Source of the DNA: Candidatus Shapirobacteria bacterium
GTDB lineage: Bacteria > Patescibacteriota > Microgenomatia > UBA12405 > BS750m-G30
Length of the DNA: 64,000 nucleotides
Direction of reading: 5' to 3'
NCBI GenBank assembly: GCA_016783425.1
Contig: JADHWP010000001.1
Location: 7,272 to 71,271 of the forward strand
Part shown: piece after piece, positions 1 through 64,000 of the stretch
Layout: every line of letters begins with the position of its first letter
Numbering within the stretch: position 1 is the first letter of the stretch
Notes under the pieces: model-generated
The model's database searches: none
Seen by the model: the letters and a program-made list of their open reading frames with translations, nothing else
Told to the model about the DNA's origin: nothing
Program-made: the position numbers and the translations under genes

Positions 1-66
1 TTGCTATCTCTAATTAGCGCTAAAGGCATCAAAATGTTACAAGGTAGTGGTAAGCAGTTAAAATGA
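1..66 (+). CDS. Possible 3' end of ATP synthase alpha subunit gene (partial); stop overlaps the atpG start
   Basis: Open frame from the window edge ends at TGA 64-66, overlapping ATG 63 of the gamma subunit; position is the one expected in an atpAGDC operon. Confidence 0.3.
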   Translation: MLSLISAKGIKMLQGSGKQLK

Positions 67-905
67 AAACTTCGGCTCAAGTAAGAGCGGAAATTGAGTG
101 GTTGAGGGGGTTGTCCGAACTGGTGATGGCTTATGAAGAGGTGGCGGCGGTCAGAATGAAAAAAATAAGAAATGAAGTTTTGCAAAATCGGGAGTTTACT
201 ACGGGCCTAAATCAGATTTATCAGCGGCTTAAATTTACCTATAAAAAAGAGGCGGAAAAGTATAAGCTAAAGCAAAACATAAGCAAGAACGGCAAAACCG
301 CCCGGGTTTTTCTTTCCGCTAATGCCGGTTTTTACGGCCCGATCATTCAAAAGACTTTTCAATTATTTGCCGCGGATTTAAAAAAAGAAAAATCCGACGC
401 GGTTATTGTTGGCCGGGTGGGAAGATATCTTTTTAGCCAGGCAGGGATAAAAAAAACCGAGCCTTTGTATTTTGATTTTCCGGACGGAAGCTTTGACCGC
501 CAGGGGCTTAAAGAAATCGCCGATCAGCTTTTGCCTTATGAGGCGGTCGTGGTTTATCACGGGCAGTACCAAAATATTGCCGTTCAAAATCCGCTTGCTT
601 CTTCTATTTCCGGGGATCAATTGGGGCCGGAAGCGGGGGAGCCGGCGCGCGCCTCCTGGATTTTTGAGCCTTCTTTCTCCTCCCTTCTTTCTTTTTTTGA
701 AAGCGAGATTTTTGTTTCTCTTTTTGCTCACTCAATGTACGAGTCGCATCTTTCCAAGTTTGCCTGCCGGATGATTACGCTGGACGAGGCAGCGGAAAAC
801 ATTAACAAAGGGATTGCGGTTAGTCTATTTGAAAAAGAAAGATTGAGGCACAAGCAGAGCAGCAAAAAACAGCTGGAGGCTTTAGTTAGGGTGGTTAGAA
901 ACTAA
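63..905 (+). CDS. atpG: F0F1 ATP synthase gamma subunit
   Basis: 280 aa; N-terminal and overall pattern of a gamma chain; lies immediately before the beta and epsilon subunits. Confidence 0.85.
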   Translation: MKTSAQVRAEIEWLRGLSELVMAYEEVAAVRMKKIRNEVLQNREFTTGLNQIYQRLKFTYKKEAEKYKLKQNISKNGKTARVFLSANAGFYGPIIQKTFQLFAADLKKEKSDAVIVGRVGRYLFSQAGIKKTEPLYFDFPDGSFDRQGLKEIADQLLPYEAVVVYHGQYQNIAVQNPLASSISGDQLGPEAGEPARASWIFEPSFSSLLSFFESEIFVSLFAHSMYESHLSKFACRMITLDEAAENINKGIAVSLFEKERLRHKQSSKKQLEALVRVVRN

Positions 906-2542
<1,637 letters not shown>

Positions 2543-2616
2543 CAGGCTCTTTTCACCCCCAGTCCAAAAAGTTGACAAACATTTTCGCCTGGAGTATAAA
2601 ACGTCAGTCATTTACT

Positions 2617-3933
2617 TTACCGAATCGTAACGCCGTAAAGGTTGGCGGGCAGGCTGGGGTGGAGGGAGGTAAGAATGATTAGCTTATTGCCGTCCGGAGA
2701 GGGGAAAACATACCCGTTTTCAAAAGGACCGGCAAAAACCGTTTGCTTATTGGTGGCATCGGCTTCAACTACCTTGGCTTGATTATCTTCCAGGAAAACC
2801 AGGTGATTATTGGTGCTTAGCCAATAAAGAGAGGTCTGGGTTTGAGCCAGGTACGATTCAAGCAGGTTTTCCTGGTTAGTTATTTTTTCCGGATCCAGAC
2901 CGATTTTTTCCGCTCCAATAATAAAAAAGTTTGTATCCTGCTCTAAATCGTAAACATAGATTCCACCCGACTTAATATTTCTTTCTTCAATCTCGGTAGA
3001 GCGGGCCGGAGGATGAGGCAGAAGTTTTTCCGGAAGGCTCGCTTCCCGGGAAGCCAGGTAAAAAATCTTTTTTTGATGCGGAGAAAAAGTTACCAGTTGG
3101 GCCGATTCACTGGCAATTTGGGCGAGCTCTTTGGGCAGTTTTTCCAAATCTCTTGTTAACTGCTCCTGCTTTTGAGTTTGCCATCCGCTTAAGGTAAAGG
3201 AAAGCTGCAATACTTCGTTTCTAAGTTGATCCGCGGGGGTGAGGCGGTCGGCGGGGAGGCGGTAAACTGAAGAAGGGCTTTCCAGGGGACCAAAAATAGC
3301 CAGTACTTCAGCAGAATCCGGGCTCCAAATCAAAACCGCCTTAGACCAGTCCAGAAAGCTGACCGGGGCTACCAGCTGGTGAGTGTTGCTGCGGAATAGG
3401 TTTAAGCCTCCCTGATCAATCCGGGAAACCCAGAGCCCGTTTTTTATTTCCGCCGAAGACGAAGCGACCGCGTAGGCAATTTTTGCCCCGTCCGGGGAAA
3501 GAGCGGGGTTAATCGCGCCGGTGTTAGTGAGGGTAGTTAAATCCGGAGCGGAGCGGAAAAGGTGGGCATCGGTTTGAAAAACTACCTCTTTTTTAACCAG
3601 CGCCTTTTTTTCCCAGGGCAGATACCCGTCTTTAATTAATTTTAGTTGATATTCACCCGGAGAGAGGGTGATCGTGTCGTCGGTAGCGGTTACCAGCTTA
3701 TCATCCACATAAACCAAGGCTCCTTTGGGCAAAGAAATGGCGGCGAGCAAGCCCGTGGGGAACAAGCCGCCCTTTTTAATATCCGGTCGGTAGCCCCTGA
3801 TAAACAAAGAGACTATGGTAGTTCCGGCTACCACGAAAGCGAGAACGCCAGCGGCAATCATCGCCGGCTTAAACCGCTTAACCTTTTTTCCCAACCCTCT
3901 TCTTTTTAATATCTTTTTAAGTTTTTTGATCAT
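2617..3933 (-). CDS. Membrane-anchored PEGA-domain protein with TolB-like beta-propeller region
   Basis: 438 aa; N-terminal TM helix, PEGA-like motif (GEYQLKLIKDGYLPWEK), repeated propeller-like segments. Confidence 0.55.
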   Translation of the reverse strand: MIKKLKKILKRRGLGKKVKRFKPAMIAAGVLAFVVAGTTIVSLFIRGYRPDIKKGGLFPTGLLAAISLPKGALVYVDDKLVTATDDTITLSPGEYQLKLIKDGYLPWEKKALVKKEVVFQTDAHLFRSAPDLTTLTNTGAINPALSPDGAKIAYAVASSSAEIKNGLWVSRIDQGGLNLFRSNTHQLVAPVSFLDWSKAVLIWSPDSAEVLAIFGPLESPSSVYRLPADRLTPADQLRNEVLQLSFTLSGWQTQKQEQLTRDLEKLPKELAQIASESAQLVTFSPHQKKIFYLASREASLPEKLLPHPPARSTEIEERNIKSGGIYVYDLEQDTNFFIIGAEKIGLDPEKITNQENLLESYLAQTQTSLYWLSTNNHLVFLEDNQAKVVEADATNKQTVFAGPFENGYVFPSPDGNKLIILTSLHPSLPANLYGVTIR

Positions 3934-3985
3934 TTGAAACTTGAGCTTTTATTCTACCATATTTGTTTGAGTTTAGAGTTTAGAT

Positions 3986-4030
3986 TGTCAACCTTAAAGG
4001 TTGAAGATCCAGTAACCTTTAAGGTTGACA
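3986..4030. repeat. Composite REP element: two TGTCAACCTT(T/A)AAGGTTGACA half-copies around a 10-bp insert (agatccagta)
   Basis: Same palindrome family as the copies at 14596, 15369, 19104, 35997 and 38406. Confidence 0.85.
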
Positions 4031-4121
4031 GAGCTGGCGGACTCGGGAGTAATATAATTTCTGGTATAATGATTTTAGAGGAGGAAATATCTTTATTTTA
4101 AGATAATCATAATATATCAAA

Positions 4122-5129
4122 ATGGCTTTAAGCAAGCAGTTGGCGATCGATTTAGGCACGGCCAATTCTTTAGTTTGGGAAATAGGCAAGGGTCTGATTA
4201 TTAATGAGCCGACGGTGGTGGCCGTTACTTTGGAGGAGCGAAAAGTTTTAGCAGTGGGCAGGGAGGCGAAAGAAATGCTGGGGCGGACTCCGGAATATAT
4301 TGAGGTCGCCCGGCCAATGCGGGAGGGAGTAATTGCCGATTATCAGGTAACCGAATCCATGCTGCGGTGGTTTATTCGCCAGACCGGGAGCGGTTTGCTT
4401 AATTTTTTTAAACCTGAAGTAATGGTTTGTGTGCCTACGGGGGTAACCCAGGTCGAGCAAAGAGCGGTTTTAGACGCCACTCTTAGCGCCGGGGCGCGGG
4501 TGGCCTATCTTATTGATTCTCCTTTAGCCGCGGCGATTGGGGCGGGTATTCCCATTAGTAGCGCAGTGGGAAACATGATTGTGGATATTGGCGGGGGCGC
4601 TTGTGAGGCGGCCGTAATTTCTTTAGGGGGAGTGGTCGTTCATAAAAGCGTCAGAGTAGCCGGTAATAAGCTGGATGAGGCGATTATTAATTGGCTTAAA
4701 AAAACCCACAATATGGTGGTTGGGGACCAAACGGCGGAGAAAATAAAAATTGAAATCGGGACGGCCTTGCCCAAAAGCAAAGAAAAGAAAATGAGCGTCA
4801 GGGGGCGAGATTCAGTTAGCGGACTGCCTCGGAAAATAGAGCTTACCTCCACCCAGGTTAACGAAGCGGTCAAAGAACCCCTGGAAGAGATTTTAAGCGC
4901 GGTTCGGGGAGTTTTAGAAAAGACTCCTCCGGAACTGGTAGCGGATATTGTTGACCGGGGGATTATTCTTTCCGGTGGGACGGCCTTATTAGGTAGCCTG
5001 GATAGATATCTTACAAGACAGATTGGGGTTTCTTTCCATGTAGCCCAGGATCCTTTGCTTTGCACCATTAAAGGGACCGCGGCGGCTTTAGAGAATTTAG
5101 AAGATTATAAAAGTTCTTTGAGGTTGTAG
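4122..5129 (+). CDS. mreB: Rod shape-determining protein MreB (actin-like ATPase)
   Basis: 335 aa; N-terminal DLGTANS phosphate-1 motif and MreB-wide conservation. Confidence 0.9.
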   Translation: MALSKQLAIDLGTANSLVWEIGKGLIINEPTVVAVTLEERKVLAVGREAKEMLGRTPEYIEVARPMREGVIADYQVTESMLRWFIRQTGSGLLNFFKPEVMVCVPTGVTQVEQRAVLDATLSAGARVAYLIDSPLAAAIGAGIPISSAVGNMIVDIGGGACEAAVISLGGVVVHKSVRVAGNKLDEAIINWLKKTHNMVVGDQTAEKIKIEIGTALPKSKEKKMSVRGRDSVSGLPRKIELTSTQVNEAVKEPLEEILSAVRGVLEKTPPELVADIVDRGIILSGGTALLGSLDRYLTRQIGVSFHVAQDPLLCTIKGTAAALENLEDYKSSLRL

Positions 5130-5889
5130 ATCCTATAAGGTTGAGCTTTAAATAAAGCAAATAACTAATTAACAGCTGTATGATAGTCTTATAATAGACA
5201 TTTCCTGTTATAAATTAATTTTGGGGTATTATTTGAAATTACCAGCAATATCCAGGGGAGTTAAAGAATAAATGGGAGCCGGGGAAATGAATAATTAATT
5301 GGAACGATAATATTTAAAAACGGATTTTGGTAAAACTAAATATAGAATCTTATAAAGCTGTTTACATATTTCAACCCTGGTGATGATACGCTACCCACAG
5401 TAAGTAAAATACTAGAGGATATTGCTGTTTAAATTGGCTGCTGAAAAGGAAAGATGGATACAAGTTGAATATGTACCAGAGTGGATAAAATAATAAAGTA
5501 TAATGGTTTTTTATTAAGAGACCGAGTGAAAACAACTTATAGGATTATATTAAAGAAGGTGCTTTGGGAGGAGGTTACAAAAACCTGATCTTGAAAGAGG
5601 AAGAAATCAATTTATCCTACCCTGGAAGTGGTATAAATAGCTGGAAGGAAAGGGGAAAAGCGCTGATTGTTATTCTCTGGCAGAAGATTGATTTATTTGA
5701 TAATCTCCAGGCCGTTTAGGCAGTTGAGTTTTGCTTGAGCCTAAAAGGCCCCGGAAATGCTCTATAAGGAAAAATAAGTGACAGTGGAGGCAAAAAAGTT
5801 AATGCGGAAATTTTACTGGCTGTTAATGCTTTTTAATGAATAAATAAAAGAATATTCGGTTTTTCCATCAAAAAAGCGGTAAACTAGCT

Positions 5890-6160
5890 AAAGATCTTCT
5901 TTGTTCTGGTTTGAGGTTTTATTATCGGGAATATTTTTATCAGGCCAAAGTGGCAACTGCCTGTCCAGGAGACAACGGGCTTACTGTCTCGTGGATAAAG
6001 CCCCCCCGCCGGGATATACAAATGAGTCGCCAAAAAAGGCGCGCAGAGCGAAACAGAGAACCACAGGCTTTGTCCAGGGGCGCCTATCGGGTAAAATTGA
6101 TAACTGCCTGTTTTTTTGAGTCTCCCGGAACTCATTTAACCGGGCCTTTTTCCTTAAACG
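5890..6160 (+). ncRNA. Candidate structured ncRNA (GC-rich island in an AT-rich ORF-free region) ending in an intrinsic terminator
   Basis: Local hairpins (gagaca..tgtctc; direct repeat aactgcctgt x2); terminator hairpin cccggaactcatttaaccggg followed by a T-tract at about 6124-6158; only short overlapping ORFs. Confidence 0.3.
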
Positions 6161-6597
6161 CTCCCCTTTATTTGCGATTTCATGCCGGCGTATATGAGTA
6201 TGGCGTATATGAGTATAATGTATTTCTTTTTGTAGCGCAGGTTTTTAGGTTTTAGCAATAAAAAAAATAATTTATTAACTTTATAAATTTTTTAAAATTT
6301 AAAATAATTCTTTAAGAAAATTTTGACTTTTTGGTTAATTTTTCTGTTGATATACTTTGTTGGGCTTAATAATCGTTTGTATTTTTAGTATACTCCGTAA
6401 TATCCATTGATATACTAGTTTTAATTTACTTTCACTATTACAGCACACGGTATTAAACAGTTAGATAATCTCCGAATAATAACCTGATTTCACTGATTTC
6501 AAGCCTGGCAGATAAAATTAGAAGCGTGAAAGCGTCTCGCGTTATTAATGCACAATTTTTTGGAAGAGTTTGGTGATTTAATGAGGCGGGTGAAGTT

Positions 6598-7650
6598 TTA
6601 CTTAGATTCTTGAGCCGGAAACGCTTCTTGAAGCATAGTTAAAACTAATTTTTCAGCAGTCATTGAAGAAAGAAAAGTGGGGTATCTTTCGACTTGGTGA
6701 TCATCAAGTCTTAGTGGCCCGACTACTTGCCCGCTATCTTCCCATCTAGTCGTCATTTTAGAAACATAAACGAAAGGTTCTCTGAAATTTTCCGGAAAAA
6801 GGAGGACTCCTCCTTTTCTTTTTATTTTTACCACTGAGCCAATCGCTTTTAACCAGGTGTTTTTTTCCGCATTAGTTTCGGCATTTTTGAGTATATTTCC
6901 TAGTTGAGCGGCGATTTCGGAATTTTCAATGGTATCTGCGGCCAAAAGAAGGGGAACGGCAATAAGCGCTTTTGCTTCAAGAGCTTTTTGGCCTAAAGCT
7001 GCTAATACTTGCCGATGGAATCTAACTCTTGTTTCCGCTACCTTTTTAATTTCTTCTGGAGTTAAAGCTTGAATTTCAGGCGCTACTTTTCCGGGAAGTG
7101 AAAAAAAGCCGCCCGGTAGCTTTAAGGGTCTTCGGTCTATCTCTGCCCCTTTTTTTATTTGTTTTAATATAGCCTGAAAATCATGTAGATCATCTAGTTG
7201 GTGATAAGTGGAAGCAACTAAAGATTGAGCCATTTGTAGTTCAGCCACCCTTTTTTGTTTCCCTTCGGCCATATCAGCAAGCTGTCTTTTTCTTTCTTTT
7301 TCCAGCTTTTGCTGATCTTGCTGGTCATATATTCGTTCCTGAAAGGGAAGCTTCAGTACTTCTCTTGCTCTTTTATCTGCTTCTTTGTAGTCGGGGCTGC
7401 CCATATAACAACTCTGAATGCTTCTTTCAGCTACTTCTCCTTGATCTTGAGCAAATTTTGATGCGCTCCTCCATATATGATCAACTTTTTTCTCAATATC
7501 CTTTGGATCATTACATTCGGCTATAAGAAGCCGGACAGTCTCTGCCCTTTTTCCTTCGGGGCTAGACTCCCTTGGGGCGTGCTCTTCTAAGAGATCTTCG
7601 AGAGTAAGAGTTTGTTCTACAGCTACTTCTGCTCTAACATCTTCGCTCAT
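6598..7650 (-). CDS. Hypothetical protein (350 aa), last gene of the 9687->6598 operon
   Basis: Long ORF; no recognisable motif. Confidence 0.6.
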   Translation of the reverse strand: MSEDVRAEVAVEQTLTLEDLLEEHAPRESSPEGKRAETVRLLIAECNDPKDIEKKVDHIWRSASKFAQDQGEVAERSIQSCYMGSPDYKEADKRAREVLKLPFQERIYDQQDQQKLEKERKRQLADMAEGKQKRVAELQMAQSLVASTYHQLDDLHDFQAILKQIKKGAEIDRRPLKLPGGFFSLPGKVAPEIQALTPEEIKKVAETRVRFHRQVLAALGQKALEAKALIAVPLLLAADTIENSEIAAQLGNILKNAETNAEKNTWLKAIGSVVKIKRKGGVLLFPENFREPFVYVSKMTTRWEDSGQVVGPLRLDDHQVERYPTFLSSMTAEKLVLTMLQEAFPAQESK

Positions 7651-7738
7651 TATCTTTAATCTATAGCCTTTTGGCTAAATAAACATGACAAAAATATAAC
7701 AATTTATATTTTCATAGTAAGATTTAACAAGGGTTTTG

Positions 7739-8713
7739 TCAAGACAGAACTTTTTGAATAAACCTTTCTCTAACTTCTTTGCCCCTTTCGATAATAGTTG
7801 GCATTTTTTGTTTTAGGCTGCCTATTAAGTTGCTCATTGCAAGAATTTGAAGGTGAACGGCAAGAAAAGGGTCAGTGTCATCATCAATATAGGGATTATG
7901 CCAAACAAGCGAGGGTCTGGGAAGAGATTTTCCTCGGCGGTGAAGATCCTCTCCCCATAATAATTCAGGAACTCTGCGTTTTAAATCAGCGGGCAGCAGT
8001 CTCAAAATAGCTTCGGTGGTTTGATTAGCCGCCACATCCCATTCGTCTGCTTCTCTGGTATCCGGTTTTCTTAGAAAAGCCTCAATAGGATATCCCGGGC
8101 AGTCACAGATTATAAACGGAGAAGGGCTTTGGGCCAAAGCGAGCCCTTTGTTCAGTGTTTCTTTGACTGTTATTGCCGCAGGCCGCCTTTCGGGTATAGT
8201 TAATTCACCCTTTTGGTATTTGGCTCTGATTTTTAATAGGGCGAGAACAATATCAGCCATGCTTTGCTTGGAATCTAAGCCAGCTTTTCTTAGTTCTTCC
8301 AGGTAGTAAGTAGAGCTAAGTTGAGAAAATGGGTCAAGGTCAAGAATCGGCGCGCCTGTTGCGAGCGAGAGAGCGGCGGAAATAATTGATTTTCCGGATC
8401 CACTATGGCCGGCGATAGATAAAGCTATTTTCGGCTCTTGTCCGGCTTTGGTATTTGGAATTTTCCCCGAGCGATTTAAGGCCAGATGGACGGCTAATAG
8501 GGTTGGCAAAGAAGTCGTTCTAAGGCAAAGGTCCAGCCGCTCTTTTTGATCTGGATCTAATTCGGCCTCGGGAATTCCTAATCCTTGCCGCCGCCAGTGA
8601 TCAAGAAACCTGGGGAAATAAAATTTTTGTCCGTCTAAATCATCCAGCCAGGCAACATCTGTAGTTAATTTACTTATTTCAACCGGGGGAAGGCCTGGCT
8701 CCCAATCAGTCAT
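7739..8713 (-). CDS. P-loop NTPase/kinase with HprK/P-like Walker A (GHSGSGKS)
   Basis: 324 aa; central GxSGxGKS motif without an ABC signature motif; tightly linked to the upstream gene (3-bp gap). Confidence 0.5.
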   Translation of the reverse strand: MTDWEPGLPPVEISKLTTDVAWLDDLDGQKFYFPRFLDHWRRQGLGIPEAELDPDQKERLDLCLRTTSLPTLLAVHLALNRSGKIPNTKAGQEPKIALSIAGHSGSGKSIISAALSLATGAPILDLDPFSQLSSTYYLEELRKAGLDSKQSMADIVLALLKIRAKYQKGELTIPERRPAAITVKETLNKGLALAQSPSPFIICDCPGYPIEAFLRKPDTREADEWDVAANQTTEAILRLLPADLKRRVPELLWGEDLHRRGKSLPRPSLVWHNPYIDDDTDPFLAVHLQILAMSNLIGSLKQKMPTIIERGKEVRERFIQKVLS

Positions 8714-8715
8714 GG

Positions 8716-9687
8716 TTATTTACCAACAATTTGATAACCAACTTTAGGAATGGATTTAAGCTGATAATGTTTTAGTTTGTTATTAAGGCGGCTGATCGTT
8801 TGATTAATGGCCCAATCAGAAAATTTATCGTAACCGTCTTTGCCCCATTTAAAATCCGCAACCTGTTCGCGGGTGATGGCAGGGCTGGTCAGTAAATGGC
8901 AAATAACTTCAGCCTCGGTTTTAGTTAGTTTGCAAGTACCCCCTTGTTCATTTTCTTCAAAACTCAAATCAGGGTTAATTTTAATCCTGATTACTGCGGG
9001 GAGGGGATAAAGTTGGAGATATTTGGCTAAAAGAAGGCTGATACATTCACCTTTTTTGTTAATAATCCCTAATTTATTTAAGACGGGCGGCGAGGATTGG
9101 GCCAGGATGGTTATGGTGTGATTAATAACCCTTTTAAAATCAGGGCTTGAGGCAGTTTCCTTAGGGGTTTTGGCTAATGTTTGGGGAGCAAGAGAAAGAT
9201 ATTTGATAATTCGGCCGATACCGCCCGAGTATTTATAAATTAAATCAATCTCTTTTTGTTTTAATTCCGGGCTTATTTCTCGGGCAAAAATATTAGCATC
9301 CGCCCGTTCTCTGGCCTGGAAGTAAAAAGTAGAATACAAATGGGAGGCGGCAAAAGATTTTTGGTATTCGTCCGTTTCCACCAGCCGGGGAGTATTAATA
9401 ATTAAAGCAAATTTTTGGCCTAACTTAGCTTTTTTAAAATATTCATTGGCAATGCTTAAAGCTTTTTCGTTTTTGTCAAAATCAAGGTCTAAGATATTAT
9501 ATTCAGCTAAATCCCCGTCAGCCTCATTAAGGTAATTAACTTCTTTGTTTTTTTCTAAATATTTTTTCACAAAATAGGTAATGCCCAAGCCCGGAAGGGT
9601 AACAATCAAAAAATTGGCTTTCTTTTTGATGCTCTCGTTGAGCGCCGCCGCCAGTTTTTGATAAAGCTTTTGCGAATAAAACCCCAT
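8716..9687 (-). CDS. Putative transcriptional regulator: N-terminal degenerate ATPase-like domain plus C-terminal OmpR/PhoB-type winged helix
   Basis: 323 aa; C-terminal ...ITREQVADFKWGKDGYDKFSDWAINQTISRLNNKL...GYQIVGK matches trans_reg_C; paralogous to the wHTH in the 35191-36543 protein. Confidence 0.55.
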   Translation of the reverse strand: MGFYSQKLYQKLAAALNESIKKKANFLIVTLPGLGITYFVKKYLEKNKEVNYLNEADGDLAEYNILDLDFDKNEKALSIANEYFKKAKLGQKFALIINTPRLVETDEYQKSFAASHLYSTFYFQARERADANIFAREISPELKQKEIDLIYKYSGGIGRIIKYLSLAPQTLAKTPKETASSPDFKRVINHTITILAQSSPPVLNKLGIINKKGECISLLLAKYLQLYPLPAVIRIKINPDLSFEENEQGGTCKLTKTEAEVICHLLTSPAITREQVADFKWGKDGYDKFSDWAINQTISRLNNKLKHYQLKSIPKVGYQIVGK

Positions 9688-9819
9688 AAATCAATATTAA
9701 CATAAAAATGTATTCCGAATTTTTTTAAAGCCAAATTGTTATTTTTTCGTTATCTTTTTGTCAAGTATTCAAATAAGCATTATGGGATAATTGGGCTATT
9801 AATAATTTAACTTAAAAAA

Positions 9820-11373
9820 ATGACTGAGCAAGATAAGAGAAATGATGGAGTTCAAAATCCCGGGAGAAGAGAATTTTTAGGAGGCATTGCAAGGCTGGGT
9901 TTGTCGGTTAGCGCATTATGCTTGGCGGCTAAAGGTGGAGTTGAAGTAGTGAGAGAAATAAAGGATGAATTTGGAGAAATTGACTTTGAGAGAAAATTTC
10001 CAAAAGAAAAAGAGTTGCAAGAAGCGGCTGAAGCGCTAGGTTTTGGTACTTGGTCGGTTGACTCCCCCACTCGGGATTTGCCGGTAGGCTGGCAGGAGTT
10101 AGCGGCAATGGAAGATGGAGGCTTAAAATTGCGGGAAGGAGGCTTTAGTAAGGAAAAAGAGAGGCTTATTTTGCCGCCGGCAGTTTTTGCCCGGGTTTGC
10201 GAGCAAATTGATATTCAGAATTTGGCTGTCGCTCAAGACGGAAGGGCCGTATTTATTTCCGGCCGGCCTAAAAATTTAAGAACTCCTTACCAGTTGGGAA
10301 GCTTGGCCCCTTCTTTTTTATTCGTTTTAAGCTCAAAAGGAGTAGGGTTTTTAGGCGGAGGGGTTAAGGATTTTGTTTTAACTGGTGAAACTATAGTGGT
10401 CAATATGGGGAGCGAACTGCTTAATTTACCCCAAGATGTTTTGACTACTGGCTTTTCAGATCAAGAGTGGCGCTATCAAGACATTATTCCAATTTCTTCT
10501 CTTCGAACTCATTTTGATAGAGAAAGTAGACAAGTTTGGGTAACTTTTATTGGTGAAAATAAAAGTTCAGGGACAAGGGGGCTTTATGAGGTGGTTAATG
10601 GGCATGTTTATTGCCGGGCAAGCTTTGATCCCCAAAAGGAAAAATTATTGGGCTGGGCTAGTATGCCGGCAGTAGGCTCCTCTGGCTTTTCGGCTGACTC
10701 CCGCTTAATTGTTCATGGAGTAGATCAAGAGATTAAACAAGGGGGCTTGTTTATAAGGGGAAGAGGCTCAGACTTAGTTGCGCCGATAACCGGCTTAGAA
10801 TGCCGAACCCTGTTTCCCTATGCTTATCGTCATTTGCTAACCAGGAGCGGTTCTGTTTTGGGAGATTCTACTCGGTTAGGCGACCGTTCCTGCCGAGTTT
10901 TTATTGATCGGGAGAGAGTTAGGGGGACCTCCGGGGTTTATCCAGAAGGGGTAATCGGGGGAGTGGTTTTTGTCCAAAACCCTGATTCTTTAAATTTTTT
11001 GGGTCTTGATGTTGATGGCAACCCCTGCTTTAAGGGAAAGCCTTTAGAAAAAGGAGAAGACGGCCATCTCGATCCAGATGGTTGGCAGACCGGTTTTGTG
11101 CTTTGGGCTGGCTCTGGCGCAAAACTGGAGATTCCTGAAAATATTAAAGAGGGAAAAACCGAGCCAAAGCTGGCGCTTGGTTCAAAAGAATTTCTGTTTT
11201 TAGCTTCGGAAAAAGTTTCCCCGGATTTTGCTCATGTTTGGGAGCAATGGAATGGCCAGGGAGGCTTTATTGTTTTAACTACCACAGAGTCCGGGGGAAC
11301 CCGTTTTATTAACAGGATTGACTGGGTGTCTTCCGATGGAACCTCTTTTGAAGTCAAACATTTTGGCTATTAA
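9820..11373 (+). CDS. Secreted hypothetical protein with twin-arginine (Tat) signal peptide
   Basis: 517 aa; N-terminal RREFLGGIARLGLSVSALCLAA is a Tat signal. Confidence 0.6.
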   Translation: MTEQDKRNDGVQNPGRREFLGGIARLGLSVSALCLAAKGGVEVVREIKDEFGEIDFERKFPKEKELQEAAEALGFGTWSVDSPTRDLPVGWQELAAMEDGGLKLREGGFSKEKERLILPPAVFARVCEQIDIQNLAVAQDGRAVFISGRPKNLRTPYQLGSLAPSFLFVLSSKGVGFLGGGVKDFVLTGETIVVNMGSELLNLPQDVLTTGFSDQEWRYQDIIPISSLRTHFDRESRQVWVTFIGENKSSGTRGLYEVVNGHVYCRASFDPQKEKLLGWASMPAVGSSGFSADSRLIVHGVDQEIKQGGLFIRGRGSDLVAPITGLECRTLFPYAYRHLLTRSGSVLGDSTRLGDRSCRVFIDRERVRGTSGVYPEGVIGGVVFVQNPDSLNFLGLDVDGNPCFKGKPLEKGEDGHLDPDGWQTGFVLWAGSGAKLEIPENIKEGKTEPKLALGSKEFLFLASEKVSPDFAHVWEQWNGQGGFIVLTTTESGGTRFINRIDWVSSDGTSFEVKHFGY

Positions 11374-11423
11374 AATTGCCGCTTCCTCTTTGTCTAAATT
11401 TTTTGCTATACTGAAAATAGAAT

Positions 11424-11615
11424 ATGACAGGAAATGGCCTAAAAGCAGAGGCAGAACCAGTTCAATTGCCTAGGCCTGAAATAGGGCCGGACCGGGATGT
11501 TCCTTTAACCACCGAAGTGATTATTGGGGAGTTGGTTGGCAGAATCATTCCAGAGATGAGGTTTCCCCCAGAAAAAGAAGTCGCTGTTCTTCAAATAGAT
11601 TTATTTAAAAGTTAA
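11424..11615 (+). CDS. Small hypothetical ORF (63 aa)
   Basis: ORF after the Tat-protein gene, preceded by a TGcTATACT extended -10-like motif; no homology recognisable. Confidence 0.25.
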   Translation: MTGNGLKAEAEPVQLPRPEIGPDRDVPLTTEVIIGELVGRIIPEMRFPPEKEVAVLQIDLFKS

Positions 11616-11761
11616 TTTTCGCTTTTCCCATAATTTACTGATTAAGCCACTAATTGGGCGGCGCCGATAATCTCGCTATTTTTCCTCCTTGACACACTAA
11701 CTAATATTTTGTTATTGTGATAATATCTTAAGAGGGGATTTGTTACAAAAGATATTAGTAA

Positions 11762-12031
11762 ATGGATAATCAAAGTATTCTAAACATTGGCAATAAAGAT
11801 CAAGGAGCATCAGAAACTCAAAAGATTAAATCTGGCGTTTCTTTGGGGAACATGCCCGATCTTTTAACGGTTAGGGAGGTAGCGGAACTGCTGCGCGTTT
11901 CTCCTTTAACAGTGAAGCGTTGGGGAAAAAGAGGGAAGTTGCCGGCAATCCGAATCAATGCCCGGGGCGACCGCCGGTACCGCAAAGAGCAGGTTTTATA
12001 TCTTTTGGGCATGTACCAAAAAGAGGAGTAG
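11762..12031 (+). CDS. Small HTH DNA-binding protein, excisionase/MerR-like family
   Basis: 89 aa; LLTVREVAELLRVSPLTVKRW...RGDRRYRKEQV helix-turn-helix signature. Confidence 0.65.
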   Translation: MDNQSILNIGNKDQGASETQKIKSGVSLGNMPDLLTVREVAELLRVSPLTVKRWGKRGKLPAIRINARGDRRYRKEQVLYLLGMYQKEE

Positions 12032-12040
12032 AATTAGTTA

Positions 12041-12988
12041 ATGGGCAAAATTCAGTTAATTTCCGGCAGTTCTCATCCTCAACTGGCCCGGAAAATTGCC
12101 CGCTACTTGAAAATTAGCTTAACTCCGACTCAAATTGACCACTTTGCGGACGGGGAGATTTACTTTCGGATTAAAAACAAAGTGCGGGGTGATGATATTT
12201 ATTTCATCCAAACCATGTCTTTTCCGATTAATGATCACCTAATGGAGCTTTTGATTGCCATTGACGCTTTAAAAAGGGCATCGGCGGGCCGGATCAATGT
12301 GGTTTGCCCGTATCTTTGTTATTCCCGCCAGGAGAGGAAAGACACCTCCCGGGAGCCGATTAGTTCCAAACTGGTGGCTAATCTGATTACTAAGGCGGGA
12401 GCGGATCGCCTGATTACGATTGATTTACACGCGGACGCGATTCAGGGGTTTTATGATATTCCGGTTGATCATTTTGTCGGTTACCCTAAGTTTGTGGAGT
12501 ATTTAGAAAAAAAGAAATATAAAGATTTAGTAATTGTTTCTCCGGATATTGGGGGAGTAAAGAGGGGCCGGCAAATAGCGGGTCTGCTAAAAGCGCCCTT
12601 GGTGGTAATTGATAAAAGGCGGACAGGTAAAAACCAGGCGGAGGTATTGACGATTATTGGCGAGGTTAAGGGAAAAACCGCGGTAGTGGTGGATGATATT
12701 GTGGATACCGCCGGAACGATTAATGGTGTTGCTAGAGTTTTAAAAGATCAGGGAGCCAAAGAGATAATTATTTGCGCTACCCACGCTTTGCTTTCCGGAA
12801 AAGCAGTGGAGAATTTGGAAAAGTGTCCGGCCAGCAAGATTTTATTTACCGATACTCTGCCTATTCCCAAAGAAAAAATGATCGTTAAATTTGAGATTAT
12901 TTCTTTGGCCAAGCTTTTATCCAAAGTAATTAGAAGAATTCACTATGGCCGCTCCCTGGGCGCTCTTTTCGCCTGGGAGAAAGAATAG
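12041..12988 (+). CDS. prs: Ribose-phosphate pyrophosphokinase (PRPP synthetase)
   Basis: 315 aa; Prs N-terminal domain and PRPP-binding loop (VDDIVDTAGT). Confidence 0.92.
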   Translation: MGKIQLISGSSHPQLARKIARYLKISLTPTQIDHFADGEIYFRIKNKVRGDDIYFIQTMSFPINDHLMELLIAIDALKRASAGRINVVCPYLCYSRQERKDTSREPISSKLVANLITKAGADRLITIDLHADAIQGFYDIPVDHFVGYPKFVEYLEKKKYKDLVIVSPDIGGVKRGRQIAGLLKAPLVVIDKRRTGKNQAEVLTIIGEVKGKTAVVVDDIVDTAGTINGVARVLKDQGAKEIIICATHALLSGKAVENLEKCPASKILFTDTLPIPKEKMIVKFEIISLAKLLSKVIRRIHYGRSLGALFAWEKE

Positions 12989-13007
12989 AATTACACACAA
13001 AAAAACA

Positions 13008-13040
13008 CCCCGAGGTGAGCCCTGGCTCCTCGGGGTGTGC
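13008..13040 (+). terminator. GC-rich hairpin CACCCCGAGG-loop-CCTCGGGGTG after prs (member of a 3-copy hairpin family)
   Basis: Perfect 10-bp stem; related copies at 25588 and 61813. Confidence 0.5.
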
Positions 13041-13081
13041 CTAATTAGTGATTAAGATTTGACCAGATGCTAGAATAAACC

Positions 13082-13636
13082 ATGCTAATTGTTGGTCTGG
13101 GCAATCCGGAAGATAAATACCAAAACACTCGGCACAATGCGGGAATGATGTTTATGGATTTTTTGGCAGATAAGTGGGAACTAAAATGGAAAAAGAGGAA
13201 AGACTTGCTTTGTTTTGTGGCTCAAAAAGATGGCCTGTTTTTGGCCAAACCCTTAACTTTTATGAACGAATCAGGAAAAGCAGTAGCTAAACTAGTAGAA
13301 AAGCTAAAGATTGAGTTTAAAGATTTATATCTTGCTCATGACGAGCTGGATTTAAAATTGGGAGAGTGGAAATTGACTTTTGGTAAAAGCTCCCCGCTTC
13401 ACAAGGGCGTTCTTTCGGTAGAGCAGTACTTAAAAACCAAAGAGTTCTGGCGATTAAGGATTGGGGTGGACAATCGCGATTCCCAAGGCCGCATTGAAGG
13501 CGAAAAGTATGTTTTACAAGATTTTCCTGCTTCTGAAAAAGCTATTTTACTGAAATTATTTAAAGAAATTAGCCAACCAGATTTTCCGGCTTGCCGGCTA
13601 AAAAGGCCTGAATATTTTGATAGGTGGTTTGAATAA
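13082..13636 (+). CDS. pth: Peptidyl-tRNA hydrolase
   Basis: 184 aa; LIVGLGNPEDKY...TRHNAG motif. Confidence 0.9.
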   Translation: MLIVGLGNPEDKYQNTRHNAGMMFMDFLADKWELKWKKRKDLLCFVAQKDGLFLAKPLTFMNESGKAVAKLVEKLKIEFKDLYLAHDELDLKLGEWKLTFGKSSPLHKGVLSVEQYLKTKEFWRLRIGVDNRDSQGRIEGEKYVLQDFPASEKAILLKLFKEISQPDFPACRLKRPEYFDRWFE

Positions 13637-14564
13637 TTCGCCCTACTGCCTCTTTGGAATTAAAAGCGTTATGGGGAGTGATAATCACATTCGGTTTTTC
13701 CCGAAGCAGGTGAACAGCCACTAATTCTTTTAAATCGTCATTGGAAATATAGGAGGAAAAAAGAGCTTGGGGATCATCCAGGTTTTCTTCTTCTTCTAAA
13801 ACATCCAAGCCGGCCCCGGCTAAAATTCCCTGTTCTAAAGCCCACAAGATGCTTTCCGTTTCAATCACCGGCCCTCGGGCGGTATTAATTAAAAGCGAAC
13901 CTTTTTTCATGGCTTTAATATTGCCCCGATTAATTAAATGGTGGGTGGCTTGGCAGTAAGGAACGTGAAGAGTAACAATATCGGCTTGCTCTAAACAAAC
14001 TTCTAACGGCACTCTTTTGTAGCCTAATTTTTTTTCCAGTTTTTCGTGCCCTTGGCGAGTAACCCCCAAAACTTTCATCCCAAAGGCTTTAGCGTATTTT
14101 ACGACCCACTGGCCAATAGAACCGACCCCGATTATGCCGATAGTTTTGCCGTTTAAATCAAAGCCGGTTAAGCCAGCGGGAGAAAAACCGCCTTGTTTTA
14201 CCCGGTTAGCCCCTTCTACAATCCGGCGGGATAAAGCCAGGATTAAAGCAAAAGTGTGCTCGGCCACCGTGTTTTCCCCGTAAGAAGGAACATTGCAAAC
14301 GGTAATTTTCGAACTTTTACAATATCTTAAATCAATATGATCAAAGCCGGTGGAGCGGGTGGCAATAAGTTTTAAATTAGGCAGTTTTTTAAGAATCTTT
14401 TCCGATAAGTCTGAATAGATAAAAGTGGAAATAATTTCATATTCGGCCACGGTTTTTATATCTTCCTCAACTTCAAAAGGGTAAATATCAGCTTTTAGTT
14501 TTTTGGCGTAATCAGGCAAAATCTCCTTTTCCCATTCCTTTAATTCAAAAAAACCAATTTTCAT
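13569..14564 (-). CDS. D-isomer-specific 2-hydroxyacid dehydrogenase (NAD-binding)
   Basis: 331 aa; GIIGVGSIGQ Rossmann motif and catalytic-domain layout. Confidence 0.85.
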   Translation of the reverse strand: MKIGFFELKEWEKEILPDYAKKLKADIYPFEVEEDIKTVAEYEIISTFIYSDLSEKILKKLPNLKLIATRSTGFDHIDLRYCKSSKITVCNVPSYGENTVAEHTFALILALSRRIVEGANRVKQGGFSPAGLTGFDLNGKTIGIIGVGSIGQWVVKYAKAFGMKVLGVTRQGHEKLEKKLGYKRVPLEVCLEQADIVTLHVPYCQATHHLINRGNIKAMKKGSLLINTARGPVIETESILWALEQGILAGAGLDVLEEEENLDDPQALFSSYISNDDLKELVAVHLLREKPNVIITPHNAFNSKEAVGRIIQTTYQNIQAFLAGKPENLVG

Positions 14565-14595
14565 TATGCTTTCATCATAGAGAATTTTACAAACT

Positions 14596-14616
14596 AATGC
14601 AAATTGTCAACCTTAA
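14596..14616. repeat. REP element (21-bp perfect palindrome TGTCAACCTTAAAGGTTGACA) flanking the RAYT gene; a partial copy (agtcaacct) follows
   Basis: Exact palindrome; partner copy at 15369 on the other side of the transposase gene. Confidence 0.9.
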
Positions 14617-14652
14617 AGGTTGACAAGCTAGTCAACCTCGGGAGAATGCTAA

Positions 14653-15333
14653 TTATTCCAGGGTTAAATGCTTGATTTGCTCAAGTTCTTTTTGATAATC
14701 TGCTCGGTCAAGTAAAAACTTCTTGTAGTTTTTTAGACCTTGAAAATAAGAAGTAATTGTTTTGGTTTGACAAAATTGATATTGGCTTTTTTCTTTTTCT
14801 AAATAAACAGCCAAAGAAGACCAGGGGTACGAAATTAATTGATCAAAACCTTTAACCATTGCTGCTGAATATGGATTAAGATGAATATATCGCGAAAGAT
14901 GGAGAAGCTGTTGCTCGTTTTCAACTAGCACTGATTTGAAAGTGCTTTGAAATATGGGCCCGACGCGTTCGTGTTTTTTATTAAAATATTTGGTATAGCT
15001 ATTTTGAAGTTGGCTTACAAACCAGGAAACGCCATCATCTTGAGTTTGTTTGACCAAAAGATGAAAGTGATTTGGCATTAGACAGAAGCAGACTATTCCA
15101 ATTAATGTATGATTTTTCTTGTCTAAGGATTGGAGTAGTTTGCCTCTATCCTCTTGACTTAATCGTTTTAATTTGGAGAAACTAAAAGGGAAGTTAGCGA
15201 AGCGATAATATTCCAAAAGCTTGATGAAACGCTGGTAGCCTCTTTTATCCGAGAAAATTGGCCTAAAGTCGATACCGCGATTGTAGATGTGGTAATAGTG
15301 ATCGGTTATTAAAGGGATTTTTCTTCCGGGCAT
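14653..15333 (-). mobile_element. REP-associated tyrosine transposase (RAYT; IS200/IS605-like Y1 HUH transposase)
   Basis: 226 aa; HUH motif (MPNHFHLLV) and catalytic Tyr region (SRYIHLNP); flanked on both sides by REP palindromes, the classic RAYT-REP arrangement. Confidence 0.85.
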
Positions 15334-15368
15334 TTTCTTGTTTATATTTTACCCGAGGTTGCAATAGC

Positions 15369-15389
15369 TGTCAACCTTTAAGGTTGACA
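15369..15389. repeat. REP element (TGTCAACCTTTAAGGTTGACA) flanking the RAYT gene
   Basis: Exact 21-bp palindrome. Confidence 0.9.
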
Positions 15390-15405
15390 GCGGGGCAATG
15401 GCGTG

Positions 15406-15850
15406 TCACCAACTGCCCCCGCCTCCGCCGCCAAACCCTCCGCCGGAAGAACCGCCTCCGCCGCCAAACCCCGATCCGCCCGACCAGGAAGATTTACCCG
15501 ACCATTGGTTTTGAGGGGAAGAAACCATATTAGAGGCGGCTTGGGCGGAAAAATGGTTTAAGTCGTAAGCTAATCTGCTAGTGGTGACTCCGGCAAAGAT
15601 TTTTTCGTCAGCTAAATGCTGATAGAGCTTCTTTTTAAACTCCTCCAAATGAAGATAAAAGTGATTTTTTAAATCAGAAAGGCGTATTTTTTTGATTTCT
15701 AAATAGCCCAAACGTGCTAATTCCACAATTTCCGCCACTACATCTTGAATATCCACTTTTTCGTCGATAATTGTGCCTACTTCGGCGGGAGTTAAATTAT
15801 CAATGGGGCTGTAAACCGAGGGCAGGTGCTCACGGGCAAAAAGTTAATAA
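15406..15850 (-). pseudogene. Possible C-terminal remnant of a DUF2207/YgcG-like membrane protein (Gly-rich tail); frame stays open upstream to 15850 without an ATG
   Basis: LTPAEVGTIIDEKVDIQDVVAEIVELARLGYLEI... then GGGFGGGGG tail, as seen at C-termini of DUF2207 proteins; N-terminal two-thirds missing; directly adjacent to REP/RAYT. Confidence 0.3.
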
Positions 15851-16043
15851 TTTGCTTAATTGGTCCTGGGAATTTTAACTGACTATTTTTATTCAAGCCC
15901 ACAACAATAGTTAAATCCTTGCCCCAGGAAAGGGGAATGGAGGCTGAAAAACTAGCTTCATTATCCTTAATCGGCCTTAATCGTTTTACCGCTATATGAA
16001 TAAACAACCGGAATAATACGAAATATCCCGTGCTTTTTTTCGG

Positions 16044-16072
16044 TTGACAAACAATAGACAATCTTGTATATT
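16044..16072 (+). promoter_or_regulatory. Sigma70-like promoter TTGACA-17-TATATT for the abiEi-abiEii operon (possibly a leaderless transcript)
   Basis: Consensus -35, 17-bp spacer, near-consensus -10, ending about 8 nt before ATG 16081. Confidence 0.5.
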
Positions 16073-16074
16073 TA

Positions 16075-16653
16075 TTGTTAATGAAATACCTTGAACTGCG
16101 AAAAGAGATTAGCCAAAATCTTTTTACTATTCTTGATGTTGAAAAAAAGTTTTATTCTGAGAAAAAAGATTCCTTGAGAGTCCAACTTTCTCGCTTTATT
16201 CAAAAAGGCCGGTTAATACAACTTAAGCGGGGACTTTATTGCTTTAACCCTGCCAAACTTGACGAGTTTGTTTTGGCCAACCAGCTTTACCAGCCCTCCT
16301 ATATCAGCCTGGAAACGGCCCTGAACTATTACGGGATAATTCCCGATATTTCCCAGAGACTGACCAGCGTCAGCCCGACGACTACTAAAAAAATCAGCAA
16401 TCAATTTGGGATTTTTCATTATGCCAAAATCAAATCAGTTCTTTTTTGGGGTTATACTAAAAAGAGGCTGGATGATAAAGAAAGTTTTTTTCTTATCGCT
16501 CAAAAGGAAAAATCCCTGCTTGACTTTTTTTATTTGCGGAAAATTAAAAAAGTGAAAGATTTGCGCCTGAATTTGGCGGATTTTGATTTTGATCGCTATC
16601 AGCGGTATGTTAAAAATTTTCCCGCCTGGGTTCAAGTGATTAAATTGGCATGA
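16075..16653 (+). CDS. Type IV TA system antitoxin, AbiEi family (transcriptional regulator)
   Basis: 192 aa (alternative ATG at 16081); AbiEi_4-like N-terminal wHTH; immediately precedes and overlaps an AbiEii gene. Confidence 0.7.
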   Translation: MLMKYLELRKEISQNLFTILDVEKKFYSEKKDSLRVQLSRFIQKGRLIQLKRGLYCFNPAKLDEFVLANQLYQPSYISLETALNYYGIIPDISQRLTSVSPTTTKKISNQFGIFHYAKIKSVLFWGYTKKRLDDKESFFLIAQKEKSLLDFFYLRKIKKVKDLRLNLADFDFDRYQRYVKNFPAWVQVIKLA

Positions 16654-17444
16654 ATAACCTAATAACTGATTTTGACCAGATTATTAAATTTGCCCAAGAC
16701 TATCAACTGCCCTTAAACAAAAAGCGGGCGATTTTAAGAGAGTATTTACAGGTTAAAATTTTAGACATTCTCTATCGCCAAAAAAGCTCATCCCAATTGA
16801 TTTTTGTGGGTGGCACTTGTTTGCGGTTAACCAGAAACTTAGATCGCTTCTCAGAAGATCTTGATTTTGATTTAGGTGAAATCAGCTTTAAACAGGCAGA
16901 TTATTTAATAGAACGGACTTTTGACCAGCTTAAAAAAGAAAACATTGTTCTTGATTTTTATCGCAACCAGACCAAAAAGAGAATTTATTGGGAGTTTCGT
17001 TTTAAAAATCTGCTTTTTGAATTAAAAATTGGCCGTGATCTAAGGGAAAAACTAATGATTAAGTTTGATTTTGAGAAAATTTGGCGAAAACACCAAAAAC
17101 AAACAATCTTGCTTAACCGCTATGGCTTTTTGGTGAACATAGTAACCACTCCTTTAAATCAGTTACTGGTGCAAAAATTGACGGCCTATTTAGGGCGATC
17201 CCAAACTCAACCTCGGGATATTTATGATATTGTCTGGCTCATTTCCCAAGGAGCCAAAGTTGACAAGCAGTTTGTTAAAGATAACAAACTGTCTTTGAAT
17301 TTAGTTTCCAGGGCGGTTAAAAAGTTTAACCGTGAAGAAAAAAAGCTAAAGCAATTTAAGCGCCGCCTTCAACCATTCTTGGTAAACGAAAAATACCTTG
17401 ATAAATTAAACCTCTTTCCTCAACTGCTCGAGCAGTTAGGTTAA
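16650..17444 (+). CDS. Type IV TA system toxin, AbiEii/AbiGii nucleotidyltransferase family (DUF1814)
   Basis: 264 aa; FVGGTCLRL...RFSEDLDFD nucleotidyltransferase motif. Confidence 0.75.
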   Translation: MNNLITDFDQIIKFAQDYQLPLNKKRAILREYLQVKILDILYRQKSSSQLIFVGGTCLRLTRNLDRFSEDLDFDLGEISFKQADYLIERTFDQLKKENIVLDFYRNQTKKRIYWEFRFKNLLFELKIGRDLREKLMIKFDFEKIWRKHQKQTILLNRYGFLVNIVTTPLNQLLVQKLTAYLGRSQTQPRDIYDIVWLISQGAKVDKQFVKDNKLSLNLVSRAVKKFNREEKKLKQFKRRLQPFLVNEKYLDKLNLFPQLLEQLG

Positions 17445-17604
17445 GTTTTCTTGTTTCCCAAAACGACGACCAGCAAATGCGCTGGATTTGTTGGTTTAAG
17501 TAAACTTAACGGTTGGTTTTTTGAGTTATAGGCGGCAGGTTTAGGGCCAAATTGGTACAAACACACTGTCCAGTAGTACAAAATTTTAATTGTTATTTTG
17601 CCTA

Positions 17605-17634
17605 TTGAAGTAGACTTGGGTTAATCGTTATAAT
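17605..17634 (+). promoter_or_regulatory. Promoter TTGAAG-17-TTATAAT upstream of the 17690 ORF
   Basis: Near-consensus hexamers with 17-bp spacing. Confidence 0.4.
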
Positions 17635-17689
17635 CACCCCATAAACTAACGATTACTTTTTTATTATTGAAAGGGGATGATTTAAAAAA

Positions 17690-17929
17690 ATGGAAGATCA
17701 AGGCAAAGAACCAGTTCAAGAAGTTGCTCCTCAAACTGAGCAAGAACCCAGTAGTCCTAAGATAAGCATTGATGGTTTAACTGAGGTTCCAGGAAGTCCT
17801 GAAATTAGAACAGGAAAGCTAAGGATAGAAGGACTTAAGGTTTATATAACTTTAGGCGGCAGTGTTACTGGCGATCTAGGTCAAGCTAGAAGGTTAGATA
17901 GATTAGAAAAAGGGGTAGTGGGGAGGTAG
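17690..17929 (+). CDS. Small hypothetical protein (79 aa)
   Basis: ORF with upstream promoter and a GAAAGGGG RBS-like sequence. Confidence 0.4.
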   Translation: MEDQGKEPVQEVAPQTEQEPSSPKISIDGLTEVPGSPEIRTGKLRIEGLKVYITLGGSVTGDLGQARRLDRLEKGVVGR

Positions 17930-18034
17930 TTAATGGGCTGGGAAATATCATTAGCTCCTGAAAATCCTAGCCCAGATGATTTGGCTAAACTACCGCCAAA
18001 CAAGCCTAGTATTAACTAGACTTGTTTTTTGGTG

Positions 18035-18517
18035 TTATTTTAACTCTACTTTCGCGCCGGCATCCGTAAGTTTCTTTTGCGCTTCCTGGGCGTCTTCTTT
18101 TTTAGCGTCTACTAAAACTTCAGCGGGTAGTTTTTCAGTCATGTCTTTGGCTTCCTTTAAACCTAGTTCAGGTTTAATTAGCCTTAAGGCTTTAATGACA
18201 TTTATTTTGTTTGCCCCGGCTTCAGTTAGGACGACGGTAAATTGAGTTTTTTCTTCAACCGGAGCAGCTGCATCAGCGCCATTGCCTCCGTTTGCGCTAG
18301 CAGCAGGAGCAGCGGCGATAGCTTGAACTCCAAATTTTTCTTCCAAGCCTTTGACCAGCTCGGATAGTTCTAAAACGGAAAGGCCAGCGACCTGATTCAG
18401 GATTTTGGTTAGTTTCGGATCTAAATTAACTTTAACTTTTTCTTCTTTTTTTTCTTTGCTTTTAGCTTTTAGCTTTTCTCCGCCAGCTGGCGGATTAGCT
18501 TGTTTGTCATTACTCAT
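18035..18517 (-). CDS. rplL: 50S ribosomal protein L7/L12 with N-terminal extension containing an in-frame palindromic insertion
   Basis: 160 aa; conserved [19 protein letters not shown] and C-terminal domain; N-terminal about 30 aa extra, including [10 protein letters not shown] encoded by a 23-bp segment identical to one in nrdH. Confidence 0.85.
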
Positions 18518-19038
18518 TAGTTTTCACCCCCTTTGCTTTCAGTTATTACTTTTAAGGTTAAGATAAATTTTTGCTGATGGTAATTTAAAGCGTAGGCTAA
18601 TCTAAACAGGGGATTGCTTAAGCCCCCAATAAACTGTGCCAGTAGAGTTTCTTTATTGGGCAAAGCGACTAATCTTTCCAACTCGGTTAAAGAAAGTAAT
18701 TTTCCCTGGAAAAGGCCTAGTTTAAATTCCGGTTTTTCAAACCTTTTTTTTGTTTCTGCCACTTTTTTTAAAGGGGCAATTTCGTCTTCATAGGCGACCA
18801 CCAGAGCAGTGGGGCCGGTTAGAGTTTCCGGAAGATCAATGCCTAAAGTTTTTAGGGCAAGCATAAGTAAGGTATTTTTCGCCACGAACATTAAGCCGCC
18901 TTGTTTTTTTATTTGAAAGCGAAGCTCCCGAACCTGCTCCGCAGTTAAGCCTTGGTAGTCAATTAGAGCCGCGCTTTTACCGCCTTCTATTAAGGCTTTT
19001 AAGTTTTCTACTTCGTAAATTTTGCTTTGTTTAACCAT
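18517..19038 (-). CDS. rplJ: 50S ribosomal protein L10
   Basis: Start taken at [10 protein letters not shown] (ATG at 19038); the longer table ORF runs through the REP element and is rejected. Confidence 0.85.
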
Positions 19039-19103
19039 TACTGCCAAGCTCCAAATTACAAATAACAAGTATTCCAAATCACCGCTTCTGGCGGGATCCT
19101 GCT

Positions 19104-19148
19104 TGTCAACCTTAAAGGTTGATGACCCGATAACCTTTAAGGTTGACA
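19104..19148. repeat. Composite REP element (half-copies around a 10-bp insert tgacccgata) in the rplJ leader region
   Basis: Exact reverse complement of the composite copy at 38406. Confidence 0.85.
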
Positions 19149-19152
19149 GCAC

Positions 19153-19180
19153 AAAAAAGCCTCGTTTCCGAGGCTTTTTT
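19153..19180. terminator. Bidirectional-looking hairpin aaaaaagcctcg-tttc-cgaggctttttt
   Basis: 6-bp GC-rich stem flanked by A- and T-tracts. Confidence 0.5.
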
Positions 19181-19389
19181 AACTTTAAGCTTTAAGTTTT
19201 AAGCTAATAAGGTGCCTCGGTAAGATTTTTATTCCCGACGTCACATCGGGGCCTTACGGTCTCGGGCTGTAAGTATAATATCATAGTTTACAATCTTGTC
19301 AAATAAAAAAGCGCCAGGCCTCTCTCTTTTCTTGTTTTTCCAATAGTATTTTATTGACTTTGCCTTGTTTTCCTGCTAGTTTTTAGGTA

Positions 19390-19695
19390 ATGAAAGAGAT
19401 TAAACTTTCTTTGGAAACCCAAGTTAAAGATTTAAACGAAAAACTGCGGGTTTTGATTAAACAAAGAAGCCCGGGTTATATTTTTTTAACCGGTATTTTT
19501 CACTCCCTGGGTTCGGTTTTTGGAACCGTGGTGGTTTTGGGAGCATTGGGCCTTTTGCTTTCCCGAATGCTGACAACTTTTAATTTTACTAAAGTAGCTG
19601 TGGATTGGGTGGGCCAGGTGATGGAACAATCAGTAGGAAAAGTAATGCCCGCTCAGCCCAATATTCCGGAGGTTAATTTAGATGAGCAGGAGTAA
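19390..19695 (+). CDS. Small membrane protein (101 aa)
   Basis: Central hydrophobic helix. Confidence 0.5.
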   Translation: MKEIKLSLETQVKDLNEKLRVLIKQRSPGYIFLTGIFHSLGSVFGTVVVLGALGLLLSRMLTTFNFTKVAVDWVGQVMEQSVGKVMPAQPNIPEVNLDEQE

Positions 19696-20089
19696 ATTTT
19701 CAGTTTCTCCGTATTCGAAAAGAATAGAAAAACCCTGGGGTTATGAGCTTATTTTAGCGCCAGCAAGCCTTCCCTTTACCGGGAAAATTTTGCATATTAA
19801 GCAGGGAGCGCGTTTAAGTTTGCAATATCATGAGCAAAAACAAGAAACTTTATGTCTTTTAAAAGGCAAGGCCAAGTTATATCTTGAAGATTCAAGTGGT
19901 GTTCTGCAAGAATTTTCCATGGAGCCTTTAAAAGGGTATTTGGTGGTTCCTTTTCAAAAACATCGGATGGAAGGAATTACTGATTGTGATCTTTTAGAAG
20001 CTTCAACTGCGGAAAAAGGAAATACCGTTCGGTTAGAAGATGATTATGATCGCAGTACCGAAACTGAAGAAGATCGCAAATTAAGATGA
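19682..20089 (+). CDS. Cupin-domain protein (phosphomannose isomerase-like cupin_2)
   Basis: 135 aa; WGYE...LHIKQGARLSLQYHEQK...LCLLKGKAKL cupin signature. Confidence 0.7.
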   Translation: MSRSKFSVSPYSKRIEKPWGYELILAPASLPFTGKILHIKQGARLSLQYHEQKQETLCLLKGKAKLYLEDSSGVLQEFSMEPLKGYLVVPFQKHRMEGITDCDLLEASTAEKGNTVRLEDDYDRSTETEEDRKLR

Positions 20090-20859
20090 AACCTTTAAGT
20101 GAATTGACCAGGGAGGATCTTGCACCTTTAAAATTGCTTTGTTTTGATTGTGACGGGGTAGTGGTGACTGAAGGAACCAAAATTAGCGAAAGCGAGGGGC
20201 GGTTGGTGGTGGAAACCAAAGTAATTGAAAGTCGTTTGGTGCAAAAGCTAAACCAGCTTAAAAGTAAATACTTGCTTGCTTTTTCTTCCGGTCGTAGCCT
20301 GCTTTATTTAACCCGGATGTTTGAGCCGCTTCTGTATGATAAAGTCATTTTTCAGGCCGAAAACGGCCTGTTTTTCTTAAAAGAAGGGGAGTTGGCGCAG
20401 CTGGAGAAATTAACCCTTGAACAGCTGGAACTTTTAAAAAAAATCAAACATCGGATTAGAGCGCTTGGGAAAAGTAATTCTGATATTTTAGGCTTTGAAC
20501 CCAAGCAGTTTTTAGTGACGGTTCATTGTAAAAAAGAATTGGAGATTATCCCTCAAATTGTAAAAGAAGAGGCCGGGGGCCAGGATTTGTATTGCCTTTG
20601 GAGCGGGGAGGCTTATGATATTAATTTTGCCCACCTAAATAAGGGCAGGGGATTGGAAAAACTTTGTCAAAAATTGGGAATTGGGCAAAATGAAGTAATG
20701 GCGATTGGCAATGATCCTAATGATCGGGAAATGATTGAGTGGGCGGGAATTGGAGTTACTTCTAATAAAGAAACGATGGGGGCGGCTGATTATTACACTT
20801 TAAACAAACAGGAGTTGGGGGGCGAGGAGTTGGTTGATAAACTTTTGGAGTTAATTTAA
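20086..20859 (+). CDS. HAD-superfamily phosphatase (Cof/sucrose-phosphatase-like, HAD-IIB)
   Basis: 257 aa; LLCFDCDGVVV motif I and GNDPNDREMIEWAG motif IV. Confidence 0.75.
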   Translation: MKPLSELTREDLAPLKLLCFDCDGVVVTEGTKISESEGRLVVETKVIESRLVQKLNQLKSKYLLAFSSGRSLLYLTRMFEPLLYDKVIFQAENGLFFLKEGELAQLEKLTLEQLELLKKIKHRIRALGKSNSDILGFEPKQFLVTVHCKKELEIIPQIVKEEAGGQDLYCLWSGEAYDINFAHLNKGRGLEKLCQKLGIGQNEVMAIGNDPNDREMIEWAGIGVTSNKETMGAADYYTLNKQELGGEELVDKLLELI

Positions 20860-21855
20860 AAAGCGGTTGAAAAACTCCAAATCTTTTTGAACGACTGTAT
20901 CCCAGCTTGGCTCTAAATTATGGTCAGCCTGGGGGTAGTAATAGTAAGTAACTTCTTTTTTCAGCTTATTTAATTCTTTAATTAAGTCTTCTTGCCATTC
21001 AGCCGGCACCCAGGGATCCGCTCCGCCCTGGTGGATTTGAATTGGAGCATTTATTTTCTGATAGTAATTATCAGTAGAGAAGATTTTTGGGTCATAGGTT
21101 GTTTCAAAATCATTAACCGCGCTTAAAACTTTTTGGGCTTCAGGGGTTAAGTTTTCTTGATCAATATAATCTAAAACGCACTCGGGAAAGCCAAGAGTTA
21201 CTGGCGCCCAAAGGGTAGCGGGGTAATTAAAACCACTGATTTCAAGCACCGAAAGAGCGATCTGCCCGCCGTTGCTATGCGCCCAAAGAAAAACATGATT
21301 AAGATCTGCTTGGGGAAAATTATTTAAAGAAGCAATTAAGTTTAAAACGGTGACGGGTCGCTTAAAGCGGTTGAGAAGAACATCTGTAGTTTCGCTATCT
21401 GATCCACCAAAGCCTAAAAAATCAGGAGCAAAAGTGATAAAGCCATTCTCGGCTAATACTCCTGCCGCTTTTCGGGTACCCAAACCGGTAAAATAAATCT
21501 CTTTATCCGCATAGCCTCGCAGCATAATTACCACGGGTGATTTACCCGTCTTTTTGGGTAAATTGAGCTGGCCGGTTACTTTTTGCCCATCGGAAAGGTA
21601 GGAAAAGACCCAGGAAGTGTATTTTTCTTCCTTTAAAATTTCTCTTTCCAGTTTTATTTGACTGCCCTCGTACTTTTTTTGGGAAAGAGAATCAAAGCTA
21701 TATTCGGCGTAAACCCGCTCCGGATTGAGAGTGTTTTGAGATCCAGAGAACCTTTTTACTAAAGGAGAAATAATTTTACTTTCTTTTGGGGCAAAGGCGT
21801 CCCAGGCAATTACCCCTATTCCTAAAATAAGTAAAGTTAAACCAATTTTTTTCAC
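20851..21855 (-). CDS. Alpha/beta-hydrolase (dienelactone hydrolase/esterase-like) with N-terminal signal/TM
   Basis: 334 aa; HSNGG nucleophile elbow. Confidence 0.65.
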   Translation of the reverse strand: MKKIGLTLLILGIGVIAWDAFAPKESKIISPLVKRFSGSQNTLNPERVYAEYSFDSLSQKKYEGSQIKLEREILKEEKYTSWVFSYLSDGQKVTGQLNLPKKTGKSPVVIMLRGYADKEIYFTGLGTRKAAGVLAENGFITFAPDFLGFGGSDSETTDVLLNRFKRPVTVLNLIASLNNFPQADLNHVFLWAHSNGGQIALSVLEISGFNYPATLWAPVTLGFPECVLDYIDQENLTPEAQKVLSAVNDFETTYDPKIFSTDNYYQKINAPIQIHQGGADPWVPAEWQEDLIKELNKLKKEVTYYYYPQADHNLEPSWDTVVQKDLEFFNRFLN

Positions 21856-21881
21856 CTGAACATTTTAACCGATTTTTGCAG

Positions 21882-22133
21882 TTAGCGGTAGGCTTTTTGG
21901 CGATGAATTATCTGAAGGACAGTTAGTTGTTTGAGGCTTGTTACTTCATAAATGATTCGGTAGGGCCAGGCTTTTAAAGAGCAAAGGCCTTTTAATTTGC
22001 CCCTAAGGGTTTTTCCTAAATATGGGTCTGCCTGTAAAGCTTCAAGTTTTTTGATGATCTTTTTTCTTTCTTTTAAGGATAAGCGAGAAAATTCTTTTCT
22101 TGCTTTTCGGGTAAGAGAAAGTTTCGCGCTCAC
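21882..22133 (-). CDS. RelE/ParE-family toxin
   Basis: 83 aa; C-terminal pattern of RelE/ParE; 4-bp overlap with the upstream antitoxin. Confidence 0.7.
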   Translation of the reverse strand: MSAKLSLTRKARKEFSRLSLKERKKIIKKLEALQADPYLGKTLRGKLKGLCSLKAWPYRIIYEVTSLKQLTVLQIIHRQKAYR

Positions 22134-22393
22134 AAGTATTTTTCTTTTAATTCTTGGAGAGAAACAAGCTCGCCCTTCCTGGCCTGTTTTTTAGATTCTT
22201 TAAGGCTTTCCAGAATGCCGGGGATAGAGAGCACTTCAGCAGTTTCCTGAAGAGACTCTAATTCCTCCAAGCTTATTAAAACTGCTTTGGGTTGGCCGGA
22301 AACAGTAATAATAAACCTTTTTAACTTATCAGCTGTTTGGCTAATAACCAAAGGCAGATTAGTTCTTAGATCAGAAATGGCAATGGTATTCAT
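22130..22393 (-). CDS. Phd/YefM-family antitoxin
   Basis: Start at MNTIAISDLRTNLP (ATG 22393); the table ORF N-terminal extension is rejected; an inverted repeat tgtacaatattgtgtaca lies just upstream (operator-like). Confidence 0.7.
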   Translation of the reverse strand: MNTIAISDLRTNLPLVISQTADKLKRFIITVSGQPKAVLISLEELESLQETAEVLSIPGILESLKESKKQARKGELVSLQELKEKYL

Positions 22394-22477
22394 AAGTTTC
22401 AGTGTACAATATTGTGTACACCCAGTCAAGGAGCGGTGGCGGCAAAAATAATTTGTCAATTGTGTTATAATTCCTGC

Positions 22478-22660
22478 ATGCCTAAAGGGGTAAACTTTTT
22501 TAGTGAAGTAATTGACCAGCTTAAACAAGTAACCTGGCCGGATCGGGAGACCGCCGTAATGTTAACGAGTGTGGTAATATTAGTTTCGGCCGTAGTGGCT
22601 TTGTATTTGGGAGGTTTGGATGTTTTGTTTACGCGCTTAGTGGGAATTTTAGTTAAATAG
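22478..22660 (+). CDS. secE: Preprotein translocase subunit SecE
   Basis: 60 aa from MPKGVNFF...; single C-terminal TM helix; immediately upstream of nusG. Confidence 0.75.
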   Translation: MPKGVNFFSEVIDQLKQVTWPDRETAVMLTSVVILVSAVVALYLGGLDVLFTRLVGILVK

Positions 22661-22672
22661 TTTTTTTGAAAA

Positions 22673-23296
22673 ATGGGCCAAAAAGTAACCAAAGAAGCGA
22701 AAAAAAAGAAAAAGGCGAAAAAAATCAAAAAAAGCGATTATCGCTTTCAGATTAGTGAAGCCAAACCCTCGTTTCGTTCCGCCTGGTTTGTGGTGCACAC
22801 TTATTCCGGCCATGAGCATCGGGTAGTGGAGGCTTTAAAACAGCGGGTGGGCACCATGGGCCTGGAAGATCGGGTTTTCGAGGCGGTTATTCCTTTGCAA
22901 ACCAAATACGTCATTCGCCGGGGGCAGAAAATAAAAACCAAGGAAAAAGTATTTCCGGGCTATATTTTGGTGAATCTGGTTTTAGACGACAACTCCTGGA
23001 TTGTGGTGAAAACTACGCCCGGGGTAACCGGTTTTGTGGGCAGTGGCGAAAAACCTCTTCCGATTGCCAAAAGTGAGGTGGAAAAAATCATTGCGGCGGT
23101 CGAAAAAGAAAAGCCCCAGTATAAAGCTAAATTTAGCGTGGGCGAGGCGGTAAAAGTGGTTGACGGTCCGTTTGCTGATTCTTTAGGAACGATTGATAAC
23201 ATTGATAAAAAACGAGGCAAGGTTAAGGTTTTAATTTCTATTTTTGGGAGAGAAACTCCGGTGGAATTAGATTTTCTCCAAGTTTCCAAGATATAG
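22673..23296 (+). CDS. nusG: Transcription termination/antitermination factor NusG (Lys-rich N-terminal extension)
   Basis: 207 aa; NGN domain ([15 protein letters not shown]) and KOW motif; secE-nusG-rplK-rplA synteny. Confidence 0.9.
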
Positions 23297-23448
23297 AAAA
23301 TCAAGTAAAATTACAAATAACAAATTGCAAGAAGCAAATAAATCACAATGATCAAATTTCAAAAAGGCAAAAATTTAAATCAGTTTGAAAAATTGGAAAT
23401 TGGTAATTGTTTGTTTCTTGGTGCTTGTAGTTTGGAGCTTGTTTAATA

Positions 23449-23874
23449 ATGGCTAAAAAAGTAAAAGCAATTGTTAAACTTAATCTTCCCGCGGGCGAGG
23501 CCACTCCCGGGCCGCCCGCCGGACCAATTTTGGGCCAGCACGGAGTGGCGATTATGGATTTTATTAACCAGTATAATACCGCCACCAAAGAGCAAAAGGG
23601 GAGCATTATTCCGGCCTTGCTTACCGTCTATGAGGATCGCACCTTTACTTTTGTGACTAAGCTTCCCCCGGTTTCCGCCTTAATCAAAAAGAAGCTAGGC
23701 CTGGAAAAGGGTTCGGCCGAAACTAAAAGAGAGAAAGTAGGCAGTTTAACTCAAGCTGATATTAAAGAAATTGCGAGTAAAAAAATGAAAGACCTGAATA
23801 CCAGTAATTTAGAAGTAGCAATTAAAATTATTACCGGAACTGCCAAAAGTATGGGGGTGGAGGTAGAAAGTTAA
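23449..23874 (+). CDS. rplK: 50S ribosomal protein L11
   Basis: 141 aa; PPAGPILGQHGVAIMDF signature. Confidence 0.95.
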   Translation: MAKKVKAIVKLNLPAGEATPGPPAGPILGQHGVAIMDFINQYNTATKEQKGSIIPALLTVYEDRTFTFVTKLPPVSALIKKKLGLEKGSAETKREKVGSLTQADIKEIASKKMKDLNTSNLEVAIKIITGTAKSMGVEVES

Positions 23875-23893
23875 AAGTTAAAAGTTAAAAGTT

Positions 23894-24664
23894 ATGAGTA
23901 AGAAAAAATCTGCCAAGGAAAAGGCAAAAGTAAAAGAAGAAATTAAAGGCAAAAAAACTAAAGTCGCCGGATTAAAGGGGGGCGAGCGGGTAAAAATGGT
24001 GGAGGGAGAGGGAATAAAAGTAGAAGAAAAAGAAGAGGGAAAAGAAGAAAAGGAAGGCCAGAAAAAAAGAAAAAAGAAAAGCAGGGGAAAGAAATATAAG
24101 GAGGCTCTGGCCAAGGTTGATAAAAATAAACTTTACTCTCTGAAAGAAGCAATTGCTTTGGTTAAAAAAACTTCAATTTCCAGTTTTACTGGTAATCTAG
24201 AGGGTCATTTACTGGTTGATAAAGCCGGGGAAATTGGAGAGCTGAATCTGCCCCACTTTAAAGGCAAAGAAAAAAAAGTGGCCATTGTCGATGGAAAGAC
24301 CTTGACTAAAATCAAAGAAGGGAAAATTGATTTTGAGGTGCTCCTTGCTTCTCCGACGGAAATGAAAAACTTAGTCCCTTTGGCCAAAATCCTGGGCCCG
24401 AAAGGGTTAATGCCTAATCCCAAAAACGGTACTCTAGTCAAGGATCCGGTCAAGGCCGCTAAAAATTGGGGCAAAGGGGGAATAATGTTGGCCACGGAGA
24501 AAAAAGCGCCGGTTATTCATGTAGTTTTAGGCAAAATTGATCAAAAAGACGAAGAGTTGGTGGCTAATGTAGAAGAGCTGATTAAAAGCATTGGTAAAGA
24601 AAAAATTAAAAGAATGACTTTGACTTCCACCATGGGCCCAGGGGTGAAAGTGGCTATTGGGTGA
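23894..24664 (+). CDS. rplA: 50S ribosomal protein L1 with about 70-aa Lys/Glu-rich N-terminal extension
   Basis: 256 aa; conserved LGPKGLMPNPKNGT and STMGPGV blocks. Confidence 0.9.
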   Translation: MSKKKSAKEKAKVKEEIKGKKTKVAGLKGGERVKMVEGEGIKVEEKEEGKEEKEGQKKRKKKSRGKKYKEALAKVDKNKLYSLKEAIALVKKTSISSFTGNLEGHLLVDKAGEIGELNLPHFKGKEKKVAIVDGKTLTKIKEGKIDFEVLLASPTEMKNLVPLAKILGPKGLMPNPKNGTLVKDPVKAAKNWGKGGIMLATEKKAPVIHVVLGKIDQKDEELVANVEELIKSIGKEKIKRMTLTSTMGPGVKVAIG

Positions 24665-24986
24665 TATAATAAAAATAGTGAAGAGTTCAACTAAAATTCC
24701 AGCCTTTGCTCGGGGTGTTTTTTGGTCAGCCAAGATAGAAAATCTTGATTTAAAAAAAGACGAGGTTTATATTATCAACCAAGCGCTTGCCTATGGTACT
24801 TTACCGATAATTAAATGGCTTTTTAAGGCTTATTCTGAAAGAACAATTAAAAAAGTTTTTATTAATCAACCCATTAAAGATTATACCCATCCGCGTTTTA
24901 ATTTTTTAGCAAACTACCTTTTATCTGTTAAAGATAATCTCGATCCACACGACTATGTCCGCAATTTACCTCGAAATACTAGATAA
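24657..24986 (+). CDS. Hypothetical protein, putative partner (antitoxin-like) of the downstream nucleotidyltransferase
   Basis: 109 aa; overlaps the next gene by 32 bp. Confidence 0.4.
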   Translation: MGDIIKIVKSSTKIPAFARGVFWSAKIENLDLKKDEVYIINQALAYGTLPIIKWLFKAYSERTIKKVFINQPIKDYTHPRFNFLANYLLSVKDNLDPHDYVRNLPRNTR

Positions 24987-25614
24987 GTCCAGACGGGAAG
25001 CTTTCGGAAAGTTAAAAGAATTTTCTAAGGGGTATTTGGCTGGTGGAACCGCCTTGGCTTTGCAAATTAATCACCGGCTTTCGTTTGATTTTGATCTTTT
25101 TTTCACCCATCCTTTGAGAAAATCACTAATTAGGAAGTGCCTCCAGCTTTTTGAGGAAGAATCACGAATAATTAGACAAACAGGTGACCAAATTACTATT
25201 ATTACTCCACTGGGTATTAAATTAGACTTTATTCATTATTGGCACAAGCCTATTAGGCCGTTGGTTAAAACTGGAGAGTTGCCTTTGGCCTCAATTTTGG
25301 ATATTGCAGCTGATAAGGCGGCCTGTGTTGGCCGGCGGGCAGTTTGGCGGGATTATGTTGATATTTTTTTCTTACTAAAAAAACAACTCGTTTCTTTAAA
25401 GCAACTGATTAAATTAGCTCAAGAAAAATTTGGGGGAGAGTTTAATGAGCTTCTTTTTTTGGAACAGTTAATATTTTTTAAGGATTTGCCGGTTGCTAAA
25501 ACTGAATTTCTCCAGGAAAAGTATTCTTCAATAGAAATTAAAAAGTATTTGAAAAAAGAGGTTAAGCAATATTTAAAGGAGATTAGTTTTCTCCACCCCC
25601 GAGGTGGGCCTTGA
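24955..25614 (+). CDS. AbiEii-like nucleotidyltransferase-family protein (second copy)
   Basis: 219 aa; YLAGGTALALQINHRLSFDFDLF motif. Confidence 0.6.
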   Translation: MSAIYLEILDKSRREAFGKLKEFSKGYLAGGTALALQINHRLSFDFDLFFTHPLRKSLIRKCLQLFEEESRIIRQTGDQITIITPLGIKLDFIHYWHKPIRPLVKTGELPLASILDIAADKAACVGRRAVWRDYVDIFFLLKKQLVSLKQLIKLAQEKFGGEFNELLFLEQLIFFKDLPVAKTEFLQEKYSSIEIKKYLKKEVKQYLKEISFLHPRGGP

Positions 25615-25625
25615 CTCCTGGGGGG
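25588..25625 (+). terminator. GC-rich hairpin CACCCCCCGAGG-loop-CCTGGGGGGTG overlapping the gene end
   Basis: Member of the CACCCCGAGG/CCTCGGGGTG hairpin family. Confidence 0.45.
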
Positions 25626-25641
25626 TGATATTATTTTTAAT

Positions 25642-26334
25642 ATGAACGTTAAATTTGATGGCTTTCTGGATAATTTCTTTGCCCTGGAAATTGTTCCGGG
25701 CAAAAAGATCAGAATTCCCTATTGGCGCAATAAATTTTTTAAAAATGGGAAAAGAATTCAAGGGCCTTTTGGGGGCAAAGGTACTCCGGCGCAAATAAAG
25801 AGGGCATCTATAAAAAAAGCCAGAGAGGGGAAAATAAGTCTTAATCAACTAAGCTCCGCGCAGATTCGGACTTTTATGAAACAGAAAAAGATCGGCCTGG
25901 ATTGTTCAGGCTTTACTTTTCAGGTACTTAATTTTTTAAAGCCTGGTTTTTACAAAAGGTTTAAAAAAGCCCCGGGAATTAGCCCCAATCCTATTCGCCG
26001 TTTTAATGCCAGGGCTTTAACCAGTAATCAAAATAGTCAGCCGGTTAAAAAAACTAAAAATATTAAAGTGGGCGATTTAATTCCGGTTAGTTTTTCAAAC
26101 GGCAAAATCAACCATGTTTTAGTAGTTGTTGAGGCGGGCAGCAAAGAAATAATCTACGTTCACTCATCCAGTCGTGGCAAAATCACTGGCCCGCATTTAG
26201 GCAAGATCAAGATTATTGATCCAGAGTCAGGTTTGGAAAAACAACACTGGTTGGAAAAAACCAAAAAAGACTTGAATTTGCTCGAATTTGCTTCCCGGCT
26301 GTTGATTAAAATAGGAGTAAGAAGAGTTATTTAA
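25642..26334 (+). CDS. NlpC/P60-family cysteine peptidase-like protein
   Basis: 230 aa; GLDCSGFTFQV catalytic Cys motif with a downstream His. Confidence 0.55.
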   Translation: MNVKFDGFLDNFFALEIVPGKKIRIPYWRNKFFKNGKRIQGPFGGKGTPAQIKRASIKKAREGKISLNQLSSAQIRTFMKQKKIGLDCSGFTFQVLNFLKPGFYKRFKKAPGISPNPIRRFNARALTSNQNSQPVKKTKNIKVGDLIPVSFSNGKINHVLVVVEAGSKEIIYVHSSSRGKITGPHLGKIKIIDPESGLEKQHWLEKTKKDLNLLEFASRLLIKIGVRRVI

Positions 26335-26365
26335 AACAGGCTACGCATTAGAATGGCTATTTTTT

Positions 26366-26794
26366 TCATTTTTTTAAGTAGTTTTTGAGAGAAACGACTG
26401 ACTCGTCTTTAATTTTCCCGTGACATTTGGGATTGGCCGAGATAAGCTGGCATTCAAAATTTTTTGCTAAGGCCACGTAAATAGCATCATAGGCGGTTAA
26501 GTTGTATTTTATAGCAATGGGAATGGAATATTGAACCAGAAAAAGGCTTGTGGGTACGATTTCCACTTTAGTTTGGAAAAATGTTTTTAAAGAGGCAGTA
26601 ACCTCCTTTTGACCAAAACGTTTTCCTTTAAGCAGGGCGTTGGTTAACTCGTGAATTAAGAGATCGCTGGTCTTGGCAATGATTTTATTTTGCTCAAGGT
26701 CAAAAAAGAGTTTTTCGGCCTTTTTTAAGTCAGATTCTTTTTCAGAAGCATACCACTTAACAATTACTGAAGCGTCCAGAATATAAGTTTTCAT
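26366..26794 (-). CDS. vapC: PIN-domain toxin VapC
   Basis: 142 aa; N-terminal ILDASVIVKW with conserved acidic residues. Confidence 0.75.
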   Translation of the reverse strand: MKTYILDASVIVKWYASEKESDLKKAEKLFFDLEQNKIIAKTSDLLIHELTNALLKGKRFGQKEVTASLKTFFQTKVEIVPTSLFLVQYSIPIAIKYNLTAYDAIYVALAKNFECQLISANPKCHGKIKDESVVSLKNYLKK

Positions 26795-27099
26795 CAGTGT
26801 TTTTGACGGTCTTTTACAACGAATTCGGAAAGATTAATCTGGCGGCCAATTTTTCCAATTGTTCTCATTTCTTGCCAAAGAAGCTTAATTTCTTCTTGAG
26901 TCTTAATCTTTTTAAAGGTTGTTTTTTGAGGGGGGATAAAAGGTCGTAATTCTACTTTGTCTGTTTCAGTGGGAGCAATTTCAATAATTGAGTTTGCCCC
27001 GATCCAAGCTAGAGCTTTCCTAATATTGCGAGGGATTGTCAATTGCCCTCGTTCGCGAATTTTGGCAATTTCTCTTAAATCTTCCAAGTGAGTTTTCAT
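26794..27099 (-). CDS. vapB: VapB-type antitoxin (AbrB/MazE-like DNA-binding)
   Basis: 101 aa; RGQLTIPRNIRKAL swapped-hairpin motif; stop/start overlap with vapC. Confidence 0.7.
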   Translation of the reverse strand: MKTHLEDLREIAKIRERGQLTIPRNIRKALAWIGANSIIEIAPTETDKVELRPFIPPQKTTFKKIKTQEEIKLLWQEMRTIGKIGRQINLSEFVVKDRQKH

Positions 27100-27122
27100 A
27101 TTTTAAGAATATCAGAGAATAA

Positions 27123-27147
27123 GAAAATTGTCAAGTTGAGCTTGACA
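27123..27147. promoter_or_regulatory. Palindromic operator-like site AATTGTCAAG-TTGAG-CTTGACAATT upstream of vapB
   Basis: Perfect 10-bp arms, located 24 bp upstream of the antitoxin start. Confidence 0.5.
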
Positions 27148-27229
27148 ATTAAAATTTTTATGGTAAAATGCTAACAATTGACATTTTAAGAAATCCAACT
27201 AGAAAAGTCGCGATTTTCTAAAGGAGTCC

Positions 27230-27412
27230 GCCAAAATGCGGACCGGGTCAGGCCCGTGATAGTCTGAAGCTTTTGTCGCCTCGCCCCCTGGGCGGGAAGG
27301 AGAAAGTTGCTAAGTCCCGATGCCGTGAGGATCGGGAGAAAAAGGGTGGTATCGTCTTTTTAAAAGGCCCCTTTTGATTATCAGTTTTTGGTGATCAGGA
27401 GGGGCTTTTTGT
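27230..27412 (+). ncRNA. Candidate small structured RNA ending in a hairpin plus T-tract immediately upstream of two tRNA-Arg genes
   Basis: GC-rich hairpins (gtccgc-caaaat-gcggac; tcccgat-gccgtgagg-atcggga); terminal gcccc...ggggc followed by ttttt; identity unassigned (SRP/6S-like motifs not confirmed). Confidence 0.3.
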
Positions 27413-27414
27413 TG

Positions 27415-27491
27415 GCACTCGTAGCTTAAACGGAGAGAGCATTCGCCTTCTAAGCGAAAGGTTGTGGGTTCGAGTCCCGCCGAGTGCACCA
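27415..27491 (+). tRNA. tRNA-Arg (anticodon TCT)
   Basis: Cloverleaf folds by eye; acceptor gcactcg/cgagtgc; anticodon loop cttctaa; GTTCGAGTC T-loop; CCA encoded. Confidence 0.85.
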
Positions 27492-27500
27492 AAGGGATTA

Positions 27501-27577
27501 GCGCCCGTAGCTCAACTGGATAGAGCGGCTGTCTTCGGAACAGCGGGTTGGGGGTTCAACTCCTCTCGGGCGCACCA
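27501..27577 (+). tRNA. tRNA-Arg (anticodon TCG)
   Basis: Acceptor gcgcccg/cgggcgc; anticodon stem gctgt/acagc, loop cttcgga; CCA encoded. Confidence 0.8.
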
Positions 27578-27622
27578 AATTAAAAAAGGAAATAAAATGA
27601 TAAAAAATGATGAAAGGAAAAA

Positions 27623-28777
27623 ATGAGTAACGTAGAAATTGACCAACAATCAGCGTGGTCGGAAAATTTGGGCCACCTAAATTCCGCTCTGGCTGTATTA
27701 GGGGAAATGCCGTCCGTGGAAGGAAATGAGCTTGATCGCCTTTTGGCGAAGTTCCACGAGTCAGTAAAAACAATTGCTGGCAGTGAGGTTGCTTTTGCTA
27801 AGATGTGTGCCTTGCTAAAAGAAATTAATCCTCATTTTATACTTAAAGAATTCTCGACGCTGCCCAAAGCCAATGTTTTGGCAAATGTAGTTGCCGGCAT
27901 ATACGGCCCCCTGATTCATGGTTTTTCCCAGGCGGTTATTGAAAATATCCAGATGAGCAATCTTCCTGAAGTAATTGTTGCCCCGCCGAGAGATACGATT
28001 CCCTTGGTAACGTCACTTAAAACAATGGCTGGAATTGAAGGTGTTGATTTGCAAATTATTAAACCGCCTGTTACTAGAAAAACCGCTGGTATTCCTAATA
28101 ATCAATCAAGTGGGACTGCCAAAGAAGACCCGTTATTTCGATCAATGGTCCACCAAGAATTTAAGCACCGTCTTAACGGCACTGGTTTAACAGAGATTGA
28201 GTTTGGTATTTATTCAACTACCTCATTGAAAATAGCCAGATTGCTAAAGAGCATGGGATTAAAAGAAAAATATATTGCCCTAAAATTTTATGGCCTTGGT
28301 CCGAACTTGAGCTATGTTCACGGATTACTTTCTGGCGGAAAAGAATGGGTGGCCGAAAGCGCTGAATCGCAACTCTTGGTAGATCCTGCCCAAATTGCGG
28401 GCCTGATGGTTTTGCTTGATAGTCTTGAAGAGTTTGGGATGCAAAGTGTTTACCAATCAGTTTCTAGATTATACCTTGGCGATGATGGTAAGATATTGCC
28501 TTTTGTTCAACCCGTTGATGTTGAGACTTTTGAGATTGCTCGGGCAACTAATGAAGCAATTGCCTCTACGGCTTTGTATTACGCAACTATTGGTCCGGGT
28601 TTTGCTATTCACTTACTCGAGCAAGTCCCACATCTGGTTGAGCTTGCTCATCAGGGTTATCCTTTTATCCTTCAGGCGCCGATTCCGCCAATGGACAATA
28701 AGGAACAACATTTTGCTAGCATTAGAACAGCTGGAGTTTTTTCTTATCCGGAATTAGTTTTACGAAAGGAGGCTTAG
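27623..28777 (+). CDS. Hypothetical protein (384 aa), first gene of a three-gene operon
   Basis: Long ORF; no recognisable domain. Confidence 0.6.
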   Translation: MSNVEIDQQSAWSENLGHLNSALAVLGEMPSVEGNELDRLLAKFHESVKTIAGSEVAFAKMCALLKEINPHFILKEFSTLPKANVLANVVAGIYGPLIHGFSQAVIENIQMSNLPEVIVAPPRDTIPLVTSLKTMAGIEGVDLQIIKPPVTRKTAGIPNNQSSGTAKEDPLFRSMVHQEFKHRLNGTGLTEIEFGIYSTTSLKIARLLKSMGLKEKYIALKFYGLGPNLSYVHGLLSGGKEWVAESAESQLLVDPAQIAGLMVLLDSLEEFGMQSVYQSVSRLYLGDDGKILPFVQPVDVETFEIARATNEAIASTALYYATIGPGFAIHLLEQVPHLVELAHQGYPFILQAPIPPMDNKEQHFASIRTAGVFSYPELVLRKEA

Positions 28778-28779
28778 CC

Positions 28780-29574
28780 ATGAAGCTAGAAGACATCTTT
28801 ATTCACCAAAAGCCGATTATTGGCGTGGTTAGATTATTGCCACTGGCAGGGTATAAAAGATTCCCTGGTATTGATCGCGTGGTTGAAGTGGCCTTAAAAG
28901 ACATTCAAAAACTAGAGAAGGTTGGCTTTGATGGCGCTTTAGTTGATAACCACACTCACCCTCATGTAATCAAAGCTACTGAAAAAATGAAGGATTGTTT
29001 TATTAAGGTGATGAAGTTTTTGGTGAAAGAAGTAAGAATTCCCTTGGGTGTTCAAGTGCTTTTAAATGATCCCAAAGCTTCTTTGTTGATTGCCAAAAAA
29101 AGCGGAGCGAAGTTTATCAGAACCGACTTTTTTGTAGATAAAGTTAAAACGGAGCATGGGGTTATGGAAATCAACCCTGAAAAGTTAATGAAATACAAGA
29201 AGAATATTAAAGCTGATGATATTGCTCTTTTTGCCGATGTTCAAGTTAAACACGCCACTATGCTGGAAAAAAAGAGTCTTAGGCAGTCAGTTAAAGAGGC
29301 CGTCTCTTGGGGAGCAGATGGAGTGATCGTTACTGGTTCCTGGACAGGAGTTTCACCCTCAGTTTTGAAAATAAAAAAAGTTAAAAAAGAGGCTAAAAAA
29401 ACCTCAACTCCAGTCTTGGTTGGGAGTGGTTTTAATCAAGACAACGCTCAAGAGATCCTAAAAGTAGCTGACGGGGTTCTAATGGCGAGCGCTGTCAGAA
29501 TGGGGAGTCGAATTAATTATTTTAAAGCTAAAGCGCTAATGGAAAAAGTGTTATCAATTAAAAAGGAGATATGA
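28780..29574 (+). CDS. BtpA/SgcQ-family TIM-barrel protein
   Basis: 264 aa; N-terminal PIIGVVRLLPLAGYKRFPG matches the BtpA signature. Confidence 0.65.
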   Translation: MKLEDIFIHQKPIIGVVRLLPLAGYKRFPGIDRVVEVALKDIQKLEKVGFDGALVDNHTHPHVIKATEKMKDCFIKVMKFLVKEVRIPLGVQVLLNDPKASLLIAKKSGAKFIRTDFFVDKVKTEHGVMEINPEKLMKYKKNIKADDIALFADVQVKHATMLEKKSLRQSVKEAVSWGADGVIVTGSWTGVSPSVLKIKKVKKEAKKTSTPVLVGSGFNQDNAQEILKVADGVLMASAVRMGSRINYFKAKALMEKVLSIKKEI

Positions 29575-30599
29575 AGATGACTTCAATGGACATTGAGGGA
29601 CTAAAGTTGGTTGATTTGGAAGAAGTTGCTCAAGTGGAAAGACTTAAGCAGTTTTTACAAGAACAAGGAGTTGAAAAGCCTGAATTTATGACTTCGGGGC
29701 ACATGAATTTGTCTTGGCAGGGGGAATTTCAAGGCAGAGAGGTTGTTTGTCAATTTGGTCCGAATTTATCAACCTATCAATTATCTTTAAGCGAAATAAA
29801 AAGTTACGGTTATTTTAATCCCGGAAAATATGAAAAGGCTCAATTGATCTGCCAAGCTACTTTGGAGGCTGGCATCCCTTGCCCATCAATTCTTAAAGCT
29901 GGCTATGCTGGAACTCTATCAAGATCATGGTGTATTGCTGAAAAGGCAGAAGGTGAAGATTTAGACAAGATTTGGAAACAATTGCCAAGATCAACAAAAC
30001 TATCATTGGGCCATCAAATTGGGGGAAAGATTGCCAATATTCACTCAATTAACCCAGATGTTTATGGCCAAAATCCAATATCACCACAAGCTTGGTATCG
30101 AGGTTGGTTTAAACAGGTTTTTGCTAACCTTTCGGCTCTAGGGATTTACCAGCCTCAAGAGTTGGAAAAAATTAAAGAGAGTATTGTTCCGCAATTTTTG
30201 GCTGAAAATATGCCTCCGTTTTTAACGACTATCCACGGTGATATTCTTCAGAAAAACATTTTTGTTAAAAAGGACCCGAAAGAATACAAAGTAAGCAGTA
30301 TTATTGATTGGGAAACGGCTGGCTTAGGTAATCCTTGGGCAGATGTTATCCTTGCTGCTTGGTGGATTTCTGATGAGTACGGTGGTGATAACAAGCTGTA
30401 TGAAGCTGTTATTGGTGGCTACAATGAGGTTATAAGTGGAGGGGCGCTGGCTCTTTCGCTCAATAGATCCAGGACAATGAGGCCCTATATTGATCTTTGG
30501 TGGTATTTGAATATTTTGTGGGTAAGACCATTGATGGGTGATTTTTCTCAGGTTGAGAGAAGGAGGAAAATGGTCGAAAAAGTAATGGAGGAGTTATGA
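29571..30599 (+). CDS. Aminoglycoside/choline-kinase-like phosphotransferase (APH fold)
   Basis: 342 aa; HGDILQKNIFV catalytic loop and IDWETAG motif. Confidence 0.7.
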   Translation: MKMTSMDIEGLKLVDLEEVAQVERLKQFLQEQGVEKPEFMTSGHMNLSWQGEFQGREVVCQFGPNLSTYQLSLSEIKSYGYFNPGKYEKAQLICQATLEAGIPCPSILKAGYAGTLSRSWCIAEKAEGEDLDKIWKQLPRSTKLSLGHQIGGKIANIHSINPDVYGQNPISPQAWYRGWFKQVFANLSALGIYQPQELEKIKESIVPQFLAENMPPFLTTIHGDILQKNIFVKKDPKEYKVSSIIDWETAGLGNPWADVILAAWWISDEYGGDNKLYEAVIGGYNEVISGGALALSLNRSRTMRPYIDLWWYLNILWVRPLMGDFSQVERRRKMVEKVMEEL

Positions 30600-30696
30600 T
30601 CAAGAATAGGTCAAAAAAATTACTCGATTCCAAAATCTTGAAACTAACAGGGTTTTCTTGTTAATAATTTTTGCTATACTGAAAAAAGGAGAAAAA

Positions 30697-31059
30697 ATGA
30701 ATGATTTTAAAATAGCGCCAGTAAAGCCGGCTGTTAAATATGAAGATTTTGCCAAGCTGGATATTCGGGTGGGGACGATTGAAAAAGTGGAAGATATCAA
30801 GGAGTCTGATAAGCTGGTTAGATTGACAGTAGATTTTGGGGATCATAAAAGAAAAATTTTAGTAGGAATGAAGAAGGAGCGAGCAGACCCGACTGAAGTT
30901 GAGGGCCTGCAAACTTTATTTGTGGTTAATTTAGAACCAAGAAAAATGATGGGGGAAATTTCAGAAGGAATGTTATTAGATTTGAGGTATGCGGATGGGA
31001 TGAGCCCAGTGTTAGTTATTCCCGAAAAAAAAGTGCCCAATGGCACTCGGGCGGGTTAA
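30697..31059 (+). CDS. tRNA-binding domain protein (CsaA/Myf/EMAP-like)
   Basis: Start at MNDFKI with RBS AAAGGAG; OB-fold tRNA-binding signature. Confidence 0.7.
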   Translation: MNDFKIAPVKPAVKYEDFAKLDIRVGTIEKVEDIKESDKLVRLTVDFGDHKRKILVGMKKERADPTEVEGLQTLFVVNLEPRKMMGEISEGMLLDLRYADGMSPVLVIPEKKVPNGTRAG

Positions 31060-31183
31060 AAAGTGAATACAATGAGAAAAACAAAAGGAGAGGGAGTAAC
31101 CTTCGGACGAAACTTTAGGTGTGCCCTCTCATCGTGATAAGTTATTGTAACAAATGGTGAAATATGATGTCAAGCGATAAAAA

Positions 31184-33748
31184 ATGAAGATTAAAGTTGA
31201 TCGAGAAATATTTGAAAAATGGCCTGATTTAAAAATTGGGGTAATGGTTGGTTTGGGGCTAAATAACACCGAAGCCAAACAAAAAAGTCTGGAGTTGCTG
31301 CGAGCAGAGGAAAAAAACCAGCAAAAGCTAATAAAGCTTGAAGAATTGGAGAATCAGGACTTTGTTCGAGCTTGGCGTCAGGTTTATCGTGATTTTGGCG
31401 CTTCACCGAAAAAGTATAAATCGTCAATTGAGGCTTTACTTACCAGGGTATTAACTGAAAAAGAATTACCAGATATTAATCCTTTGGTTAACTTTTATAA
31501 CTACCTTTCTTTAAAATATCATCTTCCTTTTGGAGGAGAGGATTTGGATAAAGTAAAAGGAGACGTTTCTCTTGACTTTGCCAAGGGCAGCGAGAAAGGT
31601 AAGTACATTGGTTCAGATAAAGTAGAGTCAGCCCTGCCCGGGGAAGTAATTTACCAAGATGAATTAGGTTTCATATGCCGAAGATTTAACTGGCGGGAAG
31701 CGGACCGAACCAAATTTACGCCCAAAACCAAAAACGCTATTTTAGTGGCCGAACTATTGCCTCTCGGCAAATCGGAAACACTACAAAAAGCAATTAAGGA
31801 ATTGACTGATTTAGTAGAAAAAGAATTAGGCGGAAAAGTAGCGGTGGCTGTTTTAGATAAACAAAATCCGGTTTTGGAATTTGATTTTGTTTCAGGAAGT
31901 AAATTAACAAGCGGGGACTTGGCCCTTGACAAAATGAAAAAAGTCGAGAAAAAAGAGATTATTGCTAAGTTTAAGCTGCCTACACTTATTACCCCTTTGC
32001 CTGAATGGCTGCCGGAGGAGCGGATAAAAAAGGCTCTTTATTTGGCTTGTGAGGAGCTGGGGAAAGGCTTGGTTTTAAAGGATGAAATTGAAGTTAAACA
32101 CCCGACTTTAGGGGGACACGGGGATTTTGCTTCCAATATTGCTTTGGTTTTAGCTAAAAAACTTAAAAAAAATCCAGGGGAAATAGCCAAAAATTTAGTT
32201 GAGAAAATTAAAGATCAGTCTTTAGATTGGGTTGGAAAAATTGAAACAGCCGGTCCTGGCTTTATCAATTTTTGGTTAAGCAAGGAATATTTATTTAAAC
32301 AAGCCCGGGGATTTTTGAAAGACAATTTTTTTAAAGAAAAGCTGGGGAAGGCGGAAGAGGGGAAAGTGGCAGTCATTGATTATTCCGCTCCTAATATTGC
32401 CAAATCTTTTGGGATTGGACATTTGCGTTCCACTAGCATCGGCCAAGCCATTTACAATCTTTATTCTTTTTTGGGTTGGGAAACTATTGGGGACAATCAT
32501 TTGGGAGACTGGGGAACCCAATTTGGAAAGCTTATTGTGGCGATAAAAAAATGGTGGCCAAAAGAGTTGCAGGAATTAACGGTTGAGGAGTTGGAAAAGC
32601 TATACGTTAAGTTTCACACGGAAGCTAAAAAAGACAAAAGCCTGGAAAATGAGGGTCGGGCTTGGTTTAAAAAGTTGGAGGACGGGGATCAGGAAGCAAA
32701 AGAGATTTGGCAAGTTTGTACGGACGTTTCTTTAAAAGAATTTAAGCGGATTTATGATTTATTGGGAGTAAGAATTGATTATGCTTACGGAGAGGCCTTT
32801 TATCATTTTGGCGGGTGGATGGAAAAAGTGCTGGCTGATTTAAAAAAGAGAAAGTTAGTCAAAAAAAGCCAGGGGGCGTTGGTAATTGAAATTCCGGAAA
32901 TAAAAGTGCCGGGAATGCTGGTCAAATCAGACGGAGGCACGACTTATCTTTTTCGGGATATGGCGACCATATTTTTTAGAATGGAAAAATGGAACCCGGA
33001 TTTGGTGATTTACGAAGTCGGGGCAGACCAGAAATTTCATTTTCAGCAGGTATTTGCCGCTTCTCAAAAAGCAGGATATATTGATAGCAAAAAACTAGTC
33101 CATGTTCCTCATGGGCTAATTCGCTGGAAGCATGGCAAGTTTTCCACCCGCAAAGGCGATACCATTCATTTGGAAGAAATTTTAAAAGAAGGAATTGAAA
33201 AAGCCTATCAAATAGTGGAAAAAAGCCAGACCAGCGAAGGCTTGAACAAAAGTGAAAAAATGAAAATTGCCAAGGCGGTCGGAATTGGAGGAGTGAAATT
33301 TAATGATTTAAAGCAGGAGCCGGAAAAAGACATTATTTTTGAGTGGGAAAAGATTTTAACCCTAGCAGGATATTCTGCTCCTTATCTCCAATATACCTAT
33401 GCTCGTTGTGCCTCGGTTTTAGCAAAAGCAGAGAATTTAAGTTTTGAAAAGATTTCTTTGAGTTCAGGTCTTGAGAAAGAAGAACTTTCCTTGTTGCGCA
33501 GCTTCTACCAGTTTCCAGAGGTAATTTTAATTTCTGCCAATAACTTCGCCCCTCACCTACTGGCGCAGTATTTATTTGATCTGGCGCAAAAGTTTAATCT
33601 TTTTTACCAAAAACACCGAATACTTTCAAACTCCAAACTTCAAACTTCAAACACTCAAGAATTTAGACTGTTTTTAACTAAGATTGCTGCTCAAGTTTTG
33701 AAAATGGGGTTGGAAATTTTAGGAATTGAAGTGCTGGAGAAAATGTAG
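31184..33748 (+). CDS. argS: Arginine--tRNA ligase with N-terminal B3/B4 tRNA-binding/editing-like domain fusion
   Basis: 854 aa; residues about 270-854 are ArgS (APNIAKSFGIGHLRST HIGH region, DALR C-terminus); residues about 1-260 resemble the PheT B3/B4 domain. Confidence 0.85.
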   Translation: MKIKVDREIFEKWPDLKIGVMVGLGLNNTEAKQKSLELLRAEEKNQQKLIKLEELENQDFVRAWRQVYRDFGASPKKYKSSIEALLTRVLTEKELPDINPLVNFYNYLSLKYHLPFGGEDLDKVKGDVSLDFAKGSEKGKYIGSDKVESALPGEVIYQDELGFICRRFNWREADRTKFTPKTKNAILVAELLPLGKSETLQKAIKELTDLVEKELGGKVAVAVLDKQNPVLEFDFVSGSKLTSGDLALDKMKKVEKKEIIAKFKLPTLITPLPEWLPEERIKKALYLACEELGKGLVLKDEIEVKHPTLGGHGDFASNIALVLAKKLKKNPGEIAKNLVEKIKDQSLDWVGKIETAGPGFINFWLSKEYLFKQARGFLKDNFFKEKLGKAEEGKVAVIDYSAPNIAKSFGIGHLRSTSIGQAIYNLYSFLGWETIGDNHLGDWGTQFGKLIVAIKKWWPKELQELTVEELEKLYVKFHTEAKKDKSLENEGRAWFKKLEDGDQEAKEIWQVCTDVSLKEFKRIYDLLGVRIDYAYGEAFYHFGGWMEKVLADLKKRKLVKKSQGALVIEIPEIKVPGMLVKSDGGTTYLFRDMATIFFRMEKWNPDLVIYEVGADQKFHFQQVFAASQKAGYIDSKKLVHVPHGLIRWKHGKFSTRKGDTIHLEEILKEGIEKAYQIVEKSQTSEGLNKSEKMKIAKAVGIGGVKFNDLKQEPEKDIIFEWEKILTLAGYSAPYLQYTYARCASVLAKAENLSFEKISLSSGLEKEELSLLRSFYQFPEVILISANNFAPHLLAQYLFDLAQKFNLFYQKHRILSNSKLQTSNTQEFRLFLTKIAAQVLKMGLEILGIEVLEKM

Positions 33749-33750
33749 GA

Positions 33751-35244
33751 ATGGTTGAAAAACATTACCAATTTTACTGGCGAGAACTTGAAAAAAAACA
33801 AGAAGTTTTAATTTCCTCTTTTATTCCTACTTATTTGCAGATGCAACCCTCGCTTCACCCCTTGGCTAATAATCCCCAAAAGGTGGATGGGGGAGCTTTG
33901 AGTTATGCTTTAGGCCGCCTGCCCAACTGTATTGGCCAGGTAGACAGGGTGTTGCTGGGCCAAAGTCGAGGAGATTTTGCCAAAGCGGGTTTTAAAATAA
34001 GCGAAGCCCAGGAAGCGCTAACTAAAGCTCGAAAAAGGCGCTGTTACTTTCTGCCAAACAAGGCTACTTTAGCCTGCTATATTGCTTCAGCAACGGATGT
34101 TGACGATTTGGTTAACGCTTTAATTGCCTACCTTATTGAAAAAAGAAAACAGGGGGAGCAAAAGGAGATTAGTGTTCAACTGCTGGCTGATCATGAAGTG
34201 GGATACCGCCAAATTGCCCAAAGCTGGTGGACGCAAGTAAGAAATAATTTTTTGGCGCTGGGATTGGAAGATAAGCCCCTATATTTTATTTCTTCCAATT
34301 TACACGGGCTGGTAAACATTATTGGCGGTTTTGCGCGCAGTAAGCAGGTGGAGATTTTTGACTATATTCAAAAAAGTCAACCGGAAATGTACCGGGAGTG
34401 GTTAAAAATCGAAAAAGGGGAAAATAAGTTAAGAGTTAATCATTTTCTTTATTATCTTTCCAAGTTGTATTTTGAAACCCACCCCAAAGCCTTTGCCGAA
34501 AAATTAAGGTTTGAAGAGAAAATAGGAATTAAACAGGTAAGATCGGTGGAGGGGTTGGATTGCAACGCTCAGCTCATTCCTGTTTCTTTGCTGGGAACCA
34601 CCCAATCGTTGGATCCCCACTTAAAAGTTAGTTATCCAAGCGAGCTTGCTAAAAGCGAAGCCTTAATTATTAATATTCAGTATCCGTTAGGAATGTCCGC
34701 CTACTATCTTCTTTCCGAGCTTTTGGAAAACCTAAAGCTACTCAAGGGAGTTTACATTATTGGCAAGGCGGCGATTTTAGCGGGACAAGTAGGGGATATT
34801 CAGATTCCGAGCACTGTTTTTGATAAAAATTCGCGGCAAACTTTTTTGTTTCCTAATATTTTTAACCAGAAGTTTCCCTTTGCCTCTTTTCAGGCCAGTA
34901 TCTTAAAAGAGCAAAAAGCAGTATCGGTTAAAGGGACTTTTTTGGAAAACCAAAAGCAGTTGGAAGGCTATAAAGAGGCTAATTTTAATATTGTAGAGAT
35001 GGAATCCGGGCCCTATCTTAAGGCTTTATCTGAATATCAATCTGAAGTTAATTTAGGACCGGAAGGTTATTTTCACCTGGACAATCTTCCTTTGGAATTA
35101 GGGATTATTAATTATGCCTCTGATAATCCTTTTGCCGAGGAAAGTTTAGCCAAAGGAACTTTGGGATTACGGGGGATAGAGTCTACTTACTTAGCGGGCT
35201 TGGCCGTTTTGGAGCGGATTATTCAAAAAGAAGAAATGGCTTGA
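33751..35244 (+). CDS. Hypothetical protein with C-terminal nucleoside phosphorylase (PNP_UDP_1)-like region, possibly AMP-nucleosidase-like
   Basis: 497 aa; C-terminal IVEMESGPYL and GKAAILAG segments recall the phosphorylase superfamily. Confidence 0.4.
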   Translation: MVEKHYQFYWRELEKKQEVLISSFIPTYLQMQPSLHPLANNPQKVDGGALSYALGRLPNCIGQVDRVLLGQSRGDFAKAGFKISEAQEALTKARKRRCYFLPNKATLACYIASATDVDDLVNALIAYLIEKRKQGEQKEISVQLLADHEVGYRQIAQSWWTQVRNNFLALGLEDKPLYFISSNLHGLVNIIGGFARSKQVEIFDYIQKSQPEMYREWLKIEKGENKLRVNHFLYYLSKLYFETHPKAFAEKLRFEEKIGIKQVRSVEGLDCNAQLIPVSLLGTTQSLDPHLKVSYPSELAKSEALIINIQYPLGMSAYYLLSELLENLKLLKGVYIIGKAAILAGQVGDIQIPSTVFDKNSRQTFLFPNIFNQKFPFASFQASILKEQKAVSVKGTFLENQKQLEGYKEANFNIVEMESGPYLKALSEYQSEVNLGPEGYFHLDNLPLELGIINYASDNPFAEESLAKGTLGLRGIESTYLAGLAVLERIIQKEEMA

Positions 35245-36543
35245 GCGGGCTGACTTTTTAAAGCCCAGTTTTTTGAGTATTTTGGTTGTGGTTTGGGGAT
35301 ATTGGCAAATATCTTTAAAAATTATTTTAAGATTTCTTTTTTGACCCCGATGGAGAATAAACCGATAAATTGTTTTTCCGTGCTTTTGTAAGTAGCGCTT
35401 GTGTTTTAAAAAGGTGCCGATAGAGGCCTGCTTTTCTTTCTGGTTGATCATTTTCAAGCCAATATGACCGAGGGGGTGATTATTTTTCGTAATTAGCCAG
35501 TAGGCAAAAGCCGGGTTGTAAATTAAATTATTGAGCCAGGCTTTGATTTGGTCTTTGCTTTTGGGGGTAAAGGTAAAAAGATTCTGTCTTGTTTGGGGTT
35601 TTTTAAATTCTCGTAAATGGAAACGCAAAAGTTTGGAGTCGGGAGAAAAAGGAATAAATTCCAATCCCTGATATTTTATTCGCTTGGTGTTTGGCTTGCT
35701 GATATTAAAAATAAAACCCTCTTTTTTAATTGTTTTTAAACAGGAAGAAAAGCCAAGATTGGTTAATTTTTTTCGTAATCGAGAGATATACTGGTCCAGA
35801 GCATAGTCGGAATATTCATAATTTTCGCCCCAAAGGTGGTGAGCTAGTTTTTCCCGATTGATTATTTTATCCTGATTTTTTGCAAAAATTTCCAGTCCTT
35901 TTTGTTGCTGGAGTGAAAGATGAGAGGTAACTTTTTTAAGATTAACCTCTTTTTCTTGGCCAGGGAAACTTAATTGCAAGTAGTTTTTTAATGCTCTGTC
36001 AACCTTTAAGGTTGACAGAGTGTGATTGGTTTTTTTAATAATTCCGGTTTTAAGCAGATAATCAAGTTCATTTTTTTGGTAAAAAAAAGATTGTAAGTTT
36101 TTTTGGGAGATTTGCTGCAAAATTAGCTGCTGATTTTCAGAAAGGAGGCTAAAAAACAAATTGGGCTTAGACTGGCGGCCAGGATCAGGAAGATAAATTA
36201 GCCGTTTAAGAAAATAGCTCTCTTTAAGCTGGTTATAAAGCCTTTCTTGTTTTAGATTTTGGTCGAAAACCAGAATGATTCTGGCTTGCTTAAAGTTTTT
36301 TTCAAAAGCGCGCTCCAACCTAATTAGAAGTGGCAGGGAGGCTAAATAAAAATTGGGAAAGCTGATAATGCTTAATCGAGAAAAATTAATTTTGTTTAGA
36401 CTCATTTTGCTTTCGATCGTGAACAGTTTGGCCCCGGGCCAAATTTTTCTAAGAGAGGAAATTGGAAACAAGGGAGCGGTAATTAGGGTTTGAAAATGAT
36501 ATTTGGCCAAATTAATTTTGGCCCTCCCAGCCCAGTTGTCCAT
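35191..36543 (-). CDS. Putative regulator: ATPase-like N-region, central OmpR/PhoB-type winged helix, C-terminal GNAT-like domain
   Basis: 450 aa; LEIFAKNQDKIINREKLAHHLWGENYEYSDYALDQYISRLRKKL matches trans_reg_C and is paralogous to the 8716-9687 protein; carries a REP palindrome in frame (LSTLKVD); divergent from repeat copy 1. Confidence 0.6.
   Translation of the reverse strand: MDNWAGRAKINLAKYHFQTLITAPLFPISSLRKIWPGAKLFTIESKMSLNKINFSRLSIISFPNFYLASLPLLIRLERAFEKNFKQARIILVFDQNLKQERLYNQLKESYFLKRLIYLPDPGRQSKPNLFFSLLSENQQLILQQISQKNLQSFFYQKNELDYLLKTGIIKKTNHTLSTLKVDRALKNYLQLSFPGQEKEVNLKKVTSHLSLQQQKGLEIFAKNQDKIINREKLAHHLWGENYEYSDYALDQYISRLRKKLTNLGFSSCLKTIKKEGFIFNISKPNTKRIKYQGLEFIPFSPDSKLLRFHLREFKKPQTRQNLFTFTPKSKDQIKAWLNNLIYNPAFAYWLITKNNHPLGHIGLKMINQKEKQASIGTFLKHKRYLQKHGKTIYRFILHRGQKRNLKIIFKDICQYPQTTTKILKKLGFKKSARSSHFFFLNNPLQNGQAR
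35997..36017. repeat. REP palindrome (TGTCAACCTTTAAGGTTGACA) lying in frame inside the 35191-36543 CDS
   Basis: Exact 21-bp palindrome (7 codons) identical to the intergenic copies. Confidence 0.85.
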
Positions 36544-36559
36544 AGTATTATATTATATC

Positions 36560-36628
36560 CAACTTGTCAGGATTTTGCAAGAGAGGTGTCAAGAAAAATA
36601 AGTCTCTGGACAATATACTATCAGTTAC
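36560..36628 (+). promoter_or_regulatory. Copy 1 of the shared upstream element (TGTCAGGATTTTGCAAGAGAGGTGTCAAGAAAAATAA) with putative promoter TTGCAA-17-ATAAGT
   Basis: Near-identical to copies at 38454 and 40526; 11-bp-phased TGTCAGG/TGCAAGA/TGTCAAG direct repeats. Confidence 0.6.
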
Positions 36629-38392
36629 ATGGGCAGACTGGAAAGAGGGGATTTAACACGGCCACTCCTCGTCATGATATCTGAACCTTCGTTCCATGAG
36701 GGAGAAAAAAGGCTGATTACTGGCCCTGGTGGAATGATTTTTGATATTGAAAGAACAAGGTCGGGTCTAAATGTTTTGAGTCGTCCCCAGCTTGAGGGAG
36801 CTCGTGGAGAACAGCTTTCTTATAATGAATCGAGCGAATCGTTTTCTCTTTTTTTTACTTATTCTAAACAGGGAGAGGGATACGTTCTTAATGAAGGCCA
36901 GGTGACCAACGGAGTTTTTTTCCGGGGCCAAGAACAGTCAGCGGTTATTTTTGCCGAAGTTACCCAAGGAGCTTTCGAGGAAGATGTTTCCTTGGGCGCA
37001 TTTCTCTATTTGCCTCCAAATTCAGTTCCTGATCAAGCGGTAAAAGATCTTTTTGGAGAAACAAGACTTTATGACCCGATAGAGTTAGAAGGAGTTCCTT
37101 TTAATCCCGTGGCTATCGAATTCACTGATTTAGAAGAAATATTTTCGCAGATAATTGACGAAAAATTAGTCGAAAAAATTAAGCCAATAGCCGAGCGGTT
37201 TTTAACTCAAAGAGAAGCGTTTATTGCTTCTCAAGTCAGTTTTCCTTTGGGGGTTGAAAAATTACTTACTGTTTCCGGCGGATCAGAACTTTTTGCTTCA
37301 TTTCCCGCTTTTCTTCTAACCAAGTTAGTCGAGCAGTTCAGAACAAGTGGCGCAGTACACTTATTTCAAGTCGAGAGTGTTTTAAAAACAGTTCTGGCAG
37401 GAGTAAAAGACCAAAAAGAAAAATGGGCCCTAGCCTCTTTTTTTTATAATCTATTTGGCAAAGGGCATTGTTTAGTCAGTAATTATGATCAGTATCAAGG
37501 AGGCGTTTCAGGATTGATAATAGACTTATTGGTAGAAACAGGGACACTTTCTTCTGGTGGAAGCATAGAGGCTATTTGGCGTGAGGGTTTTAGCGGAATG
37601 ACTCAAGCCGCTTTTACTTATTGGCTTGAGAGGCAATGGTTGAAAAGGGAGGAGGAGAGATTATTTACAAAGCAAGCCTTTTTTCATACTCCCCTAAGAG
37701 AGACACACGAGCCCTTGGATGGAGAATTATATGAAAGATGGCTTGATTTAGCTAATAAAGTGGGAAAAAAAGCGAGAAACAACGAAATTAATTGGCCTCA
37801 TTTTGCTAATAAACTGGCGGAACTAGCTTTGATGGGTAAATTTTATCCTGATGGAAATGTCCATTTTTTTCACTGGGGATTTGGCGTAGAAAATAAGAGA
37901 TATGCTGGTGATAGAGGGTTTTTTTCCAGAGAGATTTACCTTTTGACTAATCCTAATGGAGTGAGATTGGTTCTACCTTTGCCGCCGTCAGCCTTTTTGC
38001 CAGCTACTATTGAGATTGATTGGAGCAAAAGTGGAAAAGGGTGGTTAAATCCCGAGCTTTGTTTTTATTGCTGGGTTAAACCCGATGCGCCTTTTGATTA
38101 TAGTCAGGCTACTGCTGTTTCCTTTAATCAGTGGGTGGGGATCGGTGATTTTAAAAACTTTAGGCGGATAAGGCTCCCTTTGGGGCAAAAAAGGGGTGGC
38201 AATGTTGAAGCCTGGATCAGTCAAGGCTGGCAAATAGTTGAACAGTTTAGGGACAATGCAAGTGGCGCGATAATGTTATTGCTTCCTTTTAAAGAGAGGG
38301 AAGGCAAAGTAGCGGTTAATCAATTTTTAGATCTTACTAGTAAAAAGTATCCAGCTGAGCAATATTTTGAGGTTCCGGTAAATATTTATTAG
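36629..38392 (+). CDS. Hypothetical protein (587 aa), downstream of shared element copy 1
   Basis: Long ORF; no recognisable domain. Confidence 0.6.
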   Translation: MGRLERGDLTRPLLVMISEPSFHEGEKRLITGPGGMIFDIERTRSGLNVLSRPQLEGARGEQLSYNESSESFSLFFTYSKQGEGYVLNEGQVTNGVFFRGQEQSAVIFAEVTQGAFEEDVSLGAFLYLPPNSVPDQAVKDLFGETRLYDPIELEGVPFNPVAIEFTDLEEIFSQIIDEKLVEKIKPIAERFLTQREAFIASQVSFPLGVEKLLTVSGGSELFASFPAFLLTKLVEQFRTSGAVHLFQVESVLKTVLAGVKDQKEKWALASFFYNLFGKGHCLVSNYDQYQGGVSGLIIDLLVETGTLSSGGSIEAIWREGFSGMTQAAFTYWLERQWLKREEERLFTKQAFFHTPLRETHEPLDGELYERWLDLANKVGKKARNNEINWPHFANKLAELALMGKFYPDGNVHFFHWGFGVENKRYAGDRGFFSREIYLLTNPNGVRLVLPLPPSAFLPATIEIDWSKSGKGWLNPELCFYCWVKPDAPFDYSQATAVSFNQWVGIGDFKNFRRIRLPLGQKRGGNVEAWISQGWQIVEQFRDNASGAIMLLLPFKEREGKVAVNQFLDLTSKKYPAEQYFEVPVNIY

Positions 38393-38405
38393 TTATCTTA
38401 TTTGT

Positions 38406-38450
38406 TGTCAACCTTAAAGGTTATCGGGTCATCAACCTTTAAGGTTGACA
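38406..38450. repeat. Composite REP element (insert tatcgggtca), reverse complement of the 19104 copy
   Basis: Exact match in opposite orientation. Confidence 0.85.
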
Positions 38451-38453
38451 AGT

Positions 38454-38527
38454 ATTTGCCCTGTCAGGATTTTGCAAGAGAGGTGTCAAGAAAAATAAAA
38501 AGAGGTGGTTTACACTATAGGGCAAAT
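38454..38527 (+). promoter_or_regulatory. Copy 2 of the shared upstream element with conserved 5' UTR (AAGAGGTGGTTTACACTATA); inverted repeat ATTTGCCCT/AGGGCAAAT brackets it and overlaps the start codon
   Basis: 66 bp identical to copy 3; the IR arms could form a hairpin sequestering the ATG. Confidence 0.6.
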
Positions 38528-39458
38528 GAGGGAAATTCTTAGAAGAAAAGAATCGGGTAAAAAAGAAGTCAAATGGTCAGATGAGCTTTTGGCGGGAGCT
38601 ACAGGGATTGAGGGACAAGTGGCGGAATTAATAGCGGGAAGAGAATTAAAAAGATTTAGGTTGCCCCAAGCTTTAATCCAAGATTTTGGAGTTGCTTCCG
38701 CTTGGGCTTTAGAGGCTTTTCCTGGCTGTGAATCAGGGGTGGCTATTCATTGCTTTTGGCCTCAACTTGCTGAATTTGAAAATACGATTAGAAAAAAAGG
38801 AGGGGTTTATAGGTTGCGTCGTTTAATGCCTGAAATAATGCGAGCAAAATTATCCAAAAACCTTCGGGTTTGCAGTAGATTCGGCAGGGATCCAATAAAA
38901 TGGTCTGCTGAATTTTTAGTCGAAAATAGGGGCGCGCTTATACCCGAAATAGGAATGGAAATCAATCCTAAGGGAGAAGTGGATGAACTCTCTTTTTACC
39001 TTGATCTTGGAGAACTTGGTTTTTCTAAAAAAAATGCTTTTCCGAATCTGGTAGTTGATAAAAAAGGAAATGTGGAACTTCGCAGATGGCAGCCACGTGA
39101 TTGGCATTTTTCGGACGGCGAGTGGATTATTGAAGCTTATGATCCCCAAAACCCCAATCACACAAGCTCTTTAAAGGCAATAAAAGAAGGATTGCCAATG
39201 CTTCAATTTCTTTGGCCTTCTTTGCTGTATCCAAAATGGAAATTTGGCTGGGGTGATTTAATAATTAATGCCAATGAACCCGGTTCTTCTGATAGTTCAC
39301 CAACAGATGTGAGAATCAGCCGGTGGGCAGGAGTGGGGCAAAGCAGGCATCTTTTCGAGTTTTATACTTCTAGATCAGGGTGGAAATTAGAAAATAAGAT
39401 ATGGGATCAAAGAAGACGGTGGGGAAGAAGAATGGCCAGTGTTCATATAAATTTTTAA
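38505..39458 (+). CDS. Hypothetical protein (317 aa from GTG 38505, or 310 aa from ATG 38526)
   Basis: ORF downstream of shared element copy 2. Confidence 0.6.
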   Translation: MVYTIGQMREILRRKESGKKEVKWSDELLAGATGIEGQVAELIAGRELKRFRLPQALIQDFGVASAWALEAFPGCESGVAIHCFWPQLAEFENTIRKKGGVYRLRRLMPEIMRAKLSKNLRVCSRFGRDPIKWSAEFLVENRGALIPEIGMEINPKGEVDELSFYLDLGELGFSKKNAFPNLVVDKKGNVELRRWQPRDWHFSDGEWIIEAYDPQNPNHTSSLKAIKEGLPMLQFLWPSLLYPKWKFGWGDLIINANEPGSSDSSPTDVRISRWAGVGQSRHLFEFYTSRSGWKLENKIWDQRRRWGRRMASVHINF

Positions 39459-39644
39459 TTTGCTTTACTAGGGGGGTGGGGTGGCGAATTGTTGAAAGGG
39501 ATGGCTTCTGAAAGGCAACCCAAATAGGCTTGTTGCGTTATAATAATCTTAGGCACGGAAAATGTCATTAGCTTGTGCCTAAAAAAATAATTTCGTACCA
39601 AGCCTAATACTTCCGGGAGAGCCACAGGCTCTAGCTTGCGGAAT

Positions 39645-40079
39645 CTATTTTTGTGACTCTAAAAATTCCTCTATTTTTTGGCAGTATTTAATAATATCAC
39701 CCAATTCGTATTTAATTGCCTGGTAGACTTTTTCTCTGGCTACTGATAGATATTCATGGACTAAAATATTTCTCATTCCGGCCATTTTAGCCAGTTTTTG
39801 AGCTAGTTTTTTATCAATCACTCCTAATTTGTAAAGAATGAGGAATAATTCCTTGTTTTCTCGTTTTGGTTTTTCCATTGCTGCTTGGCTGACAATGTGT
39901 GCGGCAATGTCCAGGCAGGCCTGGATAGCGACTTGCAAACGATATTCAGCGGCATCAGCAATATCAGCGCTGGCAAGAAAACTGGCCTCATTTGTTTTTG
40001 CGGCTGTTTCCTTTAACAGCTGAAGCCGCTTCCTGATTGCCGCAAGACGATCTCTAATACGCGAATGGTCGAGCATCAA
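39645..40079 (-). CDS. HEPN-domain toxin (HepT/DUF86-like)
   Basis: 144 aa; R-x4-HEY motif (RNILVHEY); overlaps the upstream MNT gene by 26 bp. Confidence 0.75.
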   Translation of the reverse strand: MMLDHSRIRDRLAAIRKRLQLLKETAAKTNEASFLASADIADAAEYRLQVAIQACLDIAAHIVSQAAMEKPKRENKELFLILYKLGVIDKKLAQKLAKMAGMRNILVHEYLSVAREKVYQAIKYELGDIIKYCQKIEEFLESQK

Positions 40080-40506
40080 TTACTCCTTTTCTAGCTAAAT
40101 TAGCGATTTGCAACTCATATTCCTGGTAAAAGTTTTTCAGGTCAAAATAATTACGAGAGATTTTAAGCTCAAAATCAACTCTTTGGTACGACTCTTTTCC
40201 CAAAAGGAGTTTTCCCTGGCTGATAACCCGAAAAGCAAAGGGCAGTGAAACAGCGTCCAGACTTTGAGTTTCGACTTTCTTTTTAAGCAGTTTAGAGAGT
40301 TGATTGGCTAGTTTGATTTGAGCGAATAAATTTTGATCTAATTTTGATTTTTTCTTATACAGAATTGCCAAATCCAGATCAGAATTTTTTTTGGCTTTAC
40401 CAACAGCAAACGAACCGTAAAGATAAACGGCGATTATTCCCTTTTGTTTTTTAAGAAAATTCTTGATTTGGTCAATTTGCATTTTAGTTAAATTCATTTG
40501 CTTCAT
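40054..40506 (-). CDS. Minimal nucleotidyltransferase antitoxin (MntA-like)
   Basis: 150 aa; YLYGSFAVGKAKKNSDLDLAIL (GS...DxD) motif. Confidence 0.75.
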   Translation of the reverse strand: MKQMNLTKMQIDQIKNFLKKQKGIIAVYLYGSFAVGKAKKNSDLDLAILYKKKSKLDQNLFAQIKLANQLSKLLKKKVETQSLDAVSLPFAFRVISQGKLLLGKESYQRVDFELKISRNYFDLKNFYQEYELQIANLARKGVIDARPFAY

Positions 40507-40525
40507 TCTAGCATATAGTTTGTCT

Positions 40526-40598
40526 ATTTGCCCTGTCAGGATTTTGCAAGAGAGGTGTCAAGAAAAATAAAAAGAGGTGGTTTACACTATAAGATAAG
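40526..40598 (+). promoter_or_regulatory. Copy 3 of the shared upstream element plus conserved 5' UTR
   Basis: Identical to copy 2 over about 66 bp. Confidence 0.6.
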
Positions 40599-41471
40599 AT
40601 GGCTAGAATAGAAGCAGAAGGCAAAGAAGTTAGGGGTCAAATAGAAGAGCTACTTAGACAAGGGAGAGAATGGTATCCGGTTTTTGGATTGGGCGGAGAG
40701 TTAGGAGAAGCCGTGGTTTTAAGTGGCAGGGGGGACTATTCTCCAATTGATGAGCTAGAAAATGTGACGGAAACTTGTTTAAGTTATGGTCTTTGGGCTG
40801 ATCTTGAAAAGGTAATTATCGGAAAATTGCTCTGCTTGACCAGTCTTGATAATAAAGAAGTTATTCAAGAAGCATTTGAATTAACAGCCAGTCTTTTTTA
40901 TCGGGGGGCTGGTGAAGAAACAGAAGGGAAAATTGAGAAACTTATGTCTTTGAGGGTGATCCTGGAAGATCAATGTGATAAAGAAAAGGTTCTTGATTTA
41001 GCTGGTCTTTTGTCTTCTTATCTTCCCGGAAGAGGGTTTTGGGCCGAGCCCAATTTACTTCAGGCTTACATTGGAAGGAAGCCCGCCTCTATAAATGTGA
41101 AAATAAAAGATGGCAGTCCGGTTAATTTAGAGGCCAGTTTTTGGGTAAAAATGGAAAAGGAAGCGGACAAAGTAAAACCTATTTACACGCTAAGCTACCC
41201 AATTAGCCTTTTTCCTGGTCTTTACACTCCTAGCGATTCAGGAGATTTGATATTATTGGATGAAAGCTTATGCTTGCGGTCTGCAAATGACACGGAGTTG
41301 GAGTTGTTAAGGTTGGCTCGGAATACAGAAGCTAGTTGGGAAGAAAGAGAAAAGCTAGAGTATGAGTATCGACTGCCGCTTCCTCAATTAATTACCAGGG
41401 CTTCAATTGAAAAAATGTTAACAACAGGAGAACCACCTTTTGGCTTAGTGGCTGATTTAATAGACAAATGA
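40599..41471 (+). CDS. Hypothetical protein (290 aa), downstream of shared element copy 3
   Basis: ORF; no recognisable domain. Confidence 0.6.
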   Translation: MARIEAEGKEVRGQIEELLRQGREWYPVFGLGGELGEAVVLSGRGDYSPIDELENVTETCLSYGLWADLEKVIIGKLLCLTSLDNKEVIQEAFELTASLFYRGAGEETEGKIEKLMSLRVILEDQCDKEKVLDLAGLLSSYLPGRGFWAEPNLLQAYIGRKPASINVKIKDGSPVNLEASFWVKMEKEADKVKPIYTLSYPISLFPGLYTPSDSGDLILLDESLCLRSANDTELELLRLARNTEASWEEREKLEYEYRLPLPQLITRASIEKMLTTGEPPFGLVADLIDK

Positions 41472-42526
41472 GGGAAGAAAGAGAAGAAAAGCAAATAGGA
41501 GTAATTGTTCCCGAGGAGTTGCGGGAGTCTATGGCCGGGAGGATTGAAGTGAGATTGGGGGAGTTGCGAGAAAAAGACTTGATTCCTTTAGATGGACAAT
41601 TTTTGAAAGAACTATGGCAAAGAACCCTGGATAGAGCCATGTTTTTTTTGGAAGATGGTGTGAGCGAGTATTTTAATGTGTCCCGGCACCCTCACGAAGA
41701 TGGCGGCTATTTTAAAGTAGAAGAAACCGGAAAATTTCGGAAGTTTATAGAGACTGTTACAGATGAAAACGAGCCCATTCCGCCTCAAGTGAAACCATTT
41801 GTGGATGGCCGTTTTAATTTCTGGCCGAGTGGTGTGCGAATAACAGTTTTCCCAAGCCACGATTTATCCCTTGAACTTTTAAAAGGCCATTATGTTTATA
41901 TTGGCGAAATAGGAAGCAAGCCGATTGCTCAATGTAGGGGCGATTATTTCGCAAGAGAAATTGGAATTACCGGCGGAGAAGCTCCAGTTAACCCTTTTGA
42001 ATTATTGGCTATTAATGATACCTGTCCGGCAAGTTTATTGGTTGCCAGAGTGGAACAATTATCAGGCCCTACTCAGATTTATTTTCTGGTTGAAGACGAG
42101 AGAGATAATAATAAGGTGTATAAAAGGAAAGCCGGGATTTATTTTCTTGGCCCAGACGGAAATTGGCACCTATACGGTTTAGCGGCAACGGTAACTGACT
42201 ATTATCCTCCCCCGGGACGGGCAAACGCTAGAGGAGATCATGGAAATGACTATTATAATACAGCCGCAATTGTTAGCGCCCACCAAGAAAGAAGCCCGCT
42301 GAATCCACCATTAAACGAAGGAAGCCTTGCTTTTGCCCGCTTTGAACAAATTGGTGGACGAGCAGATTGCACTGTTGAGGGGGATCAATTAGTAATTAAG
42401 CAATGGGCTCCTTGGGGGGGAGGTCGTAAAGAAAAAGTAAAAATCGTTCATAGTTTGCCGCTGGTTATTAAGGCAGATGATGTATTAAAATACTTCACCG
42501 CTTTAAAGCCCATAAATAGCATTTAA
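41468..42526 (+). CDS. Hypothetical protein (352 aa), co-operonic with the previous gene (4-bp overlap)
   Basis: ORF; no recognisable domain. Confidence 0.6.
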   Translation: MREEREEKQIGVIVPEELRESMAGRIEVRLGELREKDLIPLDGQFLKELWQRTLDRAMFFLEDGVSEYFNVSRHPHEDGGYFKVEETGKFRKFIETVTDENEPIPPQVKPFVDGRFNFWPSGVRITVFPSHDLSLELLKGHYVYIGEIGSKPIAQCRGDYFAREIGITGGEAPVNPFELLAINDTCPASLLVARVEQLSGPTQIYFLVEDERDNNKVYKRKAGIYFLGPDGNWHLYGLAATVTDYYPPPGRANARGDHGNDYYNTAAIVSAHQERSPLNPPLNEGSLAFARFEQIGGRADCTVEGDQLVIKQWAPWGGGRKEKVKIVHSLPLVIKADDVLKYFTALKPINSI

Positions 42527-42769
42527 TCGTAAAACTTCTTATTTCGTATAAATTATCAAAACATCTTCGGGGTGACGGGGCTAGGAGCTTATTACATTTT
42601 GCGACGTAAAAGTGGTGATTAGACTCCAAATTTAAGTTCTTTCCTATAGATCAGTGGTTTTTTACTCCTGATTAGTTTTGATACATTTATTGGTACTTGA
42701 CAGTTTTTCGGCAATGCCTTTAACTAAGAGACTCCTAAACTGCCCGCTGGAGATAATTTCACTTAACTA

Positions 42770-44644
42770 ATGAGCAAGAAAAAAATTGATCCGACTGATT
42801 TTATTGAAATTGGCCGGCTTAACGGTGGCGGCCGCAAGCTTATCGTGGATTTGGATGAAATTGGGGAAATTATTGTTTCCAAAGGGAGCAAGGACGATGC
42901 CAATAAAATCAATACCCCCGAGGGTACTTCTTTTTCCTTGTCCGAATATTTAAAAAAAGAGTACGCTTTACACAAGGTTTTTTCAAAAGATGTAGCCGAA
43001 GCTCATCGCAAGGGAGACATTAAACTGCAAAAACTCCAGTTTATTGACCGACCCTATTGTTCCGGTCAGGGGTTGGAGTATATTAAAAAATTTGGCTTAA
43101 CTAAGTACGCTTCTTTTGCGGCGGTCAAGCCGGCCGGCCACATTGACGCTTTAATTGACCACATGATGCGCATGACCATGGCCTTAAGGGCCCATTTTGG
43201 CGGGGCGGTTGGCTGGGATGCGCTTAATATGTATATGGCCCCTTATCTTGGCGGCATGGGGGATCGGGAGATAAGACAAATTGCCCAAAGAATTATTTAC
43301 CAGTTCAACCAAACCGTTGGCCCGCACGGCGGCCAGCCGGTTTTTTCGGATATTAATCTTTATTGGGAGATTCCCGATCATTTTGCCAGGGTGCCGGCGA
43401 TTGGGCCAAGGGGGGAGTTTACCGGCCGAATGTACAAAGATTATGAAAAAGAAGCCCAGGCTTTAGTTTGGCAGCTTTTGAATATTTATAAAAGAGGAGA
43501 CGCTAAAGGCAAGCCTTTTTTCTGGCCCAAACCCAATGTTCATATCACTACCAGGTTTTGGCAAACTCCGGGACACGAGGAATTCTTAGAGCATGTTTGC
43601 GGCGTGGCCGCTAAAATGGGCAATCCCTATTTTATTTTTGACCGCGGTTCAGTGGCTAAAATTTCCGAATGCTGCCGCTTGCAGTTTGAGCTGTCGAAAG
43701 ACGATTTAAAAGAAGCCAAAGAGCCCTGGAAAATGCGCTACGCCGCTTGTCCTTATCTACCCGTAAACTTGCCCCGGGTAGCTTACGAGGCTAATCATGA
43801 TGAAAAAAAGTTTTTCCAAATTTTAGGCGCGCGCCTGGAGCTTTTGACCAAGGCTCATCTTCAAAAAAGCCGATTTTTAAAAAAGCTTTTGGAAATGGGG
43901 CCAACCGGGCCCTTGGGCATGCTGACCTTAACAAGCAACGGGGACAAAGAGCCGTATTTACGATTTGACAAAATGCCCTATATGAATGCGGTTGGCGGGC
44001 TTTCCGATGCGGTTAAGTTTCATCTTGGCAAGGCCCTGCATGAATCAGACGAGGCCTTGAAATTCGGTTTAAGAGTAACTGCTTTTATGAAGAAGAAAAC
44101 AGAAGAAGAAGGTAAAAAGGCGGGTTTAAAAATTCTTCTTGACCAGTCTCCGGCGGAATCAACCATGTATCGGTTTGCCAAAATGGATTTGGCCCAGTTT
44201 CCCAAACAAGCCAGGCAAATTGTTCATGGTGATCTTAAAAGCGGGCAAGTGTATTACACTAACTCTTCTCAAATTGATGTGGATGCATCTTTGGATGTTT
44301 TTGAACGGATTGAACTGGAGGGCCGATTTCATCCTTTAATGCAAGGCGGGGCCTTAACCCATATTTGGCTGGGCGAAAACTTGCCTTCGGCTAAATCTTT
44401 GGCCAGTTTAGTTAAAAAAGTCTTTTTTAAAACCCAGAATACTCAAGTCGCTTTTTCTCCGGAATTTACTTTGTGTTCTGATTGCGAGCAGACCAGCCGG
44501 GGCAAAAGAGAGAGTTGTCCTTTTTGCGGTAGCAAAAAAGTGGACTGGGTCACCCGGATTACCGGCTATTATACTTTTGTGAAGCAGTGGAATAAGGGTA
44601 AACTAGGGGAGTTAAAGGATCGGAAGAAAAACAGGATTAAATAA
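42770..44644 (+). CDS. nrdD: Anaerobic ribonucleoside-triphosphate reductase (class III), paralog 1, no ATP-cone
   Basis: 624 aa; active-site ISECCRL, C-terminal Zn-ribbon CSDCEQ...CPFCG and glycyl-radical motif RITGYY. Confidence 0.85.
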   Translation: MSKKKIDPTDFIEIGRLNGGGRKLIVDLDEIGEIIVSKGSKDDANKINTPEGTSFSLSEYLKKEYALHKVFSKDVAEAHRKGDIKLQKLQFIDRPYCSGQGLEYIKKFGLTKYASFAAVKPAGHIDALIDHMMRMTMALRAHFGGAVGWDALNMYMAPYLGGMGDREIRQIAQRIIYQFNQTVGPHGGQPVFSDINLYWEIPDHFARVPAIGPRGEFTGRMYKDYEKEAQALVWQLLNIYKRGDAKGKPFFWPKPNVHITTRFWQTPGHEEFLEHVCGVAAKMGNPYFIFDRGSVAKISECCRLQFELSKDDLKEAKEPWKMRYAACPYLPVNLPRVAYEANHDEKKFFQILGARLELLTKAHLQKSRFLKKLLEMGPTGPLGMLTLTSNGDKEPYLRFDKMPYMNAVGGLSDAVKFHLGKALHESDEALKFGLRVTAFMKKKTEEEGKKAGLKILLDQSPAESTMYRFAKMDLAQFPKQARQIVHGDLKSGQVYYTNSSQIDVDASLDVFERIELEGRFHPLMQGGALTHIWLGENLPSAKSLASLVKKVFFKTQNTQVAFSPEFTLCSDCEQTSRGKRESCPFCGSKKVDWVTRITGYYTFVKQWNKGKLGELKDRKKNRIK

Positions 44645-46809
44645 TGCCCAGCGAAATCAGCAAATACAATAATGGCAATGGCAATGGTAATGGCTTAACG
44701 ACCAAGCAGGCCAAATACCTAGAGGGCGCCAAAAAACATGGGGCAACGGATACAATGTTCTTTGTTTCTACTTCAGACGAGGCTTTAAAAGAGTGGGATG
44801 TAACCCAAATTGCCAAGCGCTTGATTATTGAAACGGGTATGGGAGAAAAGTTGGCAATGAGGATTGCCAAGGTGGTAGAGGAGAAGATTTTGGCGGCCAA
44901 GCTAAAACATGTTTCTACTAACCTTATTCGGGAATTAACCAATGCCGAGCTTCTTTTCCGGGGATTGGAAAAATATTATGACAAGCATGTGCGCTTAGGA
45001 GTGCCCATTTATGATGTTCACCAGATGCTCACCGAACAAAACAGAATTAATGCCAATGTGCCTCATAATACCGAAGCCACTAATTTGGCTTTAGCCCGGA
45101 ATATTAAAAAAGAGTATGCCTTGCGCCGGGTTTTTTCTAAAGACGTCGCTCAAGCTCATGCCAAGGGTGATCTTCACCTTCACGATTTGGATTTTGTGGA
45201 TCGGCCCTATTGTTGTGGGCAGTCAATTGAGTATGTAAAGAAATATGGCCTGGATATTGCCTCCAGTTTGGCGGTAGCCAAGCCAGCCAAATATGCCACT
45301 ACTTTGGTATTGCAGATAATTAAATTGGCTTCGATGCTCCAGGTTCATTTTGCGGGGGCGATTGGCTTTGATGCCGTTAATCTTTTTCTGGCTCCTTATT
45401 TAACTGGTTTTGGCAAAAAAGAATTAAAGCAATTGGCTCAAACTCTTCTTTTTGAATTTAATATGCAAAATATAGCCCGGGGCGGACAGGCGATTTTTTC
45501 GGACATTAATCTTTATTGGGAAGTGCCTGATCATTTTGCCGATACCCCGGCAATTGGGCCGGGGGGTAAATATACGGGTAAAAAATATCAGGATTATCAA
45601 AAAGAATCGCAAGAATTTGTTAAAGCCATTTTTGAGGTGTATTTAGAGGGAGACGGAGCGGGACGGCCTTTTTTCTGGCCTAAGCCTAATTTACATATCA
45701 CCGAGAAATTTTGGCAAACTCCGGGTCATCAAGGGTTTTTGCATCTGGCTTCTAAAGTAGCGGCCATTCGGGGCAATACTTATTTTGTTTTAGACCGGGG
45801 AGGCACAGCCCGAATCTCCGAATGCTGCCGACTGGCCTTTAATCTTAAAAAATCCGACCTTGAAGATGCTAAAAAGCCCTGGAAAATGCGTTACAGCGCG
45901 ATGCAGAATGTTTCTTTGAATTTGCCCCGTATGGCTTACAAAGCCAAGGGAAGGACTGATAAGTTATTTGAGGAAATTGAGCGGGGGATGGAGCTGTTGG
46001 CCAAGGCTCACCAACAAAAGAGGCGGTTTATCAAAAGACTTTTAGATATGGGCCTGCAAGGGCCCTTGGCCGCGCTGACTACCCGCCAGCTGGATGATAA
46101 TGAATCTTACTACCGCTTTGATAAGGCCAAGTTTTTAGTTGGTGTTTTTGGGGTTAACGAAACGGTTGAGTATTGCCTGGGAAAGCAGATGCACGAAAGC
46201 GATCAAGCGCTTAAACTGGGCCTAAAGATTGTTTCCCAAATGAAGAAAAAAGCGGAAATTTTAAGTAAGCGGGATAAAATGGAGTATGTTTTGGAGCAAA
46301 CTCCAGCGGAAGGGTTAACTTACCGTTTTGCTAAATTAGATAAGCGCTTTTATCCCAAAGAGGCCAAAAAAGTGATTAAGGGTAATTGGGAGGAAGATTA
46401 TATTTACTACACCAATTCCACCCAGCTTAATGTGTCCGAACCTATTGACCCTATTGAAAGAGTAACTAAAGAAGGTCTTTTTCATCCTCTAATTGACGCT
46501 GGAGCAATCAGCCATATTTGGCTCGGGGAGCAAAATCCGGATCCAAAGGCGATTGCCAGTTTTGTGAAAAAAACCTTTGATCACACCCAAAACGGCTTAA
46601 TTGCTTTTTCCCCCGAGTTTACGATTTGTGATTCTTGTATGGCAACCAGCCGGGGACTAAAAGATAACTGCCCCAAATGCGGTTCTGAAGAGGTAGACGG
46701 AGTTACTCGAGTGACTGGTTTTTATTCTCGCGTTAGCCGTTGGAATAAAGGAAAAATAGGCGAGCTAAAAGATCGGTATCGAAACGCGGGAAAGTTTCGT
46801 GATTCGTAA
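44644..46809 (+). CDS. nrdD: Anaerobic ribonucleoside-triphosphate reductase (class III), paralog 2, with N-terminal ATP-cone-like domain and NGNGNGNG repeat
   Basis: 721 aa; same motifs (ISECCRL; CDSCM...CPKCG; RVTGFY) plus an about 100-aa N-terminal ATP-cone-like region; tandem aatggc repeats at 44680-44703. Confidence 0.85.
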   Translation: MPSEISKYNNGNGNGNGLTTKQAKYLEGAKKHGATDTMFFVSTSDEALKEWDVTQIAKRLIIETGMGEKLAMRIAKVVEEKILAAKLKHVSTNLIRELTNAELLFRGLEKYYDKHVRLGVPIYDVHQMLTEQNRINANVPHNTEATNLALARNIKKEYALRRVFSKDVAQAHAKGDLHLHDLDFVDRPYCCGQSIEYVKKYGLDIASSLAVAKPAKYATTLVLQIIKLASMLQVHFAGAIGFDAVNLFLAPYLTGFGKKELKQLAQTLLFEFNMQNIARGGQAIFSDINLYWEVPDHFADTPAIGPGGKYTGKKYQDYQKESQEFVKAIFEVYLEGDGAGRPFFWPKPNLHITEKFWQTPGHQGFLHLASKVAAIRGNTYFVLDRGGTARISECCRLAFNLKKSDLEDAKKPWKMRYSAMQNVSLNLPRMAYKAKGRTDKLFEEIERGMELLAKAHQQKRRFIKRLLDMGLQGPLAALTTRQLDDNESYYRFDKAKFLVGVFGVNETVEYCLGKQMHESDQALKLGLKIVSQMKKKAEILSKRDKMEYVLEQTPAEGLTYRFAKLDKRFYPKEAKKVIKGNWEEDYIYYTNSTQLNVSEPIDPIERVTKEGLFHPLIDAGAISHIWLGEQNPDPKAIASFVKKTFDHTQNGLIAFSPEFTICDSCMATSRGLKDNCPKCGSEEVDGVTRVTGFYSRVSRWNKGKIGELKDRYRNAGKFRDS

Positions 46810-46848
46810 TTCGTTATTGGTTAATCGTAATTCGTTATTGGTTAATTG
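46803..46848 (+). repeat. Tandem direct repeat (cgtaattcgttattggttaat x2) at the 5' border of the four-helix-bundle gene
   Basis: Two exact 21-bp units; related inverted units at 47245-47300 and inside nrdG at about 48185-48215. Confidence 0.7.
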
Positions 46849-46858
46849 TGATTTATTG

Positions 46859-47236
46859 ATGAGAGACAAAATTAATAATTTTAGCGATTTAGATGCTTGG
46901 AAAATAAATCACAGGCTAGTTTTGGATGTTTACAAAACTACTAAAGATTTTCCAAAAGATGAGCGCTATGGCATTATTAATCAGTTAAGACGGGCGGCAA
47001 GTTCGATTACAGCCAATGTTGCCGAAGGTTGGGGGAGGTATCATTACGCTGATCGAATAAGGTTTTATTATAATGCTCGCGGATCTAGTTGTGAGGTTCA
47101 AAATTTCCTTGTTTTAAGTAGAGACTTGGGGTATTTAAGTTCAATAGATTATCAAAAATTGTACCTGCTGGCGACAAAAGGTCTTAAGATTATTAATGGT
47201 TTAATTCGATCTGTGGAAAAACTTAAAATTAAATAA
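46859..47236 (+). CDS. Four-helix-bundle protein (23S rRNA IVS-protein-like family)
   Basis: Start at MRDKINNF; ...RRAASSITANVAEGWGRY...ARGSSCEVQ signature of the family. Confidence 0.7.
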   Translation: MRDKINNFSDLDAWKINHRLVLDVYKTTKDFPKDERYGIINQLRRAASSITANVAEGWGRYHYADRIRFYYNARGSSCEVQNFLVLSRDLGYLSSIDYQKLYLLATKGLKIINGLIRSVEKLKIK

Positions 47237-47244
47237 ATTGCGGT

Positions 47245-47300
47245 TAATGTTTGACGAGTAGCGTTTAGCGAATAACGTTTAACGATTAGCGAATAACGGA
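47245..47300 (+). repeat. Repeat cluster (tagcgaataacg x2) at the 3' border of the four-helix-bundle gene, inverted relative to the 5' repeats
   Basis: Shares cgttattcg-type units with 46803-46848. Confidence 0.6.
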
Positions 47301-47308
47301 ATAAGAAA

Positions 47309-47596
47309 ATGACTCTAAAACTGTTTACTAAAAAAAATTGTCCCAAATGCCCTGCGGCTAAGGCGCTCATTTGCGAGCTTAAAGCTCAAAAGTTAAAACT
47401 CAATCCGCCAGCTGGCGGAGAAAAATTAAAAGTTGAAAATTACAATGTTGAAGACATTGACGGTATGGCCGAGGCCGCTTTTTATCAGGTAATGGCTACT
47501 CCTACTATTTTAATCTGTGATGATAGGGGTAAGGAGTTGAGAGGTTGGCGGGGGGAAGTTCCATCCCGGAAAGAAATTTTAGCCAAAGTCAAGTGA
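47309..47596 (+). CDS. nrdH: NrdH-like glutaredoxin (CPKC redox motif) with in-frame [10 protein letters not shown] insertion
   Basis: 95 aa; thioredoxin fold with CxxC; 23-bp insert at 47402-47424 identical to that in rplL. Confidence 0.7.
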   Translation: MTLKLFTKKNCPKCPAAKALICELKAQKLKLNPPAGGEKLKVENYNVEDIDGMAEAAFYQVMATPTILICDDRGKELRGWRGEVPSRKEILAKVK

Positions 47597-48357
47597 AAAT
47601 TGGCGGGTACCTTCCCACTTCTTTAATCGAATGGCCGGGCAAACTTTCGGCCATTATTTGGACAATAGGGTGTAATTTCCGCTGTCCTTTTTGCCATAAT
47701 AAAGACCTAGTTAAAATTTCAAAACTCAAAAACCAATTTCCAGACAAATATCAAGTTTTAAATTCCAAATTACAAGTGTTTAAACAAAAAGAGATCTTAA
47801 CAGATTTAAAAAAAAGGAAAGATTGGATTGATGGACTAGTAATTTCCGGTGGCGAGCCAACCATTCAGTCCAATTTAGTTGATTTTTGCGTCCGGGTTAA
47901 AAAAATTGGCTTAGAAATTATGCTGGAAACCAATGGCAGTCAGCCAGAGATGATCAAAAAGCTGATCAAAAATAACCTGGTTGATTTTTGGGCGATGGAT
48001 TTTAAGACAGTTTGGGAAAACTATTTTCAAGTAACTGGTTTTAAAAAAATAGCCGAGATTAAAAAGTCAATTAATTTAATTCTAGCTTTCGGTAAGCCCC
48101 TGGAATTGCGAACGACAATTGTTCCCGGGATTCATGACGAAAAAATACTGCTGGCCATGGCCAGGGAGCTAAGGGAGTCATTTAAATCACGATTAACGAA
48201 TAACGATTTGCGATTTGCGAAGCCAAAATGGAAATGGCAAAACTTCCAGCCCAAAAACACCCTTGATCCGGCCTTTGAAAAAATCAAACCGTATTCAGAA
48301 GGGCAGATAAAAAAACTAAAGAATTTAGTTTTTGATATTTTTCCTGTGGTAGAATAA
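47592..48357 (+). CDS. nrdG: Anaerobic ribonucleotide reductase activating protein (radical SAM)
   Basis: Likely GTG start at 47592 (VKIGGYLPTSLIEWPG); CNFRCPFCHN radical-SAM cluster motif. Confidence 0.8.
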
Positions 48358-48363
48358 ACTTCA

Positions 48364-49377
48364 ATGTATCAAGATCTTCATACCCACACTATTCTTTCTG
48401 ACGGCTTAACCACCTATAAGCAAACTCTGGATATTTGCGTTCAAAATAATATCTCTGTGGTTGCTTTTACGGATCATGATTTAGTCCCCGGCAAAAAAGA
48501 GCTAAAAATCCTGAATAATTTGAGAAGCCATCAGACCAAGTGGATAGCGGGGGTAGAGATGAGTACTAATATTGCCCAACATCATATAGTGGGCTTGTTT
48601 GTTGATCCTGTTAACAAAGCCCTAATTAAACAGGGGCAAACTATCATTCAGGTACGCCTGGAAAGATTGGCGAAGCTGGTTAAAAATATTCGTCAACTGG
48701 GTTTTAATTTAACAAAAAAGGAGTGTTTAAGCGAAGCAAGCGGGGAGGTAGTTCGGCGGCCTCATATAGTAGCCGCTTTGCTGAAAAAAGAAAAAAACAT
48801 TCAACTTGTCAAGCAATTAATTAAAAAGTTTAAAAAGGAAAGCGGGAAAAACGCTGTTTTAAAAGAAAAATATTTACGCATGGAGAAACAAATGAAGGCG
48901 GAAAAAGATAATCCCTATCGTCAGCCGGTTTACGCTTTGTTTTTGTCTTCCGGCGCTTTTATTAAAGGAGTTTATGTTGGAAAAAAGATGGCTTTAAATC
49001 TTGATGGTAATGTTAAGCTAATTCGTAATGCGGGCGGAGTGGCTATTTTAGCCCATTGGTCGGAGTGTAAAGATAAGCTTCCTATTGAAGCGGTAGAAAA
49101 AATGTTTAAAAAGGGTCGGATTGACGGGGCGGAAATTGTTTATGATTTTTACCGGATTGGGATGGGTGAAGAAAAAGAACTAAGAGCGGAACAAAATCAA
49201 ATTAAAAAATTAGTCAAAAAATATAATCTTTTAGCCAGTGGCGGGAGTGACGCTCACTCGGCCGAGGGTTTGGTTCGTTTTGCCAGAAACCCCTGGGCGG
49301 CAAAGCAAACAGTTGGCTTAGTTGAGAAGATGTTGATTAAAAAGAGGGGATTGTTTAGAGGTTGGTCAACCGTATAA
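48364..49377 (+). CDS. PHP-domain phosphoesterase
   Basis: 337 aa; N-terminal DLHTHTILSDG and FTDHD metal-binding motifs. Confidence 0.75.
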   Translation: MYQDLHTHTILSDGLTTYKQTLDICVQNNISVVAFTDHDLVPGKKELKILNNLRSHQTKWIAGVEMSTNIAQHHIVGLFVDPVNKALIKQGQTIIQVRLERLAKLVKNIRQLGFNLTKKECLSEASGEVVRRPHIVAALLKKEKNIQLVKQLIKKFKKESGKNAVLKEKYLRMEKQMKAEKDNPYRQPVYALFLSSGAFIKGVYVGKKMALNLDGNVKLIRNAGGVAILAHWSECKDKLPIEAVEKMFKKGRIDGAEIVYDFYRIGMGEEKELRAEQNQIKKLVKKYNLLASGGSDAHSAEGLVRFARNPWAAKQTVGLVEKMLIKKRGLFRGWSTV

Positions 49378-50030
49378 TGAGTAGTTTCTTGAGTACGGTT
49401 ACCGGAATTATTCAAAAATGGGGTCCTTGGGGTGTATTTGGGGCGGGGGTTGTTGAGCAGATAATTGTTCCTATTCCTTCCCCGATTGTACCCATGGGCG
49501 GAGGCTTTTTCCTGGTTGAAAAAAACATTGCATTAAAAAAAGCGATTGAGCAGGTGTTTTTTAAGGTTGCTTTGCCTTTTTCTTTAGGTTCCACTTTGGG
49601 TTCAAGTCTGGTTTTTTTGTTGGCCTTTTTTGGCGGCGCTTTTTTAATTAATAAATTCCAAAGGTATTTGGAATTTGACTGGAAAGATATTGAGCGGTTT
49701 AAAAAGCGGTTTTTTAAAGGCAAGGTGACGGACGAACTGCTGATTTTTGTTTTTATGGCTATTCCCATTATCCCCTCGTCTTTTATTTCCGCTGTTTGCG
49801 GCGCCATTAGAATTAAAATGAGTGATTTTTATTTTTTTACTTTTTTAGGACTTTTAACCCGGGGCCTGATTTTGGGGTTTTTTGGCTGGTGGGCGGGGGA
49901 GGCTTATTGGGAAATGGCCGAAGGCGTTAATCAAATAGAAAGCTTGGTTTTTTTATTTTTTGGATTGTTGGCATTTGCTCTTTTGGTTTGGGGATATCTA
50001 AAAAGAGATAAGTGGTTAAAAAAGTGTTAA
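49362..50030 (+). CDS. DedA/TVP38-like integral membrane protein
   Basis: 222 aa; multiple TM helices. Confidence 0.5.
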   Translation: MVNRIMSSFLSTVTGIIQKWGPWGVFGAGVVEQIIVPIPSPIVPMGGGFFLVEKNIALKKAIEQVFFKVALPFSLGSTLGSSLVFLLAFFGGAFLINKFQRYLEFDWKDIERFKKRFFKGKVTDELLIFVFMAIPIIPSSFISAVCGAIRIKMSDFYFFTFLGLLTRGLILGFFGWWAGEAYWEMAEGVNQIESLVFLFFGLLAFALLVWGYLKRDKWLKKC

Positions 50031-50039
50031 AATACACCC

Positions 50040-50213
50040 ATGGCAAAAAAAGGAAATAGATTAATTTTAGGCTTACTCTGTTCGGTTTGTAATAATTTTA
50101 ATTATATTACCGAGAGAAACAGAGTAAACACCACGGAAAAGTTGAAGATGCAAAAATACTGCAAAGCCTGCAAAAAGAAAACCGAGCATAAGGAAACAAC
50201 GAAGTTGAAATAG
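50040..50213 (+). CDS. rpmG: 50S ribosomal protein L33 (Zn-ribbon type)
   Basis: 57 aa, not in the ORF table (under 60 aa); MAKKGNRLILGLLCSVC...YCKACKKKTEH with two CxxC pairs. Confidence 0.8.
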   Translation: MAKKGNRLILGLLCSVCNNFNYITERNRVNTTEKLKMQKYCKACKKKTEHKETTKLK

Positions 50214-50221
50214 CTAAAAAG

Positions 50222-50292
50222 GGGCCCGTAGTATAGTGGCAGAATGCCGCCATGGCATGGCGGAGACGGGGGTTCAACTCCCCCCGGGTCCA
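50222..50292 (+). tRNA. tRNA-Ala (anticodon GGC); CCA not encoded
   Basis: Acceptor gggcccg/cgggtcc with G3:U70; anticodon stem ccgcc/ggcgg, loop atggcat; T-arm ggggg-ttcaact-ccccc. Confidence 0.7.
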
Positions 50293-50362
50293 CTCTTCGC
50301 TCTTAAATTTCTTGTCCCTAAATACTAGATACTATATACTAACTACTAGCTACTTAAAACCC

Positions 50363-50433
50363 AGGCCCGTAGTGAAATGGTATCATCAGGGTCTCCAAAA
50401 CCCTTGTTTCAGGTTCAAATCCTGACGGGCCTG
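50363..50433 (+). tRNA. tRNA-Trp (anticodon CCA); CCA not encoded
   Basis: Acceptor aggcccg/cgggcct; anticodon stem agggt/accct, loop ctccaaa; T-arm tcagg-ttcaaat-cctga. Confidence 0.75.
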
Positions 50434-50496
50434 CTGATATAGTTTGGTATAGTTGACAGGATAGGTTTATTAGGTTAAAATACAATCACTAAAACC

Positions 50497-50535
50497 TCCT
50501 GCAAGAGCGCAAGCTGTTTGCAGGATTTTTTTGGC
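50497..50535 (+). terminator. Intrinsic terminator after the tRNA pair (cctgcaa-gagcgcaagctgt-ttgcagg plus T-tract)
   Basis: 7-bp stem followed by attttttt. Confidence 0.6.
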
Positions 50536-50555
50536 AAACAGTGTATACTTAAAAC

Positions 50556-50816
50556 ATGAACCAAAAGCGCTGTTTCGTTCTCATTGATGGCAGTAATTTT
50601 TACTTCAAGCTTAAAGATCTAAAACTTCACAACTTGCTAAAATTTGATTTCTCCGGTTTTGCCAAAATACTGGCCGGAAAAGACAAAATAGTTAAATCTA
50701 TTTATCATATCGGCGCCGTGAGAACTGACGGCACCAAAAAAGCCAGTAAAATGCACGCCGATCAACAAAAACTATTGAGTATATTGGCTTTTCTCACCAA
50801 CCCAGCTTGGCAATGA
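50556..50816 (+). CDS. NYN-domain (PIN-like) protein, probably truncated
   Basis: 86 aa; FVLIDGSNFYF motif at the N-terminus, but far shorter than typical NYN proteins. Confidence 0.5.
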   Translation: MNQKRCFVLIDGSNFYFKLKDLKLHNLLKFDFSGFAKILAGKDKIVKSIYHIGAVRTDGTKKASKMHADQQKLLSILAFLTNPAWQ

Positions 50817-50966
50817 TTGCTAATTGTACAAAATCAAGACTTTTTAAAAAAGAGGGCCTTTTATCTTTTGTTCAAACTGATTGATATTGGTATTCAGGAG
50901 TCGCTAGGTCATTCAGGCTTTCCAAAAATGAGGTTCTAACATAGTCCACCAGGGCCTTTTTGCCCC

Positions 50967-50995
50967 TTGACAAACCCCCCTATGGGGGGTATTGT
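50967..50995 (+). promoter_or_regulatory. csoR promoter TTGACA-17-TATTGT whose spacer is filled by the palindrome ACCCCCCTATGGGGGGT (CsoR-type operator)
   Basis: GC-rich 6+3+6 palindrome at 50974-50990, exactly between the -35 and -10 hexamers. Confidence 0.6.
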
Positions 50996-51002
50996 ATAAA
51001 TT

Positions 51003-51293
51003 GTGAAGATGAGAAAGGGAGAGAAGAATAAATTAATTGCCAATCGGATGAATTATTTAACCGGGCATTTAAAGGCCAATCTTAAGATGTTGAAAGGAGG
51101 CCGTTATTGCATTGACATCATCCGCCAAAACCAGGCCGTTATTGCCGCTTTAAAGAAGGTTAATGAACTTATTTTAAAAGAGCATTTGGACACTTGTGTA
51201 ACCACAGCTATTAGGGGTAAGAGCGAAAAGGATAGGAAAAAAGTGTTGGAAGAAATAGTTTTAGTTTTTAAAGAAGGAGAAAGTGGAAAGTAG
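51003..51293 (+). CDS. csoR: CsoR/RcnR-family metal-sensing transcriptional repressor
   Basis: 96 aa; RYCIDIIRQ...ALKKV...HLDTCV with conserved Cys/His ligands. Confidence 0.8.
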   Translation: MKMRKGEKNKLIANRMNYLTGHLKANLKMLKGGRYCIDIIRQNQAVIAALKKVNELILKEHLDTCVTTAIRGKSEKDRKKVLEEIVLVFKEGESGK

Positions 51294-52467
51294 GAAAATG
51301 ACGAAAGTAAAAAAAGTAAGATATCAAGCCAAGGGAATGCGCTGCCCTTCTTGCGAGCCTTTAATGGAAGAAAAGCAACCAACTAATCTATGGCTTGTTT
51401 TGGTAATTTCCCTTTTCCTTATTGCGACTTTTATTCTGTTTAATAAAAGCGGCCTAGCCGCTTTAGTAAGCGTAAATTCTGCTTCTTCTTTGCCGGTTTT
51501 CCTTATCTTTGGGCTGCTGGCGGGGTTTTCTACTTGTGCGGCTTTGGTGGGGGGAATTGTTTTGTCGATGAGTAAAAAATGGTCTAATTCTTATCAACCC
51601 CATCTTTTTTTCTACTTAGGCCGAGTCCTTTCCTACCTTGTTTTAGGGATGGCTTTAGGAGCAATCGGAAGCATTTTTCAACTTTCAGCTCTTTTTTCTT
51701 CGCTGCTTACTTTTGCAGTAGCCTTATTAATGATTATTTTAGGATTACAGATGGTGGGAATAAAATTACCTGGTTCTTTTCAGTTAGGCTTGCCTAGGTT
51801 TTTTACCCGCTTGGTCGCCAAAAAAATTGATTCTAATAATGGCTATTTTCCTTTTTTAACCGGGGCCTTAACCTTTTTCCTTCCTTGTGGGTTCACTTTG
51901 ACCGTTCAGGCTTTAGCAATCGTTTCCAGAAATCCGATTCAGGCAGGATTAATGCTTTTAGTTTTTGCCCTGGGAACCTTGCCTTCTTTGCTTTTAATTA
52001 GCTTTTCTAGCTTAAAGTTTCTAGAAAAACCACATTTTTCTAACGTTTTTTTGAAGGTAGCCGGGGTTTTAGTTCTCTTTTTTGCTCTTTATAATACTAA
52101 TTCTCAACTTAATGCTTTGGGTTTAAGGAGCTTGAGCGATTGGGGCTCTAGACCTGTTAATGGGGCAGAAAGTGGGCTAGCTCCTATAGTTTCTGGTAAG
52201 CAAGTTTTAAAAATGGAGGCTTTTTCTTCCGGTTATCAGCCTAATTATTTTAGGGTTAAAGCTGGGGTTCCGGTTCGGTGGGAAATTACTGATCAAGGAG
52301 TAAGTGGCTGTACTAATGCGGTCATTTCCAAAGGACTTTTTTCGGGGCAAATTGATTTAGGAGGAGGCAAGGTAAGTATTAAAGAGTTTACTCCTCAAGA
52401 ACCAGGAAGTTATAAATTTAGCTGTTGGATGGGGATGGTTTCCGGAACAATTGAAGTAGAGATATGA
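51283..52467 (+). CDS. Membrane protein (DsbD/TauE-like permease core) with N-terminal CPSC motif and C-terminal cupredoxin-like domain
   Basis: 394 aa; 6-8 TM helices; C-terminal about 100 aa beta-rich with a C-x-M pattern; sits between csoR and copA. Confidence 0.5.
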
Positions 52468-54467
52468 AAAAGAAGGCGGTTTTGCGAATTTCGGGCCCGA
52501 CTTGCGCTTCTTGTGTGACTTCAATTGATCAAGGTTTGGGCAAGTTTAAAAAACGTTTTTTGATCTCTTTATTTTTAAGCTTACCCCTTTTTTATTTAGC
52601 TATGGGCCCGATGATTGGCCTTCCTGCTCTTCAAACTCCTTTAGCTATTAGCGCCTTAATTCAATTATTAACAGCCACCGCCATTATTCTGGCTAATATT
52701 CAAATCTATTCTTCTGGTTTAAAAAAGCTGGTCCAAAAAAGTCCAAACATGGATTCTTTAATAGCGATTGGCACTTTGTCCGCCTACTTTTATAGCTTAG
52801 CGATTAGCTTAAGCCTTTGGTTTGGCAATAAAGCAACTGAAGAAGCTCATTTTTATTTTGAAAGTGCCGCTTTTATCTTGGTCTTTATTTCCTTGGGCAA
52901 ATATTTGGAAGCCTTAACCAGGGGCAAAACCAGCCAGGCGGTTAAAAAATTAATTGGTTTGGCGCCTAAAACAGCCACTGTTGTTCGCGGGAAAAATGAA
53001 CTAACTGTTCTGATTGCTCAAATTAAGGTGGGGGATATTGTTTTAATCAAACCCGGAGAAAAGATTCCCGTGGATGGAATAGTGATTTCTGGTTATTCGG
53101 GAGTGGATGAGAAAGCAATTACCGGAGAAAGTATTCCGGTGGAAAAAAAAGTAGGAGATACAGTAATTGGAGCGACCATTAACCAAACAGGAACGCTAAA
53201 AGTTAGAATTACCAAAGTAGGGACAGAAACAATGCTTGCCCAGATAATTAAGGCAGTGGAGGAAGCAGTTTCCTCTAAAGCCCCGGTCCAGCTTTTGGCA
53301 GACAAGGTGGCGGCTTGTTTTGTGCCAGTAGTAATGATCATTGCTCTTTTATCAGCCGGAATTTGGTTGTTGTTAGGCCAACCCTTTACCTTTTCTTTAA
53401 CAGTTTTTCTTAGCGTTTTAATTATTGCTTGTCCTTGTGCCTTGGGTTTGGCTACTCCTACCGCCGTAATGATGGGAACAGGATTGGCTGCCCAAAGTGG
53501 AATATTGATTAAAAGCAGTAAAGCTCTGGAAATGGCTCAAAAAGTTAATTTAGTAGTTTTTGATAAAACCGGAACTTTGACCGAAGGCAAGGTTTTAGTA
53601 ACTGGAATACTGGGAAATAATAAAAACAGGGTTTTGCAACTAGCTGCTTCCTTGGAGAAAAAATCAGAACATCCTTTGGCCCAAGCGATAGTGAGTAAAG
53701 CTAAAGAGGAGAAGATAAAGCTCCTGGAAGTGAAAGCTTTTCAAGCTTTTCCGGGCAGGGGAGTGGCAGGAAAGATTGAAGGACAAAAAGTATTAGTAGG
53801 GAAGCCCAAGTGGCTAAAAAGTAAGCTTGGCAAGAGTTTGGAAAAACAAGGAAAAACAGTGGTGGTCGTCTCGGTCGGGAAAAAAGTAATCGGGGCGATT
53901 GCTCTGGCCGATACTTTGAGGCAAAACTCCAGGCAGGTAGTAACGGAGCTTAAGAAAAGAGGGAAAAAAGTGGCTTTGCTTACCGGAGATAATCGCTGGG
54001 TAGCCAGAGAAATTGGAAAACAGCTGGGAATTACCCAAATTTCTTCTGAGGTTTTGCCTCAGGAGAAATCAGCAGAAATCAAAAAATGGCAAGAAAAAGG
54101 AATGGTCGTGGCAATGGTGGGGGACGGAATTAATGATGCTCCGGCGCTAGCTCAGGCTGATTTAGGCATTGCCTTGGGCTCGGGAACGGACATTGCTTTA
54201 GAAACCGGGGAAATAGTGTTAATTAAAAATGATCTTCAAGAGGTAATCAAAGCGATTGATTTGAGCCAATACACTTTAAGGAAAATAAAACAAAACCTCT
54301 TTTGGGCTTTTCTTTACAATATCATCGGTATTCCAATTGCCGCGGGAATTTTTTATCCCTTAACCGGTTGGCTGCTTAATCCGGTTTTAGCCGCCGCGGC
54401 GATGGCCTTTTCTTCGGTCAGTGTTGTTTCTAGCTCGCTTTTAATGAGAAGGCTTAGGCTAGACTAA
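52464..54467 (+). CDS. copA: Copper-translocating P1B-type ATPase
   Basis: 667 aa; N-terminal CASC metal-binding motif, CPC membrane motif, DKTGTLT phosphorylation site, GDGINDAP. Confidence 0.9.
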
Positions 54468-54543
54468 GCCTTTAGGGCTAGCGGGTAATTAAAACTGGTG
54501 ATTGGCAAAAGACCGAAAGTTAGTTTAGAATAGATTAGGTAAA

Positions 54544-55665
54544 ATGTTTACAGCTAAAAAGCTAGTTATTTATCTTTCTCGGGACAGGCTTAAGGTGGGC
54601 TGGGTAATCTTGGGCCGAGAACCCAAGCTTGCCGGGGTAAAGGAGTATCCTTGGAAAGAGAAAAAGCTAGCCGAAGCGCTAGCAATAGTTAAAACAGATT
54701 TTAAATACGAAAAGGTTTGGGTCGTACTTTCGGATACTTTAAGCTATACTTTGAGATTTGAAGTGCCGGAAACCGAGAAAGATGTCCGGGAGTATGTGGC
54801 TGGTAAGGTGGCGGAAGGGATTCCGGAGATCTTGGAAAATGACTATTGGGATTACAAGGTTACCGAAAAAAGTAAAAAGGGCAAGAAGGTAGAAGTTTTT
54901 GCCCCTGTTAAAGATTTACTGGTGCAATTGAGTCGAGCAGCCAAAAAAGTGGGCTTGGAAGTAGAAGTAATCGAGCCCGCTTCTTTATCCGCTACTCGGC
55001 ATCAGGAGCCGATGATAGGAGTAGCCATGAAAAAAGATATTCAGGGCAAGGATGAGGAAGTCTTAAATGTTGAACCACCAAAAGTTGTGGTGGTGGAAGA
55101 AGAAGCCTGGTCAAAAGAAGAAGAAAAGGAGGAGGAGAAAAAAGAAGAAGATAGTGGGGAAGTAGTTGAAACAATACCTGTTTTTTCGGAGAGCAAAAAG
55201 AAATTGCCGGTATTTTTAATTATTTTAATTTTAACTGCCGGAACAATTGGAGTTTTTTTACTTAGTCGGGTGATAACTAAAAAACAATCTCAAATTGAGC
55301 CTGTTGCGATTCCAACTCTGGCTGAAGAACCCACTTCCACGCCAGAGCCGGAATTAAGCAGGGAGGACTTAATTATTCAAGTTCAAAATGGAACCGGCGA
55401 GCCGGGAGCGGCAGGAGAAGGACAAGATCTTTTAGAAGGCCTAGGCTACCGGGAAGTGGAAACCGGCAACGCTCCTTCTTATAGTTATAAGGAATCGGAA
55501 ATTTCTTTGAAAGAAGAAAAAGCCGCCTACTTTGATTTGCTTTTTGCGGATTTAGGCGTCGAATATTTGGTTAGTTCGGAATCTTCAGTTTTGGATGAGG
55601 ATTCGGACTATGACGCAGTTATTATTTTAGGGGAAAGGGCTGAAGAAGAGGAAGTAGCAGAGTAA
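54544..55665 (+). CDS. Membrane protein with acidic linker and C-terminal LytR_C domain
   Basis: 373 aa; TM helix at about 215-235; C-terminal IQVQNGTGEPGAAGEGQDLLEGLGY LytR_C signature. Confidence 0.6.
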   Translation: MFTAKKLVIYLSRDRLKVGWVILGREPKLAGVKEYPWKEKKLAEALAIVKTDFKYEKVWVVLSDTLSYTLRFEVPETEKDVREYVAGKVAEGIPEILENDYWDYKVTEKSKKGKKVEVFAPVKDLLVQLSRAAKKVGLEVEVIEPASLSATRHQEPMIGVAMKKDIQGKDEEVLNVEPPKVVVVEEEAWSKEEEKEEEKKEEDSGEVVETIPVFSESKKKLPVFLIILILTAGTIGVFLLSRVITKKQSQIEPVAIPTLAEEPTSTPEPELSREDLIIQVQNGTGEPGAAGEGQDLLEGLGYREVETGNAPSYSYKESEISLKEEKAAYFDLLFADLGVEYLVSSESSVLDEDSDYDAVIILGERAEEEEVAE

Positions 55666-55834
55666 AAAAGATTTGACAATTGCTCAAGCAGTGTTTTATA
55701 CTCAAGTTGTTATTGGTTTTTTAGGGAAAGTTGGAAAGATTGACTTTTTGGCAGATAACCTTTTTGGACTCCAGCAGTATTCTTTCGAAAATGACTTTTT
55801 CAAAATAAATTTATAAGAGGGGGTGAGATAATTA

Positions 55835-56245
55835 ATGGCACCAATTAAACTTTATGTAGGTAATTTACCCTGGTCGGCAACCTCGGACGATTTAGGACAG
55901 AAATTTTCTGAAGCCGGAACTGTAGTTTCCGCGCAAGTGGTTACCGATCGTTACTCTGGTCGTTCCCGCGGTTTTGCTTTTGTGGAAATGGAAACTCAAG
56001 AAATGGCGGATAAAGCGATCGAGATGTTCAATGGCAAAGACCTTGATGGCCGGGAAATTGTGGTTAACATTGCCCGACCCAGGGAAGAAGGGGCAGAAAC
56101 AGGAGGTCAAAGCATGACTCCGCCTCCCGCTGATGATCAAACGGATCAACCGGTTGTGGATGATCCAGTAGTCGCTGATCCGGTTAAGGAAGAAGTGGAA
56201 GTAGAGCTTCCTGCGGTAGAGGAAGAAGAAAAACCAGCTAAATAA
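55835..56245 (+). CDS. RRM-type RNA-binding protein with acidic C-terminal tail
   Basis: 136 aa; RNP-2 (LYVGNL) and RNP-1 (RGFAFVEM) motifs. Confidence 0.85.
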   Translation: MAPIKLYVGNLPWSATSDDLGQKFSEAGTVVSAQVVTDRYSGRSRGFAFVEMETQEMADKAIEMFNGKDLDGREIVVNIARPREEGAETGGQSMTPPPADDQTDQPVVDDPVVADPVKEEVEVELPAVEEEEKPAK

Positions 56246-56291
56246 AAAAAGTTGGAAACTAAAAATACCCCCTTTTTAGGGGGTATTTTTT

Positions 56292-56368
56292 TGGAGCCTG
56301 GAGTGGGATTCGAACCCACGACCTCGAACTTACCAAGTTCGCGCTCTTGCCGACTGAGCTATCCAGGC
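56292..56368 (-). tRNA. tRNA-Thr (anticodon GGT)
   Basis: Reverse complement folds: acceptor gcctgga/tccaggc, anticodon loop ttggtaa, GTTCGAATC T-loop, CCA encoded. Confidence 0.85.
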
Positions 56369-56395
56369 ATTGCAACGGGCAAGTTTACCAACTGA

Positions 56396-56434
56396 CCCGC
56401 CTGCCAAAGCTTGAGCTTGGCGATTGCGGGCAGG
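56396..56434. repeat. 39-bp element (internally palindromic), inverted-repeat partner of 58238-58277; 38/39 identity
   Basis: cccgcctgccaaagcttgagcttggcgattgcgggcagg versus the reverse complement at 58238-58277. Confidence 0.8.
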
Positions 56435-56488
56435 GCTACCTGGGCAAAACTTTGCTAATTTTATCACAAATTAGGGTAGAATATCTTA

Positions 56489-57199
56489 ATGTCTAAGTTT
56501 AAAGTTAGCTGTATTATTCCTGCCTATAATGAGGTTAAGAATATCAAGAGGGTTTTGGCTCTTTTGGTTAACTTTCCCTTATTAAGCGAAATTATTGTGG
56601 TTAATGATGGCTCAACCGATAAAACGGGAGAAATAGTTAAAAATAATTTTCCTCAAGTTAGGCTAATAATCTTACCTAAAAATCAAGGGAAAGCAGATGC
56701 TTTAATTGCGGGAGCCAAGGCGGCCAAACACCCAGTTTTATTTTTTTGTGACGCCGATTTAATTAATCTTAAAAAAACCCACCTAAATTCCCTAATTAAG
56801 CCGGTGCTTGGAAAAAAAGTAAAAATGATGGTCGGCGCCCAGGAGTTTATGGCTCCTAACCGATTAAGTAAAAAGTGGCGCAGTAAAAACAAAATGAATG
56901 AGTTTTTAAAAGGCTTAGGAGGAGAAAAAGTTCTTTTTAAGAAAGATTTTTTAAAAATTCCCAATATTGAGAATTCTGATTACGGGGTTGAGCACAAAAT
57001 TATCAATTATTTTCAAAAAAACAAGCTTCCTTTTGATTATTTGGTTTTAAAGGGAGTGACTCATCTTCACAAGGTTGAAAAGTGGGGGATTATGGAGGGA
57101 GCGATCAGGGATCTGAACTCTTACTTTACTTTTGCCTGCCAGTTTTTGGAGAAATTGGGAAAAAAAATTAAAAGTTTTTTTGAAAGTAGATTATCTTAA
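56489..57199 (+). CDS. Family 2 glycosyltransferase
   Basis: 236 aa; SCIIPAYNE...VVNDGSTD...DAD GT2-A fold motifs. Confidence 0.85.
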   Translation: MSKFKVSCIIPAYNEVKNIKRVLALLVNFPLLSEIIVVNDGSTDKTGEIVKNNFPQVRLIILPKNQGKADALIAGAKAAKHPVLFFCDADLINLKKTHLNSLIKPVLGKKVKMMVGAQEFMAPNRLSKKWRSKNKMNEFLKGLGGEKVLFKKDFLKIPNIENSDYGVEHKIINYFQKNKLPFDYLVLKGVTHLHKVEKWGIMEGAIRDLNSYFTFACQFLEKLGKKIKSFFESRLS

Positions 57200-57999
57200 T
57201 TTTCTTCGACCAGATATTTTTTAGCCTTTTGGTAGCTAATACGGAGATACGAAGCCAAGTTTTTCAAAAATTCAGTTTTAGCCCTTTCCCGGTAGCTGGC
57301 AGTTTTAACGGACATGGTTTTTAAAAATATTTCCCAAACTTCTTTGGCAAAAGAAGCAGCCCAGTCCGGCTCTTTTTCCATTTTAAACAAGCGGTCTTTT
57401 TTATTAAAAATAGTGGGTAATACCACGATTTTTTTATCTTTATAAGCTTCATTAAGAATAACTTCTAAACCATAATTGGTTTTTTCAATTTGGGAAATTA
57501 AAGGAAGAATATCTTTTTTTTTCAAACAGCGCTGGCCGGAAAAACGCCAGAGCAAAAAAGTAGAGCCTTTTAAATTAACCGGAATGCCAATGGTCATATC
57601 CGCCTTATTGCTGATTACCGGGTAGATTAAGGTAAAAATATGGTGGTTTTCATAATTCATTAAGTCCGCATCCAAAAAAAGCAAATAAGGATGAGAAGCT
57701 ATTTTTACTCCTTGAGTGATGGCGTAACCTTTGCCTCGGTTTTTAGGAAGATTAACAATCTTAATTTTTTCCCCAAAAGTCCTTAGTTTTTCGAGGGTTT
57801 TGTCCTGGGAGCCATCATTAACTGCAATTACCTCGGCAATGTCTGGGCTTTTTAAGCAAGTGCGAACCATCCCGGCCACAGTTCTTGCTTCGTTGTAGGC
57901 GGGGATAATACAGCTGACTTTTTTATTGCTCACAGCTTGAATTATCTTAAAAAAAGGGGCAATTGTCAAGAAAACCTTGCTTGTAATCTTACTTCTCAA
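57196..57999 (-). CDS. Family 2 glycosyltransferase
   Basis: 267 aa; SCIIPAYNE...VNDGSQD...DADL motifs; convergent with the previous GT2 gene. Confidence 0.85.
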   Translation of the reverse strand: MRSKITSKVFLTIAPFFKIIQAVSNKKVSCIIPAYNEARTVAGMVRTCLKSPDIAEVIAVNDGSQDKTLEKLRTFGEKIKIVNLPKNRGKGYAITQGVKIASHPYLLFLDADLMNYENHHIFTLIYPVISNKADMTIGIPVNLKGSTFLLWRFSGQRCLKKKDILPLISQIEKTNYGLEVILNEAYKDKKIVVLPTIFNKKDRLFKMEKEPDWAASFAKEVWEIFLKTMSVKTASYRERAKTEFLKNLASYLRISYQKAKKYLVEEN

Positions 58000-58625
58000 T
58001 TGTCATGCTAAATCTGTTTCAGCACTTTTTAGTGAGATTATTTCAAAAGTCATTCTGATCCCGACGTTACGTCGGGAGAAGAATCTAGCGAAGCCAGGTG
58101 CAACACTGTACCTGGCGAAGCGCAAACACGCTCCCCCGACTAACGTCGGGATTGCTAGATCCCTCCCTCGCCTGCTGGCGGGTCGGGATGACAACCGGGC
58201 CGTCATTCTGACAAATTAACAACCGTCATGCTGAATTCCTGCCCGCAATCGCTAAGCTCAAGCTTTGGCAGGCGGGGTATTTCAGCATCGATCCTGAAAC
58301 AAGTTCAGGATGACGCTAGGCGAGTTCAGAGCCTGCCCCGAATTCATTTCGGGGATGACACTTGGCGTGGGCAGTTCAGATGTCAAAAAAGGGTGACAAT
58401 TGAGACGTTAAGCTACAATTCTAACTGGCGGTGTGCTTTCGAAAAAATTCGAACTGATTTCGCCCAAAATTTGTAGGGCGGGCGGAATTTCCCCCAGATC
58501 CCCCTTCCGCCCGCCGCACCTGTCCGCCTCTGGCGGAGAAGCGACCCTTTCGGATTGGACGATTTCAAGTTTTTCGTTCCGCTATAAGCGGAACTCTGGG
58601 CTTCGCCCAGTTTGGCGGCAAATTC
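58000..58625. other. ORF-free, GC-rich region densely packed with short and long-range inverted repeats (candidate large structured RNA or nest of palindromic elements)
   Basis: More than 10 hairpins; contains IR partner 58238-58277. Confidence 0.4.
58238..58277. repeat. Inverted-repeat partner of 56396-56434
   Basis: Reverse complement matches 38/39. Confidence 0.8.
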
Positions 58626-58627
58626 TT

Positions 58628-59581
58628 CTATTTTTGTTCTCTTAATTTTTCGAGCGTAGCTCGAATCTCTGGCGAGACTTGTTGATTAGCCAACACTCTT
58701 TCAATAAATTTAGGAATTTTTCTTTCGTATGCGGGCGGATTTTCTTCCCCCTCGTTCATACGAATATGCAATCCTTCCATTGCGTCCTCATAATCTGTAA
58801 GTACTTGCTGAGTGATTTGACCCAACTCTTCCTCGCTATACATTTCTCGTAATGCCCCGAGAAGTTTTCCGAAGTCAGCGTTAAATTTTTCCGGTTTTTG
58901 CTCATAGCTTTGGAGTAAATGTAAAACTTTGTAGGCGAGAATGGTATCGGGTCTTGCAACATAGTAATCTTGCCCCTCAACATTTACTTTCGCAATTCTC
59001 CTCGCCCCATATGCTTCAACGGGGTCGCACATTACCTTAATTTGATTTTCTCCTTGCTTCAAAACTTTGCGCCCTTCTTCTGGAACTTCGTCAAAAGAGG
59101 GGCCACCACCACCCTTTTTTAATCTTACAGGACTGGCTTTATAGTGGTCGGTAGGCACATAATCCAAGTCGCCAATCTGGCGTGCAAAAGAAGCTAAAAT
59201 TATTCTGGCTGATTCAGGTATTTCTCTAGTACGGGCTTCGGCTAAAGCGGGAATTTGAGTCTCGTCCATTTCAGTAAATCTTTCAGCGCGAGATAAAAGC
59301 ATAGAGGCCAAAGAGCCGGAAAGATAATAATTCATTCTTGCTTCTGTTTCTATTCCTTCGGGGAGCTCCGGTAATTCAACTGTCGTCCCCTTATCATCAA
59401 TTTCTATAACTGGCTTTCTACCAGAATCTACTTGTGGCCAGCGACCAGTTAAATATTCTGCAAATTTCGTTGCCGATTCTAAAATTTCTTTTTGTTCAGG
59501 CGTGATTTCTATTTCCGGCTTCTCCACTCTGGGGGCTTCTTGTGGAGGAGTAAATTGTGGTTGTGGTTCAAAGTTTTCCAT
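58628..59581 (-). CDS. Hypothetical protein (317 aa) with atypical codon usage
   Basis: Long ORF; Pro/Glu-rich N-terminus; codon choice (CCA, AGA) differs from surrounding genes. Confidence 0.6.
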   Translation of the reverse strand: MENFEPQPQFTPPQEAPRVEKPEIEITPEQKEILESATKFAEYLTGRWPQVDSGRKPVIEIDDKGTTVELPELPEGIETEARMNYYLSGSLASMLLSRAERFTEMDETQIPALAEARTREIPESARIILASFARQIGDLDYVPTDHYKASPVRLKKGGGGPSFDEVPEEGRKVLKQGENQIKVMCDPVEAYGARRIAKVNVEGQDYYVARPDTILAYKVLHLLQSYEQKPEKFNADFGKLLGALREMYSEEELGQITQQVLTDYEDAMEGLHIRMNEGEENPPAYERKIPKFIERVLANQQVSPEIRATLEKLREQK

Positions 59582-59652
59582 ATTTTATTCTTCTATAAAA
59601 TAATCTGAATCAATTTTTTTGTTATACGACAGTTTTTTTGAATTATCTTTTT

Positions 59653-60468
59653 TCATAATGCTTTAAGTAAGCTGGTTTGATTAAGATTTTTTTGTTTCAA
59701 ATCCTTTGGTGTTCTTGACTCTCTTGGATCAAAGGAATCCAACATATTCGTTTCTTTCTTAATTCTATTTTCAGACATTTTAATGTAATCAGGGTTTATA
59801 TCAATCCCAATCCATTTTCTATTAAGAAAGTTGGCTACAACACTGGTTGTTCCGCTTCCAATAAAAGGGTCAAGCACAAGATCGTTTTTATTACTACTTG
59901 CGAGTATTATTCTTTTCATCAACGCTTCTGGTTTTTGTGTCGGGTGTTTTACTCTTTCGGGATTAGAGTAATGAACATGAGAAAATTTCCAAACATCGCC
60001 CGGATTTGCACCCCTCATGTTATTTCGTTCTCTATAGTACTTCTGTGGAATTCTTACCTCATCTAGATTGAAGGTAAAATTGTCTGATTTTGTAAAATAC
60101 AAAATATCCTCATGCCTTGGTGAGAATCCCTTTGTTCGTCCCATTCCTTGTGTATAGTGCCAAGTTATCCAACTGTTGAAATGAAAATCGAGTTTTTGGA
60201 GTATTAAAAATAGTCGGGAAATAAACCTAACTCCCATAAAAACATAGATACTGCCCGTGTCTTTCAAAATTCTTTTACTTTCTGTCAGCCAATCCAAAGT
60301 AAATTGTTCATATTCGTGCCATTGCTTCCAGTCGATATTATTTCCGTAATCTTTACCTAAATTATAGGGAGGGTCGGTGCAAATCAAATCAACGCTTCCA
60401 TCGGGAAGTTTTTTTAATTCCTCTATTGCGCTTCCTGTAATAAAATAATTGCTATTCATGTTATTCAC
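59653..60468 (-). CDS. DNA methyltransferase (N6-adenine or N4-cytosine, beta-class; DPPY motif)
   Basis: 271 aa; motif IV TDPPY precedes motif I DPFIGSGTT. Confidence 0.85.
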   Translation of the reverse strand: MNNMNSNYFITGSAIEELKKLPDGSVDLICTDPPYNLGKDYGNNIDWKQWHEYEQFTLDWLTESKRILKDTGSIYVFMGVRFISRLFLILQKLDFHFNSWITWHYTQGMGRTKGFSPRHEDILYFTKSDNFTFNLDEVRIPQKYYRERNNMRGANPGDVWKFSHVHYSNPERVKHPTQKPEALMKRIILASSNKNDLVLDPFIGSGTTSVVANFLNRKWIGIDINPDYIKMSENRIKKETNMLDSFDPRESRTPKDLKQKNLNQTSLLKAL

Positions 60469-61234
60469 TAGATTTCAACCAATTAAATTTTTCAGCAAGC
60501 TTTATCCAAGGCTTAAGCCCCTTTGATTTTATGTATTTATTATCAATCATTTTTATAAATTGCTCTACGGTTTTTCTTTCTTCATCAACATAATGAATGT
60601 CTTTAATCTGCATTTGGCCAGTGCCTAATGCCGGATTGTAATTTAAGTCCTTAGCCGAAACATATTTGATATCATAAACATGATATGCTGTTATTTGCAT
60701 AATCCCATTCGTAATCCCGTCATCGTCTATTTTCTCACTAAATACTTTATGTTTTAGCGAGAGAACTAGAAAAATATAATCTGGATCATTTAAATATTCA
60801 TTTCTTATTCTTGCGAATGAAGTAATATTTGGGCTTTTCCCAGAAGTTAAAATATCTTCAGCTGTTGCTTTCGAATCCACATTTGCAGAAACATAGTCAT
60901 CTATACCTTTTAGTTTAAATTGCAAAATCATATCAAAGGGGTCGAGCCTTTTCCCTACCTCAACATTAACTAGGCCATATTTATTTCCCACCTTATCTGA
61001 TATTTCTTCAAATTTTTCTAAAGCCCATGCTTCAACAAATGGGCCAGCAACTTTGTTTATATTCTCCAGGGGCAACCCTCGTTTAAGATTTGTTCTAATA
61101 AAAATTTTATTGTTTCCACTGTCAATTGCTTCTTTAATTATCTCTCGAATTGCACCACATGCTCCATTAGACATTTTTGGATATAATGCTGATTCTTTTG
61201 GTAGTTTGCGTCTTTTCAAAATATTGTTTTTCAT
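60461..61234 (-). CDS. Putative type II restriction endonuclease (partner of the adjacent methyltransferase)
   Basis: 257 aa; 8-bp overlap with the MTase gene; candidate PD-(D/E)xK region (DMILQFK); no other homology. Confidence 0.5.
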   Translation of the reverse strand: MKNNILKRRKLPKESALYPKMSNGACGAIREIIKEAIDSGNNKIFIRTNLKRGLPLENINKVAGPFVEAWALEKFEEISDKVGNKYGLVNVEVGKRLDPFDMILQFKLKGIDDYVSANVDSKATAEDILTSGKSPNITSFARIRNEYLNDPDYIFLVLSLKHKVFSEKIDDDGITNGIMQITAYHVYDIKYVSAKDLNYNPALGTGQMQIKDIHYVDEERKTVEQFIKMIDNKYIKSKGLKPWIKLAEKFNWLKSSE

Positions 61235-61261
61235 AATATTTATTTCATTAAATTATCTAAC

Positions 61262-61432
61262 GTAATACCTAATCCTTTAGCAACCTTCATTACTGTTTGA
61301 ATAGTGGGTTTGGTGATGACATTTGTTTCAATTTTGGTCAGCATTGTATAAAGAAGATCAGATTTTCTCGCCAATTCATCCTGCGTTAAACCGTGCTTGT
61401 TTAACCCTTCATAAATATGCTAACAAATAAAA
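61262..61432 (-). pseudogene. XRE-family HTH (controller/C-protein-like) gene lacking a canonical start; abuts tRNA-Ser
   Basis: Reverse translation gives ...LNKHGLTQDELARKSDLLYTMLTKIETNVITKPTIQTVMKVAKGLGITLDNLMK; in-frame TAG only 4 codons upstream of the first helix. Confidence 0.45.
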
Positions 61433-61460
61433 TGAAAACAGTCCAATTAAAAATTCTAAC

Positions 61461-61547
61461 TGGCGGAGGGGGTGGGATTTGAACCCACAAGAGCTTGCGC
61501 TCGCCGGTTCTCAAAACCGGTGGAATAGCCGTTATCCGACCCCTCCA
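61461..61547 (-). tRNA. tRNA-Ser (anticodon TGA) with long variable arm
   Basis: Acceptor ggagggg/cccctcc; anticodon stem ccggt/accgg, loop tttgaga; long variable arm; CCA encoded. Confidence 0.8.
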
Positions 61548-61665
61548 CTATTCAAATTCCAAATCCTAATATCTAAATTCTAGACAAATTCTAAATCCCA
61601 ATTTTTTAAACTTATTTAGAGTTTAGCATTTTTGTAAATTGAAAATTGTAAATTGTAAATTTTCT

Positions 61666-61742
61666 TTTGGTGTCTCCGAAGGGAATCGAACCCCCAGTTC
61701 TTCCTCCGCAGGGAAGTGTTTTATCCGTTAAACTACGGAGAC
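61666..61742 (-). tRNA. tRNA-Arg (anticodon GCG)
   Basis: Acceptor gtctccg/cggagac; anticodon stem cttcc/ggaag, loop ctgcgga; GGTTCGATTCC T-arm; CCA encoded. Confidence 0.8.
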
Positions 61743-61812
61743 GAGTTTAGTTAAAAGTTAAAAGTGAAAAGTTAATAGTTAAAAAATTCACTCTGGGAAT
61801 ATTTTATCATAA

Positions 61813-61847
61813 AAATACCCCCGAGGAGCCAAAGCGCACCTCGGGGG
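61813..61847. other. GC-rich hairpin ACCCCCGAGG-loop-CCTCGGGGGTG (third member of the hairpin family)
   Basis: 10-bp perfect stem, 13-nt loop. Confidence 0.45.
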
Positions 61848-61899
61848 TGTTGAGGCCGGGATTGTTATTTACCAAGACAAAAGGGTAAAATATCTTTAA

Positions 61900-62757
61900 A
61901 TGGTTTCGGTAATTATTACTGCATATCAAGAAAAAGAGACAGTAAGCAAGGCGATTGAGAGTTTTTTGCTCCAGTTAACTCATCAGGACGAACTTTTAGT
62001 GGTCGCTCCGGATAAAGATACTCTACTGGTAGCTCAAGCTGTTTCCGCTCAAGTAAAAACAATTGCCGATCAGGGGAAGGGAAAGCCAGCGGCTTTAAAT
62101 TTAGCTTTAAGCAAAGCCCAAGGGGAGCTGGTTATTTTAACTGATGGCGATGTTTGGACCCATGAAGCGAGTTTTAAAAATTTACTTCAAAAACTAAAAA
62201 ACCCCAAAACAGGCCTGGTTTCCGGCCGGCCGGTTTCTTTAAATGACCGGGGCAATATTTTTGGCTTTTGGGCTTACATTTTAACCAAAGTAGCCCATAA
62301 AATAAGACTGGACAAGGAAAACAGGGGCGAATACCTTGATGCTTCCGGCTATTTATTGGCGGCGAGAAAGCACTTACTTCCGGCGTTACCGGAAAAAGTA
62401 TTGGCCGATGATGTTTATTTTTCCCAAAAAGTATATTCTTTGGGCTACCGGATTGGCTATGCGCCTAAAGCCGAAGTTTACGTTAAGTATCCTGCTAATT
62501 TCAGAGATTGGTTGAAACAAAAAGTCAGGTCGACCGGCGGAGCCGGGGAAAAAATGGCAGAAGAAAGTCCGGTAATGCGCTCCTTTTTTAAAGAGGCAAG
62601 CGGCTTGAGGTATTTCTTGTCTTTTCCTGAAAATCCCAAGGAATGGTTTTGGCTTCTACTTCTTCTTTTGGCTCGGGTCTATGTTTGGTTACTGATTGTG
62701 GTGAAAATAAAACTTTTCAGAAAGCGCTTTTGGCCAAGAGTAGAAAGCACCAAGTAA
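61900..62757 (+). CDS. Family 2 glycosyltransferase with C-terminal TM segment
   Basis: 285 aa; VSVIITAYQE...LTDGDV GT2 motifs. Confidence 0.8.
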   Translation: MVSVIITAYQEKETVSKAIESFLLQLTHQDELLVVAPDKDTLLVAQAVSAQVKTIADQGKGKPAALNLALSKAQGELVILTDGDVWTHEASFKNLLQKLKNPKTGLVSGRPVSLNDRGNIFGFWAYILTKVAHKIRLDKENRGEYLDASGYLLAARKHLLPALPEKVLADDVYFSQKVYSLGYRIGYAPKAEVYVKYPANFRDWLKQKVRSTGGAGEKMAEESPVMRSFFKEASGLRYFLSFPENPKEWFWLLLLLLARVYVWLLIVVKIKLFRKRFWPRVESTK

Positions 62758-62764
62758 GAGACTT

Positions 62765-62839
62765 TGGAGCTGGGGGTGGGAGTTGAACCCACGACCTAAC
62801 GCTTACAAAGCGCTTGCTCTGCCACTGAGCTACCCCAGC
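62765..62839 (-). tRNA. tRNA-Thr (anticodon TGT)
   Basis: Acceptor gctgggg/ccccagc; anticodon loop tttgtaa; GGTTCAACTCC T-arm; CCA encoded. Confidence 0.8.
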
Positions 62840-62896
62840 AAAAGAGAATATTGTAGTTGATTATATCAAAAGGGGGATCTATAAAGTCTCGCTCGA

Positions 62897-63056
62897 AAGG
62901 CGCTAAGAGAGATTTTCCTCGGTAAGGAATAAGTGGGTGGACTGTTCTTTTGCCCACGGGCAAAGGAAACTTTCGTCCTCCCGATCCGAATTTCGTGGAG
63001 GAAAAACTTCTTTCTTAGTTGTTAAGCCTTTTCAAAGCGAGACATAATCATTCTAA
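62897..63056 (+). ncRNA. Candidate about 160-nt structured RNA or leader upstream of iscS, closed by a long-range helix
   Basis: 5' gtctcgctcgaaagg pairs with 3' ccttttcaaagcgagac; internal hairpins tgccc-acg-gggca and tcctcc...ggagga. Confidence 0.3.
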
Positions 63057-63096
63057 GAGGTTTAATCTAGTCTTGTCAAGTGGTAAAATGGGCTTG

Positions 63097-64000
63097 TGAC
63101 AAAAAGAAGAGTGTATTTGGATTATGCGGCGACCACTCCGGTTTATCCGGAGGTAGTTCAGGCCATGGCCCCTTATTGGAATAAAAAATTTGGCAACCCC
63201 TCTTCTGTGCATTCCTGGGGCCAGGAAGCGAGAATGGCGATTGATAAATCTAGAGCCAGGGCAGCCGAACTTTTAGGAGTTGAGCCGATGGAAATCATTT
63301 TTACCGGGACCACCACCAGCTCTACTAATTTAGCTATTCAGGGAGTGGCTAAAGTTTTAAAAAACCAGGGAAATCATTTAATTACCAGCGCTATTGAACA
63401 TCATGGAGTTTTGGACGTGGTTAGGGGTTTGGAAAAACAAGGGTTTATTAATACTATCCTGGGAGTAGATAAGTATGGGCTGGTTGACTTGAAAGCTTTG
63501 GAGAGCGCAATTACTAAAAAAACTACCCTGGCAACGATTATGTATGCCAATAATGAAGTAGGTGCGGTTCAGCCAATCAAAAAAATTGCCAGGATAATTA
63601 AAAGTAAAGAAAAAGAGCTAAAAACCAAAATTTGTTTTCATGTGGACGCGGCCACAACGGTGGGCTGGCTGGATATTAAGGTTAATCGTTTAGGGGCGGA
63701 TTTACTTACCCTTGGGAGCCATAAATTTGGGGGACCCAAAGGAGTGGGAATCTTATATCTTAAAAAAGGAACGCCCTTGGCCCCCATTTTTTTTGGCGGC
63801 CACCATGAAAAAGGAATTTGGCCAGGAACGGAAGCCACTCCGTTAATCGTGGGGATGGTTAAAGCTTTGGAAATTTCTTTAAAAAACGAAAAAAAAGTTA
63901 AGTCCCGAGTAAAATCCCTGCGGGATCGTTTAATTAAAGGAGTGTTGCAAATTCCCAATACCCAGCTTACCGGGCATCCTCAAAAAAGACTGGCGGATAT
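63097..64000 (+). CDS. iscS: Cysteine desulfurase (IscS/NifS family), 5' partial, runs off the window end
   Basis: GTG start; VYLDYAATTP...GSHKFGGPKGVGILY with PLP-lysine SHK motif; continues beyond position 64000. Confidence 0.9.

Follow-up and report, generated by a model that had tools for sequence, protein, structure and literature searches.

Organization of the locus

The window analysed here is a 64,000-nt stretch of DNA from Candidatus Shapirobacteria bacterium (GCA_016783425.1, contig JADHWP010000001.1, positions 7,272-71,271 of the forward strand), and the locus of interest occupies positions 35191-42526 of it. A gene for a putative regulator is found there together with genes for four uncharacterised proteins, a toxin-antitoxin pair and three copies of a repeated element, in an arrangement that is unchanged across four strain-level contigs. 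The features are as follows, in window coordinates:

35191-36543, minus strand: regulator, 450 aa: uncharacterised N-terminal region (about residues 1-160), central wHTH domain of OmpR/PhoB type (209-279), GNAT domain at the C-terminus (about 296-440)
36552-36580, minus strand: putative promoter of the regulator gene (-35 TTGCAA at 36580-36575, 17-nt spacer, -10 TATAAT at 36557-36552, ATG 8 nt further on)
36565-36601, plus strand: element copy 1, exact match to the 37-bp core and putative operator (TGTCA at 36565, TGCAA at 36576, TGTCA at 36587)
36614-36619, plus strand: predicted -10 box of A587, TATACT, offset by 27 nt from the start of the proximal TGTCA, with the ATG 9 nt further on
36629-38392, plus strand: A587, 587 aa, predicted orphan target without a family match
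38405-38451, no strand assigned: REP-like palindrome pair between A587 and element copy 2, with 18-nt arms that are 100% complementary
38453-38519, plus strand: element copy 2, 67 bp (core 38462-38498; predicted -10 TACACT at 38511-38516)
38526-39458, plus strand: B310, 310 aa, predicted target, uncharacterised
39645-40079, minus strand: HepT toxin of a type VII toxin-antitoxin system (NCBIfam NF047751, 115.7 bits against a cut-off of 60; Pfam HepT-like, 9.7e-30)
40054-40506, minus strand: MntA antitoxin, a nucleotidyltransferase (NCBIfam NF047752, 86 bits against a cut-off of 60), divergent from element copy 3
40525-40591, plus strand: element copy 3, 67 bp (core 40534-40570; predicted -10 TACACT at 40583-40588)
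40599-41471, plus strand: C290, 290 aa, predicted target and first gene of a two-gene unit
41468-42526, plus strand: D352, 352 aa, uncharacterised, its start overlapping the C290 stop (ATGA)

The initial annotation had started the second plus-strand gene at GTG 38505; the ENA contigs and NCBI record MBL7078081.1 make ATG 38526 (310 aa) the most likely start. It had also described the four downstream proteins as lacking recognisable domains, and we found no match for any of them in Pfam, NCBIfam, PADLOC or PHROGs, nor for B310 in PDB, IMG/VR or phage sequences. A search of 1.84 billion representative proteins with A587 returned only itself. Its only detectable relative is a partial syntenic orthologue in the genome L061 (70% identity, dN/dS 0.35), and its dS is anomalously low relative to neighbouring genes. 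Among 90% database clusters, C290 is a singleton, D352 is joined by one strain variant, and B310 by one near-identical strain variant only. The HEPN/MNT pair noted earlier was confirmed as a type VII toxin-antitoxin system: HepT and MntA both score above their NCBIfam cut-offs, and their genes overlap by 26 nt.

A repeated element upstream of three plus-strand genes

The 37-bp core of the element, TGTCAGGATTTTGCAAGAGAGGTGTCAAGAAAAATAA, has exactly three exact matches in the 64-kb window, all on the plus strand (36565-36601, 38462-38498 and 40534-40570), and dinucleotide-shuffled versions of the window contained none in any shuffle. Previously described as a near-identical sequence of 65 bp, the element deserves that description for copies 2 and 3, which agree at every base of a 67-bp stretch (38453-38519 and 40525-40591), whereas copy 1 is 73% identical to them across the same span. 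The sequence shared by copies 2 and 3 extends up to 7-8 nt before the ATG, and the core ends 27, 27 and 28 nt from the ATG in the three copies. The 11-bp phasing that had been noticed was borne out, as the repeats TGTCA, TGCAA and TGTCA start at 0, +11 and +22, an arrangement unique to the element in the 64 kb (shuffle mean 0.01-0.2).

The TGTCA units of a Pho box are direct repeats with an 11-bp period and point 5'-TGTCA-3' toward the target gene. The element has a similar layout, with TGTCA-type direct repeats at an 11-bp period that read 5'-TGTCA-3' toward the target genes and lie at about -61 to -35 relative to a conserved TAnnnT box; its middle repeat, TGCAA, departs from TGTCA. The core is not palindromic.

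Promoters and translation starts

A plus-strand promoter, TTGCAA-17-ATAAAA, had been placed inside the element. We discarded this assignment: the sequence at the -10 position varies (ATAAGT, ATAAAA, TATTTA, TGCTGT), and it went uncalled in a promoter scan. In place of ATAAAA we assign the TAnnnT box, which follows the proximal TGTCA at exactly 27 nt in five of five instances, and we read TTGCAA as a minus-strand -35. The target strand has AAGAAA at the -35 position, and its promoter should therefore need an activator. The regulator promoter on the minus strand (TTGCAA-17-TATAAT) scored 10/12 in the promoter scan; its palindromic -35, TTGCAA, is the middle repeat of the element, and its spacer contains the distal TGTCA repeat (36565-36569; TGACA on that strand). 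At copy 3 the distal repeat could serve as a minus-strand -35, in a possible mntA promoter CTGACA-16-TATATG-5-ATG; the scan offered CTGACA-18-TATGCT as an alternative (9/12).

The proposed Shine-Dalgarno sequence (SD), AAGAGGTGG, lies 17-18 nt from the ATG and is absent as a conserved feature in L061. First genes in this genome appear to be mostly leaderless: a TAnnnT-type box stands 4-10 nt before the start in 20 of 38 (about 12% expected), and an SD was found in 7 of the 38. The regulator and target mRNAs are probably leaderless as well. With the predicted target -10 boxes only 9-10 nt from the ATG, the transcripts would include almost nothing of the element.

Domain content of the regulator

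The regulator matches Pfam Trans_reg_C (PF00486) at residues 209-279 (53 bits against a cut-off of 26.2, 3.8e-14), as do its orthologues, and Acetyltransf_1 at residues 324-428 (23.7 bits against a cut-off of 20.7, 6.2e-5). The latter domain scored 28.3 bits in the relative P0004 and 19.8 bits, below the cut-off, in P0003. The acetyl-CoA loop, expected as Q/R-x-x-G-x-G/A, reads QKHGKT, KNHGQA and KKYGKE in the three proteins, with only the central G invariant. Of the fusion proposed in the initial annotation, the OmpR-type wHTH stands, as does, by its profile score, the GNAT-like domain. The "degenerate ATPase-like" N-terminus is not supported: this region had no match in Pfam, NCBIfam or, by family profile, PDB, and hhalign against the P-loop-like N-terminus of P0005 aligned 14 columns at 0.5% probability. 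The AF2 model (pLDDT 41) was unusable. The orthologues in L061 and L062, at 63% and 47% identity, have the same architecture, and dN/dS against L061 is 0.10. A fusion of an OmpR-type wHTH with GNAT is not described in the literature that we searched.

The regulator lacks the receiver domain of a two-component response regulator: it has no Pfam Response_reg match, and NCBIfam response-regulator models align only from about residue 168 and score far below their cut-offs. The closest PDB relative of its wHTH is the DNA-binding domain of PhoB (5e-8). The half-sites that PhoB recognises are TGTCA(T/C), and R201 is among the residues with which it contacts bases (PMC3264566). Because only one of the four PhoB base-contacting residues is identical in the regulator (T194A, V197Q, R201R, R219K), TGTCA specificity cannot be transferred by homology.

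Conservation of the element at the regulator gene

The related genomes L061 and L062 both have CTTGACA-N4/5-CTTGCAAAATCCTGACA immediately upstream of the regulator gene, a footprint of three genomes with the window included, part of which is explained by ordinary promoter hexamers. The regulator promoter reads TTGCAA, 18-nt spacer, TATAAT and 8 nt to the ATG in L061, and TTGCAA, 16-nt spacer, TAAAAT and 6 nt to the ATG in L062; the two TGTCA repeats are 22 nt apart in two genomes and 21 nt apart in L062. Synonymous sites of flanking genes are saturated or nearly so (dS 2.5 and 1.36; not computable for L062). Across this divergence, the conservation of the upstream CTTGACA and of the promoter spacer AATCCTGACA matches that of the hexamers, which counts against a plain core promoter, as spacer DNA is not expected to be kept. 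The retention of the element directly upstream of the regulator gene strengthens the link between the two that had been proposed.

In L061, a second species, the regulator gene is divergent from the orthologue of A587, and the two keep their synteny beside DUF6909; the pairing of regulator and target is therefore conserved. The divergent gene in L062 is an unrelated 77-aa ORF. B310 begins with the codons ATGAGGGAAA, a match to the 5' end of the L061 orthologue of A587.

A model for the locus, and its alternatives

We lean, if not by much, toward a reading of these sequences in which the adjacent protein is an autoregulated one-component activator (wHTH plus GNAT, no receiver domain) and the element is its operator and promoter. 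Copy 1 would be the divergent control region for the regulator and A587. With a TGACA repeat on each side of the regulator's -35, one upstream and one inside the spacer, the bound regulator would sit on its own promoter, giving autoregulation, probably repression. On the target strand, three phased repeats at about -61 to -35, a TAnnnT -10 and no usable -35 would make an activator-dependent, Pho-box-like promoter. The cassette of operator, -10 and start region appears to have been duplicated twice in this genome, which would place B310 and C290-D352 under the same control as A587, the presumed ancestral target. The GNAT domain is a likely signal-input or effector module.

The alternative that we take most seriously, while still judging it rather unlikely, is that the element is no more than a compact core promoter, bidirectional and copied and pasted, with promoter hexamers for either strand (TTGCAA and TTGACA-like -35 boxes) as its conserved bases and with some other protein as any binder. 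TTGCAA and CTGACA both score as minus-strand -35 hexamers, the distal repeat at copy 3 could drive mntA, and duplication alone accounts for copies 2 and 3 being identical over 67 bp; a second wHTH protein, a paralogue encoded at 8716-9687 in the window, could be such a binder. A plain promoter does not account for the conserved spacer and upstream CTTGACA, however, and its target-strand -35, AAGAAA, should still call for an activator. Moreover, copy 2 keeps all of its repeats with no minus-strand gene to serve. A role for the shared sequence as RNA, whether as a common 5' leader, an attenuator, a riboswitch or the start-codon occlusion initially suggested for copy 2, seems to us highly improbable. 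The similarity of copies 2 and 3 nearly to the ATG would suit it, and the 9-bp inverted arms ATTTGCCCT/AGGGCAAAT are indeed present around copy 2, where the upstream arm and the start region of B310 can form a 12-bp stem. Yet the copy 2 fold has a z-score of -1.25, with 27 of 200 shuffles folding equally well, and the upstream arm precedes the predicted promoter, so that occlusion did not hold up. The upstream arm is missing at copy 1 and in L061, the downstream arm is missing at copy 3, little of the element would be transcribed at all, and Rfam recognised no family in the window except tRNAs.

The copies might also mark the boundaries of mobile cassettes (attC-like sites or MITE-like elements), the orphan genes having been inserted without recruitment to a regulon. 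Chromosomal integron arrays do carry lineage-specific orphans on one strand interleaved with toxin-antitoxin pairs, and the locus resembles them in having single-lineage orphans on one strand, an interleaved toxin-antitoxin pair and inverted arms at copy 2; the low dS of A587 against its neighbours is compatible with recent transfer. We nevertheless consider this very unlikely, given that the gene lists and Pfam searches show no integrase or transposase within about 10 kb on either side, that the core lacks the symmetry and two of the copies the arms, and that the element is fixed at the regulator promoter in three genomes. Composition is ordinary (GC 0.39-0.41, like the flanks), the locus had no matches to viral contigs, and the nearest tRNAs are about 8 kb off in each direction (at 27.5 kb and 50.2 kb of the window). 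The same observations, with the synteny in L061, leave the earlier label of accessory island weakly supported, although its targets do lack a known family; in composition, recombinase genes and tRNA borders the locus does not resemble a genomic island.

Returning to the one-component activator, a broader version of it is possible, although we hold it tentatively. The wHTH-GNAT family, so far seen only in Candidatus Shapirobacteria-type CPR bacteria and two closely related contigs, could be a one-component switch that reads an acyl-CoA or amine signal, or that acetylates, and that activates fast-evolving orphan cytoplasmic proteins from leaderless promoters lacking a -35; its regulon would have grown by copying the 67-bp cassette of operator, -10 and start codon before new genes. 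Host interaction or conflict may be what these targets, as lineage-specific genes, serve, as the high dN/dS and low dS of A587 and the interleaved toxin-antitoxin pair would suggest.

Recognisable regulators are very scarce in CPR bacteria (Patescibacteria), whose lineage-specific genes mostly lack annotation. The locus offers a testable pair of cis-element and regulator in such a bacterium, with an unreported OmpR/PhoB wHTH and GNAT combination, a 27-bp operator candidate and three target units. If our reading is true, it is a clean and recent case of regulon expansion by duplication of an operator-promoter-start cassette; if the regulator binds, the orphan targets would be the first genes in the lineage whose control input is known, and their function would become easier to approach. 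As a mechanism, a direct-repeat operator with divergent autoregulation would be conventional.

Comparison with known systems

The nearest parallel is PhoB and the Pho box of the E. coli phosphate regulon, in the PDB match of the wHTH, in the retained R201 and in transcription-oriented 11-bp TGTCA-type direct repeats at the -35 of a promoter with a weak -35. Unlike PhoB, the regulator lacks a receiver domain and partner kinase, carries a GNAT domain after its wHTH and differs at three of four base-contacting residues; unlike a Pho box, the element has three repeat units, the middle one TGCAA, doubles as the -35 of the regulator's divergent promoter and precedes mRNAs that are probably leaderless. 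ToxR/CadC and SARP/AfsR/EmbR proteins, typically activators on direct repeats near -35, also use a wHTH outside a two-component system. Theirs is N-terminal, however, and joined to a transmembrane/periplasmic sensor, BTAD, NB-ARC or FHA domain, whereas that of the regulator is central, between the N-terminal region and the GNAT domain. Copy 1 shares with LysR-type systems a divergent regulator and target in one intergenic region and a regulator -35 that overlaps the operator, a layout that predicts autorepression with target activation; the DNA-binding fold is different, the operator repeats are direct rather than inverted, and the unit has been copied to further genes.

Dispersed palindromes

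The REP copies reported as interleaved at the locus were confirmed as dispersed palindromes. The palindrome GTCAACCTTTAAGGTTGAC occurs at nine sites in the 64 kb, where 0.01 would be expected; three of the sites are pairs with a distance of 24 nt, a distribution that is REP-like.

A triplicated element and its relatives

The initial annotation described a near-identical 65-bp element upstream of three genes. The features concerned are as follows:

35191-36543, - strand: 450-aa wHTH-GNAT gene (the regulator), divergent from copy 1
36565, + strand: core of copy 1; target A587 starts at ATG 36629
38462, + strand: core of copy 2; target B310 starts at ATG 38526
40534, + strand: core of copy 3; target C290, in a two-gene unit with D352, starts at ATG 40599

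Exactly three occurrences of a 37-bp core (TGTCAGGATTTTGCAAGAGAGGTGTCAAGAAAAATAA) are present in the window, and dinucleotide shuffles gave zero matches to it. Between copies 2 and 3 there is no difference over 67 bp (38453-38519 and 40525-40591), whereas copy 1 has in common with them only the core and scattered downstream bases, amounting to 73% over the same span, so that the claim of near-identity is apt for two copies and must be limited to the core for the third. The phased repeats were described correctly: TGTCA starts at 0, TGCAA at +11 and TGTCA at +22, a layout found nowhere else in the 64 kb. The core ends 27-28 nt before the ATG in every copy. For the second gene we prefer ATG 38526 (310 aa), as in the ENA contigs and MBL7078081.1, to the GTG at 38505 that was originally called.

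A word-indexed search of 5.8 billion proteins returned two true relatives of the regulator (63% and 47% identity, on contigs L061 and L062) and one distant match to the wHTH only, and a protein-based metagenome scan with the regulator alignment found no relatives; the regulator family is tiny. Both contigs are short, and in both the element lies directly upstream of the regulator gene.

Element on the regulator's strand in three genomes
Window: CTTGACACCTCTCTTGCAAAATCCTGACAAG
L061: CTTGACACCTTTCTTGCAAAATCCTGACAGG
L062: CTTGACA-TTAACTTGCAAAATCCTGACAAGG

Relative to L061, the regulator has a dS of 2.5 and the DUF6909 gene one of 1.36; relative to L062 dS is not computable. Because synonymous sites are saturated or nearly so between these genomes, the 24 invariant bases are a real footprint. 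The proposed tie between the element and the adjacent regulator is thereby strengthened, and on this comparative evidence the element is best assigned to the regulator. At L062 1985-2605, a LexA gene comes next after the regulator, and the divergent ORF on the other side (77 aa) is unrelated and matches no family, so conservation of the genomic context stops at the closest species.

JGI metagenomes and IMG/VR, scanned with the 24 conserved specified bases, gave 0 matches. Among GTDB-representative genomes, a set that does not include the source MAG and its relatives, the pattern TGTCANNNTTTTGCAANNNNNNTGTCAA found unrelated matches only, mostly in Nostoc. This degenerate pattern matches once in each of several dozen Nostoc or related cyanobacterial genomes (L006-L060), which is some conserved cyanobacterial sequence that fits by chance and is unrelated to the Shapirobacteria locus.

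Promoters of the regulator and its candidate targets

On the regulator's strand, all three genomes have TTGCAA, 16-18 nt, TATAAT or TAAAAT, 6-8 nt, and ATG. Because this layout is kept in three genomes and a promoter scan calls it in the window (10/12), we take TTGCAA to be the regulator's own -35, flanked on both sides by a TGACA repeat. The initial annotation had placed this palindromic hexamer in a + strand promoter, TTGCAA-17-ATAAAA. That assignment is not supported, since the hexamer is better read on the opposite strand, the supposed -10 position varies (ATAAGT, ATAAAA, TATTTA, TGCTGT) and the promoter scan is silent there.

A different signal is present toward the targets. In 5/5 instances, namely the three copies and the L061 and L062 elements, a TAnnnT box (TATACT, TACACT, TACACT, TACACT, TATATT) lies precisely 27 nt downstream of where the proximal TGTCA, the repeat nearest the target gene, starts; in the window, 9-10 nt separate the end of this box from the ATG. 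The position fits a genome-wide pattern of TAnnnT shortly before starts: of 38 genes preceded by intergenic DNA, 20 have the box with its end 4-10 nt from the start (mode 6), compared with about 12% expected and 2/22 among packed genes, and a Shine-Dalgarno sequence (SD) is present in only seven of the 38. In most first-in-operon genes the box is TAGAAT, TAAAAT or TATAAT, ending 5-9 nt before the start, and an SD is lacking (for example 12041, 13082, 20851(-), 48364, 56489 and 61900). From these patterns, leaderless mRNAs appear to be the main initiation mode in this CPR genome. The SD proposed earlier, AAGAGGTGG, lies 17-18 nt away from the ATG, and its L061 counterpart is TAGGGTGTGG; it probably is not an SD. 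If TAnnnT is taken as the -10, the repeats fall at about -61 to -57, -50 to -46 and -39 to -35, with AAGAAA where the -35 would be; the predicted geometry is activator-dependent and Pho-box-like.

The most likely reading, which we favour by a modest measure, is that the regulator would be a PhoB-like one-component activator that regulates its own gene, and that its operator-promoter cassette has been triplicated. The element has promoter-like signals on both strands, and the main rival explanation is that a bidirectional core promoter was copied and the regulator plays no role; this seems to us rather unlikely. The wHTH and GNAT architecture and the duplication of the cassette are the interesting parts of a system that is otherwise conventional in mechanism. 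RNA-level occlusion at copy 2 is not supported: the arms noted initially do exist, yet they fold no better than shuffled sequence (z -1.25) and the upstream arm sits upstream of the inferred promoter.

The regulator protein

In the divergent protein, Pfam detects an OmpR/PhoB wHTH (Trans_reg_C, 3.8e-14) and, just over its cut-off, a GNAT domain, whose acetyl-CoA loop is only partly canonical. These two profile matches agree with the proposed fusion; the "ATPase-like" part is not supported, because the N-terminal 200 residues have no match in Pfam, NCBIfam or, with a family profile, the PDB, and hhalign against the P-loop-like N-terminus of P0005, a distant JGI wHTH homologue, gives 0.5% probability. 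No receiver domain was found in Pfam or NCBIfam, and an AF2 model from a four-sequence alignment (pLDDT 41) is too low for use. Closest to the wHTH is the DNA-binding domain of E. coli PhoB (5e-8), which recognises TGTCA(T/C) via T194, V197, R201 and R219 (PMC3264566). In the regulator these positions carry A, Q, R and K; it has the fold and one key arginine in common with PhoB, whereas the three other base-reading residues differ, and the DNA specificity of PhoB cannot be transferred to the regulator. The literature yielded nothing usable on OmpR-type wHTH-GNAT fusions or leaderless mRNAs in CPR.

A dispersed palindrome (GTCAACCTTTAAGGTTGAC) accounts for the REP copies noted at the locus; its nine sites are spread over the window, which marks it as a genome-wide rather than a locus-specific repeat. 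One perfect 27-nt copy (CTCTGTCAACCTTTAAGGTTGACAGAG) lies in frame within the regulator gene (35991-36023), where HTLSTLKVDRAL is its translation, as part of the linker that precedes the wHTH. It looks like a tolerated REP insertion, as the 63% orthologue lacks these residues.

Elsewhere in the window, a 323-aa protein (8716-9687, - strand) combines a P-loop-like N-terminus (IVTLPGLGITYF) with a C-terminal OmpR-type wHTH not called by Pfam, is 33% identical to the regulator's linker and wHTH, and has the same layout as P0005. It could be one member of a family of ATPase-like wHTH proteins in CPR. Its 324-aa neighbour (7739-8713, - strand) has no recognisable domain.

The candidate target proteins

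As initially stated, the four downstream proteins have no recognisable domains: A587, B310, C290 and D352 have no match in Pfam, NCBIfam, PADLOC or PHROGs, and B310, C290 and D352 have none in PDB sequences, IMG/VR or translated phage records (tblastn). These searches give no sign of a defence or phage origin. BLASTP and phmmer --max detect no paralogy among the four, and none resembles the neighbours of P0005.

HMMER with A587 against 1.84 billion representative proteins returned only itself, and its single-sequence AF2 model (pLDDT 34) is too low for use. L061 holds a partial syntenic orthologue, 70% identical over 360 aa (36629-37720 against L061 3-1088; DNA identity 75-87%). Between the two, dS is 0.48 and dN/dS 0.35, compared with 1.4-2.5 and 0.07-0.10 for the adjacent regulator and DUF6909 genes. 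By these measures A587 is evidently a real gene, evolving much faster than its neighbours. Its dS is oddly low relative to theirs, and together with the high dN/dS this hints at a recent exchange, after which the protein evolved quickly.

In the protein database, B310, C290 and D352 occur only in small 90%-identity clusters of near-identical variants, and their orphan status is provisional; strains differ by one SNP per orphan gene, too few for a coding test. Because the B310 start region (CAAATGAGGGAAA) agrees with the beginning of the A587 orthologue in L061, the comparison suggests that the start codon was copied along with the cassette.

Genomic setting

The locus (NCBI entries ISS42_00255 to ISS42_00280) is from a Candidatus Shapirobacteria MAG (CPR/Patescibacteria; window GC 40.7%), and four ENA and Logan contigs hold it at 99.9% identity; the organism occurs in the samples ERZ24794671, ERZ24794679, ERR13325268 and SRR12042682. 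It is flanked by argS and the DUF6909 gene on one side and by two nrdD genes on the other. The HEPN/MNT pair is confirmed by clear family matches for HepT and MntA. The suggestion of an accessory island fares less well: composition is ordinary relative to the surroundings, there is no recombinase or adjacent tRNA, and the pairing of the regulator with A587 predates the split of at least two species. "Island" therefore describes B310 through D352 loosely at best.

Between B310 and hepT lie 186 nt (39459-39644) with no Rfam match. A G-rich run, a hairpin (GGCACGGAAAATGTCATTAGCTTGTGCC) and, on the - strand, a promoter-like site (ATGACA-17-TATTAT, score 10/12) occur there, and the stretch could be a terminator or small RNA. 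In the 854-aa arginyl-tRNA synthetase (31184-33748), the usual ArgRS domains are preceded by an additional B3_4 domain at the N-terminus, one that normally occurs in the PheRS beta subunit.

Strain differences are clustered, with 9 SNPs in 240 nt of the DUF6909 gene (34596-34836) and 7 in 37 nt of nrdD1 (44521-44557), mostly synonymous, which suggests short recombination tracts. Two anaerobic ribonucleotide reductase (NrdD) genes lie in tandem (624 and 721 aa), with a 23S-rRNA-IVP family gene after them (42770-47236). In one strain contig (L001), the second nrdD has about 100 nt in place of about 350 (44898-45250), and the gene is called at 491 aa.

Follow-up and report, generated by a model that had tools for sequence, protein, structure and literature searches.

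The nrd operon described here carries a conserved pair of NrdD2-type anaerobic ribonucleotide reductase (RNR) genes and, borne on the same mRNA, what is probably a selfish cassette of the IVS type, a reading to which we give a probability of about 60%. The host belongs to the Candidate Phyla Radiation (CPR) and is a tiny-genome bacterium. The genes follow one another in the order nrdD-A, nrdD-B, a four-helix-bundle (4HB, PF05635) gene, a nrdH-like redoxin gene and nrdG (Table 1), the TAA stop of nrdD-A and the ATG start of nrdD-B overlapping by one base. The cassette has the architecture of the ORF-bearing intervening sequences (IVSs) of 23S rRNA, with an ORF of a pentamer-forming family and inverted arrays of ~4-7 heptanucleotide units on each side. 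There is no rRNA in the window, that is, in the whole stretch of 64,000 nt that was analysed.

Table 1. Features of the nrd operon and its 4HB cassette (positions in the window)
Feature	Position	Strand	Remarks
nrdD-A, class III RNR catalytic subunit	42770..44644	+	624 aa, without N-terminal domain
nrdD-B, class III RNR catalytic subunit	44644..46809	+	721 aa, N-terminal extension
AATGGC x4 tandem repeat in nrdD-B	44671..44694	+	TRF period 6, 4.0 copies
divergent ATP-cone-like region, NrdD-B aa 41-109	44764..44970	+	PF03477 sub-threshold
cassette left arm, TTCGTNA-type heptamers	46796..46855	+	~7-8 tandem units
4HB gene, PF05635 / TIGR02436 / Avd-like family	46859..47236	+	125 aa
cassette right arm	47254..47307	-	~6-7 heptamers, reverse complement of left-arm type
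nrdH-like thioredoxin-fold redoxin	47309..47596	+	95 aa, CPKC motif
nrdG, class III RNR activase, radical SAM	47593..48357	+	TIGR02495
solo heptamer array inside nrdG	48183..48221	-	inverted copy of the left arm's inner end

The two full-length, head-to-tail nrdD genes described in the earlier note were both found. Their products match PF13597 (1.4e-124 for NrdD-A and 2.7e-142 for NrdD-B) and TIGR02487 (367 and 437 bits, curated cut-off 326), and are collinear and 51% identical, with 587 aa aligned without gaps. In a neighbour-joining tree the A and B copies fall into separate clades, with an A-B identity of ~50%. The NrdD-A clade is Patescibacteria-specific, and the relatives of NrdD-A (~57 clusters, 57-78% identity) are all ~620-650 aa long. 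Moreover, each of the 11 related loci examined in Patescibacteria preserves the order A-B-nrdH-nrdG, which therefore argues for an ancient, lineage-conserved pair. The recent duplication that had been considered as its origin is at odds with both the separate clades and the pairing in 11 of 11 loci.

The earlier view that both copies look functional holds in part. C97, the ECCR motif, E463, G599 and the four Zn cysteines are invariant (21 A, 8 CPR-B and 20 other sequences), and the cysteine, glycyl-radical and Zn-ribbon residues are thus kept in both proteins, but the HxHD motif, which binds triphosphate in active NrdDs (YLHD in T. maritima), is intact as HLHD in NrdD-B only. NrdD-A reads KLQK at this position, and therefore "looks functional" is valid for its radical chemistry only; the triphosphate motif is lost and substrate binding is putative. 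To judge from their residues, A and B are paralogs of the redoxin-dependent NrdD2 type, which is defined by a third Cys and a Glu, the SCCR cysteines being essential in TmNrdD (PMC4493059). The CC(R) motif, the bottom-face Cys, the active-site Glu and a thioredoxin-fold gene within the operon are all shared with the enzymes of Neisseria bacilliformis and Thermotoga maritima. Unlike in those systems, two paralogs here always stand in tandem, one of them lacks an N-terminal domain, and throughout the NrdD-A clade an invariant Lys replaces the Asp of HxHD. The redoxin gene, kept at the nrdH position in all related loci, matches PF13192 (1.2e-6) and scores under the TIGR00411 cut-off, while nrdG reaches 173.6 bits with TIGR02495 (cut-off 131). 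The true start of nrdG is most likely GTG 47593 and not the TTG 47545 of the ORF lister; this GTG, which overlaps the nrdH stop (GTGA), aligns with relatives whose proteins begin MKIAGYL.

An ATP-cone had been assigned to the second NrdD only, preceded by an aatggc repeat. The repeat was confirmed with 4.0 copies and encodes NGNGNGNG in the N-terminal tail of NrdD-B, a tail of low confidence in the structure model; its copy number varies among relatives (NGNGNG in L001, NGKNGSG in L004). The region behind it is cone-like, and NrdD-A has no N-terminal domain, but the match of aa 41-109 to PF03477 is sub-threshold (E=0.01, 16.8 bits, cut-off 25.8). The AF2 model places four confident helices at residues 50-118. 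Foldseek lists NrdR, PaNrdA and S. thermophilus NrdD at the top for the N-terminal region of NrdD-B, with no match at E<=0.001. Canonical ATP-cones carry V-x-K-R-D-G, and NrdD-B reads FVSTSDE at that position. Taken together, a divergent ATP-cone-like domain is suggested, and the call as an ATP-cone is weak.

The 4HB gene placed by the earlier note between nrdD-B and nrdH is present. Its product matches PF05635 (2.8e-33), TIGR02436 (1.3e-31), PDB 2GSC (1.5e-16) and PHROG 3206 'Avd protein of DGR' (8e-9), and an identical database protein bears the name 'four helix bundle protein [Candidatus Shapirobacteria bacterium]'. Homology supports a start at ATG 46859, the GTG 46799 of the ORF lister falling within the upstream repeat. 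This repeat had been described as a 21-bp tandem unit, and two exact 21-nt copies do occur (46805-46825 and 46826-46846; no chance match in 100 shuffles); they are not a separate kind of repeat, but three heptamers of an underlying period of 7 (TRF, 7.0 copies, 46796-46844). The inverted units reported downstream were likewise found, as a right arm with period 7 (TRF, 6.4 copies, about 47254-47298) which forms with the left arm the inverted repeat I1 (43 nt, 77% complementary). The predicted stem is imperfect at this degree of complementarity. The duplex of the two arms has -42.1 kcal/mol, against -15.5 +/- 4.5 in random windows, and the arms are predicted to pair in the RNA by the MFE as well as the centroid fold (z = -3.2). 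A related unit does recur inside nrdG, 88% complementary to the left-arm array over 33 nt (a 21-mer match with 3 mismatches, 0 expected; duplex -42.0 kcal/mol). It is in frame in the length-variable linker SRLTNNDLRFAK, which is longer here than in relatives.

Comparison with related operons indicates that the 4HB gene and its repeats behave as an inserted cassette. The insertion of ~505 nt (about 46797-47302) sits exactly where the final sense codon of nrdD-B was once followed by its own stop; the present end of nrdD-B, three codons and a stop (RDS-stop), derives from the left array, and NrdD-B of relatives ends in RF-stop. The cassette is missing from this slot in nine relatives (L001-L004, L021, L163-L166). 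In L001 and L004 the nrdH ATG comes 2-25 nt past the nrdD-B stop with no array between, there is no 4HB match in the nrdD-B/nrdH slot of L002, L003 and L021, the gaps at the slot are 0-13 nt in L163, L165 and L166, and L164 has a NUDIX gene in place of 4HB. In L081 a 71%-identical 4HB homologue with arms of the same TCGTNAT type lies between nrdH and nrdG, i.e. in a different slot. Unrelated small genes (DUF1653, NUDIX, cupin-like) fill the same operon slots in relatives. Of the "small mobile cassette" proposed earlier, insertion is borne out by the nine relatives and by L081, whereas mobility is deduced from presence and absence; a transposase, a target-site duplication and recent identical copies were looked for, and none was found for the cassette.

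These comparisons also bear on whether the 4HB protein could serve this RNR operon specifically, as an accessory or regulatory subunit. The gene is co-oriented and tightly packed within the operon and a related one occurs in the nrd operon of L081 too, but its absence from 9 of 11 related operons, its other slot in L081, the unrelated small genes in the slots of relatives and the 36,784 family clusters (at 50% identity) in unrelated gene contexts make such a role very improbable. CPR genomes are rich in diversity-generating retroelements (DGRs), and the 4HB gene might be the Avd component, or a remnant, of one. The PHROG 3206 match and the assignment of PF05635 as the Avd-like family (PMC10053308) favour this origin, and Avd, the DGR accessory protein, has the same fold family and is pentameric. 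It is nevertheless the least probable of the alternatives: none of the 26 ORFs scanned, out of the window's 45 of at least 180 aa and including all of these within ~10 kb of the cassette, matched a reverse-transcriptase family (Pfam), and repeats of at least 40 nt near the cassette reflect nrdD paralog similarity only, with no pair resembling template and variable repeats.

The earlier note had tied its proposal to the recurrence of flanking repeats with other 4HB genes, and these do recur: among 76 other 4HB genes surveyed, period-7 arrays flank both sides in 71%. The period-7 score in the flanks of these genes is 21.7/22.0 against a background of 13.1, with periods 4-6 and 8-10 at background level. 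Of the 4HB junctions, 61% score at least 22, compared with 14% of the remaining junctions of these loci (odds ratio 9.4, p = 2e-21) and 2.1% of the junctions of control loci that lack 4HB genes. In 27 of 42 cassettes the right unit equals the reverse-complemented left unit to within a distance of 0-1 out of 7, and the mean distance is 1.24 within a cassette versus 3.27 across loci. The arrays abut the 4HB ATG and stop codon (median gaps 6-7 nt) with typically 4-5 units per arm (range 3-11), and both neighbours are on the same strand as the 4HB gene in 60 of 68 cases. Units of 8 nt occur in a few cassettes, and in one the arms are direct repeats instead of inverted ones. No rRNA is present in any of the 40 loci scanned for it. 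A cassette bracketed by mirror-image heptamer runs is typical for this functionally unexplained family.

The arrays could also be recognition sites, and not only a stem for RNase III, if the 4HB pentamer bound them in a TRAP-like manner with about one unit per subunit; 4HB translation, processing of the host operon or array propagation would then be putatively controlled. Array similarity follows protein similarity across cassettes (rho 0.28), and the family shares the invariant polar residues E35, Q42, S49, N53, E56, R60, S76 and E79, with R44 and R45 nearly invariant. Moreover, 2GSC and Avd are homopentamers (PMC4990558; PMC10053308), and arms usually hold 4-5 units here and four in Xanthomonas. 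Since arms may have anything from 3 to 11 units, 8-nt units exist, and the modest correlation is equally expected under simple co-inheritance, we consider this binding unlikely.

Arrays of heptamers form a genome-wide class of repeats in this bacterium and are not confined to the cassette. Their density per 100 kb is 12.5 for the window, 5.7 for the related nrd loci and 0.53 for control loci, and many are distant from any 4HB gene. They occur at other gene junctions (e.g. rplK/rplA), beside tRNAs, within nrdH and nrdG coding loops in the 4HB-free operons of L001, L021, L163 and L166, and as gene-less pairs in L102 and L155. A repeat process acting across the genome could therefore account for some of the association between arrays and 4HB genes. 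The arrays might be simple-sequence repeats made by replication slippage, like those of Xanthomonas and Beggiatoaceae and the heptanucleotide STRRs of cyanobacteria, and no part of a 4HB element; the 4HB gene would then merely sit, or preferentially land, in array-rich intergenic spots. This explanation is strengthened by the densities and the arrays just listed and by the 186 arrays of Xanthomonas, many of which are inverted pairs that lie between the genes of operons and enclose no gene (PMC4692102). It is less easily reconciled with the array-free empty sites of L001 and L004, the odds ratio on the same contigs, the mutual reverse complementarity of the arms, their co-variation with the protein and their abutment on start and stop codons, and we regard it as doubtful, though the most serious of the alternatives. 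The arrays of Xanthomonas (GGGAATC) and Nostoc (GGGGAYT) (PMC4692102) and of Beggiatoaceae (TAACTGA; PMC4679880) also have 7-nt units, ~4 per array, and lie at core-operon gene junctions, sometimes inside ORFs, often as convergent inverted pairs and often ending beside a start codon. In contrast, the arrays here are AT-rich and bracket a 4HB gene, whereas those papers treat theirs as G-quadruplex or translational-control repeats and mention PF05635 zero times.

The preferred reading, an IVS-type cassette on the nrd mRNA, draws on the 23S rRNA IVSs of Coxiella burnetii (S23p) and Leptospira, which likewise have a PF05635 ORF, terminal inverted repeats forming a long stem, tandem heptamers directly 5' of the ORF and a strain-variable copy number (PMC4990558). 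In Coxiella the IVS has a 28-bp terminal stem, which RNase III cleaves in vitro, and the S23p ORF follows 2-4 GACAGAT heptamers in tandem (PMC4990558). The differences are that the host here is the mRNA of a protein-coding operon and not helix 45 of 23S rRNA, that both arms are multi-unit heptamer arrays, and that cleavage is putative. The cassette has the orientation of the operon and no promoter or terminator consensus on the + strand within it, which suggests that it would be transcribed together with the nrd genes on one mRNA. The two arrays are predicted to pair as a ~45-bp imperfect stem around the ORF, start and stop codons included, and by analogy with the rRNA IVSs this stem may be a substrate of RNase III, whose gene is absent from the 64,000-nt window. 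Cleavage would free the RNA of the cassette and leave the operon transcript in two parts; this would render the insertion tolerable and may restrict translation of the 4HB gene. At the DNA level, the comparisons suggest that protein gene and arms spread as a single unit, which may leave solo arrays behind, such as that inside nrdG. REP/BIME and MITE elements are similarly small, without transposase, located between co-transcribed genes and capable of RNA or DNA hairpins, and gene-less array pairs occur in L102 and L155; the element here differs in carrying a conserved protein gene and in having tandem heptamer arrays as arms, whose sequence varies from element to element. XCC0516, the PDB match of the 4HB protein, itself has a GGGAATC x4 array over its start codon (PMC4692102 S2 Table A row 15).

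The five genes nrdD-A, nrdD-B, four-helix-bundle (4HB), nrdH-like and nrdG lie in one orientation and are closely packed. The genes and repeats listed for this operon in the earlier note were recovered, the genes by Pfam and NCBIfam and each named repeat by TRF and repeat tools, and the interpretation given to them is supported in part. The 21-bp repeat reported upstream of the 4HB gene consists of two exact copies inside an array of period 7, and the inverted units reported downstream of it, as well as the related unit in nrdG, also belong to period-7 arrays. The 4HB gene together with its left and right arrays is referred to here as the cassette.

Coordinates of the operon genes and of the heptamer arrays in the window and in related nrd loci
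Feature	Position	Strand	Remarks
nrdD-A	42770-44644	+	624 aa; NrdD by Pfam and NCBIfam, above curated cut-offs
nrdD-B	44644-46809	+	721 aa; its ATG and the TAA stop of nrdD-A have one base in common
4HB gene	46859-47236	+	ATG at 46859; PF05635/TIGR02436
nrdH-like	47309-47596	+	thioredoxin-fold ORF
nrdG	start GTG 47593	+	start by alignment with relatives; GTGA overlap with nrdH stop; NrdG2 by Pfam/NCBIfam
Left array	about 46796-46855		period 7, two exact 21-nt copies inside; TRF/repeat tools
Right array	about 47254-47307		inverted, period 7; TRF/repeat tools
nrdG-internal array	48183-48221		heptamer array related to cassette arrays; in frame, length-variable linker; solo array (without 4HB gene)
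Window arrays away from the 4HB gene	23386-23435, 23862-23892, 33625-33669, 50311-50363, 61622-61673, 61741-61792		
Coding-loop arrays of relatives	L001 4453-4508; L021 12042-12104, 13126-13184; L163 10062-10115; L166 10842-10917		

The 4HB gene had been described as a small mobile cassette inserted in the operon. The insertion is evident from comparison with the related nrd loci. In L001 and L004 the nrdH ATG follows the nrdD-B stop by 2-25 nt with no repeat between them, no 4HB gene was found in this slot in L002, L003 and L021, the gap is 0-13 nt in L163, L165 and L166, and in L164 the slot is occupied by a NUDIX gene. Moreover, the NrdD-B proteins of relatives end in ...RF (stop) whereas that of the window ends in ...GKF-RDS (stop), the last three codons and the stop being supplied by the left array, and the insertion can therefore be placed at about 46797-47302. 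In L081 a 71%-identical 4HB gene with TCGTNAT-type arrays on its flanks is found in another slot, between nrdH and nrdG. Unrelated small genes (DUF1653, NUDIX and a cupin-like ORF) are present in the same operon slots of relatives, so the operon tolerates insertions. The 4HB gene is the sole ORF of the element, and unlike a transposon or a MITE the cassette has no transposase and, when its junctions are set against the unoccupied slots of L001 and L004, no target-site duplication. No recent identical copies of the element were found, 4HB pairs on the same contig being 68-77% identical. Five contigs of the same species agree at 99.9% and show no indel in the cassette, which leaves them uninformative as to variation of array copy number in the population, and an identical 4HB protein is on record from a Candidatus Shapirobacteria genome. 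The arrays account for changes at the C-terminus of host proteins, namely NrdD-B in the window and NrdH and NrdD-A in L081. In the latter locus a solo TCGTNAT-type array (2157-2222) forms the 3' end of nrdD-A and adds about 24 aa to the protein; it was rejected as a gene-less hairpin, its folding being no better than that of shuffles (z = 0.07).

The 4HB protein (125 aa) scores 114.8 bits with PF05635 (cut-off 33.8) and 109 bits with TIGR02436 (cut-off 24), and it matches the structure of Xanthomonas campestris XCC0516 (2GSC) at 1.5e-16, which is a homopentamer of four-helix bundles (PMC4990558). It also matches, at 8e-9, the PHROG of Avd, the accessory protein of diversity-generating retroelements (DGRs). 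No reverse-transcriptase family was found by Pfam in 26 of the 45 window ORFs of at least 180 aa, which comprise all such ORFs within about 10 kb of the cassette, and no TR/VR-like repeat was found near the 4HB gene, so that it is very unlikely that the cassette is a DGR. A defence system was rejected as PADLOC gave no match. An own promoter or terminator was also rejected, since consensus matches were no more frequent than expected by chance and none was on the + strand of the cassette. In the predicted RNA fold of positions 46780-47320 the left array pairs with the right array around the ORF in both the MFE and the centroid structures (z = -3.2). The duplex between the two arms is predicted at -42.1 kcal/mol versus -15.5 +/- 4.5 kcal/mol for random windows, and the nrdG-internal array would pair equally well with the left arm (-42.0 kcal/mol).

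This organization resembles that of an rRNA intervening sequence (IVS), in which an ORF lies inside pairing terminal inverted repeats and is preceded by tandem heptamers. In the Coxiella IVS an S23p (PF05635) ORF is placed inside a 28-bp terminal stem that is cut by RNase III in vitro, and 2-4 tandem GACAGAT heptamers, in a number that varies among strains, precede the ORF (PMC4990558). The cassette differs in being located in mRNA and not in 23S or 16S rRNA, since Rfam finds only tRNAs in the window. On these sequence features it is best described as a putative IVS-type element in an operon mRNA. It would be co-transcribed with the operon, cleavage of the arm stem by RNase III would release the cassette RNA and cut the nrd transcript in two, and the stem may sequester the 4HB start codon. 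To this reading as a whole we assign a probability of about 0.6. An inserted element of IVS type is its firmest component and is highly probable, whereas processing by RNase III is put forward tentatively, by analogy with Coxiella. No RNase III signature is present in the window, a piece of 64 kb being uninformative in this respect.

The arrays were also found with other four-helix-bundle genes, as the reading of the earlier note requires. The survey covered 80 metagenome loci that encode 4HB relatives (38-62% identity) and a total of 89 4HB genes, including those of the window and L081. Both flanks were available for 76 of these genes, and their best period-7 scores in 125-nt flanks averaged 21.7 upstream and 22.0 downstream versus 13.1 in background windows, and periods 4-6 and 8-10 were at background. 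The 95th percentile of the background was exceeded in 80% of the flanks per side and on both sides in 71% of these genes. A score of at least 22 was obtained for 61% of the 4HB junctions versus 14% of other junctions on the same contigs (odds ratio 9.4, p = 2e-21), and for 2.1% of the junctions in control loci free of 4HB genes (939 kb). Upstream the arrays reach from about -45 as far as the ATG, and downstream they continue from the stop codon to about +35, typically with 4-5 units and median gaps of 6-7 nt, and the start or stop codon is frequently within a unit, e.g. GAATTATG ... TAATTCATAATTC. The arms are inverted: when the consensus units of the two arms were compared, the right one matched the reverse complement of the left one at a distance of 0-1 of 7 in 27 of 42 cassettes, and the mean distance is 1.24 in reverse complement versus 3.43 in direct orientation and 3.27 between loci. 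The unit sequences themselves differ widely among elements and correlate with protein similarity (rho = 0.28), in keeping with co-inheritance. Exceptions were a few cassettes with 8-nt units and one with direct arms.

The 4HB genes follow the orientation of their host operons: in 60 of 68 cases both adjoining genes are on the same strand as the 4HB gene, versus an expectation of about 60% from the 77% co-orientation of adjacent genes. No rRNA was found in the 40 other 4HB loci scanned. The possibility that period 7 is explained by the supply of stops in all three frames was dropped, as only 43% of the upstream and 25% of the downstream arrays supply them. PF05635 comprises 36,784 clusters at 50% identity (E<=0.001), so the pattern concerns many genomes. 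Some of its representatives are annotated as long fusion ORFs that have the 4HB domain at one of their ends (P0252, 887 aa; P0363, 628 aa; P0360, 502 aa), which is consistent with gene callers reading through stop-less arrays. The arrays account for ORF read-through calls and for the odd low-complexity loops in NrdH and NrdG. Viral contigs (IMG/VR) also contain 4HB relatives with inverted heptamer arrays, including GC-rich units, e.g. GGCTGTT/AACAGCC; both sides scored at least 20 in 17 of 35 contigs, and no RT-like ORF turned up within 3 kb in a crude motif scan. To our knowledge no function has been assigned to PF05635 since its discovery in rRNA intervening sequences in the 1990s. In the literature searched, which did not extend to subscription papers and database comments, no link between PF05635 genes and heptamer arrays was found beyond the Coxiella IVS.

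Heptamer arrays are not confined to 4HB genes. The window contains 8 arrays of period 7 in 64 kb and none of period 5, 8 or 10. This corresponds to 12.5 arrays per 100 kb, a density about 24 times higher than in the control loci (0.53), with 5.7 in the related nrd loci and about 21 in the 4HB loci, and periods 5 and 10 were essentially absent from these counts. The window arrays away from the 4HB gene are placed upstream of rplK, at the rplK/rplA junction (AGTTAAA x4, across the stop codon), between tRNA-Ala and tRNA-Trp, and to either side of tRNA-Arg(gcg). In relatives, in-frame arrays are present in variable coding loops of nrdH (L001, L021 and L163) and nrdG (L021 and L166), all in operons without a 4HB gene. 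As a unit is 7 nt long, the gain or loss of one within an ORF would cause a frameshift. Gene-less pairs of a left and a right array, like cassettes minus the ORF, were observed at L102 1925-2014 and L155 3314-3548; they resemble the Xanthomonas inverted pairs spaced 21-67 nt. The main rival to the IVS-type reading is that the arrays are repeats made by slippage, independent of the 4HB gene, and the arrays of operons that have no such gene agree with it, whereas the enrichment at 4HB junctions and the inverted arms speak for a link with the gene.

Over-representation of heptamers in bacteria has been described and left unexplained (PMC4692102, PMC4679880). The window arrays are like the GGGAATC class of Xanthomonas in their tandem 7-nt units, about 4 per array, their position at operon junctions and in ORFs, and their frequent occurrence as inverted pairs. 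Xanthomonas has 186 such arrays, mostly of 4 units, with 70 pairs in convergent orientation that separate genes of core operons, e.g. groES/groEL and atpA/atpG, and some arrays within purL; a similar class exists in Nostoc (PMC4692102). Many of the TAACTGA repeats of Beggiatoaceae end beside a start codon (PMC4679880). Four-helix-bundle and IVS proteins go unmentioned in both papers. In row 15 of the Xanthomonas table an array is listed that overlaps the start codon of XCC0516 (PMC4692102), the same gene whose structure is the PDB match of the window 4HB protein. Free-standing 4HB genes are thus mostly bracketed by inverted heptamer arrays and co-oriented in operons, and XCC0516 is also adjoined by an array, which gives a testable hypothesis of either RNA processing or recognition of the repeats by the protein. 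The latter, in which the pentameric 4HB protein itself recognises the tandem units, is the most interesting alternative to the IVS-type reading; the pentameric structure and the typical number of 4-5 units accord with it, the predicted pairing of the arms with RNA processing.

It is unlikely, in our judgement, that PF05635 genes and heptanucleotide arrays are the halves of one widespread unrecognised system. Such a system would consist of autonomous cassettes, with the 4HB ORF between inverted arrays, and of arrays that lack the gene or stand alone, scattered over operons, tRNA spacers and coding loops; the pentamer, on recognition of about 4-5 tandem units, would drive the processing or spread of these. 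It would embrace, as special cases, the classical 23S rRNA IVSs, the 'G-quadruplex' heptamers of Xanthomonas and Nostoc, the TAACTGA repeats and the STRRs of cyanobacteria. The family-wide link between 4HB genes and heptamers is the part of this analysis most worth following up.

The two NrdD copies of the operon score 417 bits (nrdD-A) and 476 bits (nrdD-B) with PF13597 (cut-off 26.2) and 367.5 and 437 bits, respectively, with TIGR02487 (cut-off 326). They are 51% identical with zero gaps across 587 residues. Relatives of NrdD-A in the database form a group found only in Patescibacteria (about 57 clusters, 57-78% identity, all 620-650 aa), after which the next matches, at no more than 55% identity, are NrdDs of about 700 aa from Desulfobacterota, Methanomassiliicoccales and others. 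In an NJ tree the A copies are monophyletic and the CPR B copies form a separate group beside Desulfobacterota-type enzymes, with mean identities of about 50% between A and B and of 53-55% between B and the outgroup. The phylogeny proposed in the earlier note thus separates the copies into distinct clades and rules out a recent duplication. The gene order nrdD-A, nrdD-B, nrdH, nrdG is kept in 11 of 11 loci, that is, in every related locus with enough context, window included (L001-L004, L021, L081 and L163-L166), and the two genes are therefore an old, selected pair. A recent tandem duplication or an assembly artefact of nrdD was rejected by the 51% identity, the separate clades and the 11 conserved loci. 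An apparent truncation of nrdD-B in the same-species contig L167 (8129-8228) is a 100-N scaffold gap, at which L171 also ends, and is an assembly artefact. The tandem pair is a conserved trait of the lineage, and copy A stands out by its altered motif. We found no description of such a paralog pair in the searched literature. Its conservation and translational coupling in genomes of roughly 1 Mb suggest a division of labour or a heteromer; the always-paired proteins could form a heteromeric class III RNR, which we regard as improbable.

Both NrdD copies had been considered functional-looking, which stands for the catalytic residues. Across sets of 21 A, 8 CPR-B and 20 outgroup sequences there is no variation at the bottom-face C97 (PYC), at C301, C302 and R303 (CCR), at E463 (the Glu of the PAE motif), at the radical G599 (RxxG[YF]) or at the Zn ribbon C569/C572/C583/C586 (A numbering). 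C97 aligns to C125 of the Thermotoga maritima NrdD, and CCR is equated with the SCCR of that enzyme (C329/C330) by motif only, the pairwise alignment leaving that region uncovered. T. maritima NrdD requires the SCCR cysteines, and a third active-site Cys plus Glu is the signature of the redoxin-using NrdD2 (PMC4493059). The CC pair, the invariant E463 and the thioredoxin-fold ORF are all present, which makes both copies putative members of the NrdD2 subtype, and the cysteine/Glu signature fits with the redoxin gene of the operon. The claim is weakened for copy A at the HxHD motif, which binds the substrate triphosphate in P. copri NrdD (PMC11226230): it reads HLHD in B and YLHD in T. maritima, and KLQK in the A copy of the window. 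In clade A the fourth position is invariably Lys and the first and third are variable. This is a deviation and not proof of inactivity; with the catalytic residues invariant and HxHD altered, the radical chemistry of A is conserved and its phosphate binding may be different.

The B copies are of two types. The B copy of the window groups with those of L001 and L004 (81-83% identity), whereas L002, L003 and L081 have a second type (57% identity, HLHK), yet their A copies are 76-78% identical to the A copy of the window. The incongruence between the A and B trees, together with the two B types, suggests that one paralog may have been replaced or recombined within the operon. HLHD occurs together with a long N-tail bearing an NG repeat in the window, L001 and L004, and HLHK is also found in L021.

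The second NrdD had also been credited with an ATP-cone-like domain. PF03477 matches aa 41-109 of NrdD-B with 16.8 bits (E = 0.01), under the gathering score of 25.8. A precomputed PF03477 match is present in some NrdD homologues of about 700 aa. In an AlphaFold model based on 11 N-termini four helices are confidently predicted at residues 50-118, and the segment expected to form the beta-hairpin cap is of low confidence. Foldseek of the NrdD-B N-terminal model against the PDB gave nothing at E<=0.001, and its list was headed, above that value, by the ATP-cone proteins NrdR, P. aeruginosa NrdA and S. thermophilus NrdD, the last at 2.0 A over 77 columns. The canonical ATP-cone motif is V-x-K-R-D-G, with basic nucleotide-binding residues. 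The segment FVSTSDE of NrdD-B aligns to it with T and S in place of K and R. The modelled domain is thus best called divergent ATP-cone-like, a name that does not imply nucleotide binding. The tandem repeat reported before this domain was found by TRF as AATGGC x4 at 44671-44694. The NG repeat is in the poorly modelled N-terminal tail of NrdD-B and differs among relatives, and we see nothing more in it than a variable tail.

Downstream of nrdG, the loci L163-L166 and L081 have a conserved ORF of about 115 aa and a DUF8128/TraG-like ATPase of about 780 aa; in the window this place is taken by a PHP phosphoesterase and a DedA/VTT protein. A 67-nt direct repeat occurs at 36556-36622, 38453-38519 and 40525-40591, with two copies 100% identical and the third 73%. 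Each copy is just upstream of a + strand ORF without Pfam match (36629-38392, 38505-39458 and 40599-41471), and the repeat looks like a shared promoter or leader of an unannotated gene set that immediately precedes the nrd operon. A HepT/MNT toxin-antitoxin pair is placed among these ORFs on the minus strand (39645-40506). A 47-nt palindromic repeat, TTGTCAACCTTAAAGGTTGA...TCAACCTTTAAGGTTGACA, was also observed at 3985-4031, 14604-14650, 19103-19149 and 38405-38451 with 62-100% identity, and may serve as a terminator or operator or represent a REP-like element.

What the first reader, a model, noticed from the sequence alone, without database searches (positions are those of the whole stretch)
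56396..58625. GT2 gene pair bracketed by a 39-bp inverted repeat, followed by a 600-bp ORF-free hairpin-dense GC-rich region
cccgcctgccaaagcttgagcttggcgattgcgggcagg (56396-56434) and its reverse complement (58238-58277, 38/39 identical) flank two convergent glycosyltransferase genes. IR-bracketed segments are the architecture of invertible or phase-variable or excisable modules. No recombinase gene is seen inside. The right-hand IR lies within a 620-bp stretch (58000-58625) much more GC-rich than its surroundings. That stretch contains at least ten hairpins and long-range complementary segments (gggagaagaatctagc / gctagatccctccc) and has no ORF. It may be a large structured RNA or a pile-up of palindromic mini-elements. 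RNase P and tmRNA signature motifs were looked for and not found.
Basis: seen in the sequence. Interest (0 to 1): 0.55.

Follow-up and report, generated by a model that had tools for sequence, protein, structure and literature searches.

The report
REP hairpin pile beside defence island
The 39-bp inverted repeat and the GC-rich hairpin stretch are real, but the stretch is a pile of known "CGTC-tagged" palindromic mini-repeats joined to the tail of a mobile defence island inserted at a tRNA-Ser gene, and nothing indicates a gene-flipping switch or a large RNA.

Summary
There is a 38/39 inverted repeat (56396-56434 / 58238-58276) around two convergent GT2 genes. Next to it lies a locally GC-rich, hairpin-dense stretch with no credible gene.

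The switch interpretation is not supported.
- The GT2 pair is native. Relatives at 73% nucleotide identity keep the same synteny but have neither the repeat nor the GC-rich DNA.
- Both genes carry their promoter regions inside the repeat-bounded segment.
- No recombinase lies nearby.
- Every contig recovered from other samples that crosses a repeat junction shows the same orientation.

The "620-bp stretch" is two things.
- 58432-58627 is the conserved hairpin tail of a 3-kb integrated island. The island carries a type II restriction-modification system and a MenT/AbiEii-like toxin. An exact 15-bp direct repeat containing the tRNA-Ser 3' end brackets it.
- 57983-58416 is a nested cluster of CGTC-tagged REP hairpins (Di Nocera 2013). 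One unit is identical over 24 nt to copies in more than 120 genome stretches from many phyla.

The right repeat copy fills the loop of one such hairpin. The left copy is solitary. Rfam finds nothing, and both strands fold equally well. A co-occurring strain variant diverges exactly at the block's left edge.

Verdict: a new member of known kinds, of low to moderate interest.

The parts
56292..56368 (-). tRNA-Thr(GGT), 27 nt from the left repeat copy. Relatives carry a PIG-L gene at this position instead.
   Evidence: ARAGORN; Rfam 71.4 bits; gene order in relatives
56396..56434 (+). Left copy of the 39-bp repeat. It is solitary, 67% GC, sits in an AT-rich spacer, and ends 54 nt upstream of the GT2#1 start codon.
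   Evidence: identical in all 7 contigs from other samples that span it
56489..57199 (+). GT2 glycosyltransferase #1 (236 aa)
   Evidence: Pfam PF00535, 9.3e-27; NCBI MBL7078100
57196..57933 (-). GT2 glycosyltransferase #2 (245 aa with the GTG start used by NCBI). It is a 39%-identical paralogue of #1.
57941..57969 (-). GT2#2 promoter-like site, TTGACA-17-GATAAT (11/12). It lies inside the repeat-bounded segment, and relatives have the equivalent site.
57983..58416 (.). 435-bp, 50% GC nested cluster of CGTC-tagged REP hairpins. Units: 58002-58025; the dimer 58049-58192 with a structured spacer; a half unit 58201-58211; 58224-58289; 58290-58315; 58332-58360. The left edge coincides with the point where a co-occurring strain variant diverges. 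A possible 25-nt imperfect terminal inverted repeat lies at 57981-58005 / 58394-58418.
   Evidence: family definition in PMC3733652
58238..58276 (-). Right copy of the 39-bp repeat. It fills the loop of the REP hairpin CGTC-ATGCTGAA...TTCAGCAT (58224-58289).
   Evidence: (pair I13)
58417..58431 (+). Distal copy of the exact 15-bp direct repeat AATTCTAACTGGCGG (att-like). It marks the end of the integrated island.
   Evidence: 2 copies; 0.01 expected
58432..58627 (-). 54% GC hairpin tail downstream of the toxin gene. Hairpins lie at 58438-58453, 58477-58515, 58523-58537, 58576-58594 and 58596-58610. The tail is conserved with the gene in other genomes.
   Evidence: 82-87% nt identity in L026-L036; 2 compensatory pairs and a precise 35-36-nt presence/absence unit; coordinates
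58628..59581 (-). 317-aa protein with a MenT/AbiEii-like nucleotidyltransferase fold, likely a toxin. No Pfam family matches it.
59653..60468 (-). Type II N6/N4 DNA methyltransferase
   Evidence: Pfam PF01555, 1.8e-68; PADLOC MTase_II, 2.5e-88
60461..61234 (-). Type II restriction endonuclease
   Evidence: PADLOC REase_II PDLC03492, 5.6e-78
61240..61374 (-). Small HTH_3 protein, either a controller or an antitoxin
   Evidence: Pfam PF01381, 4.3e-5; weakly homologous to the HTH gene that precedes the 317-aa gene in L026
61452..61466 (+). tRNA-proximal copy of the 15-bp direct repeat. It overlaps the last 6 nt (CCGCCA) of tRNA-Ser.
61461..61546 (-). tRNA-Ser(TGA). In relatives this gene directly abuts the GT2#2 promoter.

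Best explanation
The locus is a tRNA-linked insertion hotspot in a Candidatus Shapirobacteria (Patescibacteria) genome. Two kinds of foreign, GC-rich, hairpin-forming DNA have accumulated next to a native pair of paralogous GT2 genes.

Shown:
1. In relatives the GT2#2 promoter directly abuts tRNA-Ser and tRNA-Arg. Here about 3.5 kb (57983-61460) lies between them.
2. A 3,035-bp island lies between the two copies of an exact 15-bp direct repeat that includes the tRNA-Ser 3' end. Repeat plus island is 58417-61451 or 58432-61466, depending on which copy is counted. It carries an HTH gene, a type II REase and MTase, and a MenT/AbiEii-like nucleotidyltransferase. Its 195-bp hairpin tail travels with the toxin gene in many other Patescibacteria contigs. 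There the module sits beside serine or tyrosine recombinases.
3. The remaining 435 bp (57983-58416) is a nested cluster of CGTC-tagged REP hairpins. These have a CGTC or TGTC tag, an 8-bp stem starting with AT, and a 4-5-nt loop. They form inverted dimers with tags outward, and some have structured spacers or expanded loops.

Inferred:
4. The 39-bp repeat is one more GC-rich, imperfectly palindromic module of this hairpin population. One copy sits in the loop of a REP hairpin. The other is a solo copy in the tRNA-Thr/GT2#1 spacer.
5. The pair arose by a recent copy event (38/39 identity). The route could be mini-element mobility or templated repair, and the direction of copying is unresolved.
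6. It acts, if at all, only as a passive substrate for rare homologous inversion. Such an inversion would have no regulatory effect, because both genes carry their promoters with them.
For: Organism and gene calls.

Native GT2 pair: relatives L015-L018 keep LytR_C-RRM-(PIG-L)-GT2#1-GT2#2. Homology covers only window 56498-57959, and tRNA-Arg and tRNA-Ser abut the GT2#2 promoter there.

Island:
- The 15-bp direct repeat occurs at 58417-58431 and 61452-61466, with 0.01 copies expected.
- The 317-aa gene plus its tail is 82-87% identical in L026-L036, beside a serine recombinase (L026), a tyrosine integrase (L029) or other R-M genes (L027).
- The conserved terminus ...AACTGGCGGTGTGC is joined to 10 different upstream sequences.
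- The protein has an NTase toxin fold.

Strain variability:
- L002 diverges from the window exactly at 57982.
- L021 and L025 differ from the window beside tRNA-Arg.
- L010 diverges just inside the tRNA-Arg 3' end, at 61673.
- Other contigs break at 58048, 58102 and 58181.

REP cluster:
- The motif GTCATNCTGA occurs 4 times in 58049-58314 and nowhere else in the window.
- Unit 58290-58315 reads CGTC-ATCCTGAA-CTTGT-TTCAGGAT.
- Its 24-mer is exact in more than 120 GTDB stretches across many phyla. It is usually followed by an inverted partner with a covarying stem.
- The same nested and half-site piles occur in other Patescibacteria loci.
- The family definition comes from PMC3733652.

39-mer:
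- It has sharp edges.
- It folds poorly on its own (z -1.1 and -0.25) but sits between the ATGCTGAA / TTCAGCAT stems.
- It is absent from relatives, and no exact copy was found in GTDB representative genomes, JGI metagenomes or IMG/VR.

No switch:
- The GT2#2 promoter at 57941-57969 is inside the segment.
- All contigs that cross a repeat junction show one orientation.
- tblastn with one serine and one tyrosine recombinase found nothing in the window.
Against: - The origin of the two 39-mer copies is inferred, not shown. The 39-mer has no CGTC tag, and no third copy was found anywhere.
- Only consensus assemblies were examined, not reads. A minority inverted population cannot be excluded.
- Only 64 kb of the genome could be scanned. 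A genome-wide copy count of the 39-mer, or a trans-acting recombinase, cannot be ruled out.
- The island carries no recombinase of its own here, so its mode of integration is inferred from the repeat and from homologous modules.
- The REP cluster has no homologue as a whole (JGI scan for the core of the 58049-58192 dimer was negative). Its history as successive insertions is inferred from nesting.
- Several units depart from the canonical 4-5-nt loop.
Confidence: 0.6

Rival explanations
1. Programmed inversion (inverton or phase variation). A recombinase encoded elsewhere flips the 1.8-kb GT2 cassette between the 39-bp sites to vary surface glycans.
For: A near-perfect 39-bp inverted repeat with sharp edges and partial dyad symmetry brackets surface-glycan genes. 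One Logan contig (L007) starts 2 nt inside the left arm.
Against: - Both genes keep their promoter regions inside the segment, so flipping changes nothing obvious.
- No recombinase lies in or next to the segment, and tblastn with one serine and one tyrosine recombinase found nothing in the window.
- All contigs from other samples that cross either junction show one orientation.
- The right site lies in DNA that one co-occurring strain replaces with other sequence from position 57983 on.
- Relatives lack both sites.
Confidence: 0.07
2. Shared cis-regulatory site. The 39-mer is an operator or upstream element placed in the same relative orientation ahead of each GT2 gene, and it co-regulates the two paralogues.
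For: Because the genes converge and the copies are inverted, each gene sees the element in the same orientation upstream. The element also contains an imperfect dyad, GCCAAAGC-TTGA-GCTTGGC.
Against: - The distances to the start codons differ strongly: 54 nt for GT2#1 and about 300 nt for GT2#2, beyond the conserved promoter.
- 38/39 identity with sharp edges looks like a recent copy rather than a selected binding site.
- No further copy lies upstream of any other gene in the window.
- Relatives lack it.
- Strain variant L002 lacks the right copy within 486 nt of the breakpoint.
Confidence: 0.1
3. The 58000-58625 stretch encodes one large structured non-coding RNA.
For: Folding energy is far below shuffles (z -8.0 on the plus strand). 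The tail hairpins show 2 compensatory pairs across homologues.
Against: - The minus strand folds equally well (z -6.8).
- No Rfam family matches, even at E<=10.
- The stretch is two unrelated segments split by an att-like repeat.
- The hairpins are modular. A 35-36-nt unit is precisely present or absent.
- The left half is made of a repeat family that occurs in both orientations in unrelated genomes.
Confidence: 0.04
4. A mobile insertion cassette or composite transposon. The repeats are transposon ends that brought the GT2 pair in as cargo.
For: 39-bp terminal inverted repeats without an internal transposase resemble mobile insertion cassettes and Tn3-derived miniature elements (from knowledge of those families).
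Against: - Relatives that lack the repeats have the GT2 pair in the same place and orientation.
- There is no target-site duplication. The outer flanks are ...actga and gtatt....
- The right end is embedded in a hairpin loop of another element.
Confidence: 0.03

Closest known systems
CGTC-tagged REP elements (Di Nocera, De Gregorio & Rocco 2013, BMC Genomics 14:522; includes Neisseria dRS3 and Rickettsia RPE-4/6)
   Same: The block's hairpins have an unpaired CGTC or TGTC tag, an 8-bp stem that begins with AT, a 4-5-nt loop and a short tail. They form inverted dimers with variable, sometimes structured, spacers. No transposase is linked to them. One unit is identical over 24 nt to copies in Sphingomonadales, Bacteroidota, Treponema and other groups.
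   Different: - Here they form one dense nested cluster, which the paper calls rare.
- None occurs elsewhere in the 64 kb.
- Several units have loops expanded by inner hairpins or by the 39-mer.
- The host phylum, Patescibacteria, is not among the five phyla in that paper.
REPIN/RAYT systems (Bertels & Rainey 2011)
   Same: Two palindromic units in inverted orientation can fold into one long hairpin. They are non-autonomous and lie outside genes.
   Different: REPINs carry GTAG-type tags and a cognate single-copy RAYT transposase. No RAYT or other Y1 transposase was seen among the genes scanned around the locus here, and no protein family recurs next to 120 loci that hold this hairpin.
tRNA-linked integrative islands and mobile restriction-modification units
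   Same: The island is inserted at the 3' end of a tRNA gene and flanked by a short direct repeat that contains the tRNA end. It carries defence cargo (R-M plus toxin), varies between strains, and its homologous modules sit beside integrases.
   Different: This copy has no integrase. The direct repeat is only 15 bp and covers only the last 6 nt of the tRNA.
Invertons and phase-variable invertible segments (Hin/Gin, Fim, Bacteroides capsule promoters)
   Same: A segment next to surface-glycan genes is bracketed by inverted repeats.
   Different: There is no nearby recombinase. No promoter or gene fragment would be switched by flipping. No second orientation was observed. The sites are absent from relatives, and one of them is strain-variable.
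AbiE / MenAT nucleotidyltransferase toxin-antitoxin systems
   Different: - It matches no Pfam, NCBIfam or PADLOC model.
- The G-S and D-x-D motifs are unusually far apart.
- In this window the R-M genes lie between the HTH gene and the toxin gene.

Membership tests
CGTC-tagged REP | Unpaired CGTC (or TGTC/CCTC) tag at one end of the palindrome | tested here: met
   CGTC at 58201-58204, at 58224-58227, and at 58315-58312 on the minus strand. TGTC ahead of the units at 58002, 58360 (minus) and 58192 (minus). AGTC at 58048.
CGTC-tagged REP | Stem of 8-9 bp that starts with AT, and a loop of 4-5 nt | tested here: inconclusive
   Fully met by 58290-58315 (ATCCTGAA / CTTGT / TTCAGGAT). Nearly met by 58002-58025. 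Stems are met, but loops are expanded to 19-45 nt, in 58049-58085 and 58224-58289.
CGTC-tagged REP | Units mostly paired as inverted dimers, with spacers up to about 100 bp that may hold small stem-loops | tested here: met
   58049-58192 has tags outward and a spacer with three hairpins (z -7.5). 58224-58315 is a second dimer. The same layout occurs in most of 87 copies from other genomes.
CGTC-tagged REP | Many dispersed copies per genome | tested here: not met
   All units lie within 435 bp, and none occurs elsewhere in the 64-kb window. The rest of the genome could not be searched.
CGTC-tagged REP | No dedicated flanking transposase | tested here: met
   None lies near the block. No protein family recurs in 120 loci that carry the hairpin.
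Inverton / invertible phase-variation segment | Inverted repeats bracket the segment | tested here: met
   39 nt, 38/39.
Inverton / invertible phase-variation segment | A site-specific recombinase encoded in or next to the segment | tested here: not met
   Pfam scans of the genes from 54544 to 61234 show none. tblastn with a serine and a tyrosine recombinase finds nothing in the window.
Inverton / invertible phase-variation segment | Both orientations present in the population | tested here: not met
   All contigs that cross a junction (L001-L006, L008, L009) show one orientation. Raw reads were not available, so a minority form is not excluded.
Inverton / invertible phase-variation segment | Flipping reconnects a promoter or exchanges coding segments | tested here: not met
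   The GT2#2 promoter (57941-57969) and the 54-nt GT2#1 upstream region both lie inside the segment.
tRNA-linked integrative island | DNA present between a tRNA gene and its ancestral neighbour, bracketed by direct repeats that include the tRNA 3' end | tested here: met
   Relatives have tRNA-Ser next to the GT2#2 promoter. The exact 15-bp repeat occurs at 58417-58431 and 61452-61466.
tRNA-linked integrative island | Own integrase | tested here: not met
   None lies between the repeats. Homologous modules sit beside a serine recombinase (L026) or a tyrosine integrase (L029).
Known structured RNA family (Rfam 15) | Match to a covariance model | tested here: not met
   Only tRNAs reach the gathering score. 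Nothing credible in 57950-58700 at E<=10.
MenT/AbiEii nucleotidyltransferase toxin (317-aa island protein) | NTase fold with the G-S ... D-x-D catalytic signature | tested here: met

The most novel reading that the evidence does not exclude
The block records ongoing, loop-targeted insertion of hairpin modules. CGTC-tagged REPs, and the untagged 39-mer, insert into each other's loops. An unknown, widely shared enzyme mobilises them, and it also keeps a 24-nt unit identical across many phyla, including Patescibacteria. Under this reading the 39-bp inverted repeat is a fresh product of that activity. It could secondarily let the GT2 cassette flip.
Probability: 0.12. Interest if true: 0.6.

Novelty: new member of a known kind. 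Interest (0 to 1): 0.27.

Why it matters
For this genome the result removes a tempting false lead. There is no sign of a phase-variation switch for glycan genes and no new large RNA.

Three things remain mildly useful.
1. CGTC-tagged REPs were described in five phyla with no known transposase. They also occur in Patescibacteria and other phyla, with one 24-nt unit conserved exactly. That sharpens the open question of how they spread.
2. The nested and half-site piles here and in other Patescibacteria give concrete material for testing whether hairpin loops are insertion targets.
3. A Patescibacteria-wide, un-named MenT-like toxin family with a conserved hairpin tail and a tRNA-mimicking end is a recognisable mobile defence module. 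It also fragments metagenome assemblies.

Tried and rejected
- Exact scans for the 39-mer in GTDB representative genomes (35-nt pattern), and in JGI metagenomes and IMG/VR (central 25-mer), found nothing.
- A JGI scan for the core of the 58049-58192 dimer and an IMG/VR scan for the island end found nothing.
- BLAST of 57983-58640 against phages found nothing. Against plasmids it found only the 36-nt REP hairpin.
- A literature search by sequence strings found only primers and other noise.
- A protein search with the 82-aa ORF that spans the right repeat copy hit only the island terminus, not the repeat.
- tRNA linkage of the REP hairpin in other genomes was rejected: 1 of 60 loci has a tRNA.
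- A recurrent neighbouring gene was rejected: at most 5 of 120 loci share any family.
- A bias for gene orientation around the hairpin was not seen.
- The 25-nt terminal inverted repeat of the block (20/25) is kept only as a weak feature. Locus L026 shares the outer 7 nt as flank, and a 12-nt perfect match is near chance in 5 kb.
- I considered the 39-mer as a relic of the old inverted duplication that made the two GT2 genes. I rejected this because the genes are only 39% identical and relatives lack the 39-mer.
- Sigma-54, Xer/dif, Tn3-end and serine-integrase att readings of the 39-mer were considered by eye. None fitted.
Full report
**Observation**

The inverted repeat is real. Its arms are 56396-56434 and 58238-58276, 39 nt, 38/39 complementary. 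These are the only two copies in the window, with none expected by chance. Similarity ends sharply at the 39 nt.

Between the arms lie two convergent family-2 glycosyltransferase genes, 56489-57199 (+) and 57196-57933 (-). They are 39%-identical paralogues.

The stretch 58000-58625 is 50-54% GC. The neighbouring genes are 32-42% GC. The mechanical ORFs of 67-82 aa give no sign of coding. The three plus-strand ORFs of 70-82 aa have no Pfam match, and NCBI annotated nothing there.

**Organism and neighbours**

Proteins identical to those in the window are named Candidatus Shapirobacteria (Patescibacteria) by NCBI.
- To the left lie a LytR_C protein, an RRM protein and tRNA-Thr(GGT) at 56292-56368.
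- To the right lie a 317-aa orphan, a type II DNA methyltransferase, a type II restriction enzyme, a small HTH protein, tRNA-Ser and tRNA-Arg.

**What is ancestral**

The nearest relatives recovered share 73% nucleotide identity (L015-L018). They keep the order LytR_C, RRM, (PIG-L), GT2#1, GT2#2. Homology to the window covers only 56498-57959, so they have neither repeat copy nor any GC-rich stretch.

In those relatives the GT2#2 promoter (TTGACA ... GATAAT) is directly preceded by tRNA-Ser and tRNA-Arg. In the window the same promoter sits at 57941-57969, but tRNA-Ser is 3.5 kb away. So 57983-61460 is inserted DNA.

The GT2 pair is native and in its ancestral orientation. The same spot is also a hotspot in the relatives: L017 and L015 carry an 85-nt palindromic insert right after tRNA-Ser, and L018 lacks it.

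**The right-hand 195 bp belongs to an integrated island**

An exact 15-bp direct repeat, AATTCTAACTGGCGG, occurs at 58417-58431 and 61452-61466, with 0.01 copies expected. The second copy overlaps the last six bases of tRNA-Ser.

The 317-aa gene has copies more than 90% identical at the protein level in many other contigs. A small HTH gene usually precedes it. It sits beside a large serine recombinase (L026), a tyrosine integrase (L029) or other restriction-modification genes (L027).

Nucleotide homology of 82-87% continues past the stop codon, through the hairpins of 58432-58627, to ...GCACACCGCCA.
- One hairpin shows two compensatory changes.
- A 35-36-nt two-hairpin unit is precisely present or absent.

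Translating across the end shows the same terminus joined to ten different upstream sequences.

This is therefore a defence island integrated at tRNA-Ser, with restriction-modification genes, a MenT/AbiEii-like toxin and a hairpin tail. It has no integrase of its own here.

**The left-hand 435 bp is a cluster of known mini-repeats**

The motif GTCATNCTGA occurs four times in 58049-58314 and nowhere else in 64 kb.

The unit at 58290-58315 reads, on the minus strand, CGTC-ATCCTGAA-CTTGT-TTCAGGAT.
- It matched Sphingomonas and Sphingobium plasmids at 34/36.
The hosts include Patescibacteria, Sphingomonadales, Bacteroidota, Treponema, Firmicutes, Campylobacterota, Dependentiae, Elusimicrobia and Melainabacteria.
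- In most of these loci an inverted partner hairpin ending in ATGAC, with a covarying stem, follows 15-60 nt later. The flanks are otherwise unrelated.
- No neighbouring protein family recurs. There is no tRNA linkage and no gene-orientation bias.

These features match the CGTC-tagged REP superfamily of Di Nocera et al. 2013 (PMC3733652). That family has:
- an unpaired CGTC or TGTC tag;
- a stem of 8-9 bp starting with AT;
- a loop of 4-5 nt and a short tail;
- mostly inverted dimers, with spacers of 20-100 bp that may carry small stem-loops;
- clusters only rarely;
- no dedicated transposase.

It was reported in five phyla.

In the window the units are nested and partly broken.
- 58049-58192 is a dimer with a three-hairpin spacer (z -7.5).
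- 58201-58211 is a half unit.
- 58224-58289 and 58290-58315 form an abutting dimer.
- Further units lie at 58002-58025 and 58332-58360.

Other Patescibacteria loci show the same peculiarities:
- tandem half-sites (L114, L115);
- one hairpin inside the loop of another (L074);
- a dimer beside tRNA genes (L105).

**Strain variation**

A co-occurring strain (L002) is identical to the window up to 57982 and then has unrelated sequence with a 143-aa ORF. That point is exactly the left edge of the block.

Other contigs show further variation:
- some end at 58048, 58102 or 58181;
- L021 and L025 differ from the window beside tRNA-Arg;
- L010 diverges just inside the tRNA-Arg 3' end, at 61673.

So the region between GT2#2 and tRNA-Arg is hypervariable.

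**The 39-mer itself**

- It is 67% GC and only a weak hairpin on its own (z -1.1 and -0.25).
- It has partial dyad symmetry.
- The right copy fills the loop of the REP hairpin ATGCTGAA ... TTCAGCAT (58228-58235 / 58281-58288). Intact units have a 4-5-nt loop there.
- The left copy is solitary, in the AT-rich spacer between tRNA-Thr and GT2#1.
- No other copy or core-dyad match occurs in the window or in any fetched locus from other species.
- Its stems (CCGCC / GGCGG type) and CAGG tail resemble the other GC-rich hairpin modules here. That kinship is an inference.

**Tests of the switch idea**

Every contig from other samples that crosses a junction shows the window's orientation. No recombinase is present. 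Both genes carry their promoter regions inside the segment, so flipping would not switch anything obvious. Only assemblies could be checked, not reads.

**Tests of the RNA idea**

Rfam gives only tRNAs at gathering score and nothing credible at E<=10. The two strands fold equally well (z -8.0 and -6.8). That is what DNA palindromes give. The stretch is also a composite of two unrelated segments.

**Most likely mechanism**

GC-rich hairpin DNA of two kinds has piled up at a tRNA-linked hotspot beside native GT2 genes. One kind is REP mini-repeats. The other is the tail of a defence island. The 39-bp repeat is a recently copied hairpin-type module, present once in a REP loop and once solo. It is a passive by-product rather than a device. 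I put about 0.6 on this, 0.07 on programmed inversion, 0.1 on a shared regulatory site, and less on the other readings.

**Novelty**

The finding is a new member of known kinds. The side result has modest interest: CGTC-tagged REPs reach Patescibacteria and several more phyla, with one unit conserved exactly.

Noticed in passing
window 3985-4031, 19103-19149, 38405-38451; halves at 14604, 15368, 35996; also L020 5993-6039: The genome has its own dispersed 47-nt double palindrome, TTGTCAACCTTAAAGGTTGA...TAACCTTTAAGGTTGACA. Copies are up to 95-100% identical and occur in both orientations. It is unrelated to the 39-mer. Each half contains TTGACA on both strands.
   Followed up: partly
window 38453-38519 and 40525-40591 (100% identical); 36556-36622 (73%): A 67-nt repeat, TATTTGCCCTGTCAGGATTTTGCAAGAGAGGTGTCAAG..., occurs three times within 4 kb. 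Two copies start just downstream of the stop codon of a minus-strand ORF, and one directly follows a copy of the 47-nt palindrome.
   Followed up: no
window 5130-6600: A 1.5-kb stretch has almost no long ORF, and 5900-6240 is GC-rich. No Rfam family reaches the gathering score there.
   Followed up: no
GTDB loci L037-L156: The exact 24-mer GTCATCCTGAACTTGTTTCAGGAT occurs in genomes of many phyla. These include Patescibacteria, Firmicutes, Campylobacterota, Dependentiae, Elusimicrobia and Melainabacteria, none of which is among the five phyla listed for CGTC REPs in the 2013 survey. How one unit stays identical across phyla is unexplained.
   Followed up: partly
L115 1090-1190; L114 6790-6890; L074 6911-6960: Other Patescibacteria loci carry tandem arrays of REP half-sites (TTCAGGATGAC plus 10-12 nt, period 21-23). 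One hairpin is nested in the loop of another. This hints that loops or tags are insertion points.
   Followed up: no
window 58628-59581; L026-L036: The 317-aa protein belongs to a Patescibacteria-wide family without any Pfam, NCBIfam or PADLOC model. It has a MenT4/TglT-like fold. It usually follows a small HTH gene and always carries a GC-rich hairpin tail that ends in a tRNA-like ...CACCGCCA.
   Followed up: yes
L021 1-49 and L025 1-24 (next to the tRNA-Arg 3' end); L010 1-49: Strain variants replace the spacer beside tRNA-Arg with other sequence that carries GC-rich hairpins (GGTCGCCGAGCGAAGCGAGGCGAC; GCCGCCGCAGGCGGCG). L010 diverges just inside the tRNA 3' end.
   Followed up: partly
L017 about 1836-1920 versus L018: In the 73%-identity relatives, an 85-nt AT-rich palindromic insert directly follows tRNA-Ser in L017 and L015 but is absent in L018. 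The two groups also carry different tRNA-Ser anticodon and variable arms.
   Followed up: no
window 58490, 58497, 58499: The only differences between the window and contig L001/L009 in the region from the GT2 genes to the toxin gene are three substitutions in the loop of the long hairpin 58477-58515. The stems are untouched.
   Followed up: no
window 42770-44644 and 44644-46809: Two adjacent long ORFs share several 59-141-nt segments at 71-74% identity with a constant 2153-nt offset. They are therefore tandem paralogues.
   Followed up: no
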